Below, in pieces: positions 1 to 41,153 of a DNA stretch of 41,153 nt. Numbering within the stretch: the first letter of the stretch is position 1; each line of letters opens with the position of its first letter. Source of the stretch: Burkholderiales bacterium (GTDB taxonomy: Bacteria; Pseudomonadota; Gammaproteobacteria; Burkholderiales; SG8-41). Under the pieces are notes generated by a model. That model worked only from the letters and a program-made list of their open reading frames with translations, searched no databases and was not told the DNA's origin. The position numbers and the translations under genes are program-made. The stretch spans positions 1 through 41,153 of the forward strand of contig CAKKQX010000296.1 of NCBI GenBank assembly GCA_919902235.1, in the 5' to 3' direction.

Positions 1-113
1 TTCTAGTTGTTTGCCGACGCCAGGCAACAGGCCGCCGACGGCGGGGAGCGCGCGGGGAATTGTTCTGTGTGAATTCTGTGTACCCCTCAATGGGGCATTG
101 AAAAGAATCCTCT

Positions 114-1286
114 ATGGCGGATAAGGTTTTCCCGCTCGCGCAGCGCATGCGCGGGATAGAGCCTTTCCATGTTATGGAACTGCTCGCCCGCGCCCGGGCA
201 CTGGAAGCGCAGGGCCGTTCCATCGTGCATATGGAAATCGGCGAGCCCGATTTTGCGACGCCGCGCACCATTTGCGACGCCGGCATCCGCGCGCTGCAGC
301 AGGGCGAGCTCTACTACACGCCGGCGCTGGGCCTGCCCGCACTGCGCGAAAAAATCGCCGGTTTCTATAAAACGCGCTACGGCGTTGATGTTTCGCCTGC
401 GCGCATCATCATTACTTCCGGTGCGTCGGGCGCGCTGCTGCTGGCGATCGCGGTGCTGGTGGATCCCGGCGATCAGGTGCTGCTGGCCGATCCGGGCTAT
501 CCGGCCAACCGTCATTTCGTGCGCATGATGGAAGGCGAGCCGGTGGGCATTGCGGTTGGCGCCGACAGCAACTATCAGCTCACGCCGCAACTGCTGGAGC
601 GGCACTGGGGCGGCCGCACCGTCGCCGCGCTGGTTGCCTCGCCTTCCAATCCGACCGGCATGCTGGTGCCCGCGGCTGCGATGCGCGAGATGGCGGCGTT
701 CGCGGTGCGGCACAATGGCGTGCTGATGGTCGATGAGATCTATCACGGACTGGTCTATGAAGAGGCAGCGGAGACCGCGCTGGATGCATCTGAAAATATA
801 TTTATAATCAATAGTTTATCAAAATACTTCCAGATGACGGGATGGCGCCTGGGCTGGATGGTGGCGCCCGAGCGCTATGTGCGTGAAATCGACAAGCTGT
901 CGCAGAACATCTATCTCGCCGCGCCCACCCCCTCGCAATATGCGGCGCTCGCCGCCTTCGAGCCCGAAACCCTGGCGCTGCTCGATGCGCGGCGCGACGA
1001 GTTCAAAGCGCGCCGCGATTACCTGGTGCCGGCGCTGCGCGCGCTCGGCTTCGATATTCCGCAGATGCCGCAGGGCGCGTTCTATATTTATGCGGGCTGC
1101 AGCCGCCTGACGCAGGACAGCTACGCGTTCGCGCTCGATCTGCTGGAGAAGGCTGGCGTTGCGATTACGCCCGGCATCGACTTCGGCGACAACGCGCCGC
1201 AGCGGCACGTGCGGTTCGCTTACACGCAGTCGATAGCGCGGTTGCAGGAAGGCGTGCGGCGCATCGCCGCCTACCTCGGCTGCTGA
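114..1286 (+). CDS. PLP-dependent aminotransferase, class I/II (aspartate/alanine aminotransferase-like)
   Basis: 390-aa ORF. Motifs GEPDF and SPSNPTG, plus the PLP-lysine box NSLSKYFQMTGWRLG typical of fold-type I aminotransferases. Confidence 0.85.
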   Translation: MADKVFPLAQRMRGIEPFHVMELLARARALEAQGRSIVHMEIGEPDFATPRTICDAGIRALQQGELYYTPALGLPALREKIAGFYKTRYGVDVSPARIIITSGASGALLLAIAVLVDPGDQVLLADPGYPANRHFVRMMEGEPVGIAVGADSNYQLTPQLLERHWGGRTVAALVASPSNPTGMLVPAAAMREMAAFAVRHNGVLMVDEIYHGLVYEEAAETALDASENIFIINSLSKYFQMTGWRLGWMVAPERYVREIDKLSQNIYLAAPTPSQYAALAAFEPETLALLDARRDEFKARRDYLVPALRALGFDIPQMPQGAFYIYAGCSRLTQDSYAFALDLLEKAGVAITPGIDFGDNAPQRHVRFAYTQSIARLQEGVRRIAAYLGC

Positions 1287-1288
1287 AC

Positions 1289-2047
1289 TCACTGCAGCGC
1301 GCGCAGCAGCAGCGACACTCCGCTTGCAGCCAGCAGTCCGCCGATGATGCGGATGGCATGTTCGCGCCTGAGCCGGCCGTGCAGGCGATTGCCCGTGTAA
1401 AGACCGATCAACATTACCGGAAACAGCAATGCCGCCGTCAACAGCACATCGCGGTTGAAGAGTCCCGCGGTAGCGAACAGCGCGATGCGCGTGATGGTGG
1501 TGAAAATAAAAATCACCGGTATCGTCGCGCGAATCTGCCCGGGCGTGGCGCCGCGTCCGGTCAGGTAAAAGACATAAAGCGGACCACCCACGCCGAAGGT
1601 CGAGGACGTGGCACCTGCAAACAAGCCGAGCGGCGCTGCCGACCAGCGCGCCAGCCGGACCACCGACCCTCGCCCGAAAGCGTAGATCGCGCCGTAGGCC
1701 AGCACGAAAACGCCGAGACAGGCGAGCAGGATGTGTGCCGGCAGCCGCAGCAGCAGAAACACGCCCGCCGCCATGCCGATGAGCATGAACGGCGCCAGCG
1801 GCAGGAGTTCGTGCTTGTTGACGTCGGCGCGCAGCCGCAATCCCATGGTGATGGCGCCGAAGCAGTCGAGCACCACCACCACCGGAATCACGAACTGCAG
1901 CGGAAACAGGTGAGCGAGCAGCGGCACGGCGATGAGGGTGGAACCGAAACCCGAGATGCCGAAGATGATATAGGCCAGCAGGATGATCAGCGGCGCTAAA
2001 ACCAGGATCTCGGGGCTGGGCATGGTTTCGGGGGCGACAAGCGGCAA
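1289..2047 (-). CDS. TauE/SafE (DUF81) family membrane protein, putative sulfite/organosulfonate exporter
   Basis: About 250 aa and very hydrophobic. Has the duplicated glycine-rich TM motifs GISGFGSTLIAVPLL and TFGVGGPLYVFYL. The track start at 2047 is TTG; an in-frame ATG at 2023 is an alternative start. Confidence 0.75.
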   Translation of the reverse strand: MPLVAPETMPSPEILVLAPLIILLAYIIFGISGFGSTLIAVPLLAHLFPLQFVIPVVVVLDCFGAITMGLRLRADVNKHELLPLAPFMLIGMAAGVFLLLRLPAHILLACLGVFVLAYGAIYAFGRGSVVRLARWSAAPLGLFAGATSSTFGVGGPLYVFYLTGRGATPGQIRATIPVIFIFTTITRIALFATAGLFNRDVLLTAALLFPVMLIGLYTGNRLHGRLRREHAIRIIGGLLAASGVSLLLRALQ

Positions 2048-2157
2048 ATAATGAACAGGCAGGCGGCTGCGATTTCCGTGATTTGGCGCAGGTTGCGTCA
2101 GAGTATAACCGCAGCGGGTAAAATAGCATGTTGAGAACCCCGCATCGGTAATACTTC

Positions 2158-2880
2158 ATGAAGCTCCTGAGGTCTTGCGTCCTGATCCTGACTGTATGCG
2201 CGGCAGCGGTTATCGCTCCCGCTGCATATGCCCAGGACGCGGGCAACGCAGCCGCCATCAAGGCTGCCGCTGAAAAGGTCGAGGCGGACGAGAAGCGCGT
2301 GAACGCATCGCGCGAGCGGCTGAAGCAGGAGCGGGAGACGCTGGAAGCGGTGCGCACAACCGGGGACAAGGCGAAGATAGCCGCCGCGCAGTCAAAGTCA
2401 CGCGCGGCGCAGCGTCAGCTGCGCAAGGACCGTTCCGATCTCATGCAGTCGCGCGACGCTTTGGGCAAGTTGCGTGATCCGCGCGCCAGGGCGGAAAGCA
2501 GGAAGGAGGGCGAGCGTGTGCGGTCCGAGCGCGAGCGTATCAAGTCCGGGCGCCGGGCGGCTGGCAAGCCCGCGCAGCGGGTTGCGCAACACCGTGCCAG
2601 AAAACCGCCGGCCGATGCCGCTGAAATCGAGGCGAATCGCCAGGCGCGCGATCGGCTGATCGCGGAAAAACAGGCGCAGAAACAAGCGCTCCAGGCCGAG
2701 CGCAGGCAGCGGGCAGAGCAGCACAAACTGGGCGCCGAGGCGCGCGCGTTGCGCCGCAAGGCGCGTGAAAAAGAGGACGCCGCTACGCGCCAGGCGCGGG
2801 AAGCACGCAATGCGGAGCGCGAAGCGATACGTAACAAATCGACATTCAAAGGTACCCTCGGGTCCGGCAGGAGCAGATAA
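2158..2880 (+). CDS. Secreted, highly charged Ala/Arg/Glu/Lys/Gln-rich coiled-coil-like protein, function unknown
   Basis: Clear signal peptide MKLLRSCVLILTVCAAAVIAPAAYA|QD. It is followed by about 210 aa of low-complexity charged sequence (RERLKQERETLEA, RRKAREKEDAATRQAREARNAEREA). No family recognised. Confidence 0.6.
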   Translation: MKLLRSCVLILTVCAAAVIAPAAYAQDAGNAAAIKAAAEKVEADEKRVNASRERLKQERETLEAVRTTGDKAKIAAAQSKSRAAQRQLRKDRSDLMQSRDALGKLRDPRARAESRKEGERVRSERERIKSGRRAAGKPAQRVAQHRARKPPADAAEIEANRQARDRLIAEKQAQKQALQAERRQRAEQHKLGAEARALRRKAREKEDAATRQAREARNAEREAIRNKSTFKGTLGSGRSR

Positions 2881-3005
2881 AGGAGTTCGCATAAAAGGCT
2901 TCCATGACTGGACCGACGAGTCGATCGCGAAGGAGGAGGCACGCTGCGAGGATGCGCTGATGGGCACCATGGAGATTCTCAATCGCGAACGTGCCAGGGC
3001 AAAGA

Positions 3006-3130
3006 CAAATAGACAGGATTAACAGGATCAACAGGATTAAAACCAAGTTTCAGGGCCAACCCCAATTCCACAAGATTGTTTTTCATGTTTTTGATCTGAT
3101 CTTGTAAATCCTGTTAATCCTGTCCATTTG
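3006..3130. repeat. Inverted pair of 35-nt arms, each made of three 9-bp ATC[CT]TG units plus a TC[TC]ATTTG tail
   Basis: The reverse complement of 3006-3040 is ttaatcctgttgatcctgttaatcctgtctatttg. 3096-3130 is ctgatcttgtaaatcctgttaatcctgtccatttg. The arms are separated by 55 nt, and the right arm ends 11 nt before the ATG at 3142. Confidence 0.8.
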
Positions 3131-3141
3131 AACTTTTCAAA

Positions 3142-3783
3142 ATGACCCGGCTTATTCTGATCAGGCACGGCGAAACCGTGTGGAACCGCGAGCACCGCAT
3201 GCAGGGTCAGCAGGACAGTCCGCTGACCGAAGTGGGGGAGCGCCAGGCGCGCCAGCTGGGCCGACGCTTCAGAGACGAGAAGTTCGGCGCGCTCTACAGC
3301 AGCGATCTCGGGCGTGCGCACCGGACGGCGCAGAGCGTTGCCGATGCAACGGGGCGCAGTATCATCGTGGACACACGCTTGCGCGAACGGCATTTTGGCG
3401 TGTTCGAAGGGCTGACGGGGGACGAGATCGAGCGCAATTATCCGCGGGAGTTCCTTTGCTTCAGGAGCCGCGATCCGGCTTACGCCGTGCCCGGCGGCGA
3501 GAGCGCGCTGCAGTTTCGCGAGCGCTGCCTCGCCTGCCTGAACGAACTGGCCGGGCGCCATGCCGGCGAGCGGGTTGTGGTGGTGACGCACGGTCTGGTT
3601 CTCGACATACTGTATCGCGCGGCAAACGCGCTTACGCTGGAACAGCCGCGCCCGGTGCCGCTGCTCAACGCGAGCCTGAATATTTTCGGCCACGACGGCA
3701 AACGCTGGCATTGTGAAGCATGGGGAGACGTGGCCCATCTCGAAGCTGCTGCGGTGACGCGCTTCGAGAGCGGAATGGCCTGA
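3142..3783 (+). CDS. Histidine phosphatase family protein (phosphoglycerate mutase-like, GpmB/SixA superfamily)
   Basis: N-terminal LIRHGETVWN catalytic RHG motif, plus a downstream VVVTHG second-histidine motif. 213 aa. Confidence 0.85.
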   Translation: MTRLILIRHGETVWNREHRMQGQQDSPLTEVGERQARQLGRRFRDEKFGALYSSDLGRAHRTAQSVADATGRSIIVDTRLRERHFGVFEGLTGDEIERNYPREFLCFRSRDPAYAVPGGESALQFRERCLACLNELAGRHAGERVVVVTHGLVLDILYRAANALTLEQPRPVPLLNASLNIFGHDGKRWHCEAWGDVAHLEAAAVTRFESGMA

Positions 3784-3882
3784 AAGTCTGTGAACAGGTG
3801 AACGGGTGAAACCTACGCCTCGGCTTCCGGGAACGGAGGGTGTTCGCGCGTTCATCCCTGCGCTATTTTTGCGGTACCGCTC

Positions 3883-4521
3883 ATGAGTCAACAGGAAACG
3901 GTGGTGCTGGTGCATGGCCTGTGGGTGCACGGCGTGCTGATGACGCTCATGCGGCGGCGCATAGCGCGCGGCGGCTACCATGTGCAGAGTTATTCCTATC
4001 CCTCGATGCGCCTCACGCTCAGCGCGAATGCCGCAAGGCTGGCGCGCTTCTGCCGTGGCCTGAGCGCGCAGCGACTGCATTTCGTCGGCCATAGCATGGG
4101 CGGGCTGGTGATACTCAAGATGCTGGAAGGTGCGGCGGATCTGAACATCGGCCGCATCGTGCTTGCCGGCACGCCGTTCTCGGACAGTTACGCCGCGCGC
4201 CGCATGGCGCGTTTGCCGGGAGGCCGCGCCGCGCTCGGCCGTGGTATGCCGGAGTGGCTGGGGAGCGCGCGGCCGGATGATCTTGGCCGCTGCGAGATCG
4301 GCGTCATCGCCGGCAGTCTGGGTGTCGGACTCGGCCGGCTGATCGCGCCCGATCTGCCGCGGCCCAACGACGGGGTGGTGACCGTGGCTGAAACCCGTGT
4401 GCCGGCGGCGCATGATCACATCGTGCTCAGGGTGAGCCATACTGCAATGCTTTTTTCGCCTGCCGTGGCGCGCCAGGCCCGCGCATTTCTAAAACATGGC
4501 GCGTTTGTTCGAGAGAAATGA
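3883..4521 (+). CDS. Alpha/beta-fold hydrolase (lipase/esterase-like)
   Basis: VVLVHGLW oxyanion region and the nucleophile elbow GHSMGG. 212 aa. The stop overlaps the next start (ATGA), suggesting translational coupling. Confidence 0.8.
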   Translation: MSQQETVVLVHGLWVHGVLMTLMRRRIARGGYHVQSYSYPSMRLTLSANAARLARFCRGLSAQRLHFVGHSMGGLVILKMLEGAADLNIGRIVLAGTPFSDSYAARRMARLPGGRAALGRGMPEWLGSARPDDLGRCEIGVIAGSLGVGLGRLIAPDLPRPNDGVVTVAETRVPAAHDHIVLRVSHTAMLFSPAVARQARAFLKHGAFVREK

Positions 4522-5612
4522 GCATGTGTATTTACAAGATACCGATTTTGCGCATAGCCGGCATATGTTTGCTGCTCGCGTTGGGCGGCTGCGCCAATTT
4601 CGGCTATTACCTGCAATCGGTCAGTGGCCAGCTTGACATCTGGAAGCGCGAGCGCGCCATCGAAAACCTCATTCTCGATCCGGCAACGCCCGCAGCGCTC
4701 AAGGAAAAGCTTGCGACGGTGTTGCGCGTCCGCGAATTCGCAAGCCGCGAACTGGGGCTTCCACGCAACGAAAGCTACCGCCGCTACGCCGATCTGGAAC
4801 GGCCGTATGTGGTGTGGAACGTGTTTGCAAGCGCCGAATTTTCCACCGAGCCCGAGCAATGGTGTTTCCTGTTCGCCGGCTGCGTCGGTTATCGCGGCTA
4901 TTTCGCCAAGTCTGATGCCGACCAATTCGCCGCTGGCCTCGGCGCCCAGGGGTATGACGTGTTCGTGAGCGGCGTGCCTGCCTATTCGACGCTGGGCTGG
5001 TTTGCCGATCCCGCGCTCAACACCTTCATGCACTACCCCGAGGCGGAAATCGCGCGGCTGGTGTTTCACGAACTCGCGCACCAGATCGTTTACGTGAAGG
5101 ACGATTCCGTATTCAACGAATCGTTCGCGGTGGCCGTGGAGCTCGAAGGCGTGCGACGCTGGCTGCAACGCAATGACGACGCGCAGCAGCAGCGGCAGTT
5201 TGGGGAAAGAAGCCGGCAGCGCCAGGCGTTCGCCGGGCTGCTGCAGAAGTACCGCGATCGGCTGGACGCGCTCTACCGCACGCGGTTGGCGCCGGCGGCG
5301 ATGCGCGGGCGCAAGGCCGCCATTCTCGGCGAGATGGAACAGGAATATCAGCGCATGAAAGCAGAGTGGGGCGGCTTCGCGGGATACGACCGCTGGTTTG
5401 CGCAAAAGCCCAATAACGCGCAGATTGCGTCGGTTTCCATTTATACGCAAATGGTGCCGGCGTTTCAGGCGCTGCTCGAAAAGGAAGGGCGCGACTTCGG
5501 ACGGTTCTACGCTGCGGTGAAAACGCTGGCGCGGCTGGAGAAGGCGCAGCGCGACGATGCGCTGCAGATGCTGCTGCCGCAAACCGCGTTTGCCGCCGGC
5601 GGCACGCACTAG
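4518..5612 (+). CDS. Putative zinc aminopeptidase lipoprotein (DUF2265/'predicted aminopeptidase' family)
   Basis: Lipobox LLALGGC near the N-terminus and a HELAHQ zinc-binding motif. The length and the WFADPALNTF region fit the PF10023-type family as I remember it. Confidence 0.7.
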   Translation: MSMCIYKIPILRIAGICLLLALGGCANFGYYLQSVSGQLDIWKRERAIENLILDPATPAALKEKLATVLRVREFASRELGLPRNESYRRYADLERPYVVWNVFASAEFSTEPEQWCFLFAGCVGYRGYFAKSDADQFAAGLGAQGYDVFVSGVPAYSTLGWFADPALNTFMHYPEAEIARLVFHELAHQIVYVKDDSVFNESFAVAVELEGVRRWLQRNDDAQQQRQFGERSRQRQAFAGLLQKYRDRLDALYRTRLAPAAMRGRKAAILGEMEQEYQRMKAEWGGFAGYDRWFAQKPNNAQIASVSIYTQMVPAFQALLEKEGRDFGRFYAAVKTLARLEKAQRDDALQMLLPQTAFAAGGTH

Positions 5613-5655
5613 CGCCTGCGGTATAATCGCGGCGGCCCGCGCAAAGGAGGAAACT

Positions 5656-6285
5656 ATGAAGCTCACCAGCCGCAGTTTCGGCGACAATCAGCGTATCCCC
5701 GCGCAATTCGCATTCTGCGCGCCCGATTCCCAATCCCATGTCACGCTGTCGAACAACCGCAATCCCGAATTGTCGTGGAGCGATTTGCCTGCCGGCGCCA
5801 AGTCGCTGGCGCTGATCTGCCATGATTACGACGTGCCGTCCAGGCCCGACGACGTGAACCAGGAGGGGCGCACCATTGCGGCGTCGCTGCCGCGCATCGA
5901 TTTTTACCACTGGGTGCTGGTCGATCTCGATCCGCATGCGGGTCCGATCAGGGCCGGCGAGTTTTCGGATGGCGTCACCGCGCGCGGCAAGCCGGGCCCC
6001 GTTGGTCCGCACGCTACGCGCCAGGGCATCAACGACTATACGATGTGGTTCGCGGGCGACAAGGACATGTCCGGCAATTATTTTGGCTACGATGGGCCGT
6101 GCCCGCCGTGGAACGACAGCATCGTCCACCATTATGTATTCACGCTTTACGCGCTGGACATCGCCAGGTGCCCGGTGGAGGGCATATTCAGGGGTCCCGA
6201 CGTGCTCGCCGCGATCAAAGGCCATGTGCTGGGCCAGGCGCAGCTTAGCGGCGTCTACAGTCTGAACCCCGACGTCAGGGCGTGA
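5656..6285 (+). CDS. YbhB/YbcL family Raf-kinase-inhibitor-like (PEBP) protein
   Basis: The ATG at 5656 follows AAAGGAGG with 5-nt spacing. Motifs CHDYDVP, HWVLVDL and GYDGPCPP are typical of bacterial PEBP proteins. The 33 upstream codons of the track ORF overlap the preceding gene's tail and are rejected. Confidence 0.85.
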   Translation: MKLTSRSFGDNQRIPAQFAFCAPDSQSHVTLSNNRNPELSWSDLPAGAKSLALICHDYDVPSRPDDVNQEGRTIAASLPRIDFYHWVLVDLDPHAGPIRAGEFSDGVTARGKPGPVGPHATRQGINDYTMWFAGDKDMSGNYFGYDGPCPPWNDSIVHHYVFTLYALDIARCPVEGIFRGPDVLAAIKGHVLGQAQLSGVYSLNPDVRA

Positions 6286-6301
6286 ATGTTGCTGTCATCG
6301 C

Positions 6302-6328
6302 AAAAGGCCGGCTGCGCCGGCCTTTTTT
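6302..6328 (+). terminator. Rho-independent terminator
   Basis: aaaaGGCCGGctgcgCCGGCCtttttt: a 6-bp GC stem extendable by A:T pairs, a 5-nt loop and a T6 tract, 17 nt after the PEBP stop. Confidence 0.75.
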
Positions 6329-6446
6329 CTTTGGTGTACTGCATTGAGCGGGATGAGCGGAATTGAAAACGGTTTACAGGCAATGTTGAAGATTATCGCT
6401 CGCATGCTGCAATCTGCATCGGGAACGGCGTGAATGTTTCCGGGTT

Positions 6447-6482
6447 TTGAATCTTGTTAATCCTGTAAATCCTGTCTATTCG
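6447..6482 (+). repeat. Third copy of the 9-bp-periodic ATC[CT]TG element
   Basis: ttgaatcttgttaatcctgtaaatcctgtctattcg aligns column-for-column with the arms at 3006-3130. It ends 14 nt before the hrpA ATG. Confidence 0.75.
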
Positions 6483-6496
6483 ATTTTGCTTTATCC

Positions 6497-9400
6497 ATGA
6501 GCCACCCACCCGCCATCGACTGCGAGCAACGGCTGCGCAATCTGCCGCAGCCGACCTACCCCGACGAACTGCCCGTGGTGGCCAGGCGCGAGGAGATCGC
6601 GCGCGCCATCTCCGGGCATCAGGTGGTCATCGTGTGCGGCGAAACCGGCTCGGGCAAGACCACGCAGTTGCCCAAGATCTGCCTGGAACTGAAGCGCGGC
6701 GTCGCCGGCCTCATCGGCCACACCCAGCCGCGGCGCATCGCGGCGCGCACCGTGGCCAGCCGCATCGCCGCCGAACTCAGAAGCCCGCTCGGCCACGCCG
6801 TGGGCTACAAGGTGCGCTTCGCCGACAAGCTCTCGTCCAATACCTATATCAAGCTCATGACCGACGGCATCCTGCTCGCCGAAACCCAGGGTGACCGGTT
6901 GCTCAAACAGTACGACACGCTGATCATCGACGAAGCGCACGAGCGCAGCCTCAATATCGACTTCCTGCTGGGTTACCTGAAACGGCTGCTGCCGCGGCGC
7001 CCCGATCTCAAGGTAATTGTGACTTCGGCCACCATAGACGCGGAGCGCTTTGCGGCGCATTTCAACGGTGCGCCGGTGATCGAAGTGTCGGGGCGCACCT
7101 ATCCGGTTGAAGTGCGCTATCGGCCGCTCGTCCCCACCCTCACCCCCGCCCCTCTCCCTGAGGGCGAGGGGAGTTATCAGGCGGTCCATGCCGGAAATTC
7201 CGGCACGGACCGTGAAATGGAGATGGAGGATGCCATTCTCGGCGCGGTGGATGAGCTCGCGCGTGAGCGCGCCGGCGGCGACATCCTGGTGTTCCTGCCC
7301 GGCGAACGCGAAATCCGCGAGACCACGGAGGCGCTGCGCAAGCATCATCCCAGGGGCGCGGAAATCCTGCCGCTTTACGCCCGGCTGTCGTTCGAGGAAC
7401 AGGAGCGCGTGTTCAAACCAGGCGGTGCCCGGCGCATCGTGCTCGCCACCAATGTCGCCGAAACTTCGCTCACCGTGCCCGGCATTCACTATGTCGTCGA
7501 TGCCGGTTTCGCGCGCGTGAACCGCTACAGCTACCGCAACAAGGTCGAGTTGCTGCAGGTCGAGAAAATTTCCCGCGCCTCGGCCAACCAGCGCGCCGGC
7601 CGCTGCGGTCGCGTCGCGGCGGGCGTATGCATCCGGCTGTATTCGGAACAGGATTACCTCGCGCGTCCCGAGTATACCGATCCCGAAATCCTGCGTTCCT
7701 CGCTGGCACATGTGATTCTGCGCATGCAGTCGCTGAAGATAGGCGATATCGAGGATTTTCCATTCCTCGAACCGCCGCCGCCGCGCACGATTGCCGACGG
7801 CTATCAGCTGCTCGCCGAACTGGGCGCGGTCGACGCCGGGCGCGCATTGACTGCGGTCGGCTGGCAGCTCGCCAAATTTCCGATCGATCCGCGCATCGCG
7901 CGCATGGTCGTCGCCGCCAGCCACGAAAACTGCCTGCACGAGGTGCTGATCATCGCGGCGGCGCTGTCGGTGCAGGATCCGCGCGAGCGGCCGTTCGAGC
8001 GCGCCGAGGCGGCGGACCGGGCGCACGAGCGCTTCCGCGATGAGCGTTCGGATTTCATGGGTTATCTGCGAATCTGGGATTTTTTCAATGAGGCGCTGAA
8101 ACACAAGAAATCGAACCGCAAGCTGACCGAACTGCTGCACGCGCATTTCCTGTCGCACCGGCGCATGCGCGAGTGGCGCGACATCCACGGCCAGCTTGCC
8201 GCGCTGGTGGGCGAGATGGGCGTGCATCCGAACCAAATTGCCGCGACCTACGAGCAGGTGCACCGCGCGCTGCTGGCCGGCCTGCTCGGCAACATCGGCT
8301 TCAAGAATGAAGACGGCGAGTATCTGGGCGCGCGCGGCATCAAGTTCACGCTTTTTCCGGGTTCGGCACTGAGGAAGGCCCAGCCCAAATGGATCATGGC
8401 CGCCGAACTGGTCGATACCACGCGGCTTTATGCGCGTTGCGCGGCGAAGATAGAGCCGGAGTGGATAGAGCCGGTCGCCACACCGCTGCTCAATCGTCAC
8501 TACTTCGATCCGCACTGGGAAAAGGAACGCGCGATGGTGGTCGCGTTCGAGCGCGTCACGCTTTACGGGCTCACCATCGTGCCCAGGCGCCGCGTGCATT
8601 ACGGCGCCATTAACCCCAAAGAGGCGCGCGAAATTTTCATCCGTAATGCGCTGGTCGCCGGGGAGTACGCAACGCGTGCACAATTTTATGAATATAACCA
8701 AATACTTATAAAAGATGTGCGGGAGCTGGAGCACAAGGCACGCAAGCGCGACGTGCTGGTGGACGAGCAGGCCATTTTTGCTTTCTACGATGCGATTTTG
8801 CCGCCCGACATCGTCAACGGCGCGGCGTTCGAGAACTGGCGCCGCGCGGCGGAGGAAAAAGAACCCCAACTGCTCCACCTCACGCGCGAGTACCTGATGC
8901 GGCATGCCGCGGCGGACATCACCGAGGCGCAGTTTCCGGAAACGCTACAGGCCGACGATGCCGAACTGAAACTCAAGTACCGCTTCGACCCCGGGCATGC
9001 GCTTGACGGGGTCACTGCGAGCGTGCCGCTGCCGCTGCTCAACCGGCTGGAAGCGGCGCCGTTCGAGTGGCTGGTGCCGGGACTGATACGCGACAAGATC
9101 GCGACTGCGTTCAAGGCGCTGCCCAAGCCGCTGCGCCGCCATCTCGCGCCGGCTGCAGAGCATGTGACGGCATTTCTGACCGAATGCGAGGGAGGGCAGA
9201 GGAGGGAAGGGAGAGGAGAGCGGCGGGAAAGCCTGGTGGAGGCACTCGCGCGCTACGTGCAGCGCGCCGCAGGCACGCCGGTGGACAAGGACGTGATCGG
9301 GGCGATTGATTACCCGTCGCATCTCAGAATGAACTTCCGTGTCGTCGACGATGCGGGCCGTGAACTGGCGGCCGGCCGCGACCTCGCCGCGCTCAAGACC

Positions 9401-10318
9401 CAGCTCGGTCAGGCCGCCCAGCTCACCTTCGGTCAGGCCGCTACCGGCATCGAGCGCGACAATATCAAACTGTGGGATTTCGGCGATTTGCCGGGGGAGA
9501 TCGCGTTTACCCGCAACGGGCGCAGGCTGACCGGCTATCCGGCGCTGGCCGACGAAGGTGAATGTGTCGCGATCCGTCTGTTCGATGTGCGGCAGGCGGC
9601 CGATGCGGCGATGCGCGCCGGCGTCGCGCGGCTGCTGCGCCTGTTGCTCAAGGAGCAGATGAAGCAGCTCGAGAAAAACCTGCGCGGTTTCGAGCATGCG
9701 GCGCTGCAGTTGCGCGGCGCGGCGGCAGCAGACGACCTGCGCGAGGATTTGCTGGCGGCCATCGTCGACCGCGCGTTCCTCGGCGAGGATGCGCTGCCGC
9801 GCACGCAGAAAGATTTCGAGGCGCAGCGCGGCCGCGCCCGCGCGCGGCTGCCGGCGGTGAGCGAGGCGGCGTGTCGCCTGTTCGCGGCGATCGCCGACGA
9901 ATATCACCGCGTTTCGCTCGCGCTCGGCGCCAGCAAAAGCAAAAGCGCGCTGGCGCGACCCGCAGCCGATATCCGCGTGCAGTTGCCGCGGTTGGTCTAC
10001 AAGGGTTACTTCAGTGCCACGCCATGGGAGCAGCTTGCCCACCTGCCGCGCTACCTGAAGGCGATGCAGCTGCGGCTGGATAAATACGGCAGGGATCCGC
10101 AGCGCGATGAGAAACACGCGGCCAGCATCGCGCAACTGTGGCAGCGCTACGAAGAGCGCCTGGAAAAGCAAAAGAAAGCCGGCGCGGTCGATCCGCGGCT
10201 CGCGCAATTCCGCTGGCAAATCGAGGAACTGCGCGTGTCGCTGTTTGCGCAGGAGCTCAGGACGCCGTATCCGGTCTCATACAAGAGGCTGGACAAGCTG
10301 TGGGCGGCGATGCGCTAG
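6497..10318 (+). CDS. hrpA: ATP-dependent RNA helicase HrpA (DEAH-box)
   Basis: 1273 aa. Motifs GETGSGKTTQLPK, DEAHERS, SATID, TNVAETSLTVPGI and QRAGRCGR, with a long HrpA-type C-terminal region. Confidence 0.95.
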   Translation: MSHPPAIDCEQRLRNLPQPTYPDELPVVARREEIARAISGHQVVIVCGETGSGKTTQLPKICLELKRGVAGLIGHTQPRRIAARTVASRIAAELRSPLGHAVGYKVRFADKLSSNTYIKLMTDGILLAETQGDRLLKQYDTLIIDEAHERSLNIDFLLGYLKRLLPRRPDLKVIVTSATIDAERFAAHFNGAPVIEVSGRTYPVEVRYRPLVPTLTPAPLPEGEGSYQAVHAGNSGTDREMEMEDAILGAVDELARERAGGDILVFLPGEREIRETTEALRKHHPRGAEILPLYARLSFEEQERVFKPGGARRIVLATNVAETSLTVPGIHYVVDAGFARVNRYSYRNKVELLQVEKISRASANQRAGRCGRVAAGVCIRLYSEQDYLARPEYTDPEILRSSLAHVILRMQSLKIGDIEDFPFLEPPPPRTIADGYQLLAELGAVDAGRALTAVGWQLAKFPIDPRIARMVVAASHENCLHEVLIIAAALSVQDPRERPFERAEAADRAHERFRDERSDFMGYLRIWDFFNEALKHKKSNRKLTELLHAHFLSHRRMREWRDIHGQLAALVGEMGVHPNQIAATYEQVHRALLAGLLGNIGFKNEDGEYLGARGIKFTLFPGSALRKAQPKWIMAAELVDTTRLYARCAAKIEPEWIEPVATPLLNRHYFDPHWEKERAMVVAFERVTLYGLTIVPRRRVHYGAINPKEAREIFIRNALVAGEYATRAQFYEYNQILIKDVRELEHKARKRDVLVDEQAIFAFYDAILPPDIVNGAAFENWRRAAEEKEPQLLHLTREYLMRHAAADITEAQFPETLQADDAELKLKYRFDPGHALDGVTASVPLPLLNRLEAAPFEWLVPGLIRDKIATAFKALPKPLRRHLAPAAEHVTAFLTECEGGQRREGRGERRESLVEALARYVQRAAGTPVDKDVIGAIDYPSHLRMNFRVVDDAGRELAAGRDLAALKTQLGQAAQLTFGQAATGIERDNIKLWDFGDLPGEIAFTRNGRRLTGYPALADEGECVAIRLFDVRQAADAAMRAGVARLLRLLLKEQMKQLEKNLRGFEHAALQLRGAAAADDLREDLLAAIVDRAFLGEDALPRTQKDFEAQRGRARARLPAVSEAACRLFAAIADEYHRVSLALGASKSKSALARPAADIRVQLPRLVYKGYFSATPWEQLAHLPRYLKAMQLRLDKYGRDPQRDEKHAASIAQLWQRYEERLEKQKKAGAVDPRLAQFRWQIEELRVSLFAQELRTPYPVSYKRLDKLWAAMR
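7131..7172. repeat. REP-like GC-rich palindromic element embedded in frame in hrpA
   Basis: tccccaccctcacccccgCCCCTCtCCCtgaGGGcGAGGGGa is 42 nt (14 codons, PTLTPAPLPEGEGS). Its reverse complement reads cagGGAGAGGggcgggGGTGAgggtgggg, the same core seen at 12839-12856 and on the minus strand near 20768-20790. Confidence 0.55.
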
Positions 10319-10338
10319 TAGTGCGCTCCGCGGCGCGC

Positions 10339-10923
10339 TCAGTGTCCACCGTCCGCGAATTTCTGTTTGAGCTCCGCATCGAACTCGCCGTCGATCAGTA
10401 CGTAGAGCATCAGCGCCGGCTTGTCCGAGCGGTTGCTCCAGGCGTGGTTGGTGCCGCGCTGGATCACCACGTCGCCGGCCTTGAGCAGCACGTCCTGGTC
10501 GTCGAGCAACATGGTGATTTCGCCCTGCAGCACGACCGCGTAATCTATGGTTTCGGTGCGGTGCATGAAGGGATGGCGGCCGTTATTGCCGAAGGTCGAC
10601 GCGCCGGCGTTGCCCATGGCCTTGAACACTGCCTGCGCCTTGTCGGGATCGAGCCTGCGTATCGCTTCCGTTTCGGGGGCGATTTCGGAAATGCGAAACA
10701 CCGTGCCGTGCGGCGGCGGGTGGATCTGTTTCGGTCCTGCCGTGGGGTCGGGCTCGCCGGGTTTAACGATCACCGGCGAGGCCGCTGTTTTCCACAGGTC
10801 GACCGAGATATGACCGGGACGCAGCGGGTTGGTGCGTACCGCGGGCGCCAGGCCGTCTTCCAGCACGATGGCTTTGCCGTTTTCATCGTGGCCGGTGACC
10901 ACGCGTCTGATCTGTCCTTGCAT
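10339..10923 (-). CDS. Cupin domain-containing protein
   Basis: 194 aa. The C-terminal half (HRTETIDYAVVLQGEITMLLDD...LKAGDVVIQRGTNHAW) has the two-motif cupin beta-barrel pattern. Probably in an operon with the upstream Bug-family gene. Confidence 0.7.
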   Translation of the reverse strand: MQGQIRRVVTGHDENGKAIVLEDGLAPAVRTNPLRPGHISVDLWKTAASPVIVKPGEPDPTAGPKQIHPPPHGTVFRISEIAPETEAIRRLDPDKAQAVFKAMGNAGASTFGNNGRHPFMHRTETIDYAVVLQGEITMLLDDQDVLLKAGDVVIQRGTNHAWSNRSDKPALMLYVLIDGEFDAELKQKFADGGH

Positions 10924-10981
10924 TCAACCTCCGGTATGGGCAGTCCGATTCAGGTAAAAACCAGGGCGCGGCGGCCAGCTG

Positions 10982-11950
10982 CTATTCGGGTTGGTAGCCC
11001 GCCAGCTTCACCATTTCCGCAAAACGTTTCAATTGTTCATCGAGGAAAGTTTTAAATGCGGCAGGCGTGTCGCCGACCGGTTCCAGGCGCAAGGCCCGCA
11101 GGCGCTCGGCAATCTGCGGATTGCGCACCGCGGTGCGGGTTTCACCCTGCAGTCCGGATATGATCTTCATCGGTGTTTTCGCTGGTGCGAACATGCCGTA
11201 CCAGCTCATGTCGTCCAGTGCCATGCCGGCTATCCCGGCTTCGGCCATTAGCGGCACGTTGGGCAGGAATGACGCGCGCTTCGAGCCGGTATAGGCGAGC
11301 GCGCGCAGTTTTCCCGACTGGATGTGTTGCAACGACAGCGGGGGCGTCACGAACATCATGTGGATTTCTCCGCCCAGCAGCGCGCTGATGGCCGGCCCCG
11401 CGCCCTTGTAGGCGACATGCACCATGTCGGTCCCGGTGCGCGCCGCGAACATCGAGCCCGCGAGCTGGATCGGGCTGCCGCTGCCGGGGGAACCGTAAGC
11501 GAACTTGCTGCCCGGTTTGGCGGCGAGCGCGATCAGTTCCTTCACCGAGCGCGCGGCGACCGCGGGATTCACGGCCAGGATATAGCCGCCGCCCGAGGCA
11601 ATGTTGGTGATCGGCGTGAAATCCCTGCGCACATCGAAGGGCAGTTTTTTGTGGGTACTGGGATTGACTGCAAACGACGCCGAGGTCACCAGCAGCGTGT
11701 AGCCGTCGGGCGCCGCTTTGGCGACCAGGTCGGCGCCGATAATGCCGTTGGCGCCCGGCCGGTTGTCGACTACGAACGGCTGTCCCATTTGCGCGGCGAG
11801 CTGCTGGGCGACGATGCGGGTGATGGTGTCGGGCGCGCCGGCGCCGAAGCCGATGATCACGCGCACCGGCCGCGCAGGGTAATCCTGGGCAGCGGCGCTT
11901 GCGCACACCGACAGCGCCGACAGTACGATGAACAACGATCTGATCAACAT
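10982..11950 (-). CDS. Bug-family (TctC-like) tripartite tricarboxylate transporter substrate-binding protein
   Basis: Signal peptide, then the typical Bug N-terminus [29 protein letters not shown]...[13 protein letters not shown]...APDGYTLL. 322 aa. Confidence 0.88.
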
Positions 11951-11991
11951 GCGTATTCTCCCGGTTTAATGTTGAGCAGCCTTGCGGCGCG

Positions 11992-12831
11992 CTACTCCGG
12001 CGCCAGCCAGTCCACTTTTACGCCGCCTGCGCCGTCGCGGGCCAGCACCTGCCACAGCCATTCGAGCAGCGGCCGCGCTTCGTTGGCGAATTTGTACGGC
12101 GGATTTACCACCAGCATGCCGCAGCCGGGGATGGTTTCCGCACCTTCGGCTGCGATCCGCAGTTCCAGCCGCAGTATTTTGCGGATGCCGGTTTGGTCGA
12201 TATCGCGCGCGAAGCCGAGCATGGCGCCCGGCGCCATCAGCGGATACCAGATGGCGTAGATGCCGGTGGCCCAGCGCGCGTGCGCTTGCTGCAGCGCTGC
12301 GGCGATGCGTGCGAACTCCCTGGCGCGGTCAAACGAGGAATCGAGCAACACCAGTCCACGCCGCTCTTTCGGCGGCAGGAAGGCCTTCAGTGCCTGGTAA
12401 CCATCCATCAGGTGCGCTGCGACCTGCTTGTCGCCGGCAAACACCGCCCGCAGTTCCTCGAAATCGACTTTGTTCAATTCACTCAGCACGATGCGGTCGC
12501 CGCGGCGGGCGAGTTGTTTCGCGATGAACGGCGAGCCGGGGTAGAAGCGCAGATTAGGGTAGGGATTGGCCGCTTTCACCGCATCCAGGTAGGGCGCGAG
12601 CGCCAGGGGAATATCCTTGCGCCCCCACAGGCGGGCAATGCCGTTGTCGTACTCGCGTGCCTTTTGCGCCCACTCGTGCATGAGGTCGTAGCGGCCGATG
12701 CCGGCGTGGGTGTCGAGATAGCACCAGGGCTTGTCCTTGAGATTGAGCGCGGCGAGCAGCCGCGCGAGCAGCGCGTGCTTGAACACGTCGGCGAAATTGC
12801 CGGCGTGGTACATGTGGCGGTAGGAAAGCAT
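11992..12831 (-). CDS. rlmJ: 23S rRNA (adenine2030-N6)-methyltransferase RlmJ
   Basis: Characteristic N-terminus MLSYRHMYHAGNFADVFKH, with VVNPPY near the C-terminus. 279 aa. Confidence 0.9.
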   Translation of the reverse strand: MLSYRHMYHAGNFADVFKHALLARLLAALNLKDKPWCYLDTHAGIGRYDLMHEWAQKAREYDNGIARLWGRKDIPLALAPYLDAVKAANPYPNLRFYPGSPFIAKQLARRGDRIVLSELNKVDFEELRAVFAGDKQVAAHLMDGYQALKAFLPPKERRGLVLLDSSFDRAREFARIAAALQQAHARWATGIYAIWYPLMAPGAMLGFARDIDQTGIRKILRLELRIAAEGAETIPGCGMLVVNPPYKFANEARPLLEWLWQVLARDGAGGVKVDWLAPE

Positions 12832-12943
12832 TGGTTCGCAGGGAGAGGAGGGGTGATTAAGTGATTCGGTAGTTCAGCAAACCGCAGCAACGCTGCGCAT
12901 CATCCGGCACCACCCCATCACACAACCGCTTAATCACTGTTTT

Positions 12944-13309
12944 TCAAAGTTTGTTGTACTTGGTCGCCTTGCCGCGGGATTTTTCCACCGGATACTTCTT
13001 CGCGTTAAGCCTGAGTTTCTTTTCCGCCGCAGCCGCCAAATCGATATCGAGCTTGTCGCACAGCCGCAGCAGGAACAGCAGCACGTCTGCGCATTCCAGC
13101 GCCACTTCCTCGCGCGTCGTGCCCGGCAGGTTCGCCGCCTGTTCGAAGGTGAGCCACTGAAAATGTTCCACCAGTTCGCCGGCTTCGCCCGCCAGCGCCA
13201 TCGCCAGATTCTTGGGGTTGTGGAACTGGTCCCAGTCGCGTTCGGCCGCGAATGTCGCCAGCTGCGCGCGCAGGCGCTCCAGGCTGTCCGGGTGTCGGGT
13301 CATGTGCAA
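12944..13309 (-). CDS. MazG-like nucleotide pyrophosphohydrolase (small single-domain type)
   Basis: 121 aa. RDWDQFHNPKNLAMALAGEAGELVEHFQW and ECADVLLFLLRL match the MazG EExE/helical core. Confidence 0.85.
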   Translation of the reverse strand: MHMTRHPDSLERLRAQLATFAAERDWDQFHNPKNLAMALAGEAGELVEHFQWLTFEQAANLPGTTREEVALECADVLLFLLRLCDKLDIDLAAAAEKKLRLNAKKYPVEKSRGKATKYNKL

Positions 13310-13434
13310 ACCTGCATCGATAATGATTCGAGAATATGATTTTGTCGCAGTATAACCGCCCGCTGCATGATGAGAAAAAATATTGAATTAAATCAAATAG
13401 ATAAACATTACCCCGGTGCGCAGACTCATGCGCA

Positions 13435-13599
13435 ATGCCGGAACAGCGCGTGTTGTTGATCGAGCTCCTGTGGCGCATCGCTTATGCCGACGGCAAGCTC
13501 GATCCTTACGAGGACCACTACGTGCGCAAGATCGCGCACCTGCTCCATGTTCCCAACACCCAGCGTATGCTGACGCGGGGGCGCGCACGCCCCGCCTGA
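13435..13599 (+). pseudogene. 5'-truncated remnant of a TerB-family (tellurite-resistance TerB-like) gene
   Basis: A 54-codon ORF below the track cutoff: MPEQRVLLIELLWRIAYADGKLDPYEDHYVRKIAHLLHVPNTQRMLTRGRARPA. It matches only the C-terminal about 45 aa of roughly 150-aa TerB-family proteins. An in-frame stop lies at 13402 and AT-rich non-coding DNA lies upstream. Confidence 0.5.
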
Positions 13600-13687
13600 A
13601 TGCCGGCGGCGGGTAATGCGCCGGCCAGGGCCAGCAGTGCGAGAATTTTTGTCCGGCGGTTGTTCAATTTTCCTGCTCCTGCTGTTA

Positions 13688-14551
13688 TCAGGCGGCGACC
13701 ACGTAGCCGGAAGGCGTGCCGAGCACCGTCGTGCGTTCCATGTGGCGGCGCTGCGTCTCGTCGAAATCACCCAGCGCCTGGTGCATGGTGCAGCGGTTGT
13801 CCCACACCACGATGTCGTGCTTGCGCCACTGGTGGCGGTAGACGAATTCCGGCCGCGTGGCGTGGCGGTTGAGATAGTCGATCAGCGGCTTGCTTTCTTC
13901 CTCGGTCATGCCGTCGAAGCGGCTGACTTTCTCGCCCAGGTAGAGCGCCTTGCGTCCGGTTTCGGGATGCACCCGCACTACCGGCTGGGCGACCGGCGGG
14001 TTGATGCGCTTCTGCTCTGCGGCGCGCACCGTTCCGGTGGCCTCGTTGGCGATCTTGCGCGTGCCCGACATGTGAATGCCGTGCAGGTCAGCGATCAGTT
14101 CCTTCATGCCATCCGACAGCGTCTCGTAGGCCATGGTCATGTTGGCGAACAGCGTGTCGCCGCCCACCTCGGGTATCACATGGCTGCGCAGCAGCGAGCC
14201 AAGCGACGGCGTGGTGGTGAACGACATGTCGGAATGCCACTGGCGGCCGGTATATCTCGAGTCGGATGGGGTGCCGTCGGGGTTGGGTTCGTTGGTGACC
14301 AGCAGCAGTTCGGGGTGCTTGGGATGGCGGTCGCGCGGCAGGGCATCATGTCGGTCGAGCTCGCCGAAGCGACGGCTGAACTCGATGTGCTGCTCGCGCG
14401 TGATGTCCTGGTTGCGCAGCAGCAGGATGCCGTAATTCAGGAATGCCTGGTAAATCTCGCCAAAAGCCGCCTCGCTCATCGGTTTGGAAACGTCGGCGTC
14501 GCACACCTCCACGCCCAGCGCGTTGGACAGCCTGCGCAGCTTCAAGGCCAT
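13688..14551 (-). CDS. TauD/TfdA family Fe(II)/2-oxoglutarate-dependent dioxygenase
   Basis: HxD...H triad in WHSDMSF and VWDNRCTMHQA, with the RRHMERTTV arginine motif. The start is set at the ATG at 14551, preceded by AAGGAGG; the track ORF starts 8 codons earlier. Confidence 0.85.
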   Translation of the reverse strand: MALKLRRLSNALGVEVCDADVSKPMSEAAFGEIYQAFLNYGILLLRNQDITREQHIEFSRRFGELDRHDALPRDRHPKHPELLLVTNEPNPDGTPSDSRYTGRQWHSDMSFTTTPSLGSLLRSHVIPEVGGDTLFANMTMAYETLSDGMKELIADLHGIHMSGTRKIANEATGTVRAAEQKRINPPVAQPVVRVHPETGRKALYLGEKVSRFDGMTEEESKPLIDYLNRHATRPEFVYRHQWRKHDIVVWDNRCTMHQALGDFDETQRRHMERTTVLGTPSGYVVAA

Positions 14552-14723
14552 GGTCGCTCCTCCTTTTTGTTTCATGGCAGCAAGAATACGGTCAATCGGG
14601 AATTGAATATCCGGTGATCGGCAAAGGCGGCAGCCGGGGCACTCCGGGGGTCAGCCTGCTCCCGCAATTATTTCCCGAGTACGGGCGCCATTTGTGCGCG
14701 CATGAAACAAGAATATCCCCGGC

Positions 14724-15695
14724 TCACCACGGCGCCACGATGGGCCCGCCCTTGATGGTCGTGCGGTGCATCACGCGGCGCTGGCTGGAGTCGATCTCGG
14801 TGCGGTAGTGCATGCAGCAGCGGTTGTCCCACAGCACGATATCGCCGACGCGCCATTTGTGCGTCCATGCGTATTTCGCCTGCGTCGCGTGCGCCCACAG
14901 CTTGTCGAGCAGCGCTTCGCTGTCCGCATTGGACATGCCGATGATGTAGTTGGACGGCCAGTCGCGGCGCCGTCCCAGATACAGCGCGTGCCTGCCGGTG
15001 AGCGGATGCACCCGCACCAGCGGATGCGTCGGTCCTTCGACTTCCTCGGGACTCGTCGGCAGCTTCACGCCGGGGCGCAGGATGCCGGCGCTGTTGCGGC
15101 TGGAATCGTGCACTTGTGATTTGCCTTCGATGGCGCGCCTGAGTTCGGCAGGCAGTTCCTGGTAGGCGAGATACTGGTTATTGAACGAGGTGTCTCCGCC
15201 GCCATCTGCGGGTATTTCCAGCGAGTAGAGCATACTGCCCGCGGGCGGCACCGCAACGTAAGAATTATCGGTGTGCCATACCACTTCGTAGCTGCCGAGG
15301 CCGCCGTTGTCGCGCACCGGGCGGCCATCCGGTCCGAGGTTGGAAATGATGGCGACGCTCGGGTGCGTGGACACCATGTACTGGTTGTCCACTTTTTGGC
15401 CGGCGTCGAGATGGTATTTGCGCGAGGCTGCCTCGTGCGGCGGGCCGAAGATGGCGGAGGCCGCGAGCAGCTGCTCGTCGTCGATATCCTGACCGCGAAT
15501 CAGCAGCACCAGATGATCGGTCCAGGCCTGGCGCAGCGCGGCCTTGACGTTGTCCGGCAGCGGCAGGGAAAAATCGATGCCGCGGATTTCCGCGCCCAGC
15601 GCGGCGCCGGTGGGGATAGCCTCGAATGCGGCAAGCGTGTTGGCCGCTTGCGCAGCGTTGCCGCTGGCGGGAGATGGTTGACCTGCGGTGTGCAT
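14724..15695 (-). CDS. TauD/TfdA family Fe(II)/2-oxoglutarate-dependent dioxygenase, second diverged paralogue
   Basis: WHTDNSY, LWDNRCCMHYR and RRVMHRTTI. 323 aa with an approximately 30-aa N-terminal extension. An AGGAGG RBS sits 5 nt upstream of the ATG. Confidence 0.85.
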   Translation of the reverse strand: MHTAGQPSPASGNAAQAANTLAAFEAIPTGAALGAEIRGIDFSLPLPDNVKAALRQAWTDHLVLLIRGQDIDDEQLLAASAIFGPPHEAASRKYHLDAGQKVDNQYMVSTHPSVAIISNLGPDGRPVRDNGGLGSYEVVWHTDNSYVAVPPAGSMLYSLEIPADGGGDTSFNNQYLAYQELPAELRRAIEGKSQVHDSSRNSAGILRPGVKLPTSPEEVEGPTHPLVRVHPLTGRHALYLGRRRDWPSNYIIGMSNADSEALLDKLWAHATQAKYAWTHKWRVGDIVLWDNRCCMHYRTEIDSSQRRVMHRTTIKGGPIVAPW

Positions 15696-15714
15696 CAGAG
15701 CCTCCTGTGGTATC

Positions 15715-15790
15715 GAAACGGTGCGCGAAACGGTCTGTGAAACAGGTCTGTGAAACGGGTCTGTGAAACGGGTCTGCGAAACGATCCGGC
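15715..15790. repeat. Tandem array of 12-13-bp GAAAC(G)GGTCTGT units, about 5.5 copies
   Basis: gaaacggtgcgc / gaaacggtctgt / gaaacaggtctgt / gaaacgggtctgt / gaaacgggtctgc / gaaacgatccggc, read head to tail. The array starts 20 nt upstream of the start codon at 15695. Confidence 0.9.
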
Positions 15791-15944
15791 GTGACTGCGT
15801 CCGTGGTTGCGTTACAACGTTTTCAAGTCATTCTGTAATTGCAGCTTGCGCACCGGAACATGGCCGCATTCTCTGCCTGCGCTCCACGCAGCGTCAAGGC
15901 GGCGTCCGGATCGTGGATACGCGGGGGCAAAAAGCAGGGCACGG

Positions 15945-16763
15945 CTAGGGGGTCGCGATCAGCGGTAGCGGCCTGTCCTTCCATGCATGAAAGTAGTCGT
16001 AATCGACCTGACGGTGCAGCCCGTGGCGCATGGCTTCGATGATGAAAGCGTCGTCGGCTTCGATGTTTTCGAGGTTGACGTCGGCGCCGAATTCGCCGAT
16101 CAGCCATTTCGCGATCCTGAAGCGGTCATCGCCCGGTCCGCACTCGATGATGAGCTGCTCGGGCCCCACGCCGCGCATCAGTCGGTGCAGCGCATCGCTG
16201 CTTTCCCTGATCGCGAGCGCGACGTCGCTTTTCTCGACCACCACGAGGTAAACCCCCGCTTCGAGGTCGCGCTTCGCCGTCTCAATCGCCTCGTCCGCGT
16301 CGAGCGGATGCTCGGGGAATTTCTTGCCAAGTTCAGTGTAGACCGTCAGGCCGTTTGCGCGCGCCCATTTGATGGACGCGACGCGCTGTTCGGGCTTGAG
16401 CGCGATCGAGTCCTCGCTGACCTCCACGCCCTTGAATCCCAGATCCGCGATGCGCTCCATGAACTGCGGCACCTTGCCCTGCACCGCGGCGACCTGGAAC
16501 GGAATGCCGCCGGGCAGGGTGTCGATGCCGGCTTTGTTGTAAAGGGCGTTTTTTTCGCGTATCAGTCGCGGCGGATTGCGCCACATCAGCCCGACATGAT
16601 CCGGCAGCTTGATGTGGTCGATGATGTCGCCGGCAGTTTCGATGAGGTCACGGGCCTGGGCCAGCGATTTTGCCTTGTCGCTCACCACGCTCAGGCCGAG
16701 TTTGCGCGGCTTGGCCGGGCGGGGCGGGCGCGCGAGAAAATCGAATGCGGCGTGCTGCGTCAT
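15945..16763 (-). CDS. comA: ComA-family protein, (2R)-phospho-3-sulfolactate synthase homologue
   Basis: 272 aa, colinear with archaeal ComA as I recall it: GLSVVSDK, REKNALYNKAGIDTLPGGIPFQ, GFKGVEVSEDSIALKPEQR, GLTVYTELGKK, GADVNLENI. Confidence 0.8.
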   Translation of the reverse strand: MTQHAAFDFLARPPRPAKPRKLGLSVVSDKAKSLAQARDLIETAGDIIDHIKLPDHVGLMWRNPPRLIREKNALYNKAGIDTLPGGIPFQVAAVQGKVPQFMERIADLGFKGVEVSEDSIALKPEQRVASIKWARANGLTVYTELGKKFPEHPLDADEAIETAKRDLEAGVYLVVVEKSDVALAIRESSDALHRLMRGVGPEQLIIECGPGDDRFRIAKWLIGEFGADVNLENIEADDAFIIEAMRHGLHRQVDYDYFHAWKDRPLPLIATP

Positions 16764-16895
16764 GTTGTCTCCTCCGGTTTGGCGTTATCATACGCCCGCG
16801 CGCCGCCATTACGCGCGGCGTTACGTGATTTGCCCACAGCGTGGACGCGCCGACGATAAACCGTGCGCCGTGCATCAAACTCCGGAGAAGGGGAA

Positions 16896-17894
16896 ATGAA
16901 AGTCGCTGCGTCATCACTGCCACTTTTGGTTGCCGCGCTGTTCGTGGCGAGCGGCACACCCGCGTCCGATGCGCATGCCCAGTCTGCATGGAAACCGGCG
17001 CAGAACATCGAGATCATCGTCCCCGCCGCCGCCGGCGGCGCCAACGACCACACCGGCCGGCTGGTGCAGCGCATCCTGCAGGACGGCAAACTCGTCGACC
17101 AGACCATCAATGTCATCAACAAGCCGGGCGGCGGCCACAGCATCGGGCTCGCCTATCTCAACCAGCGCGCGGGCGACGGCCACTATGTGATGGTGGAGAC
17201 CATCACCATGCTGGTGAACGAATTGACCGGCAAGCTCAATGTCCGGCATACCGACATCACGCCGCTGGCGGTGCTCTACAAGGACTTCATCGCGATTTCC
17301 GTGCGCGAGGATTCCCCGCTCAAAACCGGCAGGGATTTCATCGAGCGGCTGAAAAAGGATTCCGCCTCGCTCAGTATCGCGCTGTCGAGCGCGCTTGCCA
17401 ACGCCAACCACCTTGCGGCTGCGATGATCGCGAAAAACGGCGGTGCCGATGCGAAGAAGATGAAAATCGTCGTCTTCAACTCGGGTTCGGAAACCATGAC
17501 CGCGCTGCTGGGCGGCCACGTCGATGTCGTTGCCGGTCCCGCCAACCTTGCCGCACGCCACCTTGCCGGCGGGAAAATCCGCGTGCTGGGCATCACCGCT
17601 GCGCAGCGCCTTGGCGGACCACTGGCGCAGGTGCCGACCTTCGGCGAGCACGGTGCGCCCGGCGTCATGGCCAACTGGCGCAGCGTCATCGGGCCCAAGG
17701 GCATGAGCGTCGCGCAGATCGCTTACTGGGATCAGGCGCTTGCCAAAATGGTGCAGGCCGAAGCATATAAAAAGGAAGTCGAGCTCAACCTTGCCGATGC
17801 CGAGTACATGGGCGCGGCACAGGCGCGCAAGTACTGGGACGCCCAGCACAGCGAGTTGAAGACCCTGCTTACCGATCTCGGCTTGAGCAAATAA
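16896..17894 (+). CDS. Bug-family (TctC-like) substrate-binding protein
   Basis: The ATG at 16896 follows GGAGAAGGGG. Signal peptide MKVAASSLPLLVAALFVASGTPASDAHA, then IEIIVPAAAGGANDHTGRLV...VINKPGGGHSIG. 332 aa. Confidence 0.85.
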   Translation: MKVAASSLPLLVAALFVASGTPASDAHAQSAWKPAQNIEIIVPAAAGGANDHTGRLVQRILQDGKLVDQTINVINKPGGGHSIGLAYLNQRAGDGHYVMVETITMLVNELTGKLNVRHTDITPLAVLYKDFIAISVREDSPLKTGRDFIERLKKDSASLSIALSSALANANHLAAAMIAKNGGADAKKMKIVVFNSGSETMTALLGGHVDVVAGPANLAARHLAGGKIRVLGITAAQRLGGPLAQVPTFGEHGAPGVMANWRSVIGPKGMSVAQIAYWDQALAKMVQAEAYKKEVELNLADAEYMGAAQARKYWDAQHSELKTLLTDLGLSK

Positions 17895-17981
17895 CCGGGT
17901 GCGTGCGTGCGGCAGCCGGGATTGTATGGTTTTACTGACCTGCTATCCTTCTATTATCGCGAATGGCGCGAATTATCGGAA

Positions 17982-18530
17982 ATGAATGTCATGGTCCTTG
18001 AACGATGTCCCGCCGGCCGCTGCTCCGGTTTGAGCAGCCTGACGGTATTGTTGTGCTGTTTATTGACGTTGTTCGCGCTGCCGGCGGCGGCGCAACAGAT
18101 CAAGATCGGCTACATCGATCTCCTGCGCATTGAGCGCGAGTCGGCGCGGCCGAAGCGGGGAGCGGAAATGCTGAAGAAGGAATTTTCCGCGCGCGAGCAG
18201 GCGGTGCGGGATCTGCAGGACAAGGTCCAGGCCATGAAGTCCGAGCTTGAAAAACTCGGGCCAAACACACCCGCAGCTCAGCTCGAAAAGAGACGGGGCG
18301 CGTTCGCGCAACTGGTGCAGAATTTCGAGCAGTCGCGCCGCACCTTCATGGAAGATGTGGACAGACGCAGAGCCGAGGAGCGGGGGAAATTTTTGGAAGA
18401 AGTGAGGGCGGCCGTGAAGAAGATCGCCGAAGCGCAGAAGTTCGACCTCGTGCTGGAGCAGGGCGTTTACGCCAGCCGCAGCTTTGATATCACCGACCAG
18501 GTGATGAAGACGCTCGACGCCGCAAAATAG
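17982..18530 (+). CDS. OmpH/Skp-family periplasmic chaperone-like protein
   Basis: After a hydrophobic signal region (LTVLLCCLLTLFALPAAAQQ), IKIGYIDLLRIERESARPKRGAEMLKKEF...KFDLVLEQGVYAS matches the OmpH coiled-coil pattern. Start chosen at the in-frame ATG at 17982; the track ORF begins at a GTG at 17907. Confidence 0.72.
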   Translation: MNVMVLERCPAGRCSGLSSLTVLLCCLLTLFALPAAAQQIKIGYIDLLRIERESARPKRGAEMLKKEFSAREQAVRDLQDKVQAMKSELEKLGPNTPAAQLEKRRGAFAQLVQNFEQSRRTFMEDVDRRRAEERGKFLEEVRAAVKKIAEAQKFDLVLEQGVYASRSFDITDQVMKTLDAAK

Positions 18531-18716
18531 CGGGCGCCGGTGCTGGCAGTGCCCGGCAAGCATCTTGGGCCGTTTGACGTAATAGTAAAATATTAAATTA
18601 AAACAATAAGTTACTTGTTTTCTCCGCCTCCGAGACGGAGCCGGCGACCAAGACGCCGGAAGAACCTGGCAAGCATGTCATTCCCGAAATGGCGCAGGGA
18701 TGAGTCTTTGCATTTA

Positions 18717-19403
18717 TCAACCGCGCCTGCCCAGTACGCGAGTGAGCCACGCGCCGATGTCCCGCACTTCCTCCAGGCATAGCGAGTGTTGCATCGGGTA
18801 GTCGTGCCACTCAACGGCGTAGCCCGCCTGTAACAGCATATCTTTCGAGTTCGCGCCCATTGCGTAGGGCACCACAGGGTCGTGCGTGCCGTGCACCATG
18901 AAGATGGGCGTTTCGGCGTTGGCGGGTGCGGCCTCCTGCGCAAAGCTCTCGGCGAGCGGCAGATAAGTCGACAGCGCCATCACGCCCGCCAGTTGCTGCG
19001 GGTAGCGCAGCCCGGTTTGCAGCGCGATCGCGCCGCCCTGGGAAAATCCCGCCAGCACGATGTTTTTGGAGGCTGTTCCCCGCGATATTTCGCGCTCGAT
19101 CAGCTTGCCGACAGCGGCCTGCGAAGCGCGCACGCCTTTTTCGTCGGCCTGGCGCGAGCGGCCTTCGAGATCGCCGAAGGAGACGTCGTACCAGGCGCGC
19201 ATGACTTGGCCGTTGTTGATGGTTACCGGCTGCATGGGGGCATGCGGGAAGACGAAGCGGATCGCCGACGCGCCCGACAACTCGAGCTCGCGCACGGTGG
19301 GCACGAAATCATTGCCGTCGGCGCCCAGGCCGTGCATCCAGATGACGCTGGCAGCGGGATTGCCTGCGGTTTCAATTTCGATGGTTTCGGGGAGATTTTC
19401 CAT
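18717..19403 (-). CDS. Phospholipase/carboxylesterase family alpha/beta hydrolase
   Basis: 228 aa. Motifs VIWMHGLGADGNDF, nucleophile elbow GFSQGG, and HGTHDPVVP with a C-terminal HSL, as in esterase YpfH/EstB-type proteins. Confidence 0.85.
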   Translation of the reverse strand: MENLPETIEIETAGNPAASVIWMHGLGADGNDFVPTVRELELSGASAIRFVFPHAPMQPVTINNGQVMRAWYDVSFGDLEGRSRQADEKGVRASQAAVGKLIEREISRGTASKNIVLAGFSQGGAIALQTGLRYPQQLAGVMALSTYLPLAESFAQEAAPANAETPIFMVHGTHDPVVPYAMGANSKDMLLQAGYAVEWHDYPMQHSLCLEEVRDIGAWLTRVLGRRG

Positions 19404-19606
19404 TTTTAAATTGGCCGTGGAGGCGCCGAGAAGATCAAAAACAAAATTGTAACAGCGCCAAGACGCCGGGCTGCCAGGAAAACAGAGAACGCTTATAACA
19501 AGCAGTTGACAGTTTGATTGAAAAAATCAGATGACATGCCGGTTGCCAATTTTATTGGCAGTCTTGATTGTTTGACCCCGGCGCTTTGGCGGCTAATTCC
19601 AGTTCC

Positions 19607-20203
19607 TCAGATTTTCGGGCGGATGGCCGATTTAGGCCGGAACGCTTTCACTATCGTTTCGTTGGTCTCGATGTACGGTCCGCCGATGAGATCGATGCAA
19701 TAAGGTACTGCCGCAAAAATACCATTGACGATGCTCCTGCCCTCGGCATCCTTCAGGCCTTCCAGCGTTTCCTTGATCGCCTTGGGCTGCCCGGGGAGAT
19801 TGATGATGAGCGCCTGTTTGCGGATCACCGCGACCTGCCGCGACAGGATGGCTGTGGGCACGAATTTGAGGCTGATCTGGCGCATCTGCTCTCCGAAGCC
19901 GGGCATCTCCCTGTCGGCGACGGCCAGCGTCGCTTCCGGCGTGACGTCGCGCGGCGCGGGACCGGTGCCGCCGGTAGTGAGCACGAGATGGCAGCTTTCC
20001 TGGTCAACCAATTCCTTTAGCGCCGTTTCGATCACCGCTTGCTCGTCGGGAATCAGGCGGGTCACCATGCGCCACGGCGAGGCCAGTGCCGAGGTGAACC
20101 AGTCCCTGAGTGCGGGGATGCCCTGGTCCTGGTAAACGCCCTGGGAGGCGCGGTCGCTGATTGAAACCAGGCCGATCAGCAGTTCCTCGTTTTGTGCAGT
20201 CAT
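19607..20203 (-). CDS. mog: Molybdopterin adenylyltransferase Mog
   Basis: From the ATG at 20203: MTAQNEELLIGLVSISDRASQGVYQDQGIPAL...LTTGGTGPAPRDVTPEATLAVADREMPGFGEQMRQISL...LPGQPKAIKETLEG. Near-colinear with E. coli MogA. The 104 upstream track codons overlap yjgA and are rejected. Confidence 0.93.
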   Translation of the reverse strand: MTAQNEELLIGLVSISDRASQGVYQDQGIPALRDWFTSALASPWRMVTRLIPDEQAVIETALKELVDQESCHLVLTTGGTGPAPRDVTPEATLAVADREMPGFGEQMRQISLKFVPTAILSRQVAVIRKQALIINLPGQPKAIKETLEGLKDAEGRSIVNGIFAAVPYCIDLIGGPYIETNETIVKAFRPKSAIRPKI

Positions 20204-20210
20204 GGTGTAA

Positions 20211-20729
20211 TTATACGGAAGGCGGGGAATCCCGTTCTCCCCGGGCTTTCTCCATAACCTCGCGCAGCAGCTGGAACATTGCGCGATAATTTTTCGGCGG
20301 CTTGCCGGTCTCGCGCTCGCGCTGCGTATTGCGTACCAGTGCGCGCAATTGCTGCGCGTCGGCCTGCGGGTATTCGCTGACGAATTGCGCAAACGCCGCG
20401 TCTTCCGCCAGCAGGCGCTCGCGCCAGCGCTCGATCCGGTGCAGCAGCGCGATATGTTCGCGTGACACGGATTGCCAGGAGTCGAGCCGGGCGCGTATGG
20501 GCCCGGAATCGACATGACGCATCAGTTTGCCGACGTATTGCAGCTGTCTGCGCCGCGCCTCGAATTTGGTCATGCGCCGGGCTTCCATCACCGCATCGAG
20601 CAGGCTTTCGGGCAGCGCCAGCGAGGCAAGCCGCTCCTCGTTGAGTTCGACCAGTTCGGCGCCGAGGTCCTGCAGATCGGTCATCTGCTTCTTGCGCTGC
20701 GTTTTGCTGGGTTGATTTTCGTCGTTCAT
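20211..20729 (-). CDS. yjgA: Ribosome-associated protein YjgA (DUF615, DarP)
   Basis: 172 aa. SKTQRKKQM...LQDLG..LV.L, and FEARRRQLQYVGKLMR is typical of YjgA. It is divergent from pmbA, as in E. coli. Confidence 0.85.
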   Translation of the reverse strand: MNDENQPSKTQRKKQMTDLQDLGAELVELNEERLASLALPESLLDAVMEARRMTKFEARRRQLQYVGKLMRHVDSGPIRARLDSWQSVSREHIALLHRIERWRERLLAEDAAFAQFVSEYPQADAQQLRALVRNTQRERETGKPPKNYRAMFQLLREVMEKARGERDSPPSV

Positions 20730-20740
20730 TGTTGATCTTT

Positions 20741-20766
20741 CACTAATTCGCGACAGCGAATTAGTG
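20741..20766. promoter_or_regulatory. Perfect 11-bp-arm palindrome in the yjgA leader / yjgA-pmbA divergent region
   Basis: CACTAATTCGCgacaGCGAATTAGTG, 12 nt upstream of the yjgA start codon (20729, minus strand). Confidence 0.4.
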
Positions 20767-20957
20767 CCATTCTCACCCTCTCCTTGCGGGACAAGGGAAC
20801 ACTTGAAGCGAAGCAGAGGGTCGGGCAGAGGGATTGAGCGTTCCGACTGTCACTCAACATGAAACGCTCAATAGGTTTGATTTTCAGGGCGCGCATTTGA
20901 AGCTGATATGATAACGCTCTTTTCACGCTAGCAACGGCGCCGCCGGATTGCCACCTC

Positions 20958-22298
20958 ATGCCAGAAACCCGATTTTCATATACCGACGATAAACTCAGAC
21001 AGATCGCGCAGGATGTACTCGACCATGCCAGGCAACGTGGCGCCAGCGCCGCCGAAGCCGAGGTGAGCGAAGGTTTCGGCCAGACCGTGACCGTGCGCCG
21101 CGGCGAAGTCGAGACCATCGAATACAACCGCGACAAGGGCATAGGCGTCACGGTTTATATCGGCCGGCAGCGCGGCCATGCCAGCAGTTCCGACTTTTCG
21201 CCGCAGGCGCTGCGCGACACCGTGGATGCTGCGCTGTCCATCGCCGGTTTTACCGCCTCCGATGATTGCGCCGGGCTGGCGGACGCCGATCTTCTGGCGC
21301 GGGATATTGCCGATCTCGATCTGTGGCACCCGTGGGACATGCCGGTCGAACGCGCCATCGTGCTCGCCAAAACCTGCGAGGACGCGGGATTCGCGACGGG
21401 CAAGGGCATCACCAATTCCGAAGGGGCGACGGTTTCGACCCAGGAATCGCATTTTGTCTATGGTAATTCGCTGGGGTTTCTCGCCGGGTATCCGACTTCG
21501 CGCCACGGCCTGTGGTGCGCGCTGATCGCCGGCAAGGGCGATGCCATGCAGCGCGACGACTGGTATGAGAGCGCCCGCGATCCGGCGGAACTGGTCGCGC
21601 CCGAAACCGTGGGCAGGCGCGCCGGCGAACGCGCGCTGAAACGCGTCGGTGCCAGGAAAATCGCCACCACCCAGGTGCCGGTGTTGTTCGAAGCACCGGT
21701 CGCGCCCAGCCTGCTCGGGCATTTCGTGTCGGCGGTGAGCGGCGGCAGTCTCTACCGCAAATCTTCCTTCCTGCTCGATAGCGCGGGCCAGCAGATTTTC
21801 TCGCCATTCGTGAAAATCAGCGATCTGCCGCATATCAAAAAGGGACTGGCGAGCAGCGCTTTCGACGAGGAGGGCGTGGCCACGCAGGCGCGCGACGTGG
21901 TGCTGGACGGCGTTGTGCAGGGCTATTTTCTCAGCAGCTACTCGGCACGCAAGCTGGGGTTGAGGTCCACCGGCAACGCCGGCGGCAACCACAACCTGAT
22001 CATGCGTGATACCGGCGAGGACTTTGCCGGCCTGCTCAGGAAGATGGGCACGGGACTGCTGGTGACCGAACTGATGGGCCACGGCGTCAATGCGGTGACC
22101 GGCGATTATTCGCGCGGCGCCGCCGGCTACTGGGTCGAGGGCGGTGAAATCGCCTACCCGGTGCAGGAAATCACCATCGCCGGCAATCTCAAGGACATAT
22201 TCCGCAGCATCATTGCCGTCGGCAACGACGTCAACCGCCGCGGTTCCCGCCAGTGCGGCTCGATTCTCATCGAGCGCATGACCATCGCCGGAGATTAA
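20958..22298 (+). CDS. pmbA: Metalloprotease PmbA (TldE)
   Basis: 446 aa. Full-length PmbA/TldD-family pattern, including the C-terminal GDYSRGAAGYWVEGGEIAYPV...TIAGNL motif. Confidence 0.92.
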   Translation: MPETRFSYTDDKLRQIAQDVLDHARQRGASAAEAEVSEGFGQTVTVRRGEVETIEYNRDKGIGVTVYIGRQRGHASSSDFSPQALRDTVDAALSIAGFTASDDCAGLADADLLARDIADLDLWHPWDMPVERAIVLAKTCEDAGFATGKGITNSEGATVSTQESHFVYGNSLGFLAGYPTSRHGLWCALIAGKGDAMQRDDWYESARDPAELVAPETVGRRAGERALKRVGARKIATTQVPVLFEAPVAPSLLGHFVSAVSGGSLYRKSSFLLDSAGQQIFSPFVKISDLPHIKKGLASSAFDEEGVATQARDVVLDGVVQGYFLSSYSARKLGLRSTGNAGGNHNLIMRDTGEDFAGLLRKMGTGLLVTELMGHGVNAVTGDYSRGAAGYWVEGGEIAYPVQEITIAGNLKDIFRSIIAVGNDVNRRGSRQCGSILIERMTIAGD

Positions 22299-22343
22299 AA
22301 ATCAGATTAAGCTGCCGATAAGAGCGGATCAACGCAGATAAAT

Positions 22344-22367
22344 ACTTAATTGACAACTTAATTGACA
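22344..22367. repeat. Perfect 12-bp tandem duplication ACTTAATTGACA x2
   Basis: Read directly at 22344-22355 and 22356-22367. Each unit contains a consensus -35 hexamer TTGACA. About 90 nt upstream of the TRAP binding-protein gene. Confidence 0.9.
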
Positions 22368-22456
22368 AAATAAATTGTGTTGATCCCTGTTATCGATGTC
22401 CATCGGTGTTCATCGGCGGCTAAGATAGGGTTTCGGAATCGCTCAGGGGGAAGAAC

Positions 22457-23563
22457 ATGAAACGACGACAGTTCCTGAAGAACGCCGGCTTGGGCATTGC
22501 TGCCGGTGCCGTCGCCGCGCCGGCGGCTGCGCAGTCGCCGCTGCAGATCAAGTGGCGCATGGCGTCGAGTTTTCCCAAGAGTCTCGATACCCTGTTCGGC
22601 AGCGCCGAGCAGATCGCCAGCCGCGTGTCCAAAATGACCGACGGCAAGTTCGAGATCCGGATTTTTGCGGCGGGCGAAATCGTGCCGTCGTTGCAGGTGC
22701 TCGATGCGGTGCAGAACGGCACCGTCGAGTGCGGCCAGACGGCGAGCTATTACTATGTCGGCAAGAATCCGGCGCTGGCGTTCGACACCGCGCTGCCCTT
22801 TGGCATGAACTGCCGCCAGCAGAACGCATGGATGTACTACGGCGGCGGCATGGGGCTGATGCGCGAGCTGTTCAAGCAGTACAACATCGTCAATTTTCCC
22901 TGTGGCAACACCGGCACGCAGATGGCGGGCTGGTACCGCAGGGAGATCAAGTCCGTTGCCGATCTCAAAGGCCTCAAGATGCGCATCGCCGGACTGGCCG
23001 GCCAGATTCTCAGCAGGCTTGGCGTGGTGCCGCAGCAGATCGGCGGCGCCGATATCTACCCGGCGCTCGAGAAAGGCACCATCGATGCGGCGGAATGGGT
23101 CGGGCCGTACGACGACGAGAAGCTGGGTTTTCAAAAGGTCGCCAAGTATTACTATTATCCCGGCTGGTGGGAGGGCTCGGCGCAGCTGTCGATTTACGTC
23201 AACATGAAACAGTGGCAGTCGCTGCCCAGGAGTTATCAGGAAGCGCTGGAGACGGCGTGCGCCGAGGCCAATATCCACATGGTCGCCAGGTACGATGCGA
23301 TGAATACCGAGGCGCTGCGCAGGCTGGTGGCGGGCGGCGCCCAGCTGCGCGCATTCCCGCGGCCGGTGATGGAAGCCTGTTACAAGGTCGCCAACGAGCT
23401 GTATGCGGAGCTTGCCGCGAAAAGTCCCGAGTTCAAGAAAATCTATACGGCGTGGAGCCGCTTCCGTGAAGACCAGTACCTGTGGTTTCGCGTTGCTGAA
23501 AATACCTTTGACAATTTTGTCTACTCGGTGAAACGCAGCCCGGCGCCCGCCAGGAAAAACTGA
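22457..23563 (+). CDS. TRAP transporter substrate-binding protein (DctP superfamily, COG4663-like) with Tat-type signal
   Basis: MKRRQFLKNAGLGIAAGAVAAPAAAQ twin-arginine-like signal. KWRMASSFPKSLDTLFG, YYYVGK and GWYRREI are typical of this TRAP solute-receptor family. RBS GGGGGAAG. Confidence 0.88.
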   Translation: MKRRQFLKNAGLGIAAGAVAAPAAAQSPLQIKWRMASSFPKSLDTLFGSAEQIASRVSKMTDGKFEIRIFAAGEIVPSLQVLDAVQNGTVECGQTASYYYVGKNPALAFDTALPFGMNCRQQNAWMYYGGGMGLMRELFKQYNIVNFPCGNTGTQMAGWYRREIKSVADLKGLKMRIAGLAGQILSRLGVVPQQIGGADIYPALEKGTIDAAEWVGPYDDEKLGFQKVAKYYYYPGWWEGSAQLSIYVNMKQWQSLPRSYQEALETACAEANIHMVARYDAMNTEALRRLVAGGAQLRAFPRPVMEACYKVANELYAELAAKSPEFKKIYTAWSRFREDQYLWFRVAENTFDNFVYSVKRSPAPARKN

Positions 23564-23570
23564 TGTCTGC

Positions 23571-23591
23571 GCGGCCGCTCATCGCGGCCGC
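23571..23591. terminator. GC hairpin between convergent genes, a possible bidirectional terminator without a U-tract
   Basis: GCGGCCGCtcatcGCGGCCGC: two self-complementary 8-mers. The loop contains the stop codon of the minus-strand permease. Confidence 0.3.
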
Positions 23592-25054
23592 AGCAGCGCT
23601 CGCTCGATCTCCGTTGCTGCATCGCCCCCGCTTGCCGGTCCCGTCCCTTCCCTTTGCAGACCTTCTGGCGGCGCCGGCGCGTCGGGGACGGGAATTTGCA
23701 TTTCGATGGCCGCCGGGTCGCTGCGGGTTTCTTCCGCCTTATAGTGCAGCACCATCTGCGGGAACGCGATGATCAACGCCACCATGATCAGTTGAATAAT
23801 CACGAATGGCACCGCGCCCCAGTAAATATCCACAGTCCTGACTTCGCGCGGCGCCACGCTGCGCAGATAGAACAACGAAAATCCGAATGGTGGATGCAGG
23901 AACGAGGTTTGCATGTTCACGCCCAGCATGACGCCGAACCAGACCAGGTCGATGCCCAGTTTGGCGGCGACCGGCGCCAGCAGCGGGATCAGGATGAAAG
24001 CGATCTCGAAAAAGTCGAGGAAAAACGCCAGCACGAAAATCAGCATGTTGACGACAATGAGAAAACCCATCGCGCCGCCCGGCAGGGTGGCCAGCAGGTT
24101 TTCCACCCACAGGTCGCCGTCCACTGCGCGGAACGTCAGGGCGAATACCGTCGAGCCGACCAAGATGAAGATCACGAAGCTGGTGAGCTTGGTGGTTGAG
24201 TCCATGGCCTGTTTGAGCAGGGTGAAGTTGAGCCGGCGTTTGGCGAGCGCGAGGCCCAGCGCGCCGGTGGCGCCCATCGCGCCGCCTTCGGTAGGTGTCG
24301 CCACCCCCATGAAAATCGTGCCCAGCACCAGACCGATCAGCACCAGCGGCGGCACCAGCGTGCCGGCCACCCGCGCTGCCAAAGCGGATCCTCTGAGCGT
24401 TCGCGCGTGCGGTGGCAGCGCGGGCACCGCCTGCGGCTTGAACAGCGACACCAGCAGCACATAAGCCATGTAGCAGGCGGCCAGCGTCAGGCCGGGAACG
24501 AGCGCGCCCCGGTACATGTCGCCCACCGATTTGCCGAGCTGGTCGGCGAGCACGATCAGCACCAGGCTGGGCGGGATGATCTGGGCGAGCGTTCCCGAAG
24601 CCGCGATCACGCCCGCGGCGAGCCGCGGCGAGTAGCCGTAGCGCAACATGATGGGCAGGGAAATCAGACCCATGGAGATGACCGAGGCCGCCACTACGCC
24701 GGTAGTCGCTGCCAGCAGGGCGCCGACGAACACGACTGCGTAGGCGATGCCGCCGCGTATCGCGCCAAACAACTGGCCGATGGTAACCAGCAGATCCTCG
24801 GCCATGCCGCTTCTTTCGAGGATCAGGCCCATGAAGGTGAAGAAGGGAATGGCCAGCAGCGTGTCGTTGCGCATGATGCCGAACACACGTTCCGGCAAGG
24901 CCTGCAGCAGCTCTGGTTTGAGCAGTCCCATCTCGATGCCGAGCAAGCCAAAGAATATGCCGTTGGCGGCAAGCGAGAAGGCAACCGGGTAGCCGAGCAG
25001 CAGGAAAATCACCAGCACGCCGAACATGAGCGGTGCCAGCATTTCATGCGGCAT
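23579..25054 (-). CDS. TRAP transporter large permease subunit (DctM family)
   Basis: 491 aa and polytopic. Typical DctM N-terminus MLAPLMFGVLVIFLLLGYPVAFSLA. ATGA overlap with the upstream small subunit. About 45-aa hydrophilic C-terminal tail. Confidence 0.9.
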   Translation of the reverse strand: MPHEMLAPLMFGVLVIFLLLGYPVAFSLAANGIFFGLLGIEMGLLKPELLQALPERVFGIMRNDTLLAIPFFTFMGLILERSGMAEDLLVTIGQLFGAIRGGIAYAVVFVGALLAATTGVVAASVISMGLISLPIMLRYGYSPRLAAGVIAASGTLAQIIPPSLVLIVLADQLGKSVGDMYRGALVPGLTLAACYMAYVLLVSLFKPQAVPALPPHARTLRGSALAARVAGTLVPPLVLIGLVLGTIFMGVATPTEGGAMGATGALGLALAKRRLNFTLLKQAMDSTTKLTSFVIFILVGSTVFALTFRAVDGDLWVENLLATLPGGAMGFLIVVNMLIFVLAFFLDFFEIAFILIPLLAPVAAKLGIDLVWFGVMLGVNMQTSFLHPPFGFSLFYLRSVAPREVRTVDIYWGAVPFVIIQLIMVALIIAFPQMVLHYKAEETRSDPAAIEMQIPVPDAPAPPEGLQREGTGPASGGDAATEIERALLRPR

Positions 25055-25602
25055 CAGCGCTGCTCCTGCTGCTTTTCAGCGGGATCGTCCGGGAGCGCGC
25101 CCAGCAAAAACGCAGCGCGTTTGATAATTTCGGAAATTCCCTGCAGCACCAGCAGGGCAAAACCGACGGGAATCAGCAGCTTGACCGGCCAGCGCAGCAG
25201 TCCGCCGGCGTCACTCGATATTTCGTGGCCGATGTACGACTGCATGAACATCGGCCACGACAAAACCATGATGAGGACAGCCATGGGCATCAGGAACAGC
25301 AGTCCGCCGATGATGTCTATCCAGGCCTGGCCGCGGTGCGACAACCTGCCGGCCACCACATCGATGCGCACATGCTCGTTTTTCTTGAGGGTGTAACCTG
25401 CGCCCAGCAGAAAAACCGCGGAGAACAGGTACCACTGAATCTCCAGCCAGGCGTTGGAACTCAGGTTTAGCGAGTAGCGGACGGTGGCATTGCCGGCGCT
25501 GACCAGCACTGCGACCAGCACCAGCCAGCCGATGACGCGGCCGACGCGTTCATTGAGCGCGTCTATAAGCCGCGATAGCGCCAGGAATACTTTCACCGCC
25601 AC
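25054..25602 (-). CDS. TRAP transporter small permease subunit (DctQ family)
   Basis: 182 aa with four predicted TM segments. LSRLIDALNERVGRVIGWLVL...NATVRY matches the DctQ pattern. Translationally coupled to the DctM gene. Confidence 0.85.
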   Translation of the reverse strand: MAVKVFLALSRLIDALNERVGRVIGWLVLVAVLVSAGNATVRYSLNLSSNAWLEIQWYLFSAVFLLGAGYTLKKNEHVRIDVVAGRLSHRGQAWIDIIGGLLFLMPMAVLIMVLSWPMFMQSYIGHEISSDAGGLLRWPVKLLIPVGFALLVLQGISEIIKRAAFLLGALPDDPAEKQQEQR

Positions 25603-25780
25603 TGCCCCTTGTGGTCACGCCGCTGTGCATCATACGTGGCAAACCCGAAACGCGGCAAAAGCTTCAGGATCGCATTATGCTTTGTCGCATGTCGAGCGGC
25701 GCCGCTCAATGCGCACGGTTGCCACAATGACTGTCGCGAGCCAAAGGTGAAATTAAACGTGGTAAAATCAACTATTTAGA

Positions 25781-25812
25781 TAGCTGCCAGATTGCCAGAT
25801 TAGCTGCCAGGT
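25781..25812. repeat. Short tandem repeat TAGCTGCCAGAT / TGCCAGAT / TAGCTGCCAGGT
   Basis: Read directly, 45 nt upstream of the glyA ATG. Confidence 0.8.
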
Positions 25813-25856
25813 AGTCGCTGTTATCCTATCGTTACTATTTTTCTGTGCGGGCGCTC

Positions 25857-27107
25857 ATGTATTCCCTTAAAGATACCATTGAAGGTTTCGATCCCGAAGT
25901 CTGGCGCGCCATCGAACAGGAATATCAACGCCAGGAAGATCATCTGGAGCTGATTGCGTCGGAAAACTACGCGAGCCCGCGGGTGATGCAGGCGCAGGGA
26001 TCGGTGCTCACCAACAAGTATGCCGAAGGTTATCCCGGAAAACGCTATTACGGCGGCTGCGAATTCGTCGATATTGCCGAGCAGCTGGCGATAGATCGCG
26101 CCAAAAAACTTTTTAACGCCGGTTATGCCAATGTGCAGCCGCATTCGGGCGCCCAGGCCAACCAGGCTGTCTACGCCGCAGTGCTGCGTCCCGGCGACGT
26201 GCTCCTGGGCATGGGGCTGGACGCCGGCGGCCATCTTACTCACGGCGCATCGGTCAATATCAGCGGCCGTTATTATGCCGCCGCAGCTTACGGTCTGGAT
26301 GCGGAGACCGAGGCTATCGACTATGCCGAAGTCGAGGAACTCGCCCATGTCAAAAAACCCAAGCTCATCATTGCCGGCGCATCCGCTTATTCACTGGTCA
26401 TCGACTGGAAGCGCTTTCGCGCCATTGCCGACCACGCCGGCGCGCTGCTGATGGCTGACATTGCGCATTACGCCGGATTGATCGCCGCAGGACTTTACCC
26501 GAGTCCGGTCGGCATTGCCGATTTCGTGACCAGCACCACGCACAAGACGCTGCGCGGGCCCCGCGGCGGACTGATCCTGGCCAATGCCGAACACGGCAAA
26601 GTGCTCGACTCGGCCATATTCCCCGGCACCCAGGGCGGGCCGCTGATGCATGCCATCGCGGCCAAGGCGGTGGCTTTCAAGGAAGCGATGAGCCACGAAT
26701 TCAAGCTGTACCAGGAGCAGGTGCTGGATAACGCCCGGGTGATGGCCAAGGCGCTGCAGGAGCGCGGCTTGCGCATCGTGTCCGGGCGCACCGAATGCCA
26801 TCTGTTCCTGGTCGATCTGCGCAGCAAAAAACTGACCGGCCGCCAGGCCGAGGATGCACTGGGCCGCGCGCACATCACGGTAAACAAGAATTCGGTGCCC
26901 GATGATCCGCAGCGGCCCACCGTGACCAGCGGCATCCGTATCGGGTCGCCGGCGATCACCACGCGCGGGCTGAAGGAAATCGAGGCCGAGCAACTGGCCA
27001 ATCTGATCGCCGATGTGCTCGATGCGCCGGAAAACGACAAGGTGATCAGGCAGGTTGCCGATGAAGTGAAGAAGATGTGCGCGAAATTCCCGGTGTATGG
27101 CCATTGA
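25857..27107 (+). CDS. glyA: Serine hydroxymethyltransferase
   Basis: [14 protein letters not shown] and the PLP-lysine box [12 protein letters not shown]. 416 aa from the ATG at 25857; the track uses a GTG at 25845. Confidence 0.95.
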
Positions 27108-27108
27108 C

Positions 27109-27141
27109 AGGAAAGGAGAGAGGAGAGAGGAGAGAGAGGGG
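27109..27141. repeat. 33-nt uninterrupted homopurine tract, (GGAGAGA)n-like mirror repeat
   Basis: aggaaaggagagaggagagaggagagagagggg begins 2 nt after the glyA stop. A pyrimidine-rich direct repeat CCTGTC(A/G)C x3 plus CCTCTCCC lies at 27193-27227, just before the nrdR ATG. Confidence 0.9.
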
Positions 27142-27227
27142 CTAAGCCCGGCCTTTCTTACTGCGGCTGCGCCCTCGGCTGGCTGCGTCCATCGCCTGTC
27201 ACCTGTCGCCTGTCGCCTCTCCCGCCT

Positions 27228-27692
27228 ATGAAATGCCCATTCTGCAAATCCGCCGATACACAGGTCATCGACTCGCGCGTCAGCGATGATGGCGACAGCA
27301 TACGCAGGCGCCGGCGTTGCGCGGACTGCAGCAAGCGTTTTACCACGTATGAAACGGTCGAATTGCGCATGCCGCAGGTCGTCAAACAGGACGGCAGTCG
27401 CACCGAGTTCGATCTGGAGAAGCTGCGCACCGGTTTCATGCGCGCGCTTCACAAACGGCCGGTGCCGACATCCCTGGTCGACGAATCGGTCGCAACAATA
27501 ACTCAGAACGTGCTATCGCTCGGCGAGCGGGAGATCGCGTCGCGGCGCATCGGCGAGATGGTGATGCGCGAACTGCACAAACTCGACCAGGTGGCCTATA
27601 TTCGCTTCGCTTCCGTCTACAAGAGTTTCGAGGATATAGACGACTTTCAGGACGCGATCAAGGAAGCGCAACGCCCTGTGGGCAGGAAGTAA
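27228..27692 (+). CDS. nrdR: Transcriptional repressor NrdR
   Basis: [17 protein letters not shown]...[16 protein letters not shown] zinc ribbon followed by an ATP-cone. 154 aa. Confidence 0.95.
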
Positions 27693-27702
27693 GTGGCTTG
27701 CA

Positions 27703-28794
27703 ATGTCCGCCGCTGAAGATCGCTGCCATATGCTCCGCGCGCTGGAACTTGCGCGGCGCGGCCTTTACACAACCACGCCCAATCCGCGCGTGGGTTGCGT
27801 AATCGCGCGCGACGGCGAGGTCGTCGGCGAGGGCTGGCATGAAAAGGCCGGGGCGCCGCATGCCGAAGTCAGCGCGCTGCGCGCAGCAGGCGCCAGCGCG
27901 CGCGGCGCAACCGCCTACGTGTCGCTCGAGCCCTGCGCCCATCACGGCCGTACGCCGCCTTGCAGCGACGCCCTGATCGCGGCGGGAATCGCGCGCGTGG
28001 TCGCGGCCCTGCGCGACCCCAACCCGCAGGTGGCAGGCAGGGGATTGCGGGCGCTCGAAGATGCGGGCATTGCCACCGGCTGCGGCGTGCTCGAGGACGA
28101 GGCGCGCGAACTCAATATCGGGTTTGTGTCGCGCATGACGCGCGGCCGGCCGTGGGTCCGCCTGAAGCTTGCGGCCAGCCTCGACGGCAAGACCGCGCTG
28201 CTCAACGGCAAAAGCCAGTGGATCACCGGCGCGGCGGCGCGACGCGACGGCCACCTGTGGCGCGCGCGCGCCTGCGCGGTGCTGACCGGCATCGGCACCG
28301 TGAAAGACGACGATCCGCAACTCACCGTGCGCGAGATCGAGACAGCGCGCCAGCCGCTGCGCGTCGTCGTCGACAGCCGTCTGGAGACGCCGCTTGGCGC
28401 GAAAATCCTGGCCGGCGGCGGCACGCTGGTGGTGGGAGCGGCGGCGGACAGCGCGCGCATGGACGCACTTGAAGCCGCGGGCGCGCAGGTGCTGATGCTG
28501 CCGAATGCGGCAGGCAAGGTAGCGCTTGGCGAACTGATGCGGGAGCTCGGCCGGCGCGAAATCAATGAGCTGCATGTCGAGGCCGGATTCAGGCTCAACG
28601 GCTCGCTGCTGCAGGAAGCTTGCGTCGACGAACTGGTGGTTTACCTGGCGTCGCATCTCATCGGCGACGCCGCGCGCGGCATGTTCCATTTGCCCGAGCT
28701 CAAGGATCTTGACGGGCGGCGCCAGCTCGACATCCGGGACTTGCGGATGATCGGCGGGGATATTCGCATTACAGCCAGAGTGACCAACGCATAA
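27703..28794 (+). CDS. ribD: Bifunctional diaminohydroxyphosphoribosylaminopyrimidine deaminase / 5-amino-6-(5-phosphoribosylamino)uracil reductase
   Basis: Deaminase motifs HAEV and EPCAHHGRTPPC, plus a C-terminal reductase domain. 363 aa. Confidence 0.93.
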   Translation: MSAAEDRCHMLRALELARRGLYTTTPNPRVGCVIARDGEVVGEGWHEKAGAPHAEVSALRAAGASARGATAYVSLEPCAHHGRTPPCSDALIAAGIARVVAALRDPNPQVAGRGLRALEDAGIATGCGVLEDEARELNIGFVSRMTRGRPWVRLKLAASLDGKTALLNGKSQWITGAAARRDGHLWRARACAVLTGIGTVKDDDPQLTVREIETARQPLRVVVDSRLETPLGAKILAGGGTLVVGAAADSARMDALEAAGAQVLMLPNAAGKVALGELMRELGRREINELHVEAGFRLNGSLLQEACVDELVVYLASHLIGDAARGMFHLPELKDLDGRRQLDIRDLRMIGGDIRITARVTNA

Positions 28795-29384
28795 TGTTCA
28801 CCGGAATCGTTGCCGCAGTGGGAAAAATTGCCGGGGTCAGACCGACGCCGGGCGGCGTCGCGCTCACCGTGGATGCGGGGGCGCTGGCGCTGGATGACGT
28901 GGTGGCAGGCGACAGCATTGCGGTCAACGGCGTGTGCCTGACGGTGACCGCGTTGCGGCAGGCCGTCTTCGAGGCCGACGTGTCGCAGGAAACGTTGCAC
29001 TGCGCCGCAGGATTCACCGAAGAAGCCCGCGTCAATCTGGAAAAAGCCCTGCGCCTGTCCGACCGCCTCGGCGGTCATCTGGTAAGCGGTCACGTCGACG
29101 GCGTGGGCGATGTCAGGCGCTTCGAGGCAGCGGGCGACAACCGCCTGCTGCGGGTTGCCGCGCCTGCGGACATCGCGAAATACATCGCGCATAAAGGTTC
29201 GGTCACGATCAACGGTGTGAGCCTGACGGTGAACGAGATTGACGGTGTTGAATTCACGGTCAACCTGATCCCGCACACGCTGCAGGCGACCAATCTGCGG
29301 CACGTTCAGCCCGGCGACCGCGTCAATCTTGAAGCCGACATCATGGCGCGATATGTCGAACGGCTTCTAACGACGTCCAAGTAA
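28794..29384 (+). CDS. ribE: Riboflavin synthase (alpha chain)
   Basis: MFTGIV start. Internal duplication GDSIAVNGVCLTV / GSVTINGVSLTV. TAATG overlap with ribD. Confidence 0.93.
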   Translation: MFTGIVAAVGKIAGVRPTPGGVALTVDAGALALDDVVAGDSIAVNGVCLTVTALRQAVFEADVSQETLHCAAGFTEEARVNLEKALRLSDRLGGHLVSGHVDGVGDVRRFEAAGDNRLLRVAAPADIAKYIAHKGSVTINGVSLTVNEIDGVEFTVNLIPHTLQATNLRHVQPGDRVNLEADIMARYVERLLTTSK

Positions 29385-29394
29385 GTCTCTATAT

Positions 29395-29520
29395 TTATAG
29401 TTGACGGAGCTTCGCTACAGCCCGCTCGGAGCCATACTGCTTCTTCGCCATACATTGACTCCTTCTTCCAAGTTGAACACTACAACATTCAACCCGGCAC
29501 AGAAAAAGCCAGTCAGGTCA
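29395..29520 (-). mobile_element. Possible stub of an IS3-family insertion sequence (left inverted repeat, RBS and first 18 codons of orfA)
   Basis: The minus strand reads TGACCTGACTGGC... (IS3-like TGA terminus at 29520), then GAAGGAG, 7 nt, and ATG at 29451 encoding MAKKQYGSERAVAKLRQL*. This resembles the x-E-E/Q-I-V-A-K-L-R-Q N-termini of some IS3-family OrfA proteins. Very short and called from memory only. Confidence 0.3.
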
Positions 29521-29581
29521 CTTTAATCTCTGCGTCAACTTACCTGCAAAGCACGCACCTACACCTATCAAGTAAATCGAC

Positions 29582-30016
29582 CTAAACCTTTTTTAATCGC
29601 TCGGGCTCGACGATCGCTTCCACCTCGATCTCGATCATCGCGTCGCGATGGCCGAGTCGTACCACCTCAATGAGTACACTCGCTGGCCGATTCTTCTTGA
29701 AATATTCGAATCGCACTGCCGAGCACCGATAATACTCATCGATGTCGGTGACGTAGGTCGTCGATCGCACCACATCATCAAAGGTTGCACCGGCGTACGC
29801 GAGCCCCTTCCGGAGGTTTTCACACACCTTTCGCAACTGAGTGGTCATATCGCCTTTTCCGACGATTTCCCCCGTTGGCTCTCTCGCCATTTGGCCGGCG
29901 AGGTACACGTGAGCGTGGTCCTTGCCATGTACCGTCACGACTGGCACATATAGCAAATTGCCGTTTTCCACACGCTTCCACATGTCGTCCGGACACAAAA
30001 ACTGCCGCTCGATCAT
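29582..30016 (-). CDS. Rid (YjgF/YER057c/UK114) family protein, non-RidA subgroup
   Basis: 144 aa. VYLAGQMA...GDMTTQLRKVCENL...VRSTTYVTD...RPASVLIEVVRL...MIEIEVEAIV follows the Rid fold pattern. The RidA Arg105 position is Ser. Confidence 0.8.
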   Translation of the reverse strand: MIERQFLCPDDMWKRVENGNLLYVPVVTVHGKDHAHVYLAGQMAREPTGEIVGKGDMTTQLRKVCENLRKGLAYAGATFDDVVRSTTYVTDIDEYYRCSAVRFEYFKKNRPASVLIEVVRLGHRDAMIEIEVEAIVEPERLKKV

Positions 30017-30025
30017 CGTTTTCTC

Positions 30026-31018
30026 CTATTCGGGCTTGATGCCAACTGTTTTCACGATTCGATCGTACTTCTCGTGCTCCGCCGCGAGGAAGTCGCGCAT
30101 CTGCTGAGGAGAGCGCAGCGACGGTTCCGCCGCCTGGGCTTTCAGTTTTTCGCCCACTTCCTGCGAAGATACGGCCTTCGAGATCTCCGCGTGCAGCCGT
30201 TTTTGTACGTCGGTCGGCAGACCCCTCGGCGCGGCGAGGCTGTGGAACTCGAGAACCTCGTACCCCTTGATTCCGGATTCATCCAGCGTTGGAACCCCCG
30301 GCAGATAGCGCGAGCGCTGGAGACTGGTCACCGCCAACGCGCGCAGCTTGGCGCTTTGCGCTATCGGCGCAGCCTGAAACGCGTTCAAAAAGATCATTTC
30401 GATTTCACCGCCGAGCGTCGCGTTGACCGACATGATCCCGGCCTTGTACGGAACGTGACTGATGTCCGCACCCGACATGCTCTTGAAGTACTCGCCCATC
30501 AGGTGTGTAATCCCGCCCGTGCCGCCGGAGCCAAAGCGGACCATGTTCGGCTTCGATTTCGTGAGCGATACCAGGTCTGCTACCGAACGTGCCGGCAGAC
30601 TTGGGTGTACCAACAAGACGTTAACGATTGTCGCCACGGTGGTAAGCGGCGTAATGTCCCGGGCGAGATCGTAGGGCGCTTTGCCATAGACGATCGGCAC
30701 GATCACCTGCGTATTGCCGATGGTCATGATCGTATAACCATCAGCGGCCGAGCGTACTGCTGCTTCCATGCCGATTCTGCCGGCCGCGCCGGGCCTGTTA
30801 TCGACAAGCACCTGCTGGCCCAGCTGCTCGGTGAGCTTCTGCGCGACGATGCGCGCGATCAGGTCGTAGCTCCCACCCGCTCCGTAAGGAGCAATCAGAC
30901 GTATTGGTTTTGTGGGAAAGGTTTGCGCCTCCGCCAGCGACAACCCGAACAGTGCGCAGGTCGCAAACAACAGAACACTTGCGCGGAGATGCATCTTCAG
31001 CGTGACATTGCGAGGCAT
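30026..31018 (-). CDS. Bug-family (TctC-like) substrate-binding protein
   Basis: Signal peptide, then FPTKPIRLIAPYGAGGSYDLIARIVAQKL...VDNRPGAAGRIG...AADGYTIM. 330 aa. 9 nt upstream of the Rid gene. Confidence 0.87.
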   Translation of the reverse strand: MPRNVTLKMHLRASVLLFATCALFGLSLAEAQTFPTKPIRLIAPYGAGGSYDLIARIVAQKLTEQLGQQVLVDNRPGAAGRIGMEAAVRSAADGYTIMTIGNTQVIVPIVYGKAPYDLARDITPLTTVATIVNVLLVHPSLPARSVADLVSLTKSKPNMVRFGSGGTGGITHLMGEYFKSMSGADISHVPYKAGIMSVNATLGGEIEMIFLNAFQAAPIAQSAKLRALAVTSLQRSRYLPGVPTLDESGIKGYEVLEFHSLAAPRGLPTDVQKRLHAEISKAVSSQEVGEKLKAQAAEPSLRSPQQMRDFLAAEHEKYDRIVKTVGIKPE

Positions 31019-31077
31019 GGCAGGCTCCTTTCAGTGTGAGTGGGGTTACATGCTGTTGCGGGCTTCTTGCATGCTGG

Positions 31078-31842
31078 CTAGATCGGCAGATTCACGGAGA
31101 AGCGAAACTGGTAGTACTGGCTCAGAAACGTGGTGCATCCATATGCTAGCGGCTTGCCATGGAACAAATACGTAAGGTTCTTGACGAGCACCGGCACGCC
31201 TGCTTTGGTTCCGAGCACACGGGCAAGCTCGGCGTCCGCAAGACCGCTCGTCACCTCCGCATGCAATTGGGCCGAGTGTTCGCCGGTTGCTTTCTTCAGC
31301 AGCACCAGCATGGGCTCGCTCTCGGCGTAGTGCGACGAGATGCGCTTGCCCAAGGCATCCGGAAAGTACCGCTCTTCGAGACCTACCGGAATGCCGTCTA
31401 CCTTGCGCAAGCGTCGCAAGTGCCACACATCCTCGTGAGCTTCGAGCTGAAGCGCGCACCGCACTGTTTCCGGCGCGCGCACACGTTGCCAATCGAGGAG
31501 GCGCAGCTGGACACTGCGCTTTGCGGCTTTCATCTCACCCTCGAAGCCGTGGGTCATCTCGTGTCGAAGTCGCGGCGCGACAAAAGTGCCGCGCCCTTTC
31601 TGCCTCACGACGAGGCCACTCCGTGTCAGATGATGCATCGCCTGACGCACTGTGGGGCGGCTCACGTGGAAGTGCTGCACGCAGGCTGCCTCTGAAGGAA
31701 GCACTTTGCCAACAGCGCTCTTCCCCGCGTGCTCGATCAGGTTGGACAGGCTTTCGGCAAGCTGCATGTAAAGAGGTACAAAACTTCGAGTGTCGAGCGG
31801 CTCGACCTCAGCAAGCTGAAAAGCAGATTCTGTATTATTCAT
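31078..31842 (-). CDS. GntR-family transcriptional regulator, HutC/UTRA subfamily
   Basis: From the ATG at 31842: winged-HTH LPSEAACVQHFHVSRPTVRQAMHHLTRSGLVVRQKGRGTFV and a UTRA-like C-terminal half. The upstream 159 track codons overlap the divergent gene and are rejected. Confidence 0.85.
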   Translation of the reverse strand: MNNTESAFQLAEVEPLDTRSFVPLYMQLAESLSNLIEHAGKSAVGKVLPSEAACVQHFHVSRPTVRQAMHHLTRSGLVVRQKGRGTFVAPRLRHEMTHGFEGEMKAAKRSVQLRLLDWQRVRAPETVRCALQLEAHEDVWHLRRLRKVDGIPVGLEERYFPDALGKRISSHYAESEPMLVLLKKATGEHSAQLHAEVTSGLADAELARVLGTKAGVPVLVKNLTYLFHGKPLAYGCTTFLSQYYQFRFSVNLPI

Positions 31843-31965
31843 ATAAATGATAGAACGTGCGGATATCTTTACAAATATGCAAGCACGTGTCAACATGGGT
31901 GCACATCTTTCGCATTCGCAGGGTGCCCCGACTTCACCCCAGTCTCTTGCAGAGGAAGAGGAGCC

Positions 31966-33255
31966 ATGGACCGTAAAACCATCAGTGAAATCGTCGAAAC
32001 CGTCAGTCCCGAACGATGCGCCGAACTCGCCGTGGCACTGGTCGATGTTCCCAGCCTGACCGGAAACGAGCAGCCAATCGCTGAGTGTGTGCATGGAATT
32101 CTCGGCGAGATGGGCGCCGATACTTATATGCAGGAGTTCGAGCCTGGACGCTACAACGCGATCGGCCGGATCCGCGGGCGGGGCGACGGCGCGACCCTGC
32201 TGCTCAACGGCCATATGGATATCGCCTTCTCCGGCACCGAGCCGTACCTGCCGAAGGGTCCCGGCTACCAGCCGAAAGCTGTGGTCAAAGATGGCTGGAT
32301 TTATGGCATGGGCGTGCACAACATGAAAGGGGGGTGTGCAGCCTTTCTTGCCGCAGCAGAAGCCATCAGGAAGTCAGGAATCGAGCTGCGCGGCGACCTG
32401 CTGATGGCGTTCGTCGGCGGCGAAATCGAGCGCCACTCCATCAACCAGTACCAAGGCGCAAGCTTTCGCGGCGGTGGCTGCGGGACCAAGCACTTCGTGA
32501 CAAACGGTGGCATCGCAGACATGGCGGTGGTGGGCGAGCCCACCCGCATGATGCTCATCAACGAACACGTCGGCTCCGTTGCGGTGCGTATTACGACCCG
32601 GGGCATGCCGGCTCCGTTGCGCGTCTCCGACCATGGTTCCAACGCGATCAAAAAGATGCAGGTGCTGATCGACGTATTCGACGCCTACGCGGAGGAATAT
32701 TCCATGCGCCACGCATACAAGGACGGACATGCGACGGTGCACATGCATTCGATCGAAGGGGGCTGGCCTTTCCGCTGCAATCGCGTGCCGATCTTCTGCC
32801 ACGTTTTTCTAGAGTATCGGCTCATGCCTAACCAGAAGGTGAACGAAGTGCCGCTCGACCTCGAGCTGCTGCTCAATCGAGTCCGGCAGAAGCGGCCCGA
32901 CATCACATTCGACACCGAGTTTTTCGTGACGCTTCCCCCGGCTCAGGATTGCTCCAAGACCTGCATCGCGGATGCGATACGCGTGGCGCACAAGAGTGTG
33001 ACGAACACGCCGCCGGAAGAAGGCATCGGGCTTTTCTATTCGGACGCGAGTCATTTGCAGGCATACGGCATCCCTGCCATCAACTACGGACCCTCGGGTC
33101 GGACCATCACCAACAAGGAAAACTGGGACCCCGAAATCGGGGAGCATTTGAGTATAGAGGACCTCACCGAGACGGCAAAGGTCTATACCGCGCTCGCGCT
33201 CGATGTCTGCAGCAAGACGCGGGAAGAATTGGGCCTGCGCCCGCCGGGTCTCTGA
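31966..33255 (+). CDS. M20-family metallohydrolase (ArgE/DapE/ACY1/CPG2-like deacylase or peptidase)
   Basis: The ATG at 31966 follows GAGGAAGAGGAG. LTGNEQPIAE, LLLNGHMDIAF (His-x-Asp metal site), GGEIERHS and the FYSDASHL region. 429 aa. Confidence 0.8.
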   Translation: MDRKTISEIVETVSPERCAELAVALVDVPSLTGNEQPIAECVHGILGEMGADTYMQEFEPGRYNAIGRIRGRGDGATLLLNGHMDIAFSGTEPYLPKGPGYQPKAVVKDGWIYGMGVHNMKGGCAAFLAAAEAIRKSGIELRGDLLMAFVGGEIERHSINQYQGASFRGGGCGTKHFVTNGGIADMAVVGEPTRMMLINEHVGSVAVRITTRGMPAPLRVSDHGSNAIKKMQVLIDVFDAYAEEYSMRHAYKDGHATVHMHSIEGGWPFRCNRVPIFCHVFLEYRLMPNQKVNEVPLDLELLLNRVRQKRPDITFDTEFFVTLPPAQDCSKTCIADAIRVAHKSVTNTPPEEGIGLFYSDASHLQAYGIPAINYGPSGRTITNKENWDPEIGEHLSIEDLTETAKVYTALALDVCSKTREELGLRPPGL

Positions 33256-33396
33256 TCAGCACCCCTTGGCAGCGAACGTAACGGAAAGCATGCACACTTG
33301 AGCGATGCTGAGGGAATTGCCAATTCCACCTGCACGCAGGCTCGGAGGCGCCGGGCCTGCGTGCAGGTGCGACTTTTTGAAAATGAAGGAGCGCGC

Positions 33397-34779
33397 TTGT
33401 CACAGCGGCACAAAAAAAAATCCAATGAGTGGCCTGTCTATGTGACGGCCGGCCCTTTCATGTTTTTCAGCGGTCAACTGGGTTCCACACATGAAGGCAG
33501 GTTGATCACGCGTTACGCTGAGACCCCTAACGCAGGGGCGCGAACGAACACCTCGTTCGACTGGGTCAGTGACATGGAGGCACCCGTAGGCGGACAGGCG
33601 ATCGCTATCTACGAGCGCTACCGCGAGATGCTCGCACGGGAAGGGAGCAATCTGGAGCACCTGCTACGCTATCACATCTACCAGCGCGACAAACACTTCT
33701 TTTCCGTGTTTGACCGCATACGCCGGACTTACGAAACAAAGCCACCGGCCAGCACGGCAGTAGGCCTGGGGCGTTTCGATCCGCTCGGCCGTGCCACCTT
33801 GTGCATAGACGCCATCGCGCTGCGCGCCTCGGCGGAAGGGGTGCTTGGTCCACGCAGCGTGCTGTCAGGTTCGGCGAGACACCTTGCCCCCGCAACCTTT
33901 TCAAATGTCATCGGCGCCGGTCCTTATATTTTCCTCGCGGGACAGATTCCCATCGACACGTCCAGGCCGGGCGCGCCGCTCATACGCGGCTATGACGACA
34001 TACCAAAGGAGGGACGCTTCCTGCGCGTTGGCCGCAGTCACGAGGACACGCGTAATGGTCCCATCGCAGCACAGACCTGGTTTACCTACGATCTGATCCG
34101 GCAACATCTCGAGGCCGTCGGATCCTCGCTGGACCAGATATTGAATCTTGTCGTGTACCTGCAGGATATCCGGGATTTCCCCACGTTTCACCGGGTGCAC
34201 GAACGGTTTTTTGGATCAAGCGCACCAGCACTCACGGTTACGGAGTCCGCGGAGGTCGGGCACAAGGGTACACTTATCGAGATCGAACCGACAGCCGTTA
34301 TTCCCGGTCGGGGAGTGGAACGTCTCGTGCTGCAGCCACCCGGCTGGCGCGCCCCCGCTCACATGAGCGCAGCAGTCTGCGGCGGCGGCCTCGTGTTTTT
34401 CTCGGGACTCGTCGGGGCGAGCGAATCAGGCATGCCCGTCGAAACCGCGGCGGAACTGCCTATGCAAGCGCAGAAATACATCAGCCCTGGGCTTGATTCC
34501 GATCCTTATGCGCTTCAGGCAGCCGCTGCGGTGATACGACTGGTCGCGCAGCTCAACGCGCTCAAACGTCATCTCAAAGACATCGCACATCTGACAGTAT
34601 ACATAGACAATATCGACCGCTTTACGGTGGTCGAGAAGGTGCTCGCTGACGTATTGGGAACATGGCGCCCTGCAATCACGCTGCTCGAGGTTCCTGCTGT
34701 TGCCCCTATGCGAGGCGCGCGTGTGTCGCTGACTGCGATTGGCTGGTTCGGGAAAGATGCACCAAAATCGAACATGTAG
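33397..34779 (+). CDS. Three tandem Rid (YjgF/UK114) domains in a single polypeptide
   Basis: Proposed TTG start at 33397, 6 nt after GAAGGAG; the track ORF starts at a TTG at 33298. Three modules each carry GPFMFFSGQ / GPYIFLAGQ / GGLVFFSGL and PASTAV..LCIDAIAL / PALTVT..LIEIEPTAV / PAITLL..VSLTAIGW. Confidence 0.75.
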   Translation: MSQRHKKKSNEWPVYVTAGPFMFFSGQLGSTHEGRLITRYAETPNAGARTNTSFDWVSDMEAPVGGQAIAIYERYREMLAREGSNLEHLLRYHIYQRDKHFFSVFDRIRRTYETKPPASTAVGLGRFDPLGRATLCIDAIALRASAEGVLGPRSVLSGSARHLAPATFSNVIGAGPYIFLAGQIPIDTSRPGAPLIRGYDDIPKEGRFLRVGRSHEDTRNGPIAAQTWFTYDLIRQHLEAVGSSLDQILNLVVYLQDIRDFPTFHRVHERFFGSSAPALTVTESAEVGHKGTLIEIEPTAVIPGRGVERLVLQPPGWRAPAHMSAAVCGGGLVFFSGLVGASESGMPVETAAELPMQAQKYISPGLDSDPYALQAAAAVIRLVAQLNALKRHLKDIAHLTVYIDNIDRFTVVEKVLADVLGTWRPAITLLEVPAVAPMRGARVSLTAIGWFGKDAPKSNM

Positions 34780-34932
34780 TGGATCGGATCCGTCACGCGC
34801 GCGAGCAGGGCGTACCACAGTCGGAATCCGTGTAACTGCCCAGGCGCAGCAGCCAGGCAAAGGCTGCAAAAATTGCAAAGTGCCGGATTGAAGGCACGAT
34901 ATTCCTTTTGCTGATTTCGAAGATAGTCCAGT

Positions 34933-35796
34933 TCATAGCTTGCCGAAGCCGAACAGCGTTTGCGGATTGTCGACCAGCACTTTGCGGCGCAGCGATTCCT
35001 CGGGCAGCCATGCGCCGAGCAGATTGAGAAGCTGCACGCTGCCCACTTTGTCGGCGAAGGATAGGTGCGGATGATCGCTGCCCCAAATTAGCCGCTCCGG
35101 CGCGGCCTTCGCTACGGCGCGCACCATGGGCGCGGCGTCGGCGAAATCGGGCGCGGTGGCGAAGCGGTAGGGCGCGGTCAGCTTGAGCCAGCAGCGACCG
35201 CCATCGCACAGCTTGAGCAGGTCGCGGAATCCCGCTTGATCGACGCCGTCCTTTGCCAGGAACATGCCGATGTGGCAGAGAATGAAATCGATGTCGAGTT
35301 TGCGCAGCGTCGGCATCAGCGCATGCGTGAGCCAGCCCGGACCGAGAAACTCCAGCACCCAGCCCAGGCCCTTCAGGCGGTTTTCCAGCGTCCTGATGCG
35401 GCCGAGCAGCGCATCGGCGCGGCCAGGATCGTACGGTGCAACGGGGGAGGTATTGATGCGCACCCCGCGCACCCCGCGCGCATGCAACGCCTCGATTTCG
35501 GCGTCTGCCAGGTTTTCAGCGATGTCGACGATGCCGAAACAGGGGGCGTTTATACGCGCCATCGAGTCGAGCATATAGCGGTTGTCGGTGCCGTAAGCGC
35601 TGGGCTGCACGAACACGAAGCGTTCCATGCCGAGTTTTTTTGCGAGCTGCAGGTAAGCGTCGAGCGGCGCATATGGGGGATCGTAGCGCGCGCGCGAGGC
35701 AGGCGGATAGTTGTCGGGCGGGCCAAAGACGTGGAAATGCGTGTCGCAGGCCCCGGGCGGGGCCTTGAATGCGGGTTGGAGTTTTTCTTCGAGCAT
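34933..35796 (-). CDS. Amidohydrolase-2 family metal-dependent hydrolase (LigI/ACMSD-like)
   Basis: From the ATG at 35796: CDTHFHVFGP (HxH metal site), FVFVQPSAYG, CHIG and IWGSDHPH, typical of PF04909. 287 aa. The upstream track extension is rejected. Confidence 0.8.
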   Translation of the reverse strand: MLEEKLQPAFKAPPGACDTHFHVFGPPDNYPPASRARYDPPYAPLDAYLQLAKKLGMERFVFVQPSAYGTDNRYMLDSMARINAPCFGIVDIAENLADAEIEALHARGVRGVRINTSPVAPYDPGRADALLGRIRTLENRLKGLGWVLEFLGPGWLTHALMPTLRKLDIDFILCHIGMFLAKDGVDQAGFRDLLKLCDGGRCWLKLTAPYRFATAPDFADAAPMVRAVAKAAPERLIWGSDHPHLSFADKVGSVQLLNLLGAWLPEESLRRKVLVDNPQTLFGFGKL

Positions 35797-36104
35797 GGTT
35801 TTGCGGGAGCGTTCCGTTGAAAATCCGGCGCGCGTATTGCGCACCTGAACATGGGTGTATCGGGCCAAAACCCGCATTGTATGGCAATCGCCGCAGGCGC
35901 TGCAGCTCCTGCGGCCATGCCCGGGCCAATGAAATACGGCCTGCCGCTGCGGAGGAATCCCGCTTACATAAGCGGGCCCGATTTTTCTACCTCCTGTATC
36001 ATGTGGAGCTTTCCGAAAAAACACGCAAAAAGCACGGGATGGGGGATGTATTTCCTGTCCCGGCAGTGGTTTTTCGACGGCATTTCGAAGGAATCCTGAA
36101 CACC

Positions 36105-37205
36105 ATGGCTATCAGCCCGATCACCGAAATCATCGCCGACATCAAGGCCGGCAGAATGGTTGTGCTCGTCGACGAGGAAGACCGCGAAAACGAGGGCGAT
36201 TTGCTGATGGCGGCAGAATTCGCTACGCCCGAGGCCATCAACTTCATGGCGCGCTACGGCAGGGGGCTCATCTGCCTGACGCTGAACGAAGAGCGCTGCC
36301 GGCAGCTCAACCTGCCGCTGATGGTTTCCAACAACCGCTCGCCGCTGGGCACCAATTTCACGCTGTCGATCGAGGCCGCCGAGGGCGTGACCACCGGCAT
36401 TTCCGCCGCTGATCGCGCGCGCACCGTGCAGGCCGCGATACGCGCCGATGCCGGGCCGCGCGACATCGTGCAACCGGGACATATTTTTCCGCTGATGGCG
36501 CAGGACGGTGGCGTGCTGGTGCGCGCCGGCCATACCGAAGCGGGCTGCGACCTGGCACGGCTCGCGGGTGTGCTGCCGGCGGCGGTGATCTGCGAAATCC
36601 TCAAGGACAACGGCGAGATGGCGCGCCTGCCCGATCTGGAGGAGTTCGCCGCGCAGCATAAACTCAGGATCGGCACCATCGCCGATCTCATTCACTACCG
36701 CAGCAGTACCGAGTCGCTGGTCAGGCGCGCGGCGGAGCGCGATATCGAAACCGTGCACGGCCGTTTCCGGCTGTGTGCCTACAGCGACAAGATCGGCAAG
36801 GCCACGCATCTGGCGCTGGTCAAGGGCGAACCGCGGGCGGACAGGGAAGTGCTGGTACGCGTGCACGAACCCCTGTCGGTGATCGATTTGCTGGATGCCG
36901 GCAGTACCAGCCACTCATGGAACTTCCACGATGCGCTGGCAGCCATAAGCAGGGCGGAATGCGGCGTGATCGTGCTGCTGCACCGCCTGGAAACGGCGGA
37001 TGAACTGCTGGCACACGTGCGGCCGCAGCATGAGAACGGCACGACATCCAAGATCGCGCTTCGCAATTACGGCATAGGCGCGCAGATACTGCGCGATCTC
37101 AAGGTCAGGAAAATGCGCCTGCTGGCGCTGCCGCGCCGCATGCCCAGCATGACGGGCTTCGACCTCGAAGTGACCGGCTATCTGCAGCCCCATGAAAAAT
37201 ATTAA
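36105..37205 (+). CDS. ribBA: 3,4-dihydroxy-2-butanone-4-phosphate synthase fused to a degenerate GTP cyclohydrolase II-like domain (RibBX type)
   Basis: The ATG at 36105 gives MAISPITEIIADIKAGRMVVLVDEEDRENEGDL..., a canonical RibB. The C-terminal domain aligns to RibA but reads VRVHEPLSVIDLLDAGSTSHSW where RibA has the zinc-ligand cysteines (VHSECLTGD...LRCDCG). Confidence 0.9.
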   Translation: MAISPITEIIADIKAGRMVVLVDEEDRENEGDLLMAAEFATPEAINFMARYGRGLICLTLNEERCRQLNLPLMVSNNRSPLGTNFTLSIEAAEGVTTGISAADRARTVQAAIRADAGPRDIVQPGHIFPLMAQDGGVLVRAGHTEAGCDLARLAGVLPAAVICEILKDNGEMARLPDLEEFAAQHKLRIGTIADLIHYRSSTESLVRRAAERDIETVHGRFRLCAYSDKIGKATHLALVKGEPRADREVLVRVHEPLSVIDLLDAGSTSHSWNFHDALAAISRAECGVIVLLHRLETADELLAHVRPQHENGTTSKIALRNYGIGAQILRDLKVRKMRLLALPRRMPSMTGFDLEVTGYLQPHEKY

Positions 37206-37229
37206 ATATATTATATAAATCAATTAGTT

Positions 37230-37709
37230 ATGTCAAAATACGACAACATAGAAGAAGTGGATCCGGATTTGCGCGGCGCAGGCCTGCGCATCGGCATAGT
37301 GATGAGCCGGTTCAATACCGATATCGGCGAGGGACTGCTGTCAAGTTGCACCGCGGCGCTGATCAAGCATGGCGTGCGCGCGGCCGATATGATCATCGTC
37401 ACCGTTCCCGGTGCGCTCGAAGTGCCGCTCGCGCTGCAGAAAATGGCGCAAAGCGGGCGTTACGACGCGCTGATCGCACTCGGCGCGGTGATCCGCGGCG
37501 AAACCTATCATTTCGAGATCGTTTCCAACGAAGCGAGCGGCGGCGTCACTGCGGTGCAGCTGGATAGCGGGGTGCCGATCGCCAATGGCATCCTGACCAC
37601 CGAGAACGACGATCAGGCGCTGGCGCGCATGGCGGAAAAAGGCGCGGATTGCGCCAAGACGGCGATCGAAATGGCGAACCTGTTGCGGCGGATCGGCGAT
37701 GAAAAGTAG
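37230..37709 (+). CDS. ribH: 6,7-dimethyl-8-ribityllumazine synthase
   Basis: [18 protein letters not shown] and [12 protein letters not shown]. 159 aa. Confidence 0.95.
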
Positions 37710-38124
37710 CCGGCGGCGCTCGCGCGAGTTCGTGTTGCAGGGCCTGTATCAGTGGCAGCTGGCGCAGACCGATCCCCAAAACATCGCCAAACAGCTGGCC
37801 GAAGCCAAGGGTTTTGAGAAAATAGACACCGAGTATTTCATGGCGCTGCTCAACGGAACGGTGGGCAATGCGCCTGCACTCGAGCAGGAAATCGCGCCTT
37901 GTCTCGACCGCGGATTCAAGCACCTGAGCCCGGTCGAACGCGGCATCCTGTTGCTTGCATGCTTTGAATTCATGCATCAGCCGCAAGTGCCGTACCGGGT
38001 GGTGATCAATGAAGCGGTCGAGCTGGCCAAAGCCTACGGCGGCACCGACGGCCACAAATTCGTCAATGGCGTGCTCGATAAACTCGCGTCGCGCGTGCGG
38101 ACAGCGGAGATGGGAGCGGCATAA
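37699..38124 (+). CDS. nusB: Transcription antitermination factor NusB
   Basis: [17 protein letters not shown], and the [16 protein letters not shown]-terminus. Overlaps the ribH stop. Confidence 0.93.
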
Positions 38125-38155
38125 TGACGCGTTTACAAAAATAGTGGAGAACGAT

Positions 38156-38407
38156 GTGGATCCAAGACTGAAAAGGCGGATTTTCTATTTTTATTTTGCC
38201 GGGTTGGTCAATCTCGTGCTGGGCCTCTACGTGCTGATATACGGCAGATCTTTTCTTTCGCAGGGCACGGTATTGATGCTGGTGCTGTTCTTCTTCGGCT
38301 TTGCCGCAGTCGATTTTTATTTTCCGCAGGCGTTGAAAAAGAAATGGGCCGATTACCAGAAGCAGCTCGCGCAGGAGCAGCAGCGCAAACAGTCCGGTCA
38401 GGCCTGA
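38156..38407 (+). CDS. Small two-TM membrane protein, unknown function
   Basis: GTG at 38156, 6 nt after GGAG (alternative GTG at 38144). ...RRIFYFYFAGLVNLVLGLYVLIYG...GTVLMLVLFFFGFAAVDFYFP followed by a charged tail KKKWADYQKQLAQEQQRKQ. The part of the track ORF that overlaps nusB is rejected. Confidence 0.5.
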   Translation: MDPRLKRRIFYFYFAGLVNLVLGLYVLIYGRSFLSQGTVLMLVLFFFGFAAVDFYFPQALKKKWADYQKQLAQEQQRKQSGQA

Positions 38408-38432
38408 GCGGACCCGGCGGCGGTGTGATTCC

Positions 38433-39401
38433 ATGCTGTCCGAGTTCGAACTGATCCGGCGCTACTTTACGCACCCCGCGCGCAACGCGCGGCTGGGCGT
38501 GGGCGACGATGCGGCGCTGGTGCGCGTGCGCCGCGGCATGGAACTGGCGGTTTCGACGGACATGCTGGTTGCAGGGCGGCATTTTTTCGCGGCTGCCGAT
38601 CCCGAAAAACTGGGCCACAAGGCGCTGGCGGTCAACCTTTCCGACATGGCGGCAATGGGCGCGACGCCGCGCTGGGCGACGTTGTCGCTGGCATTGCCGG
38701 CAATCGACCCCGCCTGGCTGGACGCATTTGCGCGCGGCTTCATGCGGCTTGCCCGCCGCCACGGCGTGGATCTCGTCGGCGGCGATACCACGCGCGGCCC
38801 GCTCAACATCTGCGTGCAGATCATGGGCGAAGTTCCCGCCGGCCAGGCGCTGACCCGCGCCCGCGCGCGCGCCGGCGACGACATCTGGGTGTCGGGACAA
38901 CTGGGCGATGCCGCGCTCGCGCTGGCGGCATTGAAAAAGCGCATCCGTCTCAAGCCGCGCGAAGCGGCGGCGGCGGCGCGGCGGCTGCATGCGCCCGCGG
39001 CGCGCATCGCGCTTGGCACGGCGCTGCGTAAAATCGCGCACAGCGCAATCGACATTTCCGACGGATTGGTCGCCGATCTCGGCCATATCTGCGAGTGCTC
39101 CGGCGTGGCTGCAGTGATCGAGTACGAGCAACTTCCGGTATCGCCGGTATTGCGGCGTTATCTCGACCGGCCCGCGGCGCGCAGGGCGCTGCTGGCCGGC
39201 GGCGATGATTACGAATTGTGTTTCACGGCGGCGCGCACGCGGCGCAACCGGGTTGAGCGCGCGGGATTGCGCGCGGGCGTGAAAGTGGCGCGTATCGGCC
39301 GTATCATCGCGCCGCCAGCCGGTGCGTGGGGGGTGGTGGTGACGGACCGCGACGGCATGCCGCTTAAGCCCGGCCGCACCGGATTCGATCACTTTGGCTG
39401 A
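38433..39401 (+). CDS. thiL: Thiamine-monophosphate kinase
   Basis: GVGDDAALV, AVNLSDMAAMGATP, GGDTTRGP and ISDGL motifs. 322 aa. Confidence 0.92.
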   Translation: MLSEFELIRRYFTHPARNARLGVGDDAALVRVRRGMELAVSTDMLVAGRHFFAAADPEKLGHKALAVNLSDMAAMGATPRWATLSLALPAIDPAWLDAFARGFMRLARRHGVDLVGGDTTRGPLNICVQIMGEVPAGQALTRARARAGDDIWVSGQLGDAALALAALKKRIRLKPREAAAAARRLHAPAARIALGTALRKIAHSAIDISDGLVADLGHICECSGVAAVIEYEQLPVSPVLRRYLDRPAARRALLAGGDDYELCFTAARTRRNRVERAGLRAGVKVARIGRIIAPPAGAWGVVVTDRDGMPLKPGRTGFDHFG

Positions 39402-39888
39402 TCTGATTGCAAAGCCTTCATGGCGTTTCGTTTGGCGCCATCCCGCGCACTGGCTGGCATTCGGCGGCGGCATCGGCCTGCTGCCTGTGGCGCCGGGCAC
39501 GGCCGGCACGCTGCTCGCGTTGCCGCTGTTCTGGCTGCTCGCGCCGCGTGTTGCGGCTTTCGAACTGCTGGCGCTGATCGCGGCCATGTTCGCGGCCGGT
39601 ATCTGGGCCTGCGGCCGGACCGGGCGCGCGCTCGGCGTGGCGGACCATGGCGGCATGGTGTGGGACGAGATCGTTGCGTTCATGCTGGTGCTGTTCTTCA
39701 CGCCCGATAATCTGTACTGGCAGGCGTTCGCATTCCTGCTGTTCCGGCTGTTTGATATTTTCAAGCCGCCGCCGATCGCCTACTATGACCGCACCTTCAA
39801 GAGCGGCTTCGGTGTGATGCTCGATGACCTGATCGCGGCGTTTTACGTCCTGGTGCTGCTGGCGCTGGCAAGCGCTGTGTTGAGATGA
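39394..39888 (+). CDS. pgpA: Phosphatidylglycerophosphatase A
   Basis: GGGIGLLPVAPGTAGTLLALPL, VWDEIVAF and DIFKPPPI motifs. TTG start overlapping the thiL stop; the exact start is uncertain. Confidence 0.87.
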   Translation: MADLIAKPSWRFVWRHPAHWLAFGGGIGLLPVAPGTAGTLLALPLFWLLAPRVAAFELLALIAAMFAAGIWACGRTGRALGVADHGGMVWDEIVAFMLVLFFTPDNLYWQAFAFLLFRLFDIFKPPPIAYYDRTFKSGFGVMLDDLIAAFYVLVLLALASAVLR

Positions 39889-39899
39889 GGAAACAGGGT

Positions 39900-40412
39900 A
39901 TGGCGGACGCTGGACTGTATGCATTGGCCGAACACGTCGGGCAGGCGTTGAAGACACGAGGGTTCATGCTGGCAACGGCCGAATCCTGCACCGGCGGCTG
40001 GATTGCCGAGGCGGTGACCATGGTGCCCGGCAGTTCGGCTTGGTTCGAGCGTGGATTTGTCACTTATACCTATATTTCCAAACGCGAAATGCTCGGCGTG
40101 AAGGCGGCAACGCTGGAACAGCACGGCGCGGTATCCGAGCACACGGTCGCGGAGATGGCACAGGGCGCACTTGCGGGCAGTCACGCCCAGATTGCGGTGG
40201 CGGTGAGCGGCACTGCCGGTCCCGGCGGCGGCACGCCAGGCAAACCAGTGGGCACGGTATGCATCGCCTGGAACGCGAAGGGCGGTGCGGCGAGGAGCGA
40301 AACGCAACATTTTGCGGGCGACCGTGAAATGGTGCGCAAGCAGTCGGTGCTGCGCGCATTGCAGGGTATTCTGGATTTGCTGCAGGATGAGGAAAATAAG
40401 CAGGAAAAATAA
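39900..40412 (+). CDS. pncC: CinA-family nicotinamide-nucleotide amidohydrolase (PncC domain only)
   Basis: LATAESCTGGWIAEAVT, GVVSY-like FVTYTYISKREMLGV and VSGTAGPGGGTPGKPVGTV. The ATG at 39900 follows AGGAAACAGGG; an ATG at 39885 is an alternative. Confidence 0.85.
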   Translation: MADAGLYALAEHVGQALKTRGFMLATAESCTGGWIAEAVTMVPGSSAWFERGFVTYTYISKREMLGVKAATLEQHGAVSEHTVAEMAQGALAGSHAQIAVAVSGTAGPGGGTPGKPVGTVCIAWNAKGGAARSETQHFAGDREMVRKQSVLRALQGILDLLQDEENKQEK

Positions 40413-40545
40413 ACACTAAATGACCGCAAGTCATCCGCGGGCAGGCGCCTGCGTTAAGGGTTTCTGATACGGAGCTTCCGATGCCGGGCATTAGAGGCTG
40501 CAGGCGACTTGTGACATAATCCAAAAATTATTTGCAGGGGTCAAA

Positions 40546-41153
40546 ATGGACGAGAACAAGAGTAAAGCTTTATCCGCCGCGCTATCCCAGATCGAAAAGC
40601 AGTTCGGCAAGGGTTCCATCATGCGCATGGGCGAGGCGGAAATCGCGCGCGACATCCAGGTGGTTTCCACCGGTTCGCTCGGACTCGATCTGGCGCTGGG
40701 CATAGGTGGATTGCCGCGGGGTCGCGTGGTCGAGATCTACGGTCCGGAATCTTCCGGCAAAACCACGCTGACGCTGTCGGTGATTGCCGAGATGCAGAAA
40801 CTGGGCGGTACCGCTGCGTTCATCGATGCCGAGCACGCGCTCGATCCGCAGTACGCGGCCAAACTCGGCGTCGATGTCGAGCAATTGCTGATTTCGCAGC
40901 CCGACAACGGCGAACAGGCGCTGGAGATAGCCGACATGCTGGTGCGTTCGAGCTCGGTTGACGTGGTGGTCATCGACTCGGTTGCGGCGCTGGTGCCCAA
41001 AGCGGAGATCGAAGGCGAAATGGGCGAGCCACAGATGGGTCTGCAGGCGCGGCTCATGTCGCAGGCGTTGCGCAAGCTGACTGCCAATATCAAGCGCTCC
41101 AACACGCTGGTGATTTTCATCAACCAGATCCGCATGAAAATCGGCGTCATGTT
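40546..41153 (+). CDS. recA: Recombinase RecA, 5' partial (runs off the window end)
   Basis: My own translation, as the ORF is open-ended and absent from the track: [30 protein letters not shown]...[15 protein letters not shown]...IDAEHALDP...[21 protein letters not shown]. Confidence 0.97.

What the first reader, a model, noticed from the sequence alone, without database searches (positions are those of the whole stretch)
13688..17894. ComA-type phosphosulfolactate synthase homologue in one operon with two TauD/TfdA dioxygenases and a divergent Bug receptor
**Layout.** Three co-directional minus-strand genes lie here: the ComA homologue (15945-16763), a TauD paralogue (14724-15695) and a second TauD paralogue (13688-14551). 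They face a divergently transcribed TctC-like solute receptor (16896-17894).
**Opposing chemistries.** ComA forms a C-S bond from PEP and sulfite, as in coenzyme M and sulfolactate biosynthesis. TauD-type enzymes typically hydroxylate the carbon next to a sulfonate or sulfate and release sulfite or sulfate. Both dioxygenases keep the HxD...H iron triad.
**What is missing.** The window has none of the usual partners: comB/comC/comDE, suyAB, xsc, or ssu/tau ABC transporter genes. The combination therefore matches no sulfonate pathway I know.
**Possible altered specificity.** The ComA homologue departs from the archaeal KFGWGTS segment, reading KLPDHVG here.
**Possible functions.** These include sulfite capture coupled to desulfonation, catabolism of a sulfolactate-like compound with ComA running in reverse, or a non-sulfur PEP-derived substrate.
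Basis: partly seen in the sequence, partly recalled or inferred. Interest (0 to 1): 0.65.

Follow-up and report, generated by a model that had tools for sequence, protein, structure and literature searches.

The report
ComA-like enzyme paired with TauD dioxygenase
A groundwater betaproteobacterium carries a divergent relative of the coenzyme-M enzyme ComA next to a TauD-type oxygenase and a solute receptor; this trio recurs in other bacteria, is probably not a sulfolactate-making enzyme set, and looks like an uncharacterised route for breaking down an acidic organic compound.

Summary
**Observation.** It is correct. All four genes exist at the stated coordinates, with the stated families and motifs.

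**What is conserved.** The second dioxygenase (TauD-B, 13688-14551) never travels with the ComA gene elsewhere. Three genes do recur together:
- the ComA-like gene (15945-16763);
- the 323-aa dioxygenase TauD-A (14724-15695);
- this particular divergent Bug/TctC receptor (16896-17894).

They appear in at least 11 close loci and in more distant lineages (Rhodospirillales, a marine TARA contig).

**The ComA-like protein.**
- Its predicted fold matches ComA (TM 0.78-0.84 to 1QWG).
- It keeps the acidic/lysine barrel core.
- It sits in a separate, well-supported clade of 38 representative clusters (support 0.99).
- That clade lacks every motif shared by the PSL synthases used as references: GxGTS, PGGT, the E-[GA]-RESG loop, EAPxK and NLGN.
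- It has its own invariant residues (D55-H56, D118, E232).
- No comB was found in the genome, which is about 87% complete.

**Best reading (about 0.55).** This is a catabolic module for an imported anionic organic acid. TauD-A hydroxylates the substrate. The ComA-like enzyme performs enolate-based beta-elimination or Michael addition. It does not synthesise PSL.

**Sulfur link.** An organosulfur substrate is possible (about 0.35-0.4). The two other ComA paralogues in this genome or their orthologues sit beside sulfatase-family genes, and one also beside a TauE/SafE permease gene.

**Limits.** Co-transcription could not be tested. The substrate is unknown.

The parts
16896..17894 (+). Divergent Bug/TctC periplasmic solute receptor (TTT family), transcribed away from the ComA-like gene. 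It is a probable part of the module.
   Evidence: PF03401 scores 93.2 bits, well below the roughly 210-235 bits of the window's other two Bug genes, with weak hits to Phosphonate-bd and SsuA_fam. An N-terminal signal-peptide-like segment is visible in the translation. A 70% orthologue lies directly after the ComA orthologue in L103. Relatives at 37-41% lie in ComA/TauD loci L004, L017 and L018.
16764..16895 (.). 132-bp divergent intergenic region between the ComA-like gene and the Bug gene. It presumably holds both promoters.
   Evidence: Sequence read. The sigma-70 scan found no site here, so the promoter role is inferred only.
15945..16763 (-). ComA-1: a ComA-fold TIM-barrel enzyme of an uncharacterised clade ('DH/NLEN' clade). 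It is not a canonical phosphosulfolactate synthase.
   Evidence: PF02679 scores 175.6 bits. TIGR03849 scores 152.7 against a cut-off of 280. The AF2 model has pLDDT 93 and TM 0.78/0.84 to 1QWG.
15696..15944 (-). 249-bp ComA/TauD-A spacer. It holds a promoter-like site (15897-15868) and a 13-bp tandem repeat (15727-15783, 4.5 copies) just upstream of the TauD-A ribosome-binding site.
   Evidence: The repeat unit occurs nowhere else in the MAG. A related strain (X3) lacks 26 nt, i.e. two units. In relatives the spacer is usually only 40-113 bp.
14724..15695 (-). TauD-A: Fe(II)/2-oxoglutarate dioxygenase of the TauD/TfdA family. It is the conserved partner of ComA-1.
   Evidence: PF02668 scores 204 bits. 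The H-x-D...H triad and both Arg residues are kept. It is not a taurine dioxygenase equivalog (146 bits against a cut-off of 313). The best solved relatives are RdpA, 2,4-D dioxygenases and TauD. Orthologues at 66-79% lie next to ComA-1 orthologues in L004, L006, L007, L009, L012, L013, L067, L069, L097, L098 and L103.
13688..14551 (-). TauD-B: a second TauD/TfdA-family dioxygenase. It is adjacent here but is not a conserved member of the module.
   Evidence: PF02668 scores 237.5 bits. It is 35.6% identical to TauD-A. No orthologue lies beside ComA-1 in any related locus. It scores 221.9 against the 313 cut-off for taurine dioxygenase.

Best explanation
The conserved unit has three genes: the divergent Bug/TctC receptor (16896-17894), the ComA-like enzyme ComA-1 (15945-16763) and the dioxygenase TauD-A (14724-15695). 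I read it as a catabolic module for an anionic organic acid taken up by a tripartite tricarboxylate transporter.

**Shown.**
- ComA-1 has the ComA TIM-barrel fold. It keeps the family-wide residues at the C-terminal ends of the barrel strands (D29, D49, K52, G85-G86, E114, S116, E144, K148, E177, E207, R246).
- It belongs to a separate clade that has lost every motif shared by the reference phosphosulfolactate synthases.
- That clade has gained its own near-invariant D55-H56, D118 and E232.
- The three genes recur together in unrelated genomic backgrounds.

**Inferred.**
- ComA-1 still performs the family's enolate chemistry on a carboxylate: removal or addition of the alpha-proton coupled to loss or addition of a beta-substituent, i.e. 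beta-elimination or Michael addition. The canonical enzyme is thought to use a Mg2+-stabilised enolate; I did not verify which conserved residues bind the metal.
- Its substrate is something other than PEP plus sulfite.
- TauD-A hydroxylates a C-H next to the carboxylate or another anionic group of the same substrate or a pathway intermediate.
- The Bug protein delivers the compound to TctAB permease genes encoded elsewhere.

**Neighbours and leaving group.** Frequent neighbours are SDR dehydrogenases, MR/MLE enolase-superfamily enzymes, aconitase/PrpD-type hydro-lyases and GntR-FCD or LysR regulators. These suggest a hydroxy- or polycarboxylic acid. Whether the leaving group is sulfite (a sulfo-carboxylate) or something else is open. 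I put an organosulfur substrate at about 0.35-0.4.

**TauD-B** is a neighbour, not a conserved member.
For: **Fold and core.**
- The AF2 model has pLDDT 93. Foldseek's top hits are 1QWG and 1U83, at TM 0.70-0.78 normalised to the query and 0.84 normalised to the target.
- Family-wide invariant residues fall on or just after the predicted beta-strands.

**Not a canonical PSL synthase.**
- TIGR03849 scores 152.7 against a cut-off of 280.
- The M. jannaschii ComA, Xanthobacter XcbB and a Brevibacillus ComA homologue (YitD-like) share K-x-G-[FW]-G-T-S, PGGT, a 7-residue-longer E-[GA]-RESG loop, EAPxK and NLGN. ComA-1 and its clade have none of them.
- Per-position counts for the DH/NLEN clade against the canonical clade:

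| Position | DH/NLEN clade | Canonical clade |
|---|---|---|
| 55 | D 33/38 | F or W |
| 56 | H 35/38 | G 43/50 |
| 87 | I or V | T 46/50 |
| 118 | D 32/38 | G 48/50 |
| 179 | S, A or T | R 44/50 |
| 232 | E 28/38 | G 41/50 |

- In the tree, the DH/NLEN clade (38 leaves) has support 0.993 and shares no leaf with the clade holding the reference enzymes.
- No PF04029 (ComB) is present in the MAG.

**Conserved linkage.**
- ComA-1 is followed by TauD-A, directly or with one gene between, in L004, L006, L007, L009, L012 and L013, L067, L069, L097 and L098 and L103.
- More distant cases are L017 in Rhodospirillales, G073 (ComA 37% with TauD-A 66%) and the TARA contig L100.
- A 70% orthologue of the Bug receptor lies in the L103 operon.
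- The flanking genes differ between loci, so the linkage is not mere synteny.

**Catabolic flavour.** Neighbours include SDR, MR/MLE, aconitase-like, PrpD, CoA-transferase, GntR-FCD and LysR genes.

**Sulfur hint.**
- ComA-2 is flanked by a TauE/SafE permease and a Cys-type (CSPNR) sulfatase.
- The ComA-2 orthologue in L060 is flanked by two sulfatase-family genes.
- ComA-3 orthologues are adjacent to PF00884-like genes in 6 loci.
Against: - No activity has been measured for any member of this clade. The mechanism is extrapolated from the one characterised reaction of the family.
- I could not read the ComA structure paper. The claim that the lost motifs bind PEP phosphate or sulfite is therefore an inference from their pattern of conservation, not from known contacts.
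- ComA-1 occurs without TauD-A in roughly 40% of close loci examined (L005, L008, L010, L011, L015/L101, L070, L102).
- TauD-A orthologues occur without ComA in related genomes (G055, G237, G152, G195, G278). The two enzymes are therefore not obligatorily coupled.
- In this window the spacer is 249 bp with a promoter-like site, so co-transcription is unproven.
- No sulfite-handling, Ssu/Tau transporter or CysB-type regulator gene appears in any ComA-1 locus, which weakens the sulfur version.
- Bug genes are so numerous here (at least 150) that the receptor's membership rests mainly on L103 and on weaker relatives.
Confidence: 0.55

Rival explanations
1. Sulfo-lyase version. ComA-1 runs the family reaction in the eliminating direction on a non-phosphorylated sulfo-carboxylate such as 3-sulfolactate or sulfosuccinate. 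It releases sulfite and an enol or alkene acid, as a non-homologous analogue of SuyAB. TauD-A either creates the 2-hydroxy substrate or desulfonates a related sulfonate by oxygenation. This is a specific sub-case of the best explanation.
For: - The only known chemistry of the family is making a C-S bond with sulfite (literature).
- Loss of the motifs shared by PEP-using enzymes would fit a substrate without phosphate.
- TauD/AtsK relatives cleave sulfonates and sulfate esters (PDB names).
- The paralogues ComA-2 and ComA-3 sit next to a sulfatase, a TauE/SafE permease and sulfatase-like genes.
- A Paracoccus homologue lies near an NrtA/SsuA/CpmA-type ABC transporter.
- ComA-1 and TauD-A are low in Cys+Met, at the 9th and 15th percentile of the MAG. 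This is weak evidence.
Against: - No sulfite exporter, sulfite dehydrogenase or sulfonate transporter lies in any of about 25 ComA-1-clade loci.
- The regulators seen nearby are GntR-FCD or LysR types of unknown specificity.
- Sulfatases release sulfate, not sulfite, so the paralogue contexts do not directly imply C-S cleavage.
- The Cys+Met signal is not significant.
Confidence: 0.3
2. Genuine phosphosulfolactate synthase. ComA-1 condenses PEP with sulfite, for example to capture the sulfite released by the neighbouring TauD-type enzymes or to make sulfolactate.
For: - The Pfam ComA match is strong.
- The fold is ComA-like and the acidic/lysine core is intact.
- Public annotation names the relatives phosphosulfolactate synthase.
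Against: - The protein scores far below the equivalog cut-off.
- It lies outside the clade of reference enzymes.
- All canonical motifs are absent, including the RESG loop and R179.
- No ComB is present in the MAG, and no XcbC-like lyase lies beside the gene.
- The gene contexts are catabolic, not biosynthetic.
- The public names are automatic and based on Pfam.
Confidence: 0.08
3. No joint function. ComA-1, TauD-A and the Bug receptor are independent genes that sit together because TauD and Bug genes are abundant in these genomes and the region is rearrangement-prone.
For: - There are at least 150 Bug genes and about 15 TauD genes in 3.35 Mb.
- Each of ComA-1 and TauD-A occurs without the other in some genomes.
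- The gaps are large here.
Against: - The adjacency recurs with the same order and strand in at least 11 loci whose flanks differ, and again in Rhodospirillales and a marine contig.
- The spacers there are 40-113 bp.
- The expected number of chance adjacencies in this genome is about 0.03.
- The specific Bug orthologue recurs in L103.
Confidence: 0.1

Closest known systems
Phosphosulfolactate synthase: M. jannaschii ComA (PDB 1QWG), B. subtilis YitD (1U83), Xanthobacter autotrophicus XcbB
   Same: - Same Pfam family (PF02679).
- Same TIM-barrel fold (TM 0.78-0.84).
- Same family-wide residues at the barrel's C-terminal face: D29, D49, K52, GG85-86, E114, S116, E144, K148, E177, E207, R246.
   Different: - About 31-34% identity.
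- A separate clade with support 0.99.
- Lacks GxGTS, PGGT, the 7-residue RESG loop, EAPxK and NLGN.
- Has clade-specific D55-H56, D118 and E232.
- No ComB/ComC/ComDE or XcbC partners.
- Neighbours are catabolic enzymes and TTT receptors.
TauD (E. coli taurine dioxygenase), AtsK/Rv3406 (sulfate-ester dioxygenases), TfdA/RdpA (phenoxyalkanoate dioxygenases)
   Same: TauD-A and TauD-B share the fold family, the H-x-D...H iron triad and the two C-terminal Arg residues.
   Different: - Roughly a third of residues are identical to E. coli TauD (36-37%).
- Both score below the taurine-dioxygenase equivalog cut-off (146 and 222 against 313).
- TauD-A has a long insertion before the WHTD motif.
- No tauABC or ats genes are nearby.
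- The substrate cannot be assigned.
SuyAB (R)-sulfolactate sulfo-lyase (works-like comparison only; recalled from memory)
   Same: It would catalyse the same kind of reaction that the sulfo-lyase reading proposes for ComA-1: beta-elimination of sulfite from a 2-hydroxy-3-sulfo acid to give pyruvate.
   Different: It is not homologous to ComA-1 (a different fold family). No suyAB-type gene was seen in any locus. Nothing here tests this activity.
[quoted passage not shown]
   Same: Another ComA-family TIM-barrel protein whose role is evidently not coenzyme M synthesis and whose molecular function is unknown (bioRxiv 10.1101/2024.10.15.618377).
   Different: It is eukaryotic and a heat-shock memory factor. 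No relation to the clade described here was tested.
Proteobacterial 'phosphosulfolactate synthase' genes next to TcuA-like FAD dehydrogenases (Paracoccus versutus pTAV3, Bradyrhizobium plasmids; ComA-3 of this MAG)
   Same: - They are non-canonical ComA-family members lacking the RESG loop.
- They are embedded in organic-acid clusters with TTT transporters, MmgE/PrpD, PrpF and SDR genes.
   Different: - A different clade (ComA-3, support 0.97).
- A different partner: a TcuA-like flavoenzyme or a sulfatase-like gene rather than TauD.

Membership tests
Phosphosulfolactate synthase (ComA, EC 4.4.1.19) | Belongs to Pfam PF02679 and has the ComA TIM-barrel fold | tested here: met
   PF02679 scores 175.6 bits. 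The AF2 model has pLDDT 93 and Foldseek's top hit is 1QWG at TM 0.78/0.84.
Phosphosulfolactate synthase (ComA, EC 4.4.1.19) | Scores above the curated equivalog cut-off (NCBIfam TIGR03849, 280 bits) | tested here: not met
   152.7 bits.
Phosphosulfolactate synthase (ComA, EC 4.4.1.19) | Carries the motifs shared by the reference enzymes (Mj ComA, XcbB, YitD-like): K-x-G-[FW]-G-T-S, PGGT, E-[GA]-RESG loop, EAPxK, NLGN | tested here: not met
   ComA-1 reads KLPDHVG, PGGI, EKSD (loop 7 residues shorter), ECGPGDD and NLEN.
Phosphosulfolactate synthase (ComA, EC 4.4.1.19) | Groups phylogenetically with characterised PSL synthases | tested here: not met
   In the FastTree, ComA-1 lies in a 38-leaf clade (support 0.993) that shares no leaf with the 50-leaf clade holding Mj ComA, XcbB and the YitD-like protein.
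Phosphosulfolactate synthase (ComA, EC 4.4.1.19) | Pathway partner that uses PSL (ComB phosphatase PF04029, or an XcbC-type lyase next to the gene) | tested here: not met
   No PF04029 hit in the MAG, while the control genomes gave hits (the MAG is 87% complete). There is no aspartase/fumarase-type gene beside ComA-1.
Phosphosulfolactate synthase (ComA, EC 4.4.1.19) | Catalyses PEP + sulfite -> (2R)-phospho-3-sulfolactate | not testable with these tools
   This needs an enzyme assay.
TauD/TfdA Fe(II)/2-oxoglutarate dioxygenases (PF02668) | Family match with the H-x-D...H iron triad and the 2-oxoglutarate-binding Arg | tested here: met
   204 and 237.5 bits. The equivalents of H99, D101, H255, R266 and R270 are invariant in alignment A3.
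Taurine dioxygenase TauD proper (NCBIfam NF007104) | Equivalog score of at least 313 bits; tauABC context | tested here: not met
   146.0 bits (TauD-A) and 221.9 bits (TauD-B). There are no tauABC genes in the window.
Bug/TctC receptors of tripartite tricarboxylate transporters (PF03401) | Family match above the cut-off, with a signal peptide | tested here: met
   93.2 bits against a cut-off of 27. A hydrophobic N-terminal signal-like segment was read by eye. No tctA/tctB gene is in the window.

The most novel reading that the evidence does not exclude
The 'DH/NLEN' clade of the ComA family would be a new class of metal-dependent lyase that breaks, rather than makes, a carbon-heteroatom bond. 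The most attractive case is a SuyAB-independent C-S sulfo-lyase acting on a sulfo-carboxylate. It would work in tandem with a TauD/TfdA-type hydroxylase and a dedicated TTT receptor. That would define an undescribed organosulfonate or polycarboxylate degradation route, found so far mainly in uncultured groundwater and soil Betaproteobacteria and in some marine bacteria.
Probability: 0.25. Interest if true: 0.7.

Novelty: new variant of a known kind. Interest (0 to 1): 0.5.

Why it matters
**Annotation.** PF02679 proteins are named 'phosphosulfolactate synthase' automatically, and that name feeds predictions of coenzyme M or sulfolactate synthesis in genomes and metagenomes. This work separates a sizeable clade (38 clusters at 50% identity) and at least two further clades, ComA-2 and ComA-3. 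All lack the motifs of the reference enzymes and sit in catabolic contexts, so the name is probably wrong for them.

**Discovery target.** The conserved pairing with a TauD/TfdA dioxygenase and a specific solute receptor gives a tractable three-protein target. The receptor's ligand would name the substrate.

**If the substrate is a sulfonate.** The module would add a new desulfonation route to the sulfur cycle of aquifers and soils.

**If it is not.** It would show a new reaction type for the ComA fold.

Tried and rejected
- **ComA structure paper.** I tried to read Wise et al. 2003 for the active-site contacts, but it is not held. Literature searches for characterised non-canonical ComA proteins found nothing useful.
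- **Transcript evidence.** No RNA runs contain the region. Only DNA metagenomes from groundwater and soil hold it.
- **Sulfur-economy test.** Cys+Met content puts ComA-1 at the 9th and TauD-A at the 15th percentile of the MAG's proteins. This is too weak to use.
- **TauD substrate residues.** The H70 equivalent appears conserved, but the loop alignment is unreliable, and both Arg residues are common to sulfonate- and carboxylate-using members. No assignment was possible.
- **SDR as an obligatory partner.** A 254-aa SDR is linked to ComA-1 in L006 and L008-L011, but its 77-82% orthologue in this MAG lies on another contig (C330) beside an MR/MLE-like gene. It is not part of the module here.
- **TauD-B as a member.** Rejected, because no orthologue lies in any related locus.
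- **Earlier scan notes.** Searches by sequence and by words returned nothing.

Full report
**1. Observation**

All four ORFs are present as described.

| Gene | Coordinates | Pfam family | Bits |
|---|---|---|---|
| ComA-like (ComA-1) | 15945-16763 (-) | PF02679 | 175.6 |
| TauD-A | 14724-15695 (-) | PF02668 | 204 |
| TauD-B | 13688-14551 (-) | PF02668 | 237.5 |
| Bug receptor | 16896-17894 (+) | PF03401 | 93.2 |

They are preferable to the longest ORFs.
- Both dioxygenases keep the equivalents of E. coli TauD H99, D101, H255, R266 and R270.
- The KFGWGTS segment of M. jannaschii ComA reads KLPDHVG here.
- The rest of the window holds housekeeping genes (riboflavin operon, nusB, thiL, recA, glyA, nrdR, hrpA), a TRAP transporter, two more Bug genes and one TauE/SafE-family permease 14 kb away. 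It has no comB/C/DE, suyAB, xsc, ssu or tau genes.
- The window is contig C296 of a 3.35-Mb, 390-contig, 87%-complete MAG that matches groundwater metagenome runs.
- An independent soil-metagenome assembly of a strain about 1.4% diverged carries the same TauD-A / ComA / Bug arrangement on one 4.2-kb contig.

**2. Is it one operon?**

This is not shown.
- The ComA/TauD-A spacer is 249 bp. It contains a sigma-70-like site (15897-15868) and 4.5 copies of a 13-bp repeat directly upstream of the TauD-A ribosome-binding site.
- The TauD-A/TauD-B gap is 172 bp.
- No public RNA run holds the region.
- In relatives the ComA/TauD-A spacer is mostly 40-113 bp, where co-transcription is likely.

**3. What the ComA-like protein is**

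*Fold.* It matches solved PSL synthases only at about 30% identity (1QWG E=3.6e-24, 1U83 E=2.6e-11). It scores 152.7 bits against the 280-bit equivalog cut-off of TIGR03849. An AlphaFold2 model built on 16 clade members is confident (pLDDT 93). Its only close structural neighbours are ComA structures: 1QWG at TM 0.78/0.84, a designed nanoparticle built on the same protein, and 1U83. All other TIM barrels score about 0.5.

*Motifs.* I aligned ComA-1 with M. jannaschii ComA, Xanthobacter XcbB (shown to make PSL, PMC9457059; sequence from pXAUT01) and a Brevibacillus ComA homologue (YitD-like). I then extended the alignment to 142 family representatives.
- The whole family keeps D29, D49, K52, G85-G86, E90, E114, S116, E144, G146, K148, E177, E180, E207, N230, N233 and R246. 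In the model these lie on or just after the eight beta-strands, the usual TIM-barrel active-site face.
- The clade holding the reference enzymes also has K-x-G-[FW]-G-T-S, T87 (46/50), G118 (48/50), R179 (44/50) within an E-[GA]-RESG loop that is 7 residues longer, P209 (50/50) within EAPxK, and G232.
- ComA-1 and its clade have none of these. Instead they have D55 (33/38), H56 (35/38), D118 (32/38), a short E-x-[SA]-[DE] segment, a longer G-P-rich beta7 loop and E232 (28/38).

*Tree.* A maximum-likelihood tree puts ComA-1 in a 38-leaf clade with support 0.993. This clade shares no leaf with the 50-leaf clade of reference enzymes.

*Size of the family.* It is small: 750 clusters at 50% identity reach E<=1e-3 in 1.84 billion representatives, and 42 reach 1e-30.

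*Pathway partner.* No ComB (PF04029) is detectable in the MAG.

*Conclusion.* The enolate-forming core is retained, but the protein fails four testable criteria for membership of the PSL-synthase group.

**4. Distribution**

- Close relatives (>=53% identity) number about 100 clusters at 90% identity. Almost all come from metagenomes.
- In GTDB species genomes they occur in a dozen MAGs, mostly labelled Betaproteobacteria.
- Among 301 genomes sampled from the same order, only this MAG and one other carry an orthologue. That other genome is G162, and its copy is split over two frames.

**5. Gene neighbourhood**

*TauD-A.*
- Orthologues (66-79% identity) lie immediately downstream of the ComA-1 orthologue, on the same strand, in L004, L006, L007 and L009. 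In L012 and L013 there is a 1-kb gap or one small gene between them.
- The same holds in L067, L097 and L098.
- In L069 a Bug gene lies between them.
- In L103 both lie in one co-directional operon.
- The flanking genes differ from locus to locus.
- The linkage reappears with more distant members: L017 in Rhodospirillales (ComA 41%, TauD 42%, divergently arranged), G073 (ComA 37% directly followed by a 66% TauD-A orthologue) and a TARA ocean contig with two ComA paralogues and three TauD genes.

*Bug receptor.*
- The window's Bug receptor has a 70% orthologue directly after ComA in L103.
- Relatives at 37-41% lie in L004, L017 and L018.
- This matters because the MAG has at least 150 Bug genes, so a random Bug neighbour would mean little.

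*TauD-B.* It is only 35.6% identical to TauD-A. It has no orthologue in any of these loci. The second TauD genes in L103 and L100 are other paralogues.

*Other recurring neighbours.*
- SDR dehydrogenases: divergent upstream in L097 and L098; a 254-aa type in L006 and L008-L011.
- MR/MLE enzymes: L069, L097, L098, L102, L017.
- An ankyrin-repeat protein after TauD-A: L007, L009, L067, L098.
- Aconitase-type subunits: L103.
- MmgE/PrpD: L017, L100.
- CoA-transferases: L014, L100.
- LysR or GntR-FCD regulators.
- Sources.

*Limits of the linkage.* The pairing is not obligatory.
- ComA-1 lacks TauD-A in L005, L008, L010, L011, L015/L101, L070 and L102.
- TauD-A orthologues stand without ComA in G055, G237, G152, G195 and G278.

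**6. The other two ComA paralogues in this genome**

- **ComA-2 (C236).** It lies between a TauE/SafE permease and a Cys-type (CSPNR) sulfatase. Nearby, by my reading of the translations without a family scan, are a gene resembling malate/L-lactate dehydrogenase family 2, class-I-fumarase-like subunits and a flavoprotein. The orthologue in G237 is flanked by two sulfatase-family genes.
- **ComA-3 (C173).** It is followed by a TcuA-like FAD dehydrogenase and what looks like a class II aldolase (again read). The same ComA/TcuA pair is annotated on Paracoccus versutus pTAV3, amid TctABC, MmgE/PrpD, PrpF, SDR and an NrtA/SsuA-type ABC transporter. Orthologues in six other genomes sit beside PF00884-like genes.
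- Both paralogues also lack the RESG loop.
- Non-canonical ComA proteins are thus repeatedly found in acid-catabolic clusters, and two of the three clades touch sulfate-ester or sulfite-type genes.

**7. Interpretation**

*Shown.*
- ComA fold.
- Conserved core.
- Lost canonical motifs.
- Separate clade.
- Conserved ComA-1/TauD-A/Bug linkage.

*Inferred.*
- ComA-1 still uses an enolate of a carboxylate, but to add or eliminate a beta-substituent on a substrate other than PEP plus sulfite.
- TauD-A hydroxylates the same compound or an intermediate.
- The Bug receptor imports it through TctAB encoded elsewhere.
- The neighbours (hydro-lyases, dehydrogenases, carboxylate-type regulators) point to a hydroxy- or polycarboxylic acid.

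*Probabilities.*
- An organosulfur substrate is the most interesting version, for example a sulfo-carboxylate with ComA-1 acting as a sulfite-eliminating lyase. I give this specific sulfo-lyase version about 0.3. An organosulfur substrate of any kind is at about 0.35-0.4.
  - For it: the family's known chemistry, the TauD/AtsK relationship and the paralogue contexts.
  - Against it: the absence of any sulfite-handling or sulfonate-transport gene in about 25 ComA-1-clade loci.
- A true PSL synthase or 'sulfite capture' role: about 0.08.
- Unrelated neighbours: about 0.1.

**8. Novelty and verdict**

The genes and families are known. What is new:
- the recognition that this ComA clade is not a PSL synthase by four sequence-, phylogeny- and context-based tests (biochemistry untested);
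- that it forms a conserved module with a particular TauD/TfdA dioxygenase and a particular Bug receptor.

I found no literature on it in the searches made. It is a good target for enzyme-function discovery rather than a demonstrated new system. I rate it a new variant of a known kind, with interest 0.5.

Noticed in passing
window 15727-15783: The 13-bp tandem repeat (GAAACGGGTCTGT on the + strand, 4.5 copies) just upstream of TauD-A varies in copy number between strains. A soil-metagenome contig of a strain about 1.4% diverged lacks 26 nt (two units) here and has a 9-nt insertion at 15800. The unit occurs nowhere else in the MAG.
   Followed up: partly
G000 contig C236:21984-24982 (locus L001): The second ComA paralogue (ComA-2, C236:23443-24165) lies between a TauE/SafE-family permease and a Cys-type sulfatase (CSPNR motif, with an SGSH_C domain). 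Nearby ORFs, read from their translations only, resemble a Bug receptor, class-I-fumarase subunits, an FAD flavoprotein and a malate/L-lactate dehydrogenase family 2 protein. The ComA-2 orthologue in G237 (L060) is flanked by two sulfatase-family genes.
   Followed up: partly
G000 contig C173:32116-35253 (loci L003, L059): The third ComA paralogue (ComA-3) is followed by a TcuA-like FAD dehydrogenase and what looks like a class II aldolase. The same ComA/TcuA pair is annotated on Paracoccus versutus pTAV3 (L064). In six other genomes of the order the ComA-3 orthologue instead abuts a sulfatase-family gene (L043, L047, L049, L050, L052, L061).
   Followed up: partly
whole MAG (G000): At least 150 Bug/TctC receptor genes (the listing is capped at 150 of 187 candidates) and about 15 TauD-family genes in a 3.35-Mb genome, plus 11 TauE/SafE-family genes. 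This is an extreme expansion of TTT receptors for such a small genome.
   Followed up: no
L095 / G162:C222:310-1103: The only other ComA-1 orthologue in 301 genomes of the order is split over two reading frames (residues 5-83 and 79-269). It is either a frameshifted pseudogene or an assembly error at a contig end.
   Followed up: no
L103:2648-10801: A metagenome contig carries a compact co-directional operon: TauD-A orthologue, Bug, a 110-aa ComA fragment followed by a full ComA-1 orthologue, the 70% orthologue of the window's Bug receptor, an SDR, aconitase-type large and small subunits, and another TauD. A divergent LysR gene lies upstream. It is the fullest version of the module seen.
   Followed up: partly
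L100:1-12828 (TARA ocean contig): Two ComA-family genes, three tandem TauD genes, a PEP-mutase/isocitrate-lyase-family gene, PrpD, two family-III CoA-transferases, a methyltransferase, a CN-hydrolase and a TPP enzyme lie in one 13-kb stretch.
   Followed up: no
window 1289-2047: A TauE/SafE-family (sulfite-exporter-type) permease gene lies 14 kb from the ComA/TauD genes, next to an aminotransferase.
   Followed up: no
L069:5387-6940 and L097:3605-5146: A PhoD-type phosphodiesterase/phosphatase gene and an MR/MLE gene lie just upstream of the ComA-1/TauD-A pair in two long metagenome contigs.
   Followed up: no

What the first reader, a model, noticed from the sequence alone, without database searches (positions are those of the whole stretch)
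33397..34779. Single-chain triple Rid/YjgF-domain protein: a covalent pseudo-trimer with the RidA catalytic arginine replaced in every module
**Three modules.** Read by eye, the product splits into three consecutive modules of about 130-140 aa (approx. nt 33430-33825, 33889-34305, 34351-34752).
**Fold signatures.** Each module has both signature segments of the YjgF/YER057c/UK114 (Rid, PF01042) fold. The N-terminal strand G-x-[FYL]-x-F-[FL]-[SA]-G appears as GPFMFFSGQL, GPYIFLAGQI and GGLVFFSGLV. The C-terminal strand pair appears as PPASTAVGL...LCIDAIAL, APALTVTES...LIEIEPTAV and RPAITLLEV...RVSLTAIGW.
**Why a fusion matters.** Canonical Rid proteins are single domains of about 125 aa that act as homotrimers, with active sites in the three inter-subunit clefts. 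A three-domain chain would therefore be a covalent pseudo-trimer whose three clefts can diverge independently.
**Not a recent duplication.** The modules are strongly diverged from one another.
**Missing arginine.** The residue aligned with E. coli RidA Arg105 (P-A-R-S) is S, L and I in the three modules. The imine-hydrolysing arginine of RidA/Rid1-3 is thus absent, as in the poorly understood Rid4-7 subfamilies.
I know of no characterised triple-Rid protein.
Basis: partly seen in the sequence, partly recalled or inferred. Interest (0 to 1): 0.8.

Follow-up and report, generated by a model that had tools for sequence, protein, structure and literature searches.

The report
Single-chain triple Rid protein, arginine-less
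This gene really does encode three diverged Rid/YjgF domains in one chain with no catalytic arginine, but fused Rid trimers are already known and common, so it is an uncharacterised, lopsided variant of a known design.

Summary
Window 33397-34779 (+) encodes a 460-aa protein. Each third passes the Pfam PF01042 threshold on its own. The thirds are 23-25% identical to one another. The RidA Arg105 position is Ser119, Leu279 and Ile427. An AlphaFold2 model (pLDDT 85, pTM 0.89) repeats the same strand/helix pattern three times. Its best PDB matches are chorismatases, aligned over about 413 columns.

The novelty claim does not hold. "3x-RidA" fusions were named in 2015. Chorismatases and cyanuric acid hydrolases are characterised enzymes described as concatenated YjgF trimers. 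About 100 of the best 150 representative relatives have triple-domain length.

What is new is the asymmetry. The middle module carries 59 invariant residues, the first 24 and the third 6. Down to about 30% identity the survivors are Ser119 and Arg109 (module 1) and Glu295, His289 and an insert loop (module 2). I infer one working cleft between modules 1 and 2.

In betaproteobacterial MAGs the gene travels with a single-domain Rid, a TctC binding protein and an M20 hydrolase closest to 5-nitroanthranilate aminohydrolase. The likely role is catabolism of a nitrogen-bearing carboxylate. The substrate is unknown.

The parts
33397..34779 (+). Coding sequence of the 460-aa triple-Rid protein. Start is TTG; the stop codon is included.
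   Evidence: ORF. The start is set by the ribosome-binding site and by the N-termini of homologues. PF01042 matches in three stretches.
33386..33391 (+). Shine-Dalgarno AAGGAG, five bases before the TTG start.
   Evidence: Read directly from the sequence.
33430..33825 (+). Module 1 (residues about 12-143). The RidA-Arg105 position is Ser119 (nt 33751-33753). Arg109 is at nt 33721-33723. Both are invariant down to about 30% identity.
   Evidence: PF01042 at 30.8 bits. Alignment to RidA. Invariant residues.
33889..34305 (+). Module 2 (residues about 165-303), the most conserved module. It keeps the RidA-Glu120 equivalent, Glu295 (nt 34279-34281). His289 is at nt 34261-34263. Leu279 sits at the Arg105 position. 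A roughly 27-aa insert loop carries H215, D217, R219, G221, P222, Q226 and W228.
   Evidence: PF01042 at 60.6 bits. 59 invariant residues. Best PDB sequence match is 3lyb. Alignment. Broad-family invariants.
34351..34752 (+). Module 3 (residues about 319-452), the least conserved module. Ile427 sits at the Arg105 position and Ser444 at the Glu120 position.
   Evidence: PF01042 at 35.1 bits. Only 6 invariant residues. Alignment.
33327..33369 (+). Hairpin with a 19-pair GC-rich stem followed by a T-run (CGACTTTTTG). It lies between the M20 stop codon and the triple-Rid ribosome-binding site. It looks like a terminator or attenuator.
   Evidence: and the sequence.
31966..33255 (+). M20-family hydrolase immediately upstream. 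Its closest solved relative is 5-nitroanthranilate aminohydrolase.
   Evidence: Pfam hit. NCBIfam ArgE/DapE models all score below their cut-offs. PDB 5k8m matches at E 1e-40 over the full length. Orthologues at 64-85% identity lie within 3 kb of the triple-Rid gene in 11 of 22 loci.
31078..31842 (-). GntR/HutC-type regulator with a UTRA effector domain, transcribed divergently from the M20 and triple-Rid genes.
   Evidence: Present at the same relative position in L007, L013, L016 and L057.
30026..31018 (-). TctC/Bug-type periplasmic binding protein of a tripartite tricarboxylate transporter.
   Evidence: Pfam hit. Nearest solved relatives are 5oei, the terephthalate-binding protein 8hka and Bug27. 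An orthologue at 45% identity or more lies next to the triple-Rid gene in 18 of 22 loci.
29582..30016 (-). Single-domain Rid protein of 144 aa. It also lacks the arginine (motif P-A-S) but keeps Glu in its IEIE strand.
   Evidence: An orthologue at 67-88% identity is present in 17 of 22 loci.
34933..35796 (-). Amidohydro_2 protein resembling 4-sulfomuconolactone hydrolase. It is a neighbour in this window only and is not a conserved partner.
   Evidence: Found in 1 of 22 loci.

Best explanation
**Shown.** The gene encodes a real, conserved 460-aa protein made of three tandem Rid/YjgF-fold modules. Conservation is very unequal. Module 2 is nearly frozen. The C-terminal half of module 1 is conserved. 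Module 3 is mostly free to vary. None of the modules has the RidA arginine, and each keeps only 2 of the 7 residues that define the RidA pocket.

**Inferred: origin.** The protein descends from triplication of a long-insert, arginine-less Rid similar to PDB 3lyb. That protein has Ser at the Arg105 position and Glu at the Glu120 position.

**Inferred: one working cleft.** In Rid trimers, Glu120 reaches across the interface towards the Arg105/Cys107 strand of the neighbouring subunit. After fusion, only one of the three clefts keeps both halves of the ancestral pocket. These are Ser119 (with Arg109, Arg91, Asp98 and Lys99) from module 1, and Glu295 (with His289 and the H215-W228 insert loop) from module 2. 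I therefore read the protein as a monomeric pseudo-trimer with one main active site at the module 1/module 2 cleft. There may be a second pocket at the module 2/3 cleft. Module 3 would mainly close the barrel.

**Inferred: possible relocated arginine.** Arg109 lies on the helix that carries RidA Asn88 and Tyr91. It may take over carboxylate binding from the lost Arg105.

**Inferred: role.** The gene is part of a portable catabolic module. The module comprises a TctC uptake protein, a GntR/UTRA regulator, a NaaA-like M20 C-N hydrolase and a single-domain Rid. In another clade the partners are a molybdopterin oxidoreductase and amidases. My best guess is that it performs a Rid-type acid/base step, either hydrolysis or tautomerisation. 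The substrate would be an unstable enamine/imine-like or related carboxylate intermediate made by the neighbouring C-N hydrolase. Glu295 would be the proton donor or acceptor. The substrate is unknown.
For: **Architecture**
- Each third hits PF01042 above threshold.
- The modules are homologous at 96-99% hhalign probability.
- The AF2 model has pLDDT 85.2 and pTM 0.89, with three identical secondary-structure repeats.
- Foldseek's top hits are chorismatases over about 413 columns (target-normalised TM 0.60-0.64). Single Rid structures follow, at target-normalised TM about 0.7-0.9.
- It is a real gene. At least 270 homologues were found, full-length at 54-84% identity. 47 genome loci carry it.

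**Asymmetry**
- Invariant residues are 24, 59 and 6 in modules 1, 2 and 3.
- In a 22-sequence alignment reaching 29% identity, the invariant residues are R109, S119, G175, G182, H215, G221, P222, Q226, W228, Y231, L238 and A426.
- Near-invariant residues include R91, D98, K99, H268, H289 and E295.

**Pocket logic**
- 3lyb has Ser at the Arg105 position and Glu at the Glu120 position (alignment).
- In chorismatase Hyg5 the essential acid is Glu-334, which I place near the C-terminus from the roughly 333-residue chorismatase chains (PMC7170507; chain lengths).

**Context**
- A single-domain Rid is present in 17 of 22 non-redundant betaproteobacterial loci, TctC in 18 of 22 and M20 in 11 of 22. 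Gene order is shuffled between loci.
- The same five-gene block occurs in a different genomic setting in L057.
- The M20 is nearest to 5-nitroanthranilate aminohydrolase.
- In the second clade the partners are a Mo-oxidoreductase and amidases.
Against: **Structure**
- I could not read the model coordinates. The pseudo-threefold symmetry, the pairing of module 1 with module 2 rather than module 3 with module 2, and the Ser119-Glu295 proximity were not measured.
- The pairing direction rests on the conservation pattern. It also rests on my recollection that the chorismatase site lies between domains 2 and 3.
- The Arg105 side of module 2 (R266, H268) is also conserved, so a second site, or a site on the central axis as in AtzD, is not excluded.

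**Activity**
- No activity is known for any arginine-less Rid. S. enterica Rid7 showed no imine hydrolase activity (PMC4433059).

**Context**
- Neighbours differ between clades (M20 versus Mo-oxidoreductase and amidases), which weakens any single pathway assignment.
- TctC genes are very numerous in Burkholderiales (my own knowledge), so some adjacency is background.
- All carriers are uncultured, so there is no experimental handle.
Confidence: 0.5

Rival explanations
1. It is an ordinary 3x-RidA: a covalent RidA trimer with three equivalent sites that hydrolyse 2-iminoacids or 2-aminoacrylate.
For: Sources annotate the homologues as "enamine deaminase RidA" or "2-iminobutanoate/2-iminopropanoate deaminase". 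The 3x-RidA class exists (PMC4433059). Canonical examples with P-A-R in all three modules were found (P0224, P0240).
Against: Arg105 is Ser, Leu and Ile in the three modules. Only 2 of the 7 RidA pocket residues survive per module. TIGR00004 scores 79.7 bits against a cut-off of 106.25. Conservation is strongly unequal between modules.
Confidence: 0.07
2. It is not an enzyme. It is a small-molecule-binding or accessory protein (sensor, carrier or chaperone-like partner) that serves whichever enzyme is encoded next to it.
For: Arginine-less Rid subfamilies have no known activity (PMC4433059). The partner enzyme differs by clade. It is M20 in Betaproteobacteria. In the Nitrospinota/unclassified clade it is a molybdopterin oxidoreductase whose stop codon abuts the triple-Rid start codon.
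Against: The invariant set is rich in typical catalytic or polar side chains: Ser119, Arg109, His215, His289 and Glu295. The other two known concatenated YjgF folds are both enzymes.
Confidence: 0.2
3. It is a distant chorismatase that cleaves the enolpyruvyl side chain of chorismate or a similar compound.
For: Chorismatases are the best structural matches over the whole chain (E about 2e-11, about 413 aligned columns).
Against: Identity is only 12-14% and the query-normalised TM-score is 0.45-0.48. No family other than Rid models appears in the Pfam or NCBIfam scans. The position that would carry the catalytic Glu in the last strand of domain 3 is Ser444. The neighbours are transport and C-N hydrolase genes, not shikimate or polyketide genes.
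Confidence: 0.05
4. It is an artefact: three adjacent Rid genes wrongly merged, a pseudogene, or a misassembly.
For: The automatic gene call for this window is only 401 aa (P0001).
Against: A single uninterrupted frame exists. More than 100 independent contigs carry full-length homologues of about 460 aa with conserved linkers. The short call simply starts at internal Met60. It removes conserved strands that are in frame upstream.
Confidence: 0.01

Closest known systems
[quoted passage not shown] EF_0115 of Enterococcus faecalis; Niehaus et al. 2015, PMC4433059)
   Same: Three PF01042 domains sit in one chain of about 380-460 aa. The protein is proposed to be a covalently linked version of the Rid homotrimer. 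Examples were recovered here as distant relatives (P0224, P0240).
   Different: The named class belongs to the RidA subfamily, and the examples seen here keep P-A-R in every module and have no long insert. The window protein has Ser, Leu and Ile at that position. It carries a roughly 27-aa insert in each module and shows very unequal conservation between modules. I could not obtain the EF_0115 sequence itself for a direct comparison.
PDB 3lyb, putative endoribonuclease KP1_3112 of Klebsiella pneumoniae (165-aa single-domain Rid, function unknown)
   Same: It is the best sequence and single-domain structural match to module 2 (E 4e-18 to 5e-24; target-normalised TM 0.85-0.90). It has the same long insert before helix 1. 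It has Ser at the Arg105 position and Glu at the Glu120 position.
   Different: It is a single domain of 165 aa, not a fusion. It is uncharacterised, so it gives no function.
Chorismatases FkbO/Hyg5 (PDB 4bps, 5ag3, 5a3k)
   Same: They are the best whole-chain structural matches. From my own knowledge (Juneja et al. 2014, not readable here), FkbO is a monomer with pseudo-threefold symmetry related to YjgF trimers. It has a single active site in one interdomain cleft. A Glu near the C-terminus is the catalytic acid (PMC7170507).
   Different: Chorismatases are about 333 aa against 460 aa here, at 12-14% identity. There is no shared sequence family. The Glu that is kept here is in module 2, not module 3. 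The gene context is different.
Cyanuric acid hydrolase/barbiturase (AtzD, 'Toblerone' fold; PMC3758960)
   Same: [quoted passage not shown]
   Different: There is no Pfam hit to that family, and it is not among the 50 Foldseek matches listed. From my own knowledge, the AtzD site lies on the threefold axis and uses Ser-Lys dyads from all three repeats. Here conservation is concentrated in modules 1 and 2.
Rid-family deaminases of catabolic pathways (RutC, 2-aminomuconate deaminase AmnE)
   Same: These are Rid-fold proteins encoded in catabolic clusters that act on enamine intermediates (PMC8113886 abstract; PMC6742747 abstract). Both appear among the structural and sequence matches.
   Different: They are single-domain oligomers. 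The scores are weak (RutC model 30 bits against a cut-off of 169).

Membership tests
Rid/YjgF/YER057c/UK114 superfamily (PF01042) | A significant match to the family profile in each module. | tested here: met
   30.8, 60.6 and 35.1 bits against a gathering score of 27.3.
Rid/YjgF/YER057c/UK114 superfamily (PF01042) | Chorismate-mutase-like fold (beta-beta-alpha-beta-alpha-beta-beta). | tested here: met
   The DSSP pattern repeats three times in the model. Solved Rid proteins match at target-normalised TM about 0.7-0.9.
Rid/YjgF/YER057c/UK114 superfamily (PF01042) | A trimeric barrel with three inter-subunit clefts, here expected within one chain. | tested here: inconclusive
   A pTM of 0.89 and a whole-chain match to chorismatases support it.
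RidA-type imine/enamine deaminases (RidA, Rid1-3) | The arginine equivalent to E. coli RidA Arg105, which is essential for imine hydrolysis. | tested here: not met
   Ser119, Leu279 and Ile427 occupy that position. The requirement is stated in PMC4433059.
RidA-type imine/enamine deaminases (RidA, Rid1-3) | The seven conserved pocket residues Tyr17, Gly31, Asn56, Asn88, Arg105, Pro114 and Glu120 (PMC1884159). | tested here: not met
   Module 1 has W12, G26, R74, D106, S119, P129, C136. Module 2 has F168, G182, L233, H265, L279, H289, E295. Module 3 has M323, G337, R381, E413, I427, P437, S444. Two of seven are kept in each module. This follows from the alignments and the residue list.
RidA-type imine/enamine deaminases (RidA, Rid1-3) | A score above the NCBIfam cut-off for TIGR00004 (Rid family detoxifying hydrolase). 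| tested here: not met
   79.7 bits against a cut-off of 106.25.
3x-RidA (Niehaus 2015) | Three Rid domains fused in tandem in one polypeptide. | tested here: met
3x-RidA (Niehaus 2015) | The domains belong to the RidA subfamily (CDD YjgF_YER057c_UK114_family). | tested here: not met
   The RidA arginine and most pocket residues are absent and TIGR00004 scores below its cut-off. The CDD assignment itself could not be run.
Rid4-Rid7 (arginine-less subfamilies) | Arg replaced (Trp in Rid4 and Rid7, variable in Rid5 and Rid6), Glu kept, and a match to the corresponding CDD model. | not testable with these tools
   The residues are Ser, Leu and Ile, not Trp, so a Rid4/Rid7 type is unlikely. Glu is kept only in module 2.
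Chorismatase (FkbO/Hyg5/XanB2) | Whole-chain structural similarity to the three-domain chorismatase fold. | tested here: met
   E about 2e-11, about 413 aligned columns, target-normalised TM 0.60-0.64.
Chorismatase (FkbO/Hyg5/XanB2) | Sequence-family membership, and the catalytic Glu in the last strand of the C-terminal domain. | tested here: not met
   Only Rid-type models appear in the Pfam and NCBIfam scans, apart from one chance-level hit to a replication-terminus protein. The equivalent position in module 3 is Ser444. The role of the Glu is taken from PMC7170507.
Cyanuric acid hydrolase/barbiturase (Toblerone fold) | A match to the family profile. | tested here: not met
   Pfam returns only PF01042 for the whole protein.

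The most novel reading that the evidence does not exclude
This family would be a third enzyme lineage born by welding a Rid trimer into one chain, alongside chorismatases and cyanuric acid hydrolases. Two of the three clefts have been retired. The surviving module 1/module 2 cleft holds Ser119, a relocated Arg109, Glu295 and a His-rich insert loop. It would catalyse a reaction other than 2-iminoacid hydrolysis, on an aromatic or unsaturated nitrogen-bearing carboxylate. The gene sits inside a portable catabolic module so far seen only in uncultured bacteria. If so, it would also give the first functional handle on arginine-less Rid proteins.
Probability: 0.3. Interest if true: 0.7.

Novelty: new variant of a known kind. 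Interest (0 to 1): 0.42.

Why it matters
**Why the family is useful.** The function of Rid proteins that lack the catalytic arginine is an open question (PMC4433059). A fused trimer is a natural experiment. Once the subunits are joined, selection can keep one cleft and release the others. The conservation pattern then points to the residues that matter. Here it points to Ser119 and Arg109 in module 1, and to Glu295, His289 and the insert loop in module 2. That gives concrete mutants and a concrete pocket to test.

**Handle on the substrate.** The gene is tightly linked to a binding protein, a regulator and a C-N hydrolase, which gives a route to the substrate.

**Limits of the finding.** Fused Rid trimers as such are neither new nor rare, so the finding is a lead for specialists rather than a surprise.

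Tried and rejected
1. **Chorismatase membership.** Rejected. The similarity is structural only, there is no shared sequence family, and the Glu position in module 3 is Ser.
2. **Cyanuric acid hydrolase membership.** Rejected. No profile hit.
3. **Amidohydro_2 (34933-35796) as a conserved partner.** Rejected. It is present only in this window, in 1 of 22 loci. My first test used a wrong-frame query and is void for that protein.
4. **Greedy longest-ORF clustering of neighbours in the betaproteobacterial loci.** This undercounted small genes, because spurious antisense ORFs in GC-rich DNA masked them. I relied on tblastn counts instead.
5. **Follow-up literature on 3x-RidA.** The term occurs in only one paper.
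6. **The chorismatase structure paper (Juneja 2014).** It is not held. Statements about pseudo-threefold symmetry and the location of its site are from my own knowledge.
7. **Literature on arginine-less Rid4-7 function and on NaaA clusters.** Nothing useful was found.
8. **Model coordinates.** They are not exposed to the scripting tool. I could not superpose the modules or measure distances between conserved residues.
9. **Profile search of PDB sequences.** No solved chain contains three PF01042 domains of this kind.
Full report
**1. The observation**

The window has one uninterrupted frame at 33298-34779 (+). The most plausible start is TTG 33397, which sits five bases after a perfect AAGGAG (33386-33391). 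This gives 460 aa. Homologues from many assemblies have the same length and N-terminus.

The automatic call for this window (P0001, 401 aa) starts at internal Met60. It removes the first two conserved strands of module 1, so it is too short.

Pfam finds three PF01042 stretches in the whole protein. Each third scanned alone passes the gathering score of 27.3 bits: 30.8, 60.6 and 35.1 bits.

Profile-profile comparison of the three modules gives 96-99% probability of homology at only 23-25% identity. The triplication is therefore real and old.

I aligned the modules to E. coli RidA. Arg105 aligns with Ser119, Leu279 and Ile427. The HMMER alignment of module 2 to 2dyy shows the same P-A-R to P-A-L replacement.

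**2. Structure**

An AlphaFold2 model built from a 52-sequence alignment has mean pLDDT 85.2 and pTM 0.89. Its secondary structure repeats the same pattern (beta-beta-alpha-beta-alpha-beta-beta) three times: E15-E142, E171-E301 and E326-E450.

Foldseek against the PDB puts chorismatases first (5ag3, 4bps, 5a3k). They align over about 413 columns at target-normalised TM 0.60-0.64 and 12-14% identity. Single-domain Rid proteins follow, led by 3lyb at 0.85-0.90, with RidA/UK114 at about 0.8.

From my own knowledge, chorismatase FkbO is a monomer with pseudo-threefold symmetry derived from the YjgF fold. I could not read that paper here. A whole-chain match to it supports the single-chain pseudo-trimer reading. 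I could not access the model coordinates, so the symmetry itself was not measured.

**3. How new is a fused Rid trimer?**

It is not new.
- Niehaus et al. [quoted passage not shown] EF_0115 in Enterococcus faecalis V583)". [quoted passage not shown]
- No later paper uses the term.

It is not rare either.
- A profile search of 1.84 billion representative proteins found 5414 relatives at E<=0.001, 558 at E<=1e-10 and 94 at E<=1e-30.
- About 100 of the best 150 are 380-490 aa long, many with 2-5 matched stretches.
- These include canonical triple RidA proteins with P-A-R in all three modules (P0224; P0240 from a diplonemid transcriptome).
- They also include sister families that share the long insert and the lack of arginine (P0142, P0144, P0154).
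- One chain has six PF01042 stretches (P0173).

No solved structure contains three PF01042 domains of this kind.

**4. What is particular here: the three modules are not equal**

In the 52-sequence alignment (54-84% identity to the query) the invariant residues number as follows.

| Module | Invariant residues | Module length (aa) |
|---|---|---|
| 1 | 24 | 148 |
| 2 | 59 | 154 |
| 3 | 6 | 149 |

In a broader 22-sequence alignment reaching 29% identity:
- The only invariant residues are R109 and S119 (module 1); G175, G182, H215, G221, P222, Q226, W228, Y231 and L238 (module 2); and A426 (module 3).
- Near-invariant residues add R91, D98, K99 and P116 (module 1).
- They add D217, R219, R266, H268, E286, H289 and E295 (module 2).
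- They add only G330 and Q374 in module 3.

Ser119 is exactly the RidA-Arg105 position of module 1. Glu295 is the RidA-Glu120 position of module 2.

The seven residues that define the RidA pocket are Tyr17, Gly31, Asn56, Asn88, Arg105, Pro114 and Glu120 (PMC1884159). They map as follows, based on the alignments.

| RidA residue | Module 1 | Module 2 | Module 3 |
|---|---|---|---|
| Tyr17 | W12 | F168 | M323 |
| Gly31 | G26 | G182 | G337 |
| Asn56 | R74 | L233 | R381 |
| Asn88 | D106 | H265 | E413 |
| Arg105 | S119 | L279 | I427 |
| Pro114 | P129 | H289 | P437 |
| Glu120 | C136 | E295 | S444 |

Each module keeps two of seven.

**5. Inferred mechanism**

[quoted passage not shown] Each Rid pocket is therefore built from the Arg105/Cys107 strand of one subunit and the Glu120 strand of its neighbour.

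The best single-domain relative, 3lyb, has the same long insert. It has Ser at the Arg105 position and Glu at the Glu120 position. A homotrimer of such a protein would have three Ser+Glu pockets.

In the fused protein only one combination keeps both halves. These are Ser119 from module 1 and Glu295 from module 2. They lie in the two most conserved stretches of the protein. The other combinations are Leu279+Ser444 and Ile427+Cys136.

Pairing module 1 with module 2, rather than module 3 with module 2, is an inference. It rests on three things:
- The segment of module 3 that corresponds to residues 91-123 of module 1 is poorly conserved.
- In chorismatase Hyg5 the essential acid is Glu-334 (PMC7170507). 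Given chorismatase chains of about 333 residues, I place it near the C-terminus.
- From my own knowledge, the chorismatase site lies between domains 2 and 3.

I therefore propose one main active site at the module 1/module 2 cleft, with module 3 mostly structural.

The invariant Arg109 lies on the helix that carries RidA Asn88 and Tyr91. Since Arg-105 contacts Asn-88 in TdcF, Arg109 could place a guanidinium near the old Arg105 site. This is a hypothesis, not a result.

A second pocket at the module 2/3 cleft (R266, H268), or a site on the central axis, is not excluded.

**6. Genomic context**

*The local cluster.* In the window the gene is the last of a divergent cluster:

| Coordinates | Strand | Gene |
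|---|---|---|
| 29582-30016 | - | single-domain Rid |
| 30026-31018 | - | TctC binding protein |
| 31078-31842 | - | GntR/UTRA regulator |
| 31966-33255 | + | M20 hydrolase |
| 33397-34779 | + | triple Rid |
| 34933-35796 | - | Amidohydro_2 protein |

*Conserved partners.* Counts within 6 kb across 22 non-redundant betaproteobacterial loci (some with short flanks) are as follows.

| Neighbour | Loci (of 22) | Identity to window protein |
|---|---|---|
| Single-domain Rid | 17 | 67-88% |
| TctC | 18 | 48-73% |
| M20 | 11 | 64-85% |
| GntR | 4 | 27-29% in the three related loci |
| Amidohydro_2 | 1 | this window only |

Order and orientation differ between loci, which argues for a functional link. 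The closest long contig has the same five-gene block in a different setting (L057). In one locus MmgE/PrpD replaces M20. The single-domain Rid also lacks the arginine (P-A-S).

*Nearest solved relatives of the partners.* The M20 protein matches ArgE/DapE models only below their cut-offs. Its closest solved relative by a wide margin is 5-nitroanthranilate aminohydrolase (5k8m, E 1e-40 over the full length, against 2e-20 for the next entry). The TctC protein is closest to 5oei, the terephthalate-binding protein 8hka and Bug27.

*The second clade.* In Nitrospinota and unclassified MAGs at about 50% identity, the gene directly follows a cytoplasmic-type molybdopterin oxidoreductase (stop at 8000, start at 8001 in L031). 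It lies next to two amidases and two 3-hydroxyisobutyrate-dehydrogenase-like genes.

*Reading of the context.* The shared theme is C-N bond hydrolases plus uptake of organic acids. I read this as catabolism of a nitrogen-bearing, possibly aromatic or unsaturated, carboxylate. The Rid-fold proteins would handle an unstable intermediate, in the way RutC (PMC8113886 abstract) and the Rid-family 2-aminomuconate deaminase AmnE (PMC6742747 abstract) do in their pathways. The substrate is unknown.

*Carriers.* All 47 genome loci come from metagenome-assembled genomes. They include Burkholderiales/Betaproteobacteria, Nitrospinota and Tectomicrobia, with distant copies in Hyphomicrobiales and Paracoccaceae. 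No cultured isolate appears.

**7. Comparison and verdict**

The protein is a member of the Rid superfamily. It has the 3x architecture already named in the literature.

It fails the tests for RidA-type deaminases: no arginine, 2 of 7 pocket residues per module, and TIGR00004 below its cut-off. It also fails the sequence tests for chorismatases and cyanuric acid hydrolases.

I file it as a new variant of a known kind. It is an arginine-less, long-insert, asymmetric triple Rid that probably works through a single differentiated cleft.

Its novelty claim is overstated. Interest is moderate. The family offers a clean way to find the functional residues of arginine-less Rid proteins and comes with a conserved gene module for finding the substrate. 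A specialist would not be surprised by the fusion itself.

Noticed in passing
window 33327-33369 (+): A hairpin with a 19-pair GC-rich stem, followed by CGACTTTTTG, lies between the M20 stop codon (33255) and the triple-Rid ribosome-binding site (33386). It looks like an intrinsic terminator or attenuator placed inside what otherwise looks like a two-gene operon. It may set the ratio of the two products or regulate read-through.
   Followed up: partly
window 25845-40412: The six-gene Rid/TctC/GntR/M20/triple-Rid/Amidohydro_2 block (29582-35796) interrupts a housekeeping array. The array is glyA, ribD (27703-28794), ribE (28794-29384), then the block, then ribBA (ends 37205), ribH (37230-37709), nusB (37699-38124), thiL, pgpA and a CinA-like gene. 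GC content drops to 0.584 at 30-32 kb, against 0.62-0.64 nearby. The same five-gene core sits elsewhere in a related contig (L057). The block therefore looks like an inserted, portable module.
   Followed up: partly
window 33397-33574; proteins P0001, P0017, P0022 and others: The database gene call for this window (401 aa) starts at internal Met60. Several homologues are listed at 406-417 aa. These calls probably miss a non-ATG start and cut off the first two strands of module 1.
   Followed up: partly
window 29582-30016 (-); loci L001-L028: The neighbouring single-domain Rid is more conserved across loci (67-88% identity) than the triple Rid itself (53-67%). It also lacks the RidA arginine. 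Two different arginine-less Rid proteins are thus kept together.
   Followed up: partly
L031 5526-9392 (also L032-L040, L046, L047, L049, L051, L052): In a second clade the triple-Rid start codon directly abuts the stop codon of an 824-aa molybdopterin oxidoreductase (Molybdopterin_N, Molybdopterin and Molydop_binding domains). Two amidases and two HIBADH-like dehydrogenases lie downstream. This is a quite different partner set from the betaproteobacterial one.
   Followed up: partly
protein P0173 (803 aa, from the representative search): A single chain has six PF01042 stretches, that is two fused Rid trimers. The 2015 survey mentions only fusions of two, three or four domains.
   Followed up: partly
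protein P0240 (384 aa): A canonical triple RidA with P-A-R in all three modules comes from a eukaryotic transcriptome (the diplonemid Lacrimia lanifica, EukProt). The fused form may therefore not be confined to bacteria. Contamination was not checked.
   Followed up: no
L048 10402-11348: In a Hyphomicrobiales MAG, a distant triple Rid (36% identity) is followed by two tandem single-domain Rid genes (143 and 148 aa) and a solute-binding protein. The triple-plus-single Rid pairing thus extends beyond Betaproteobacteria.
   Followed up: partly
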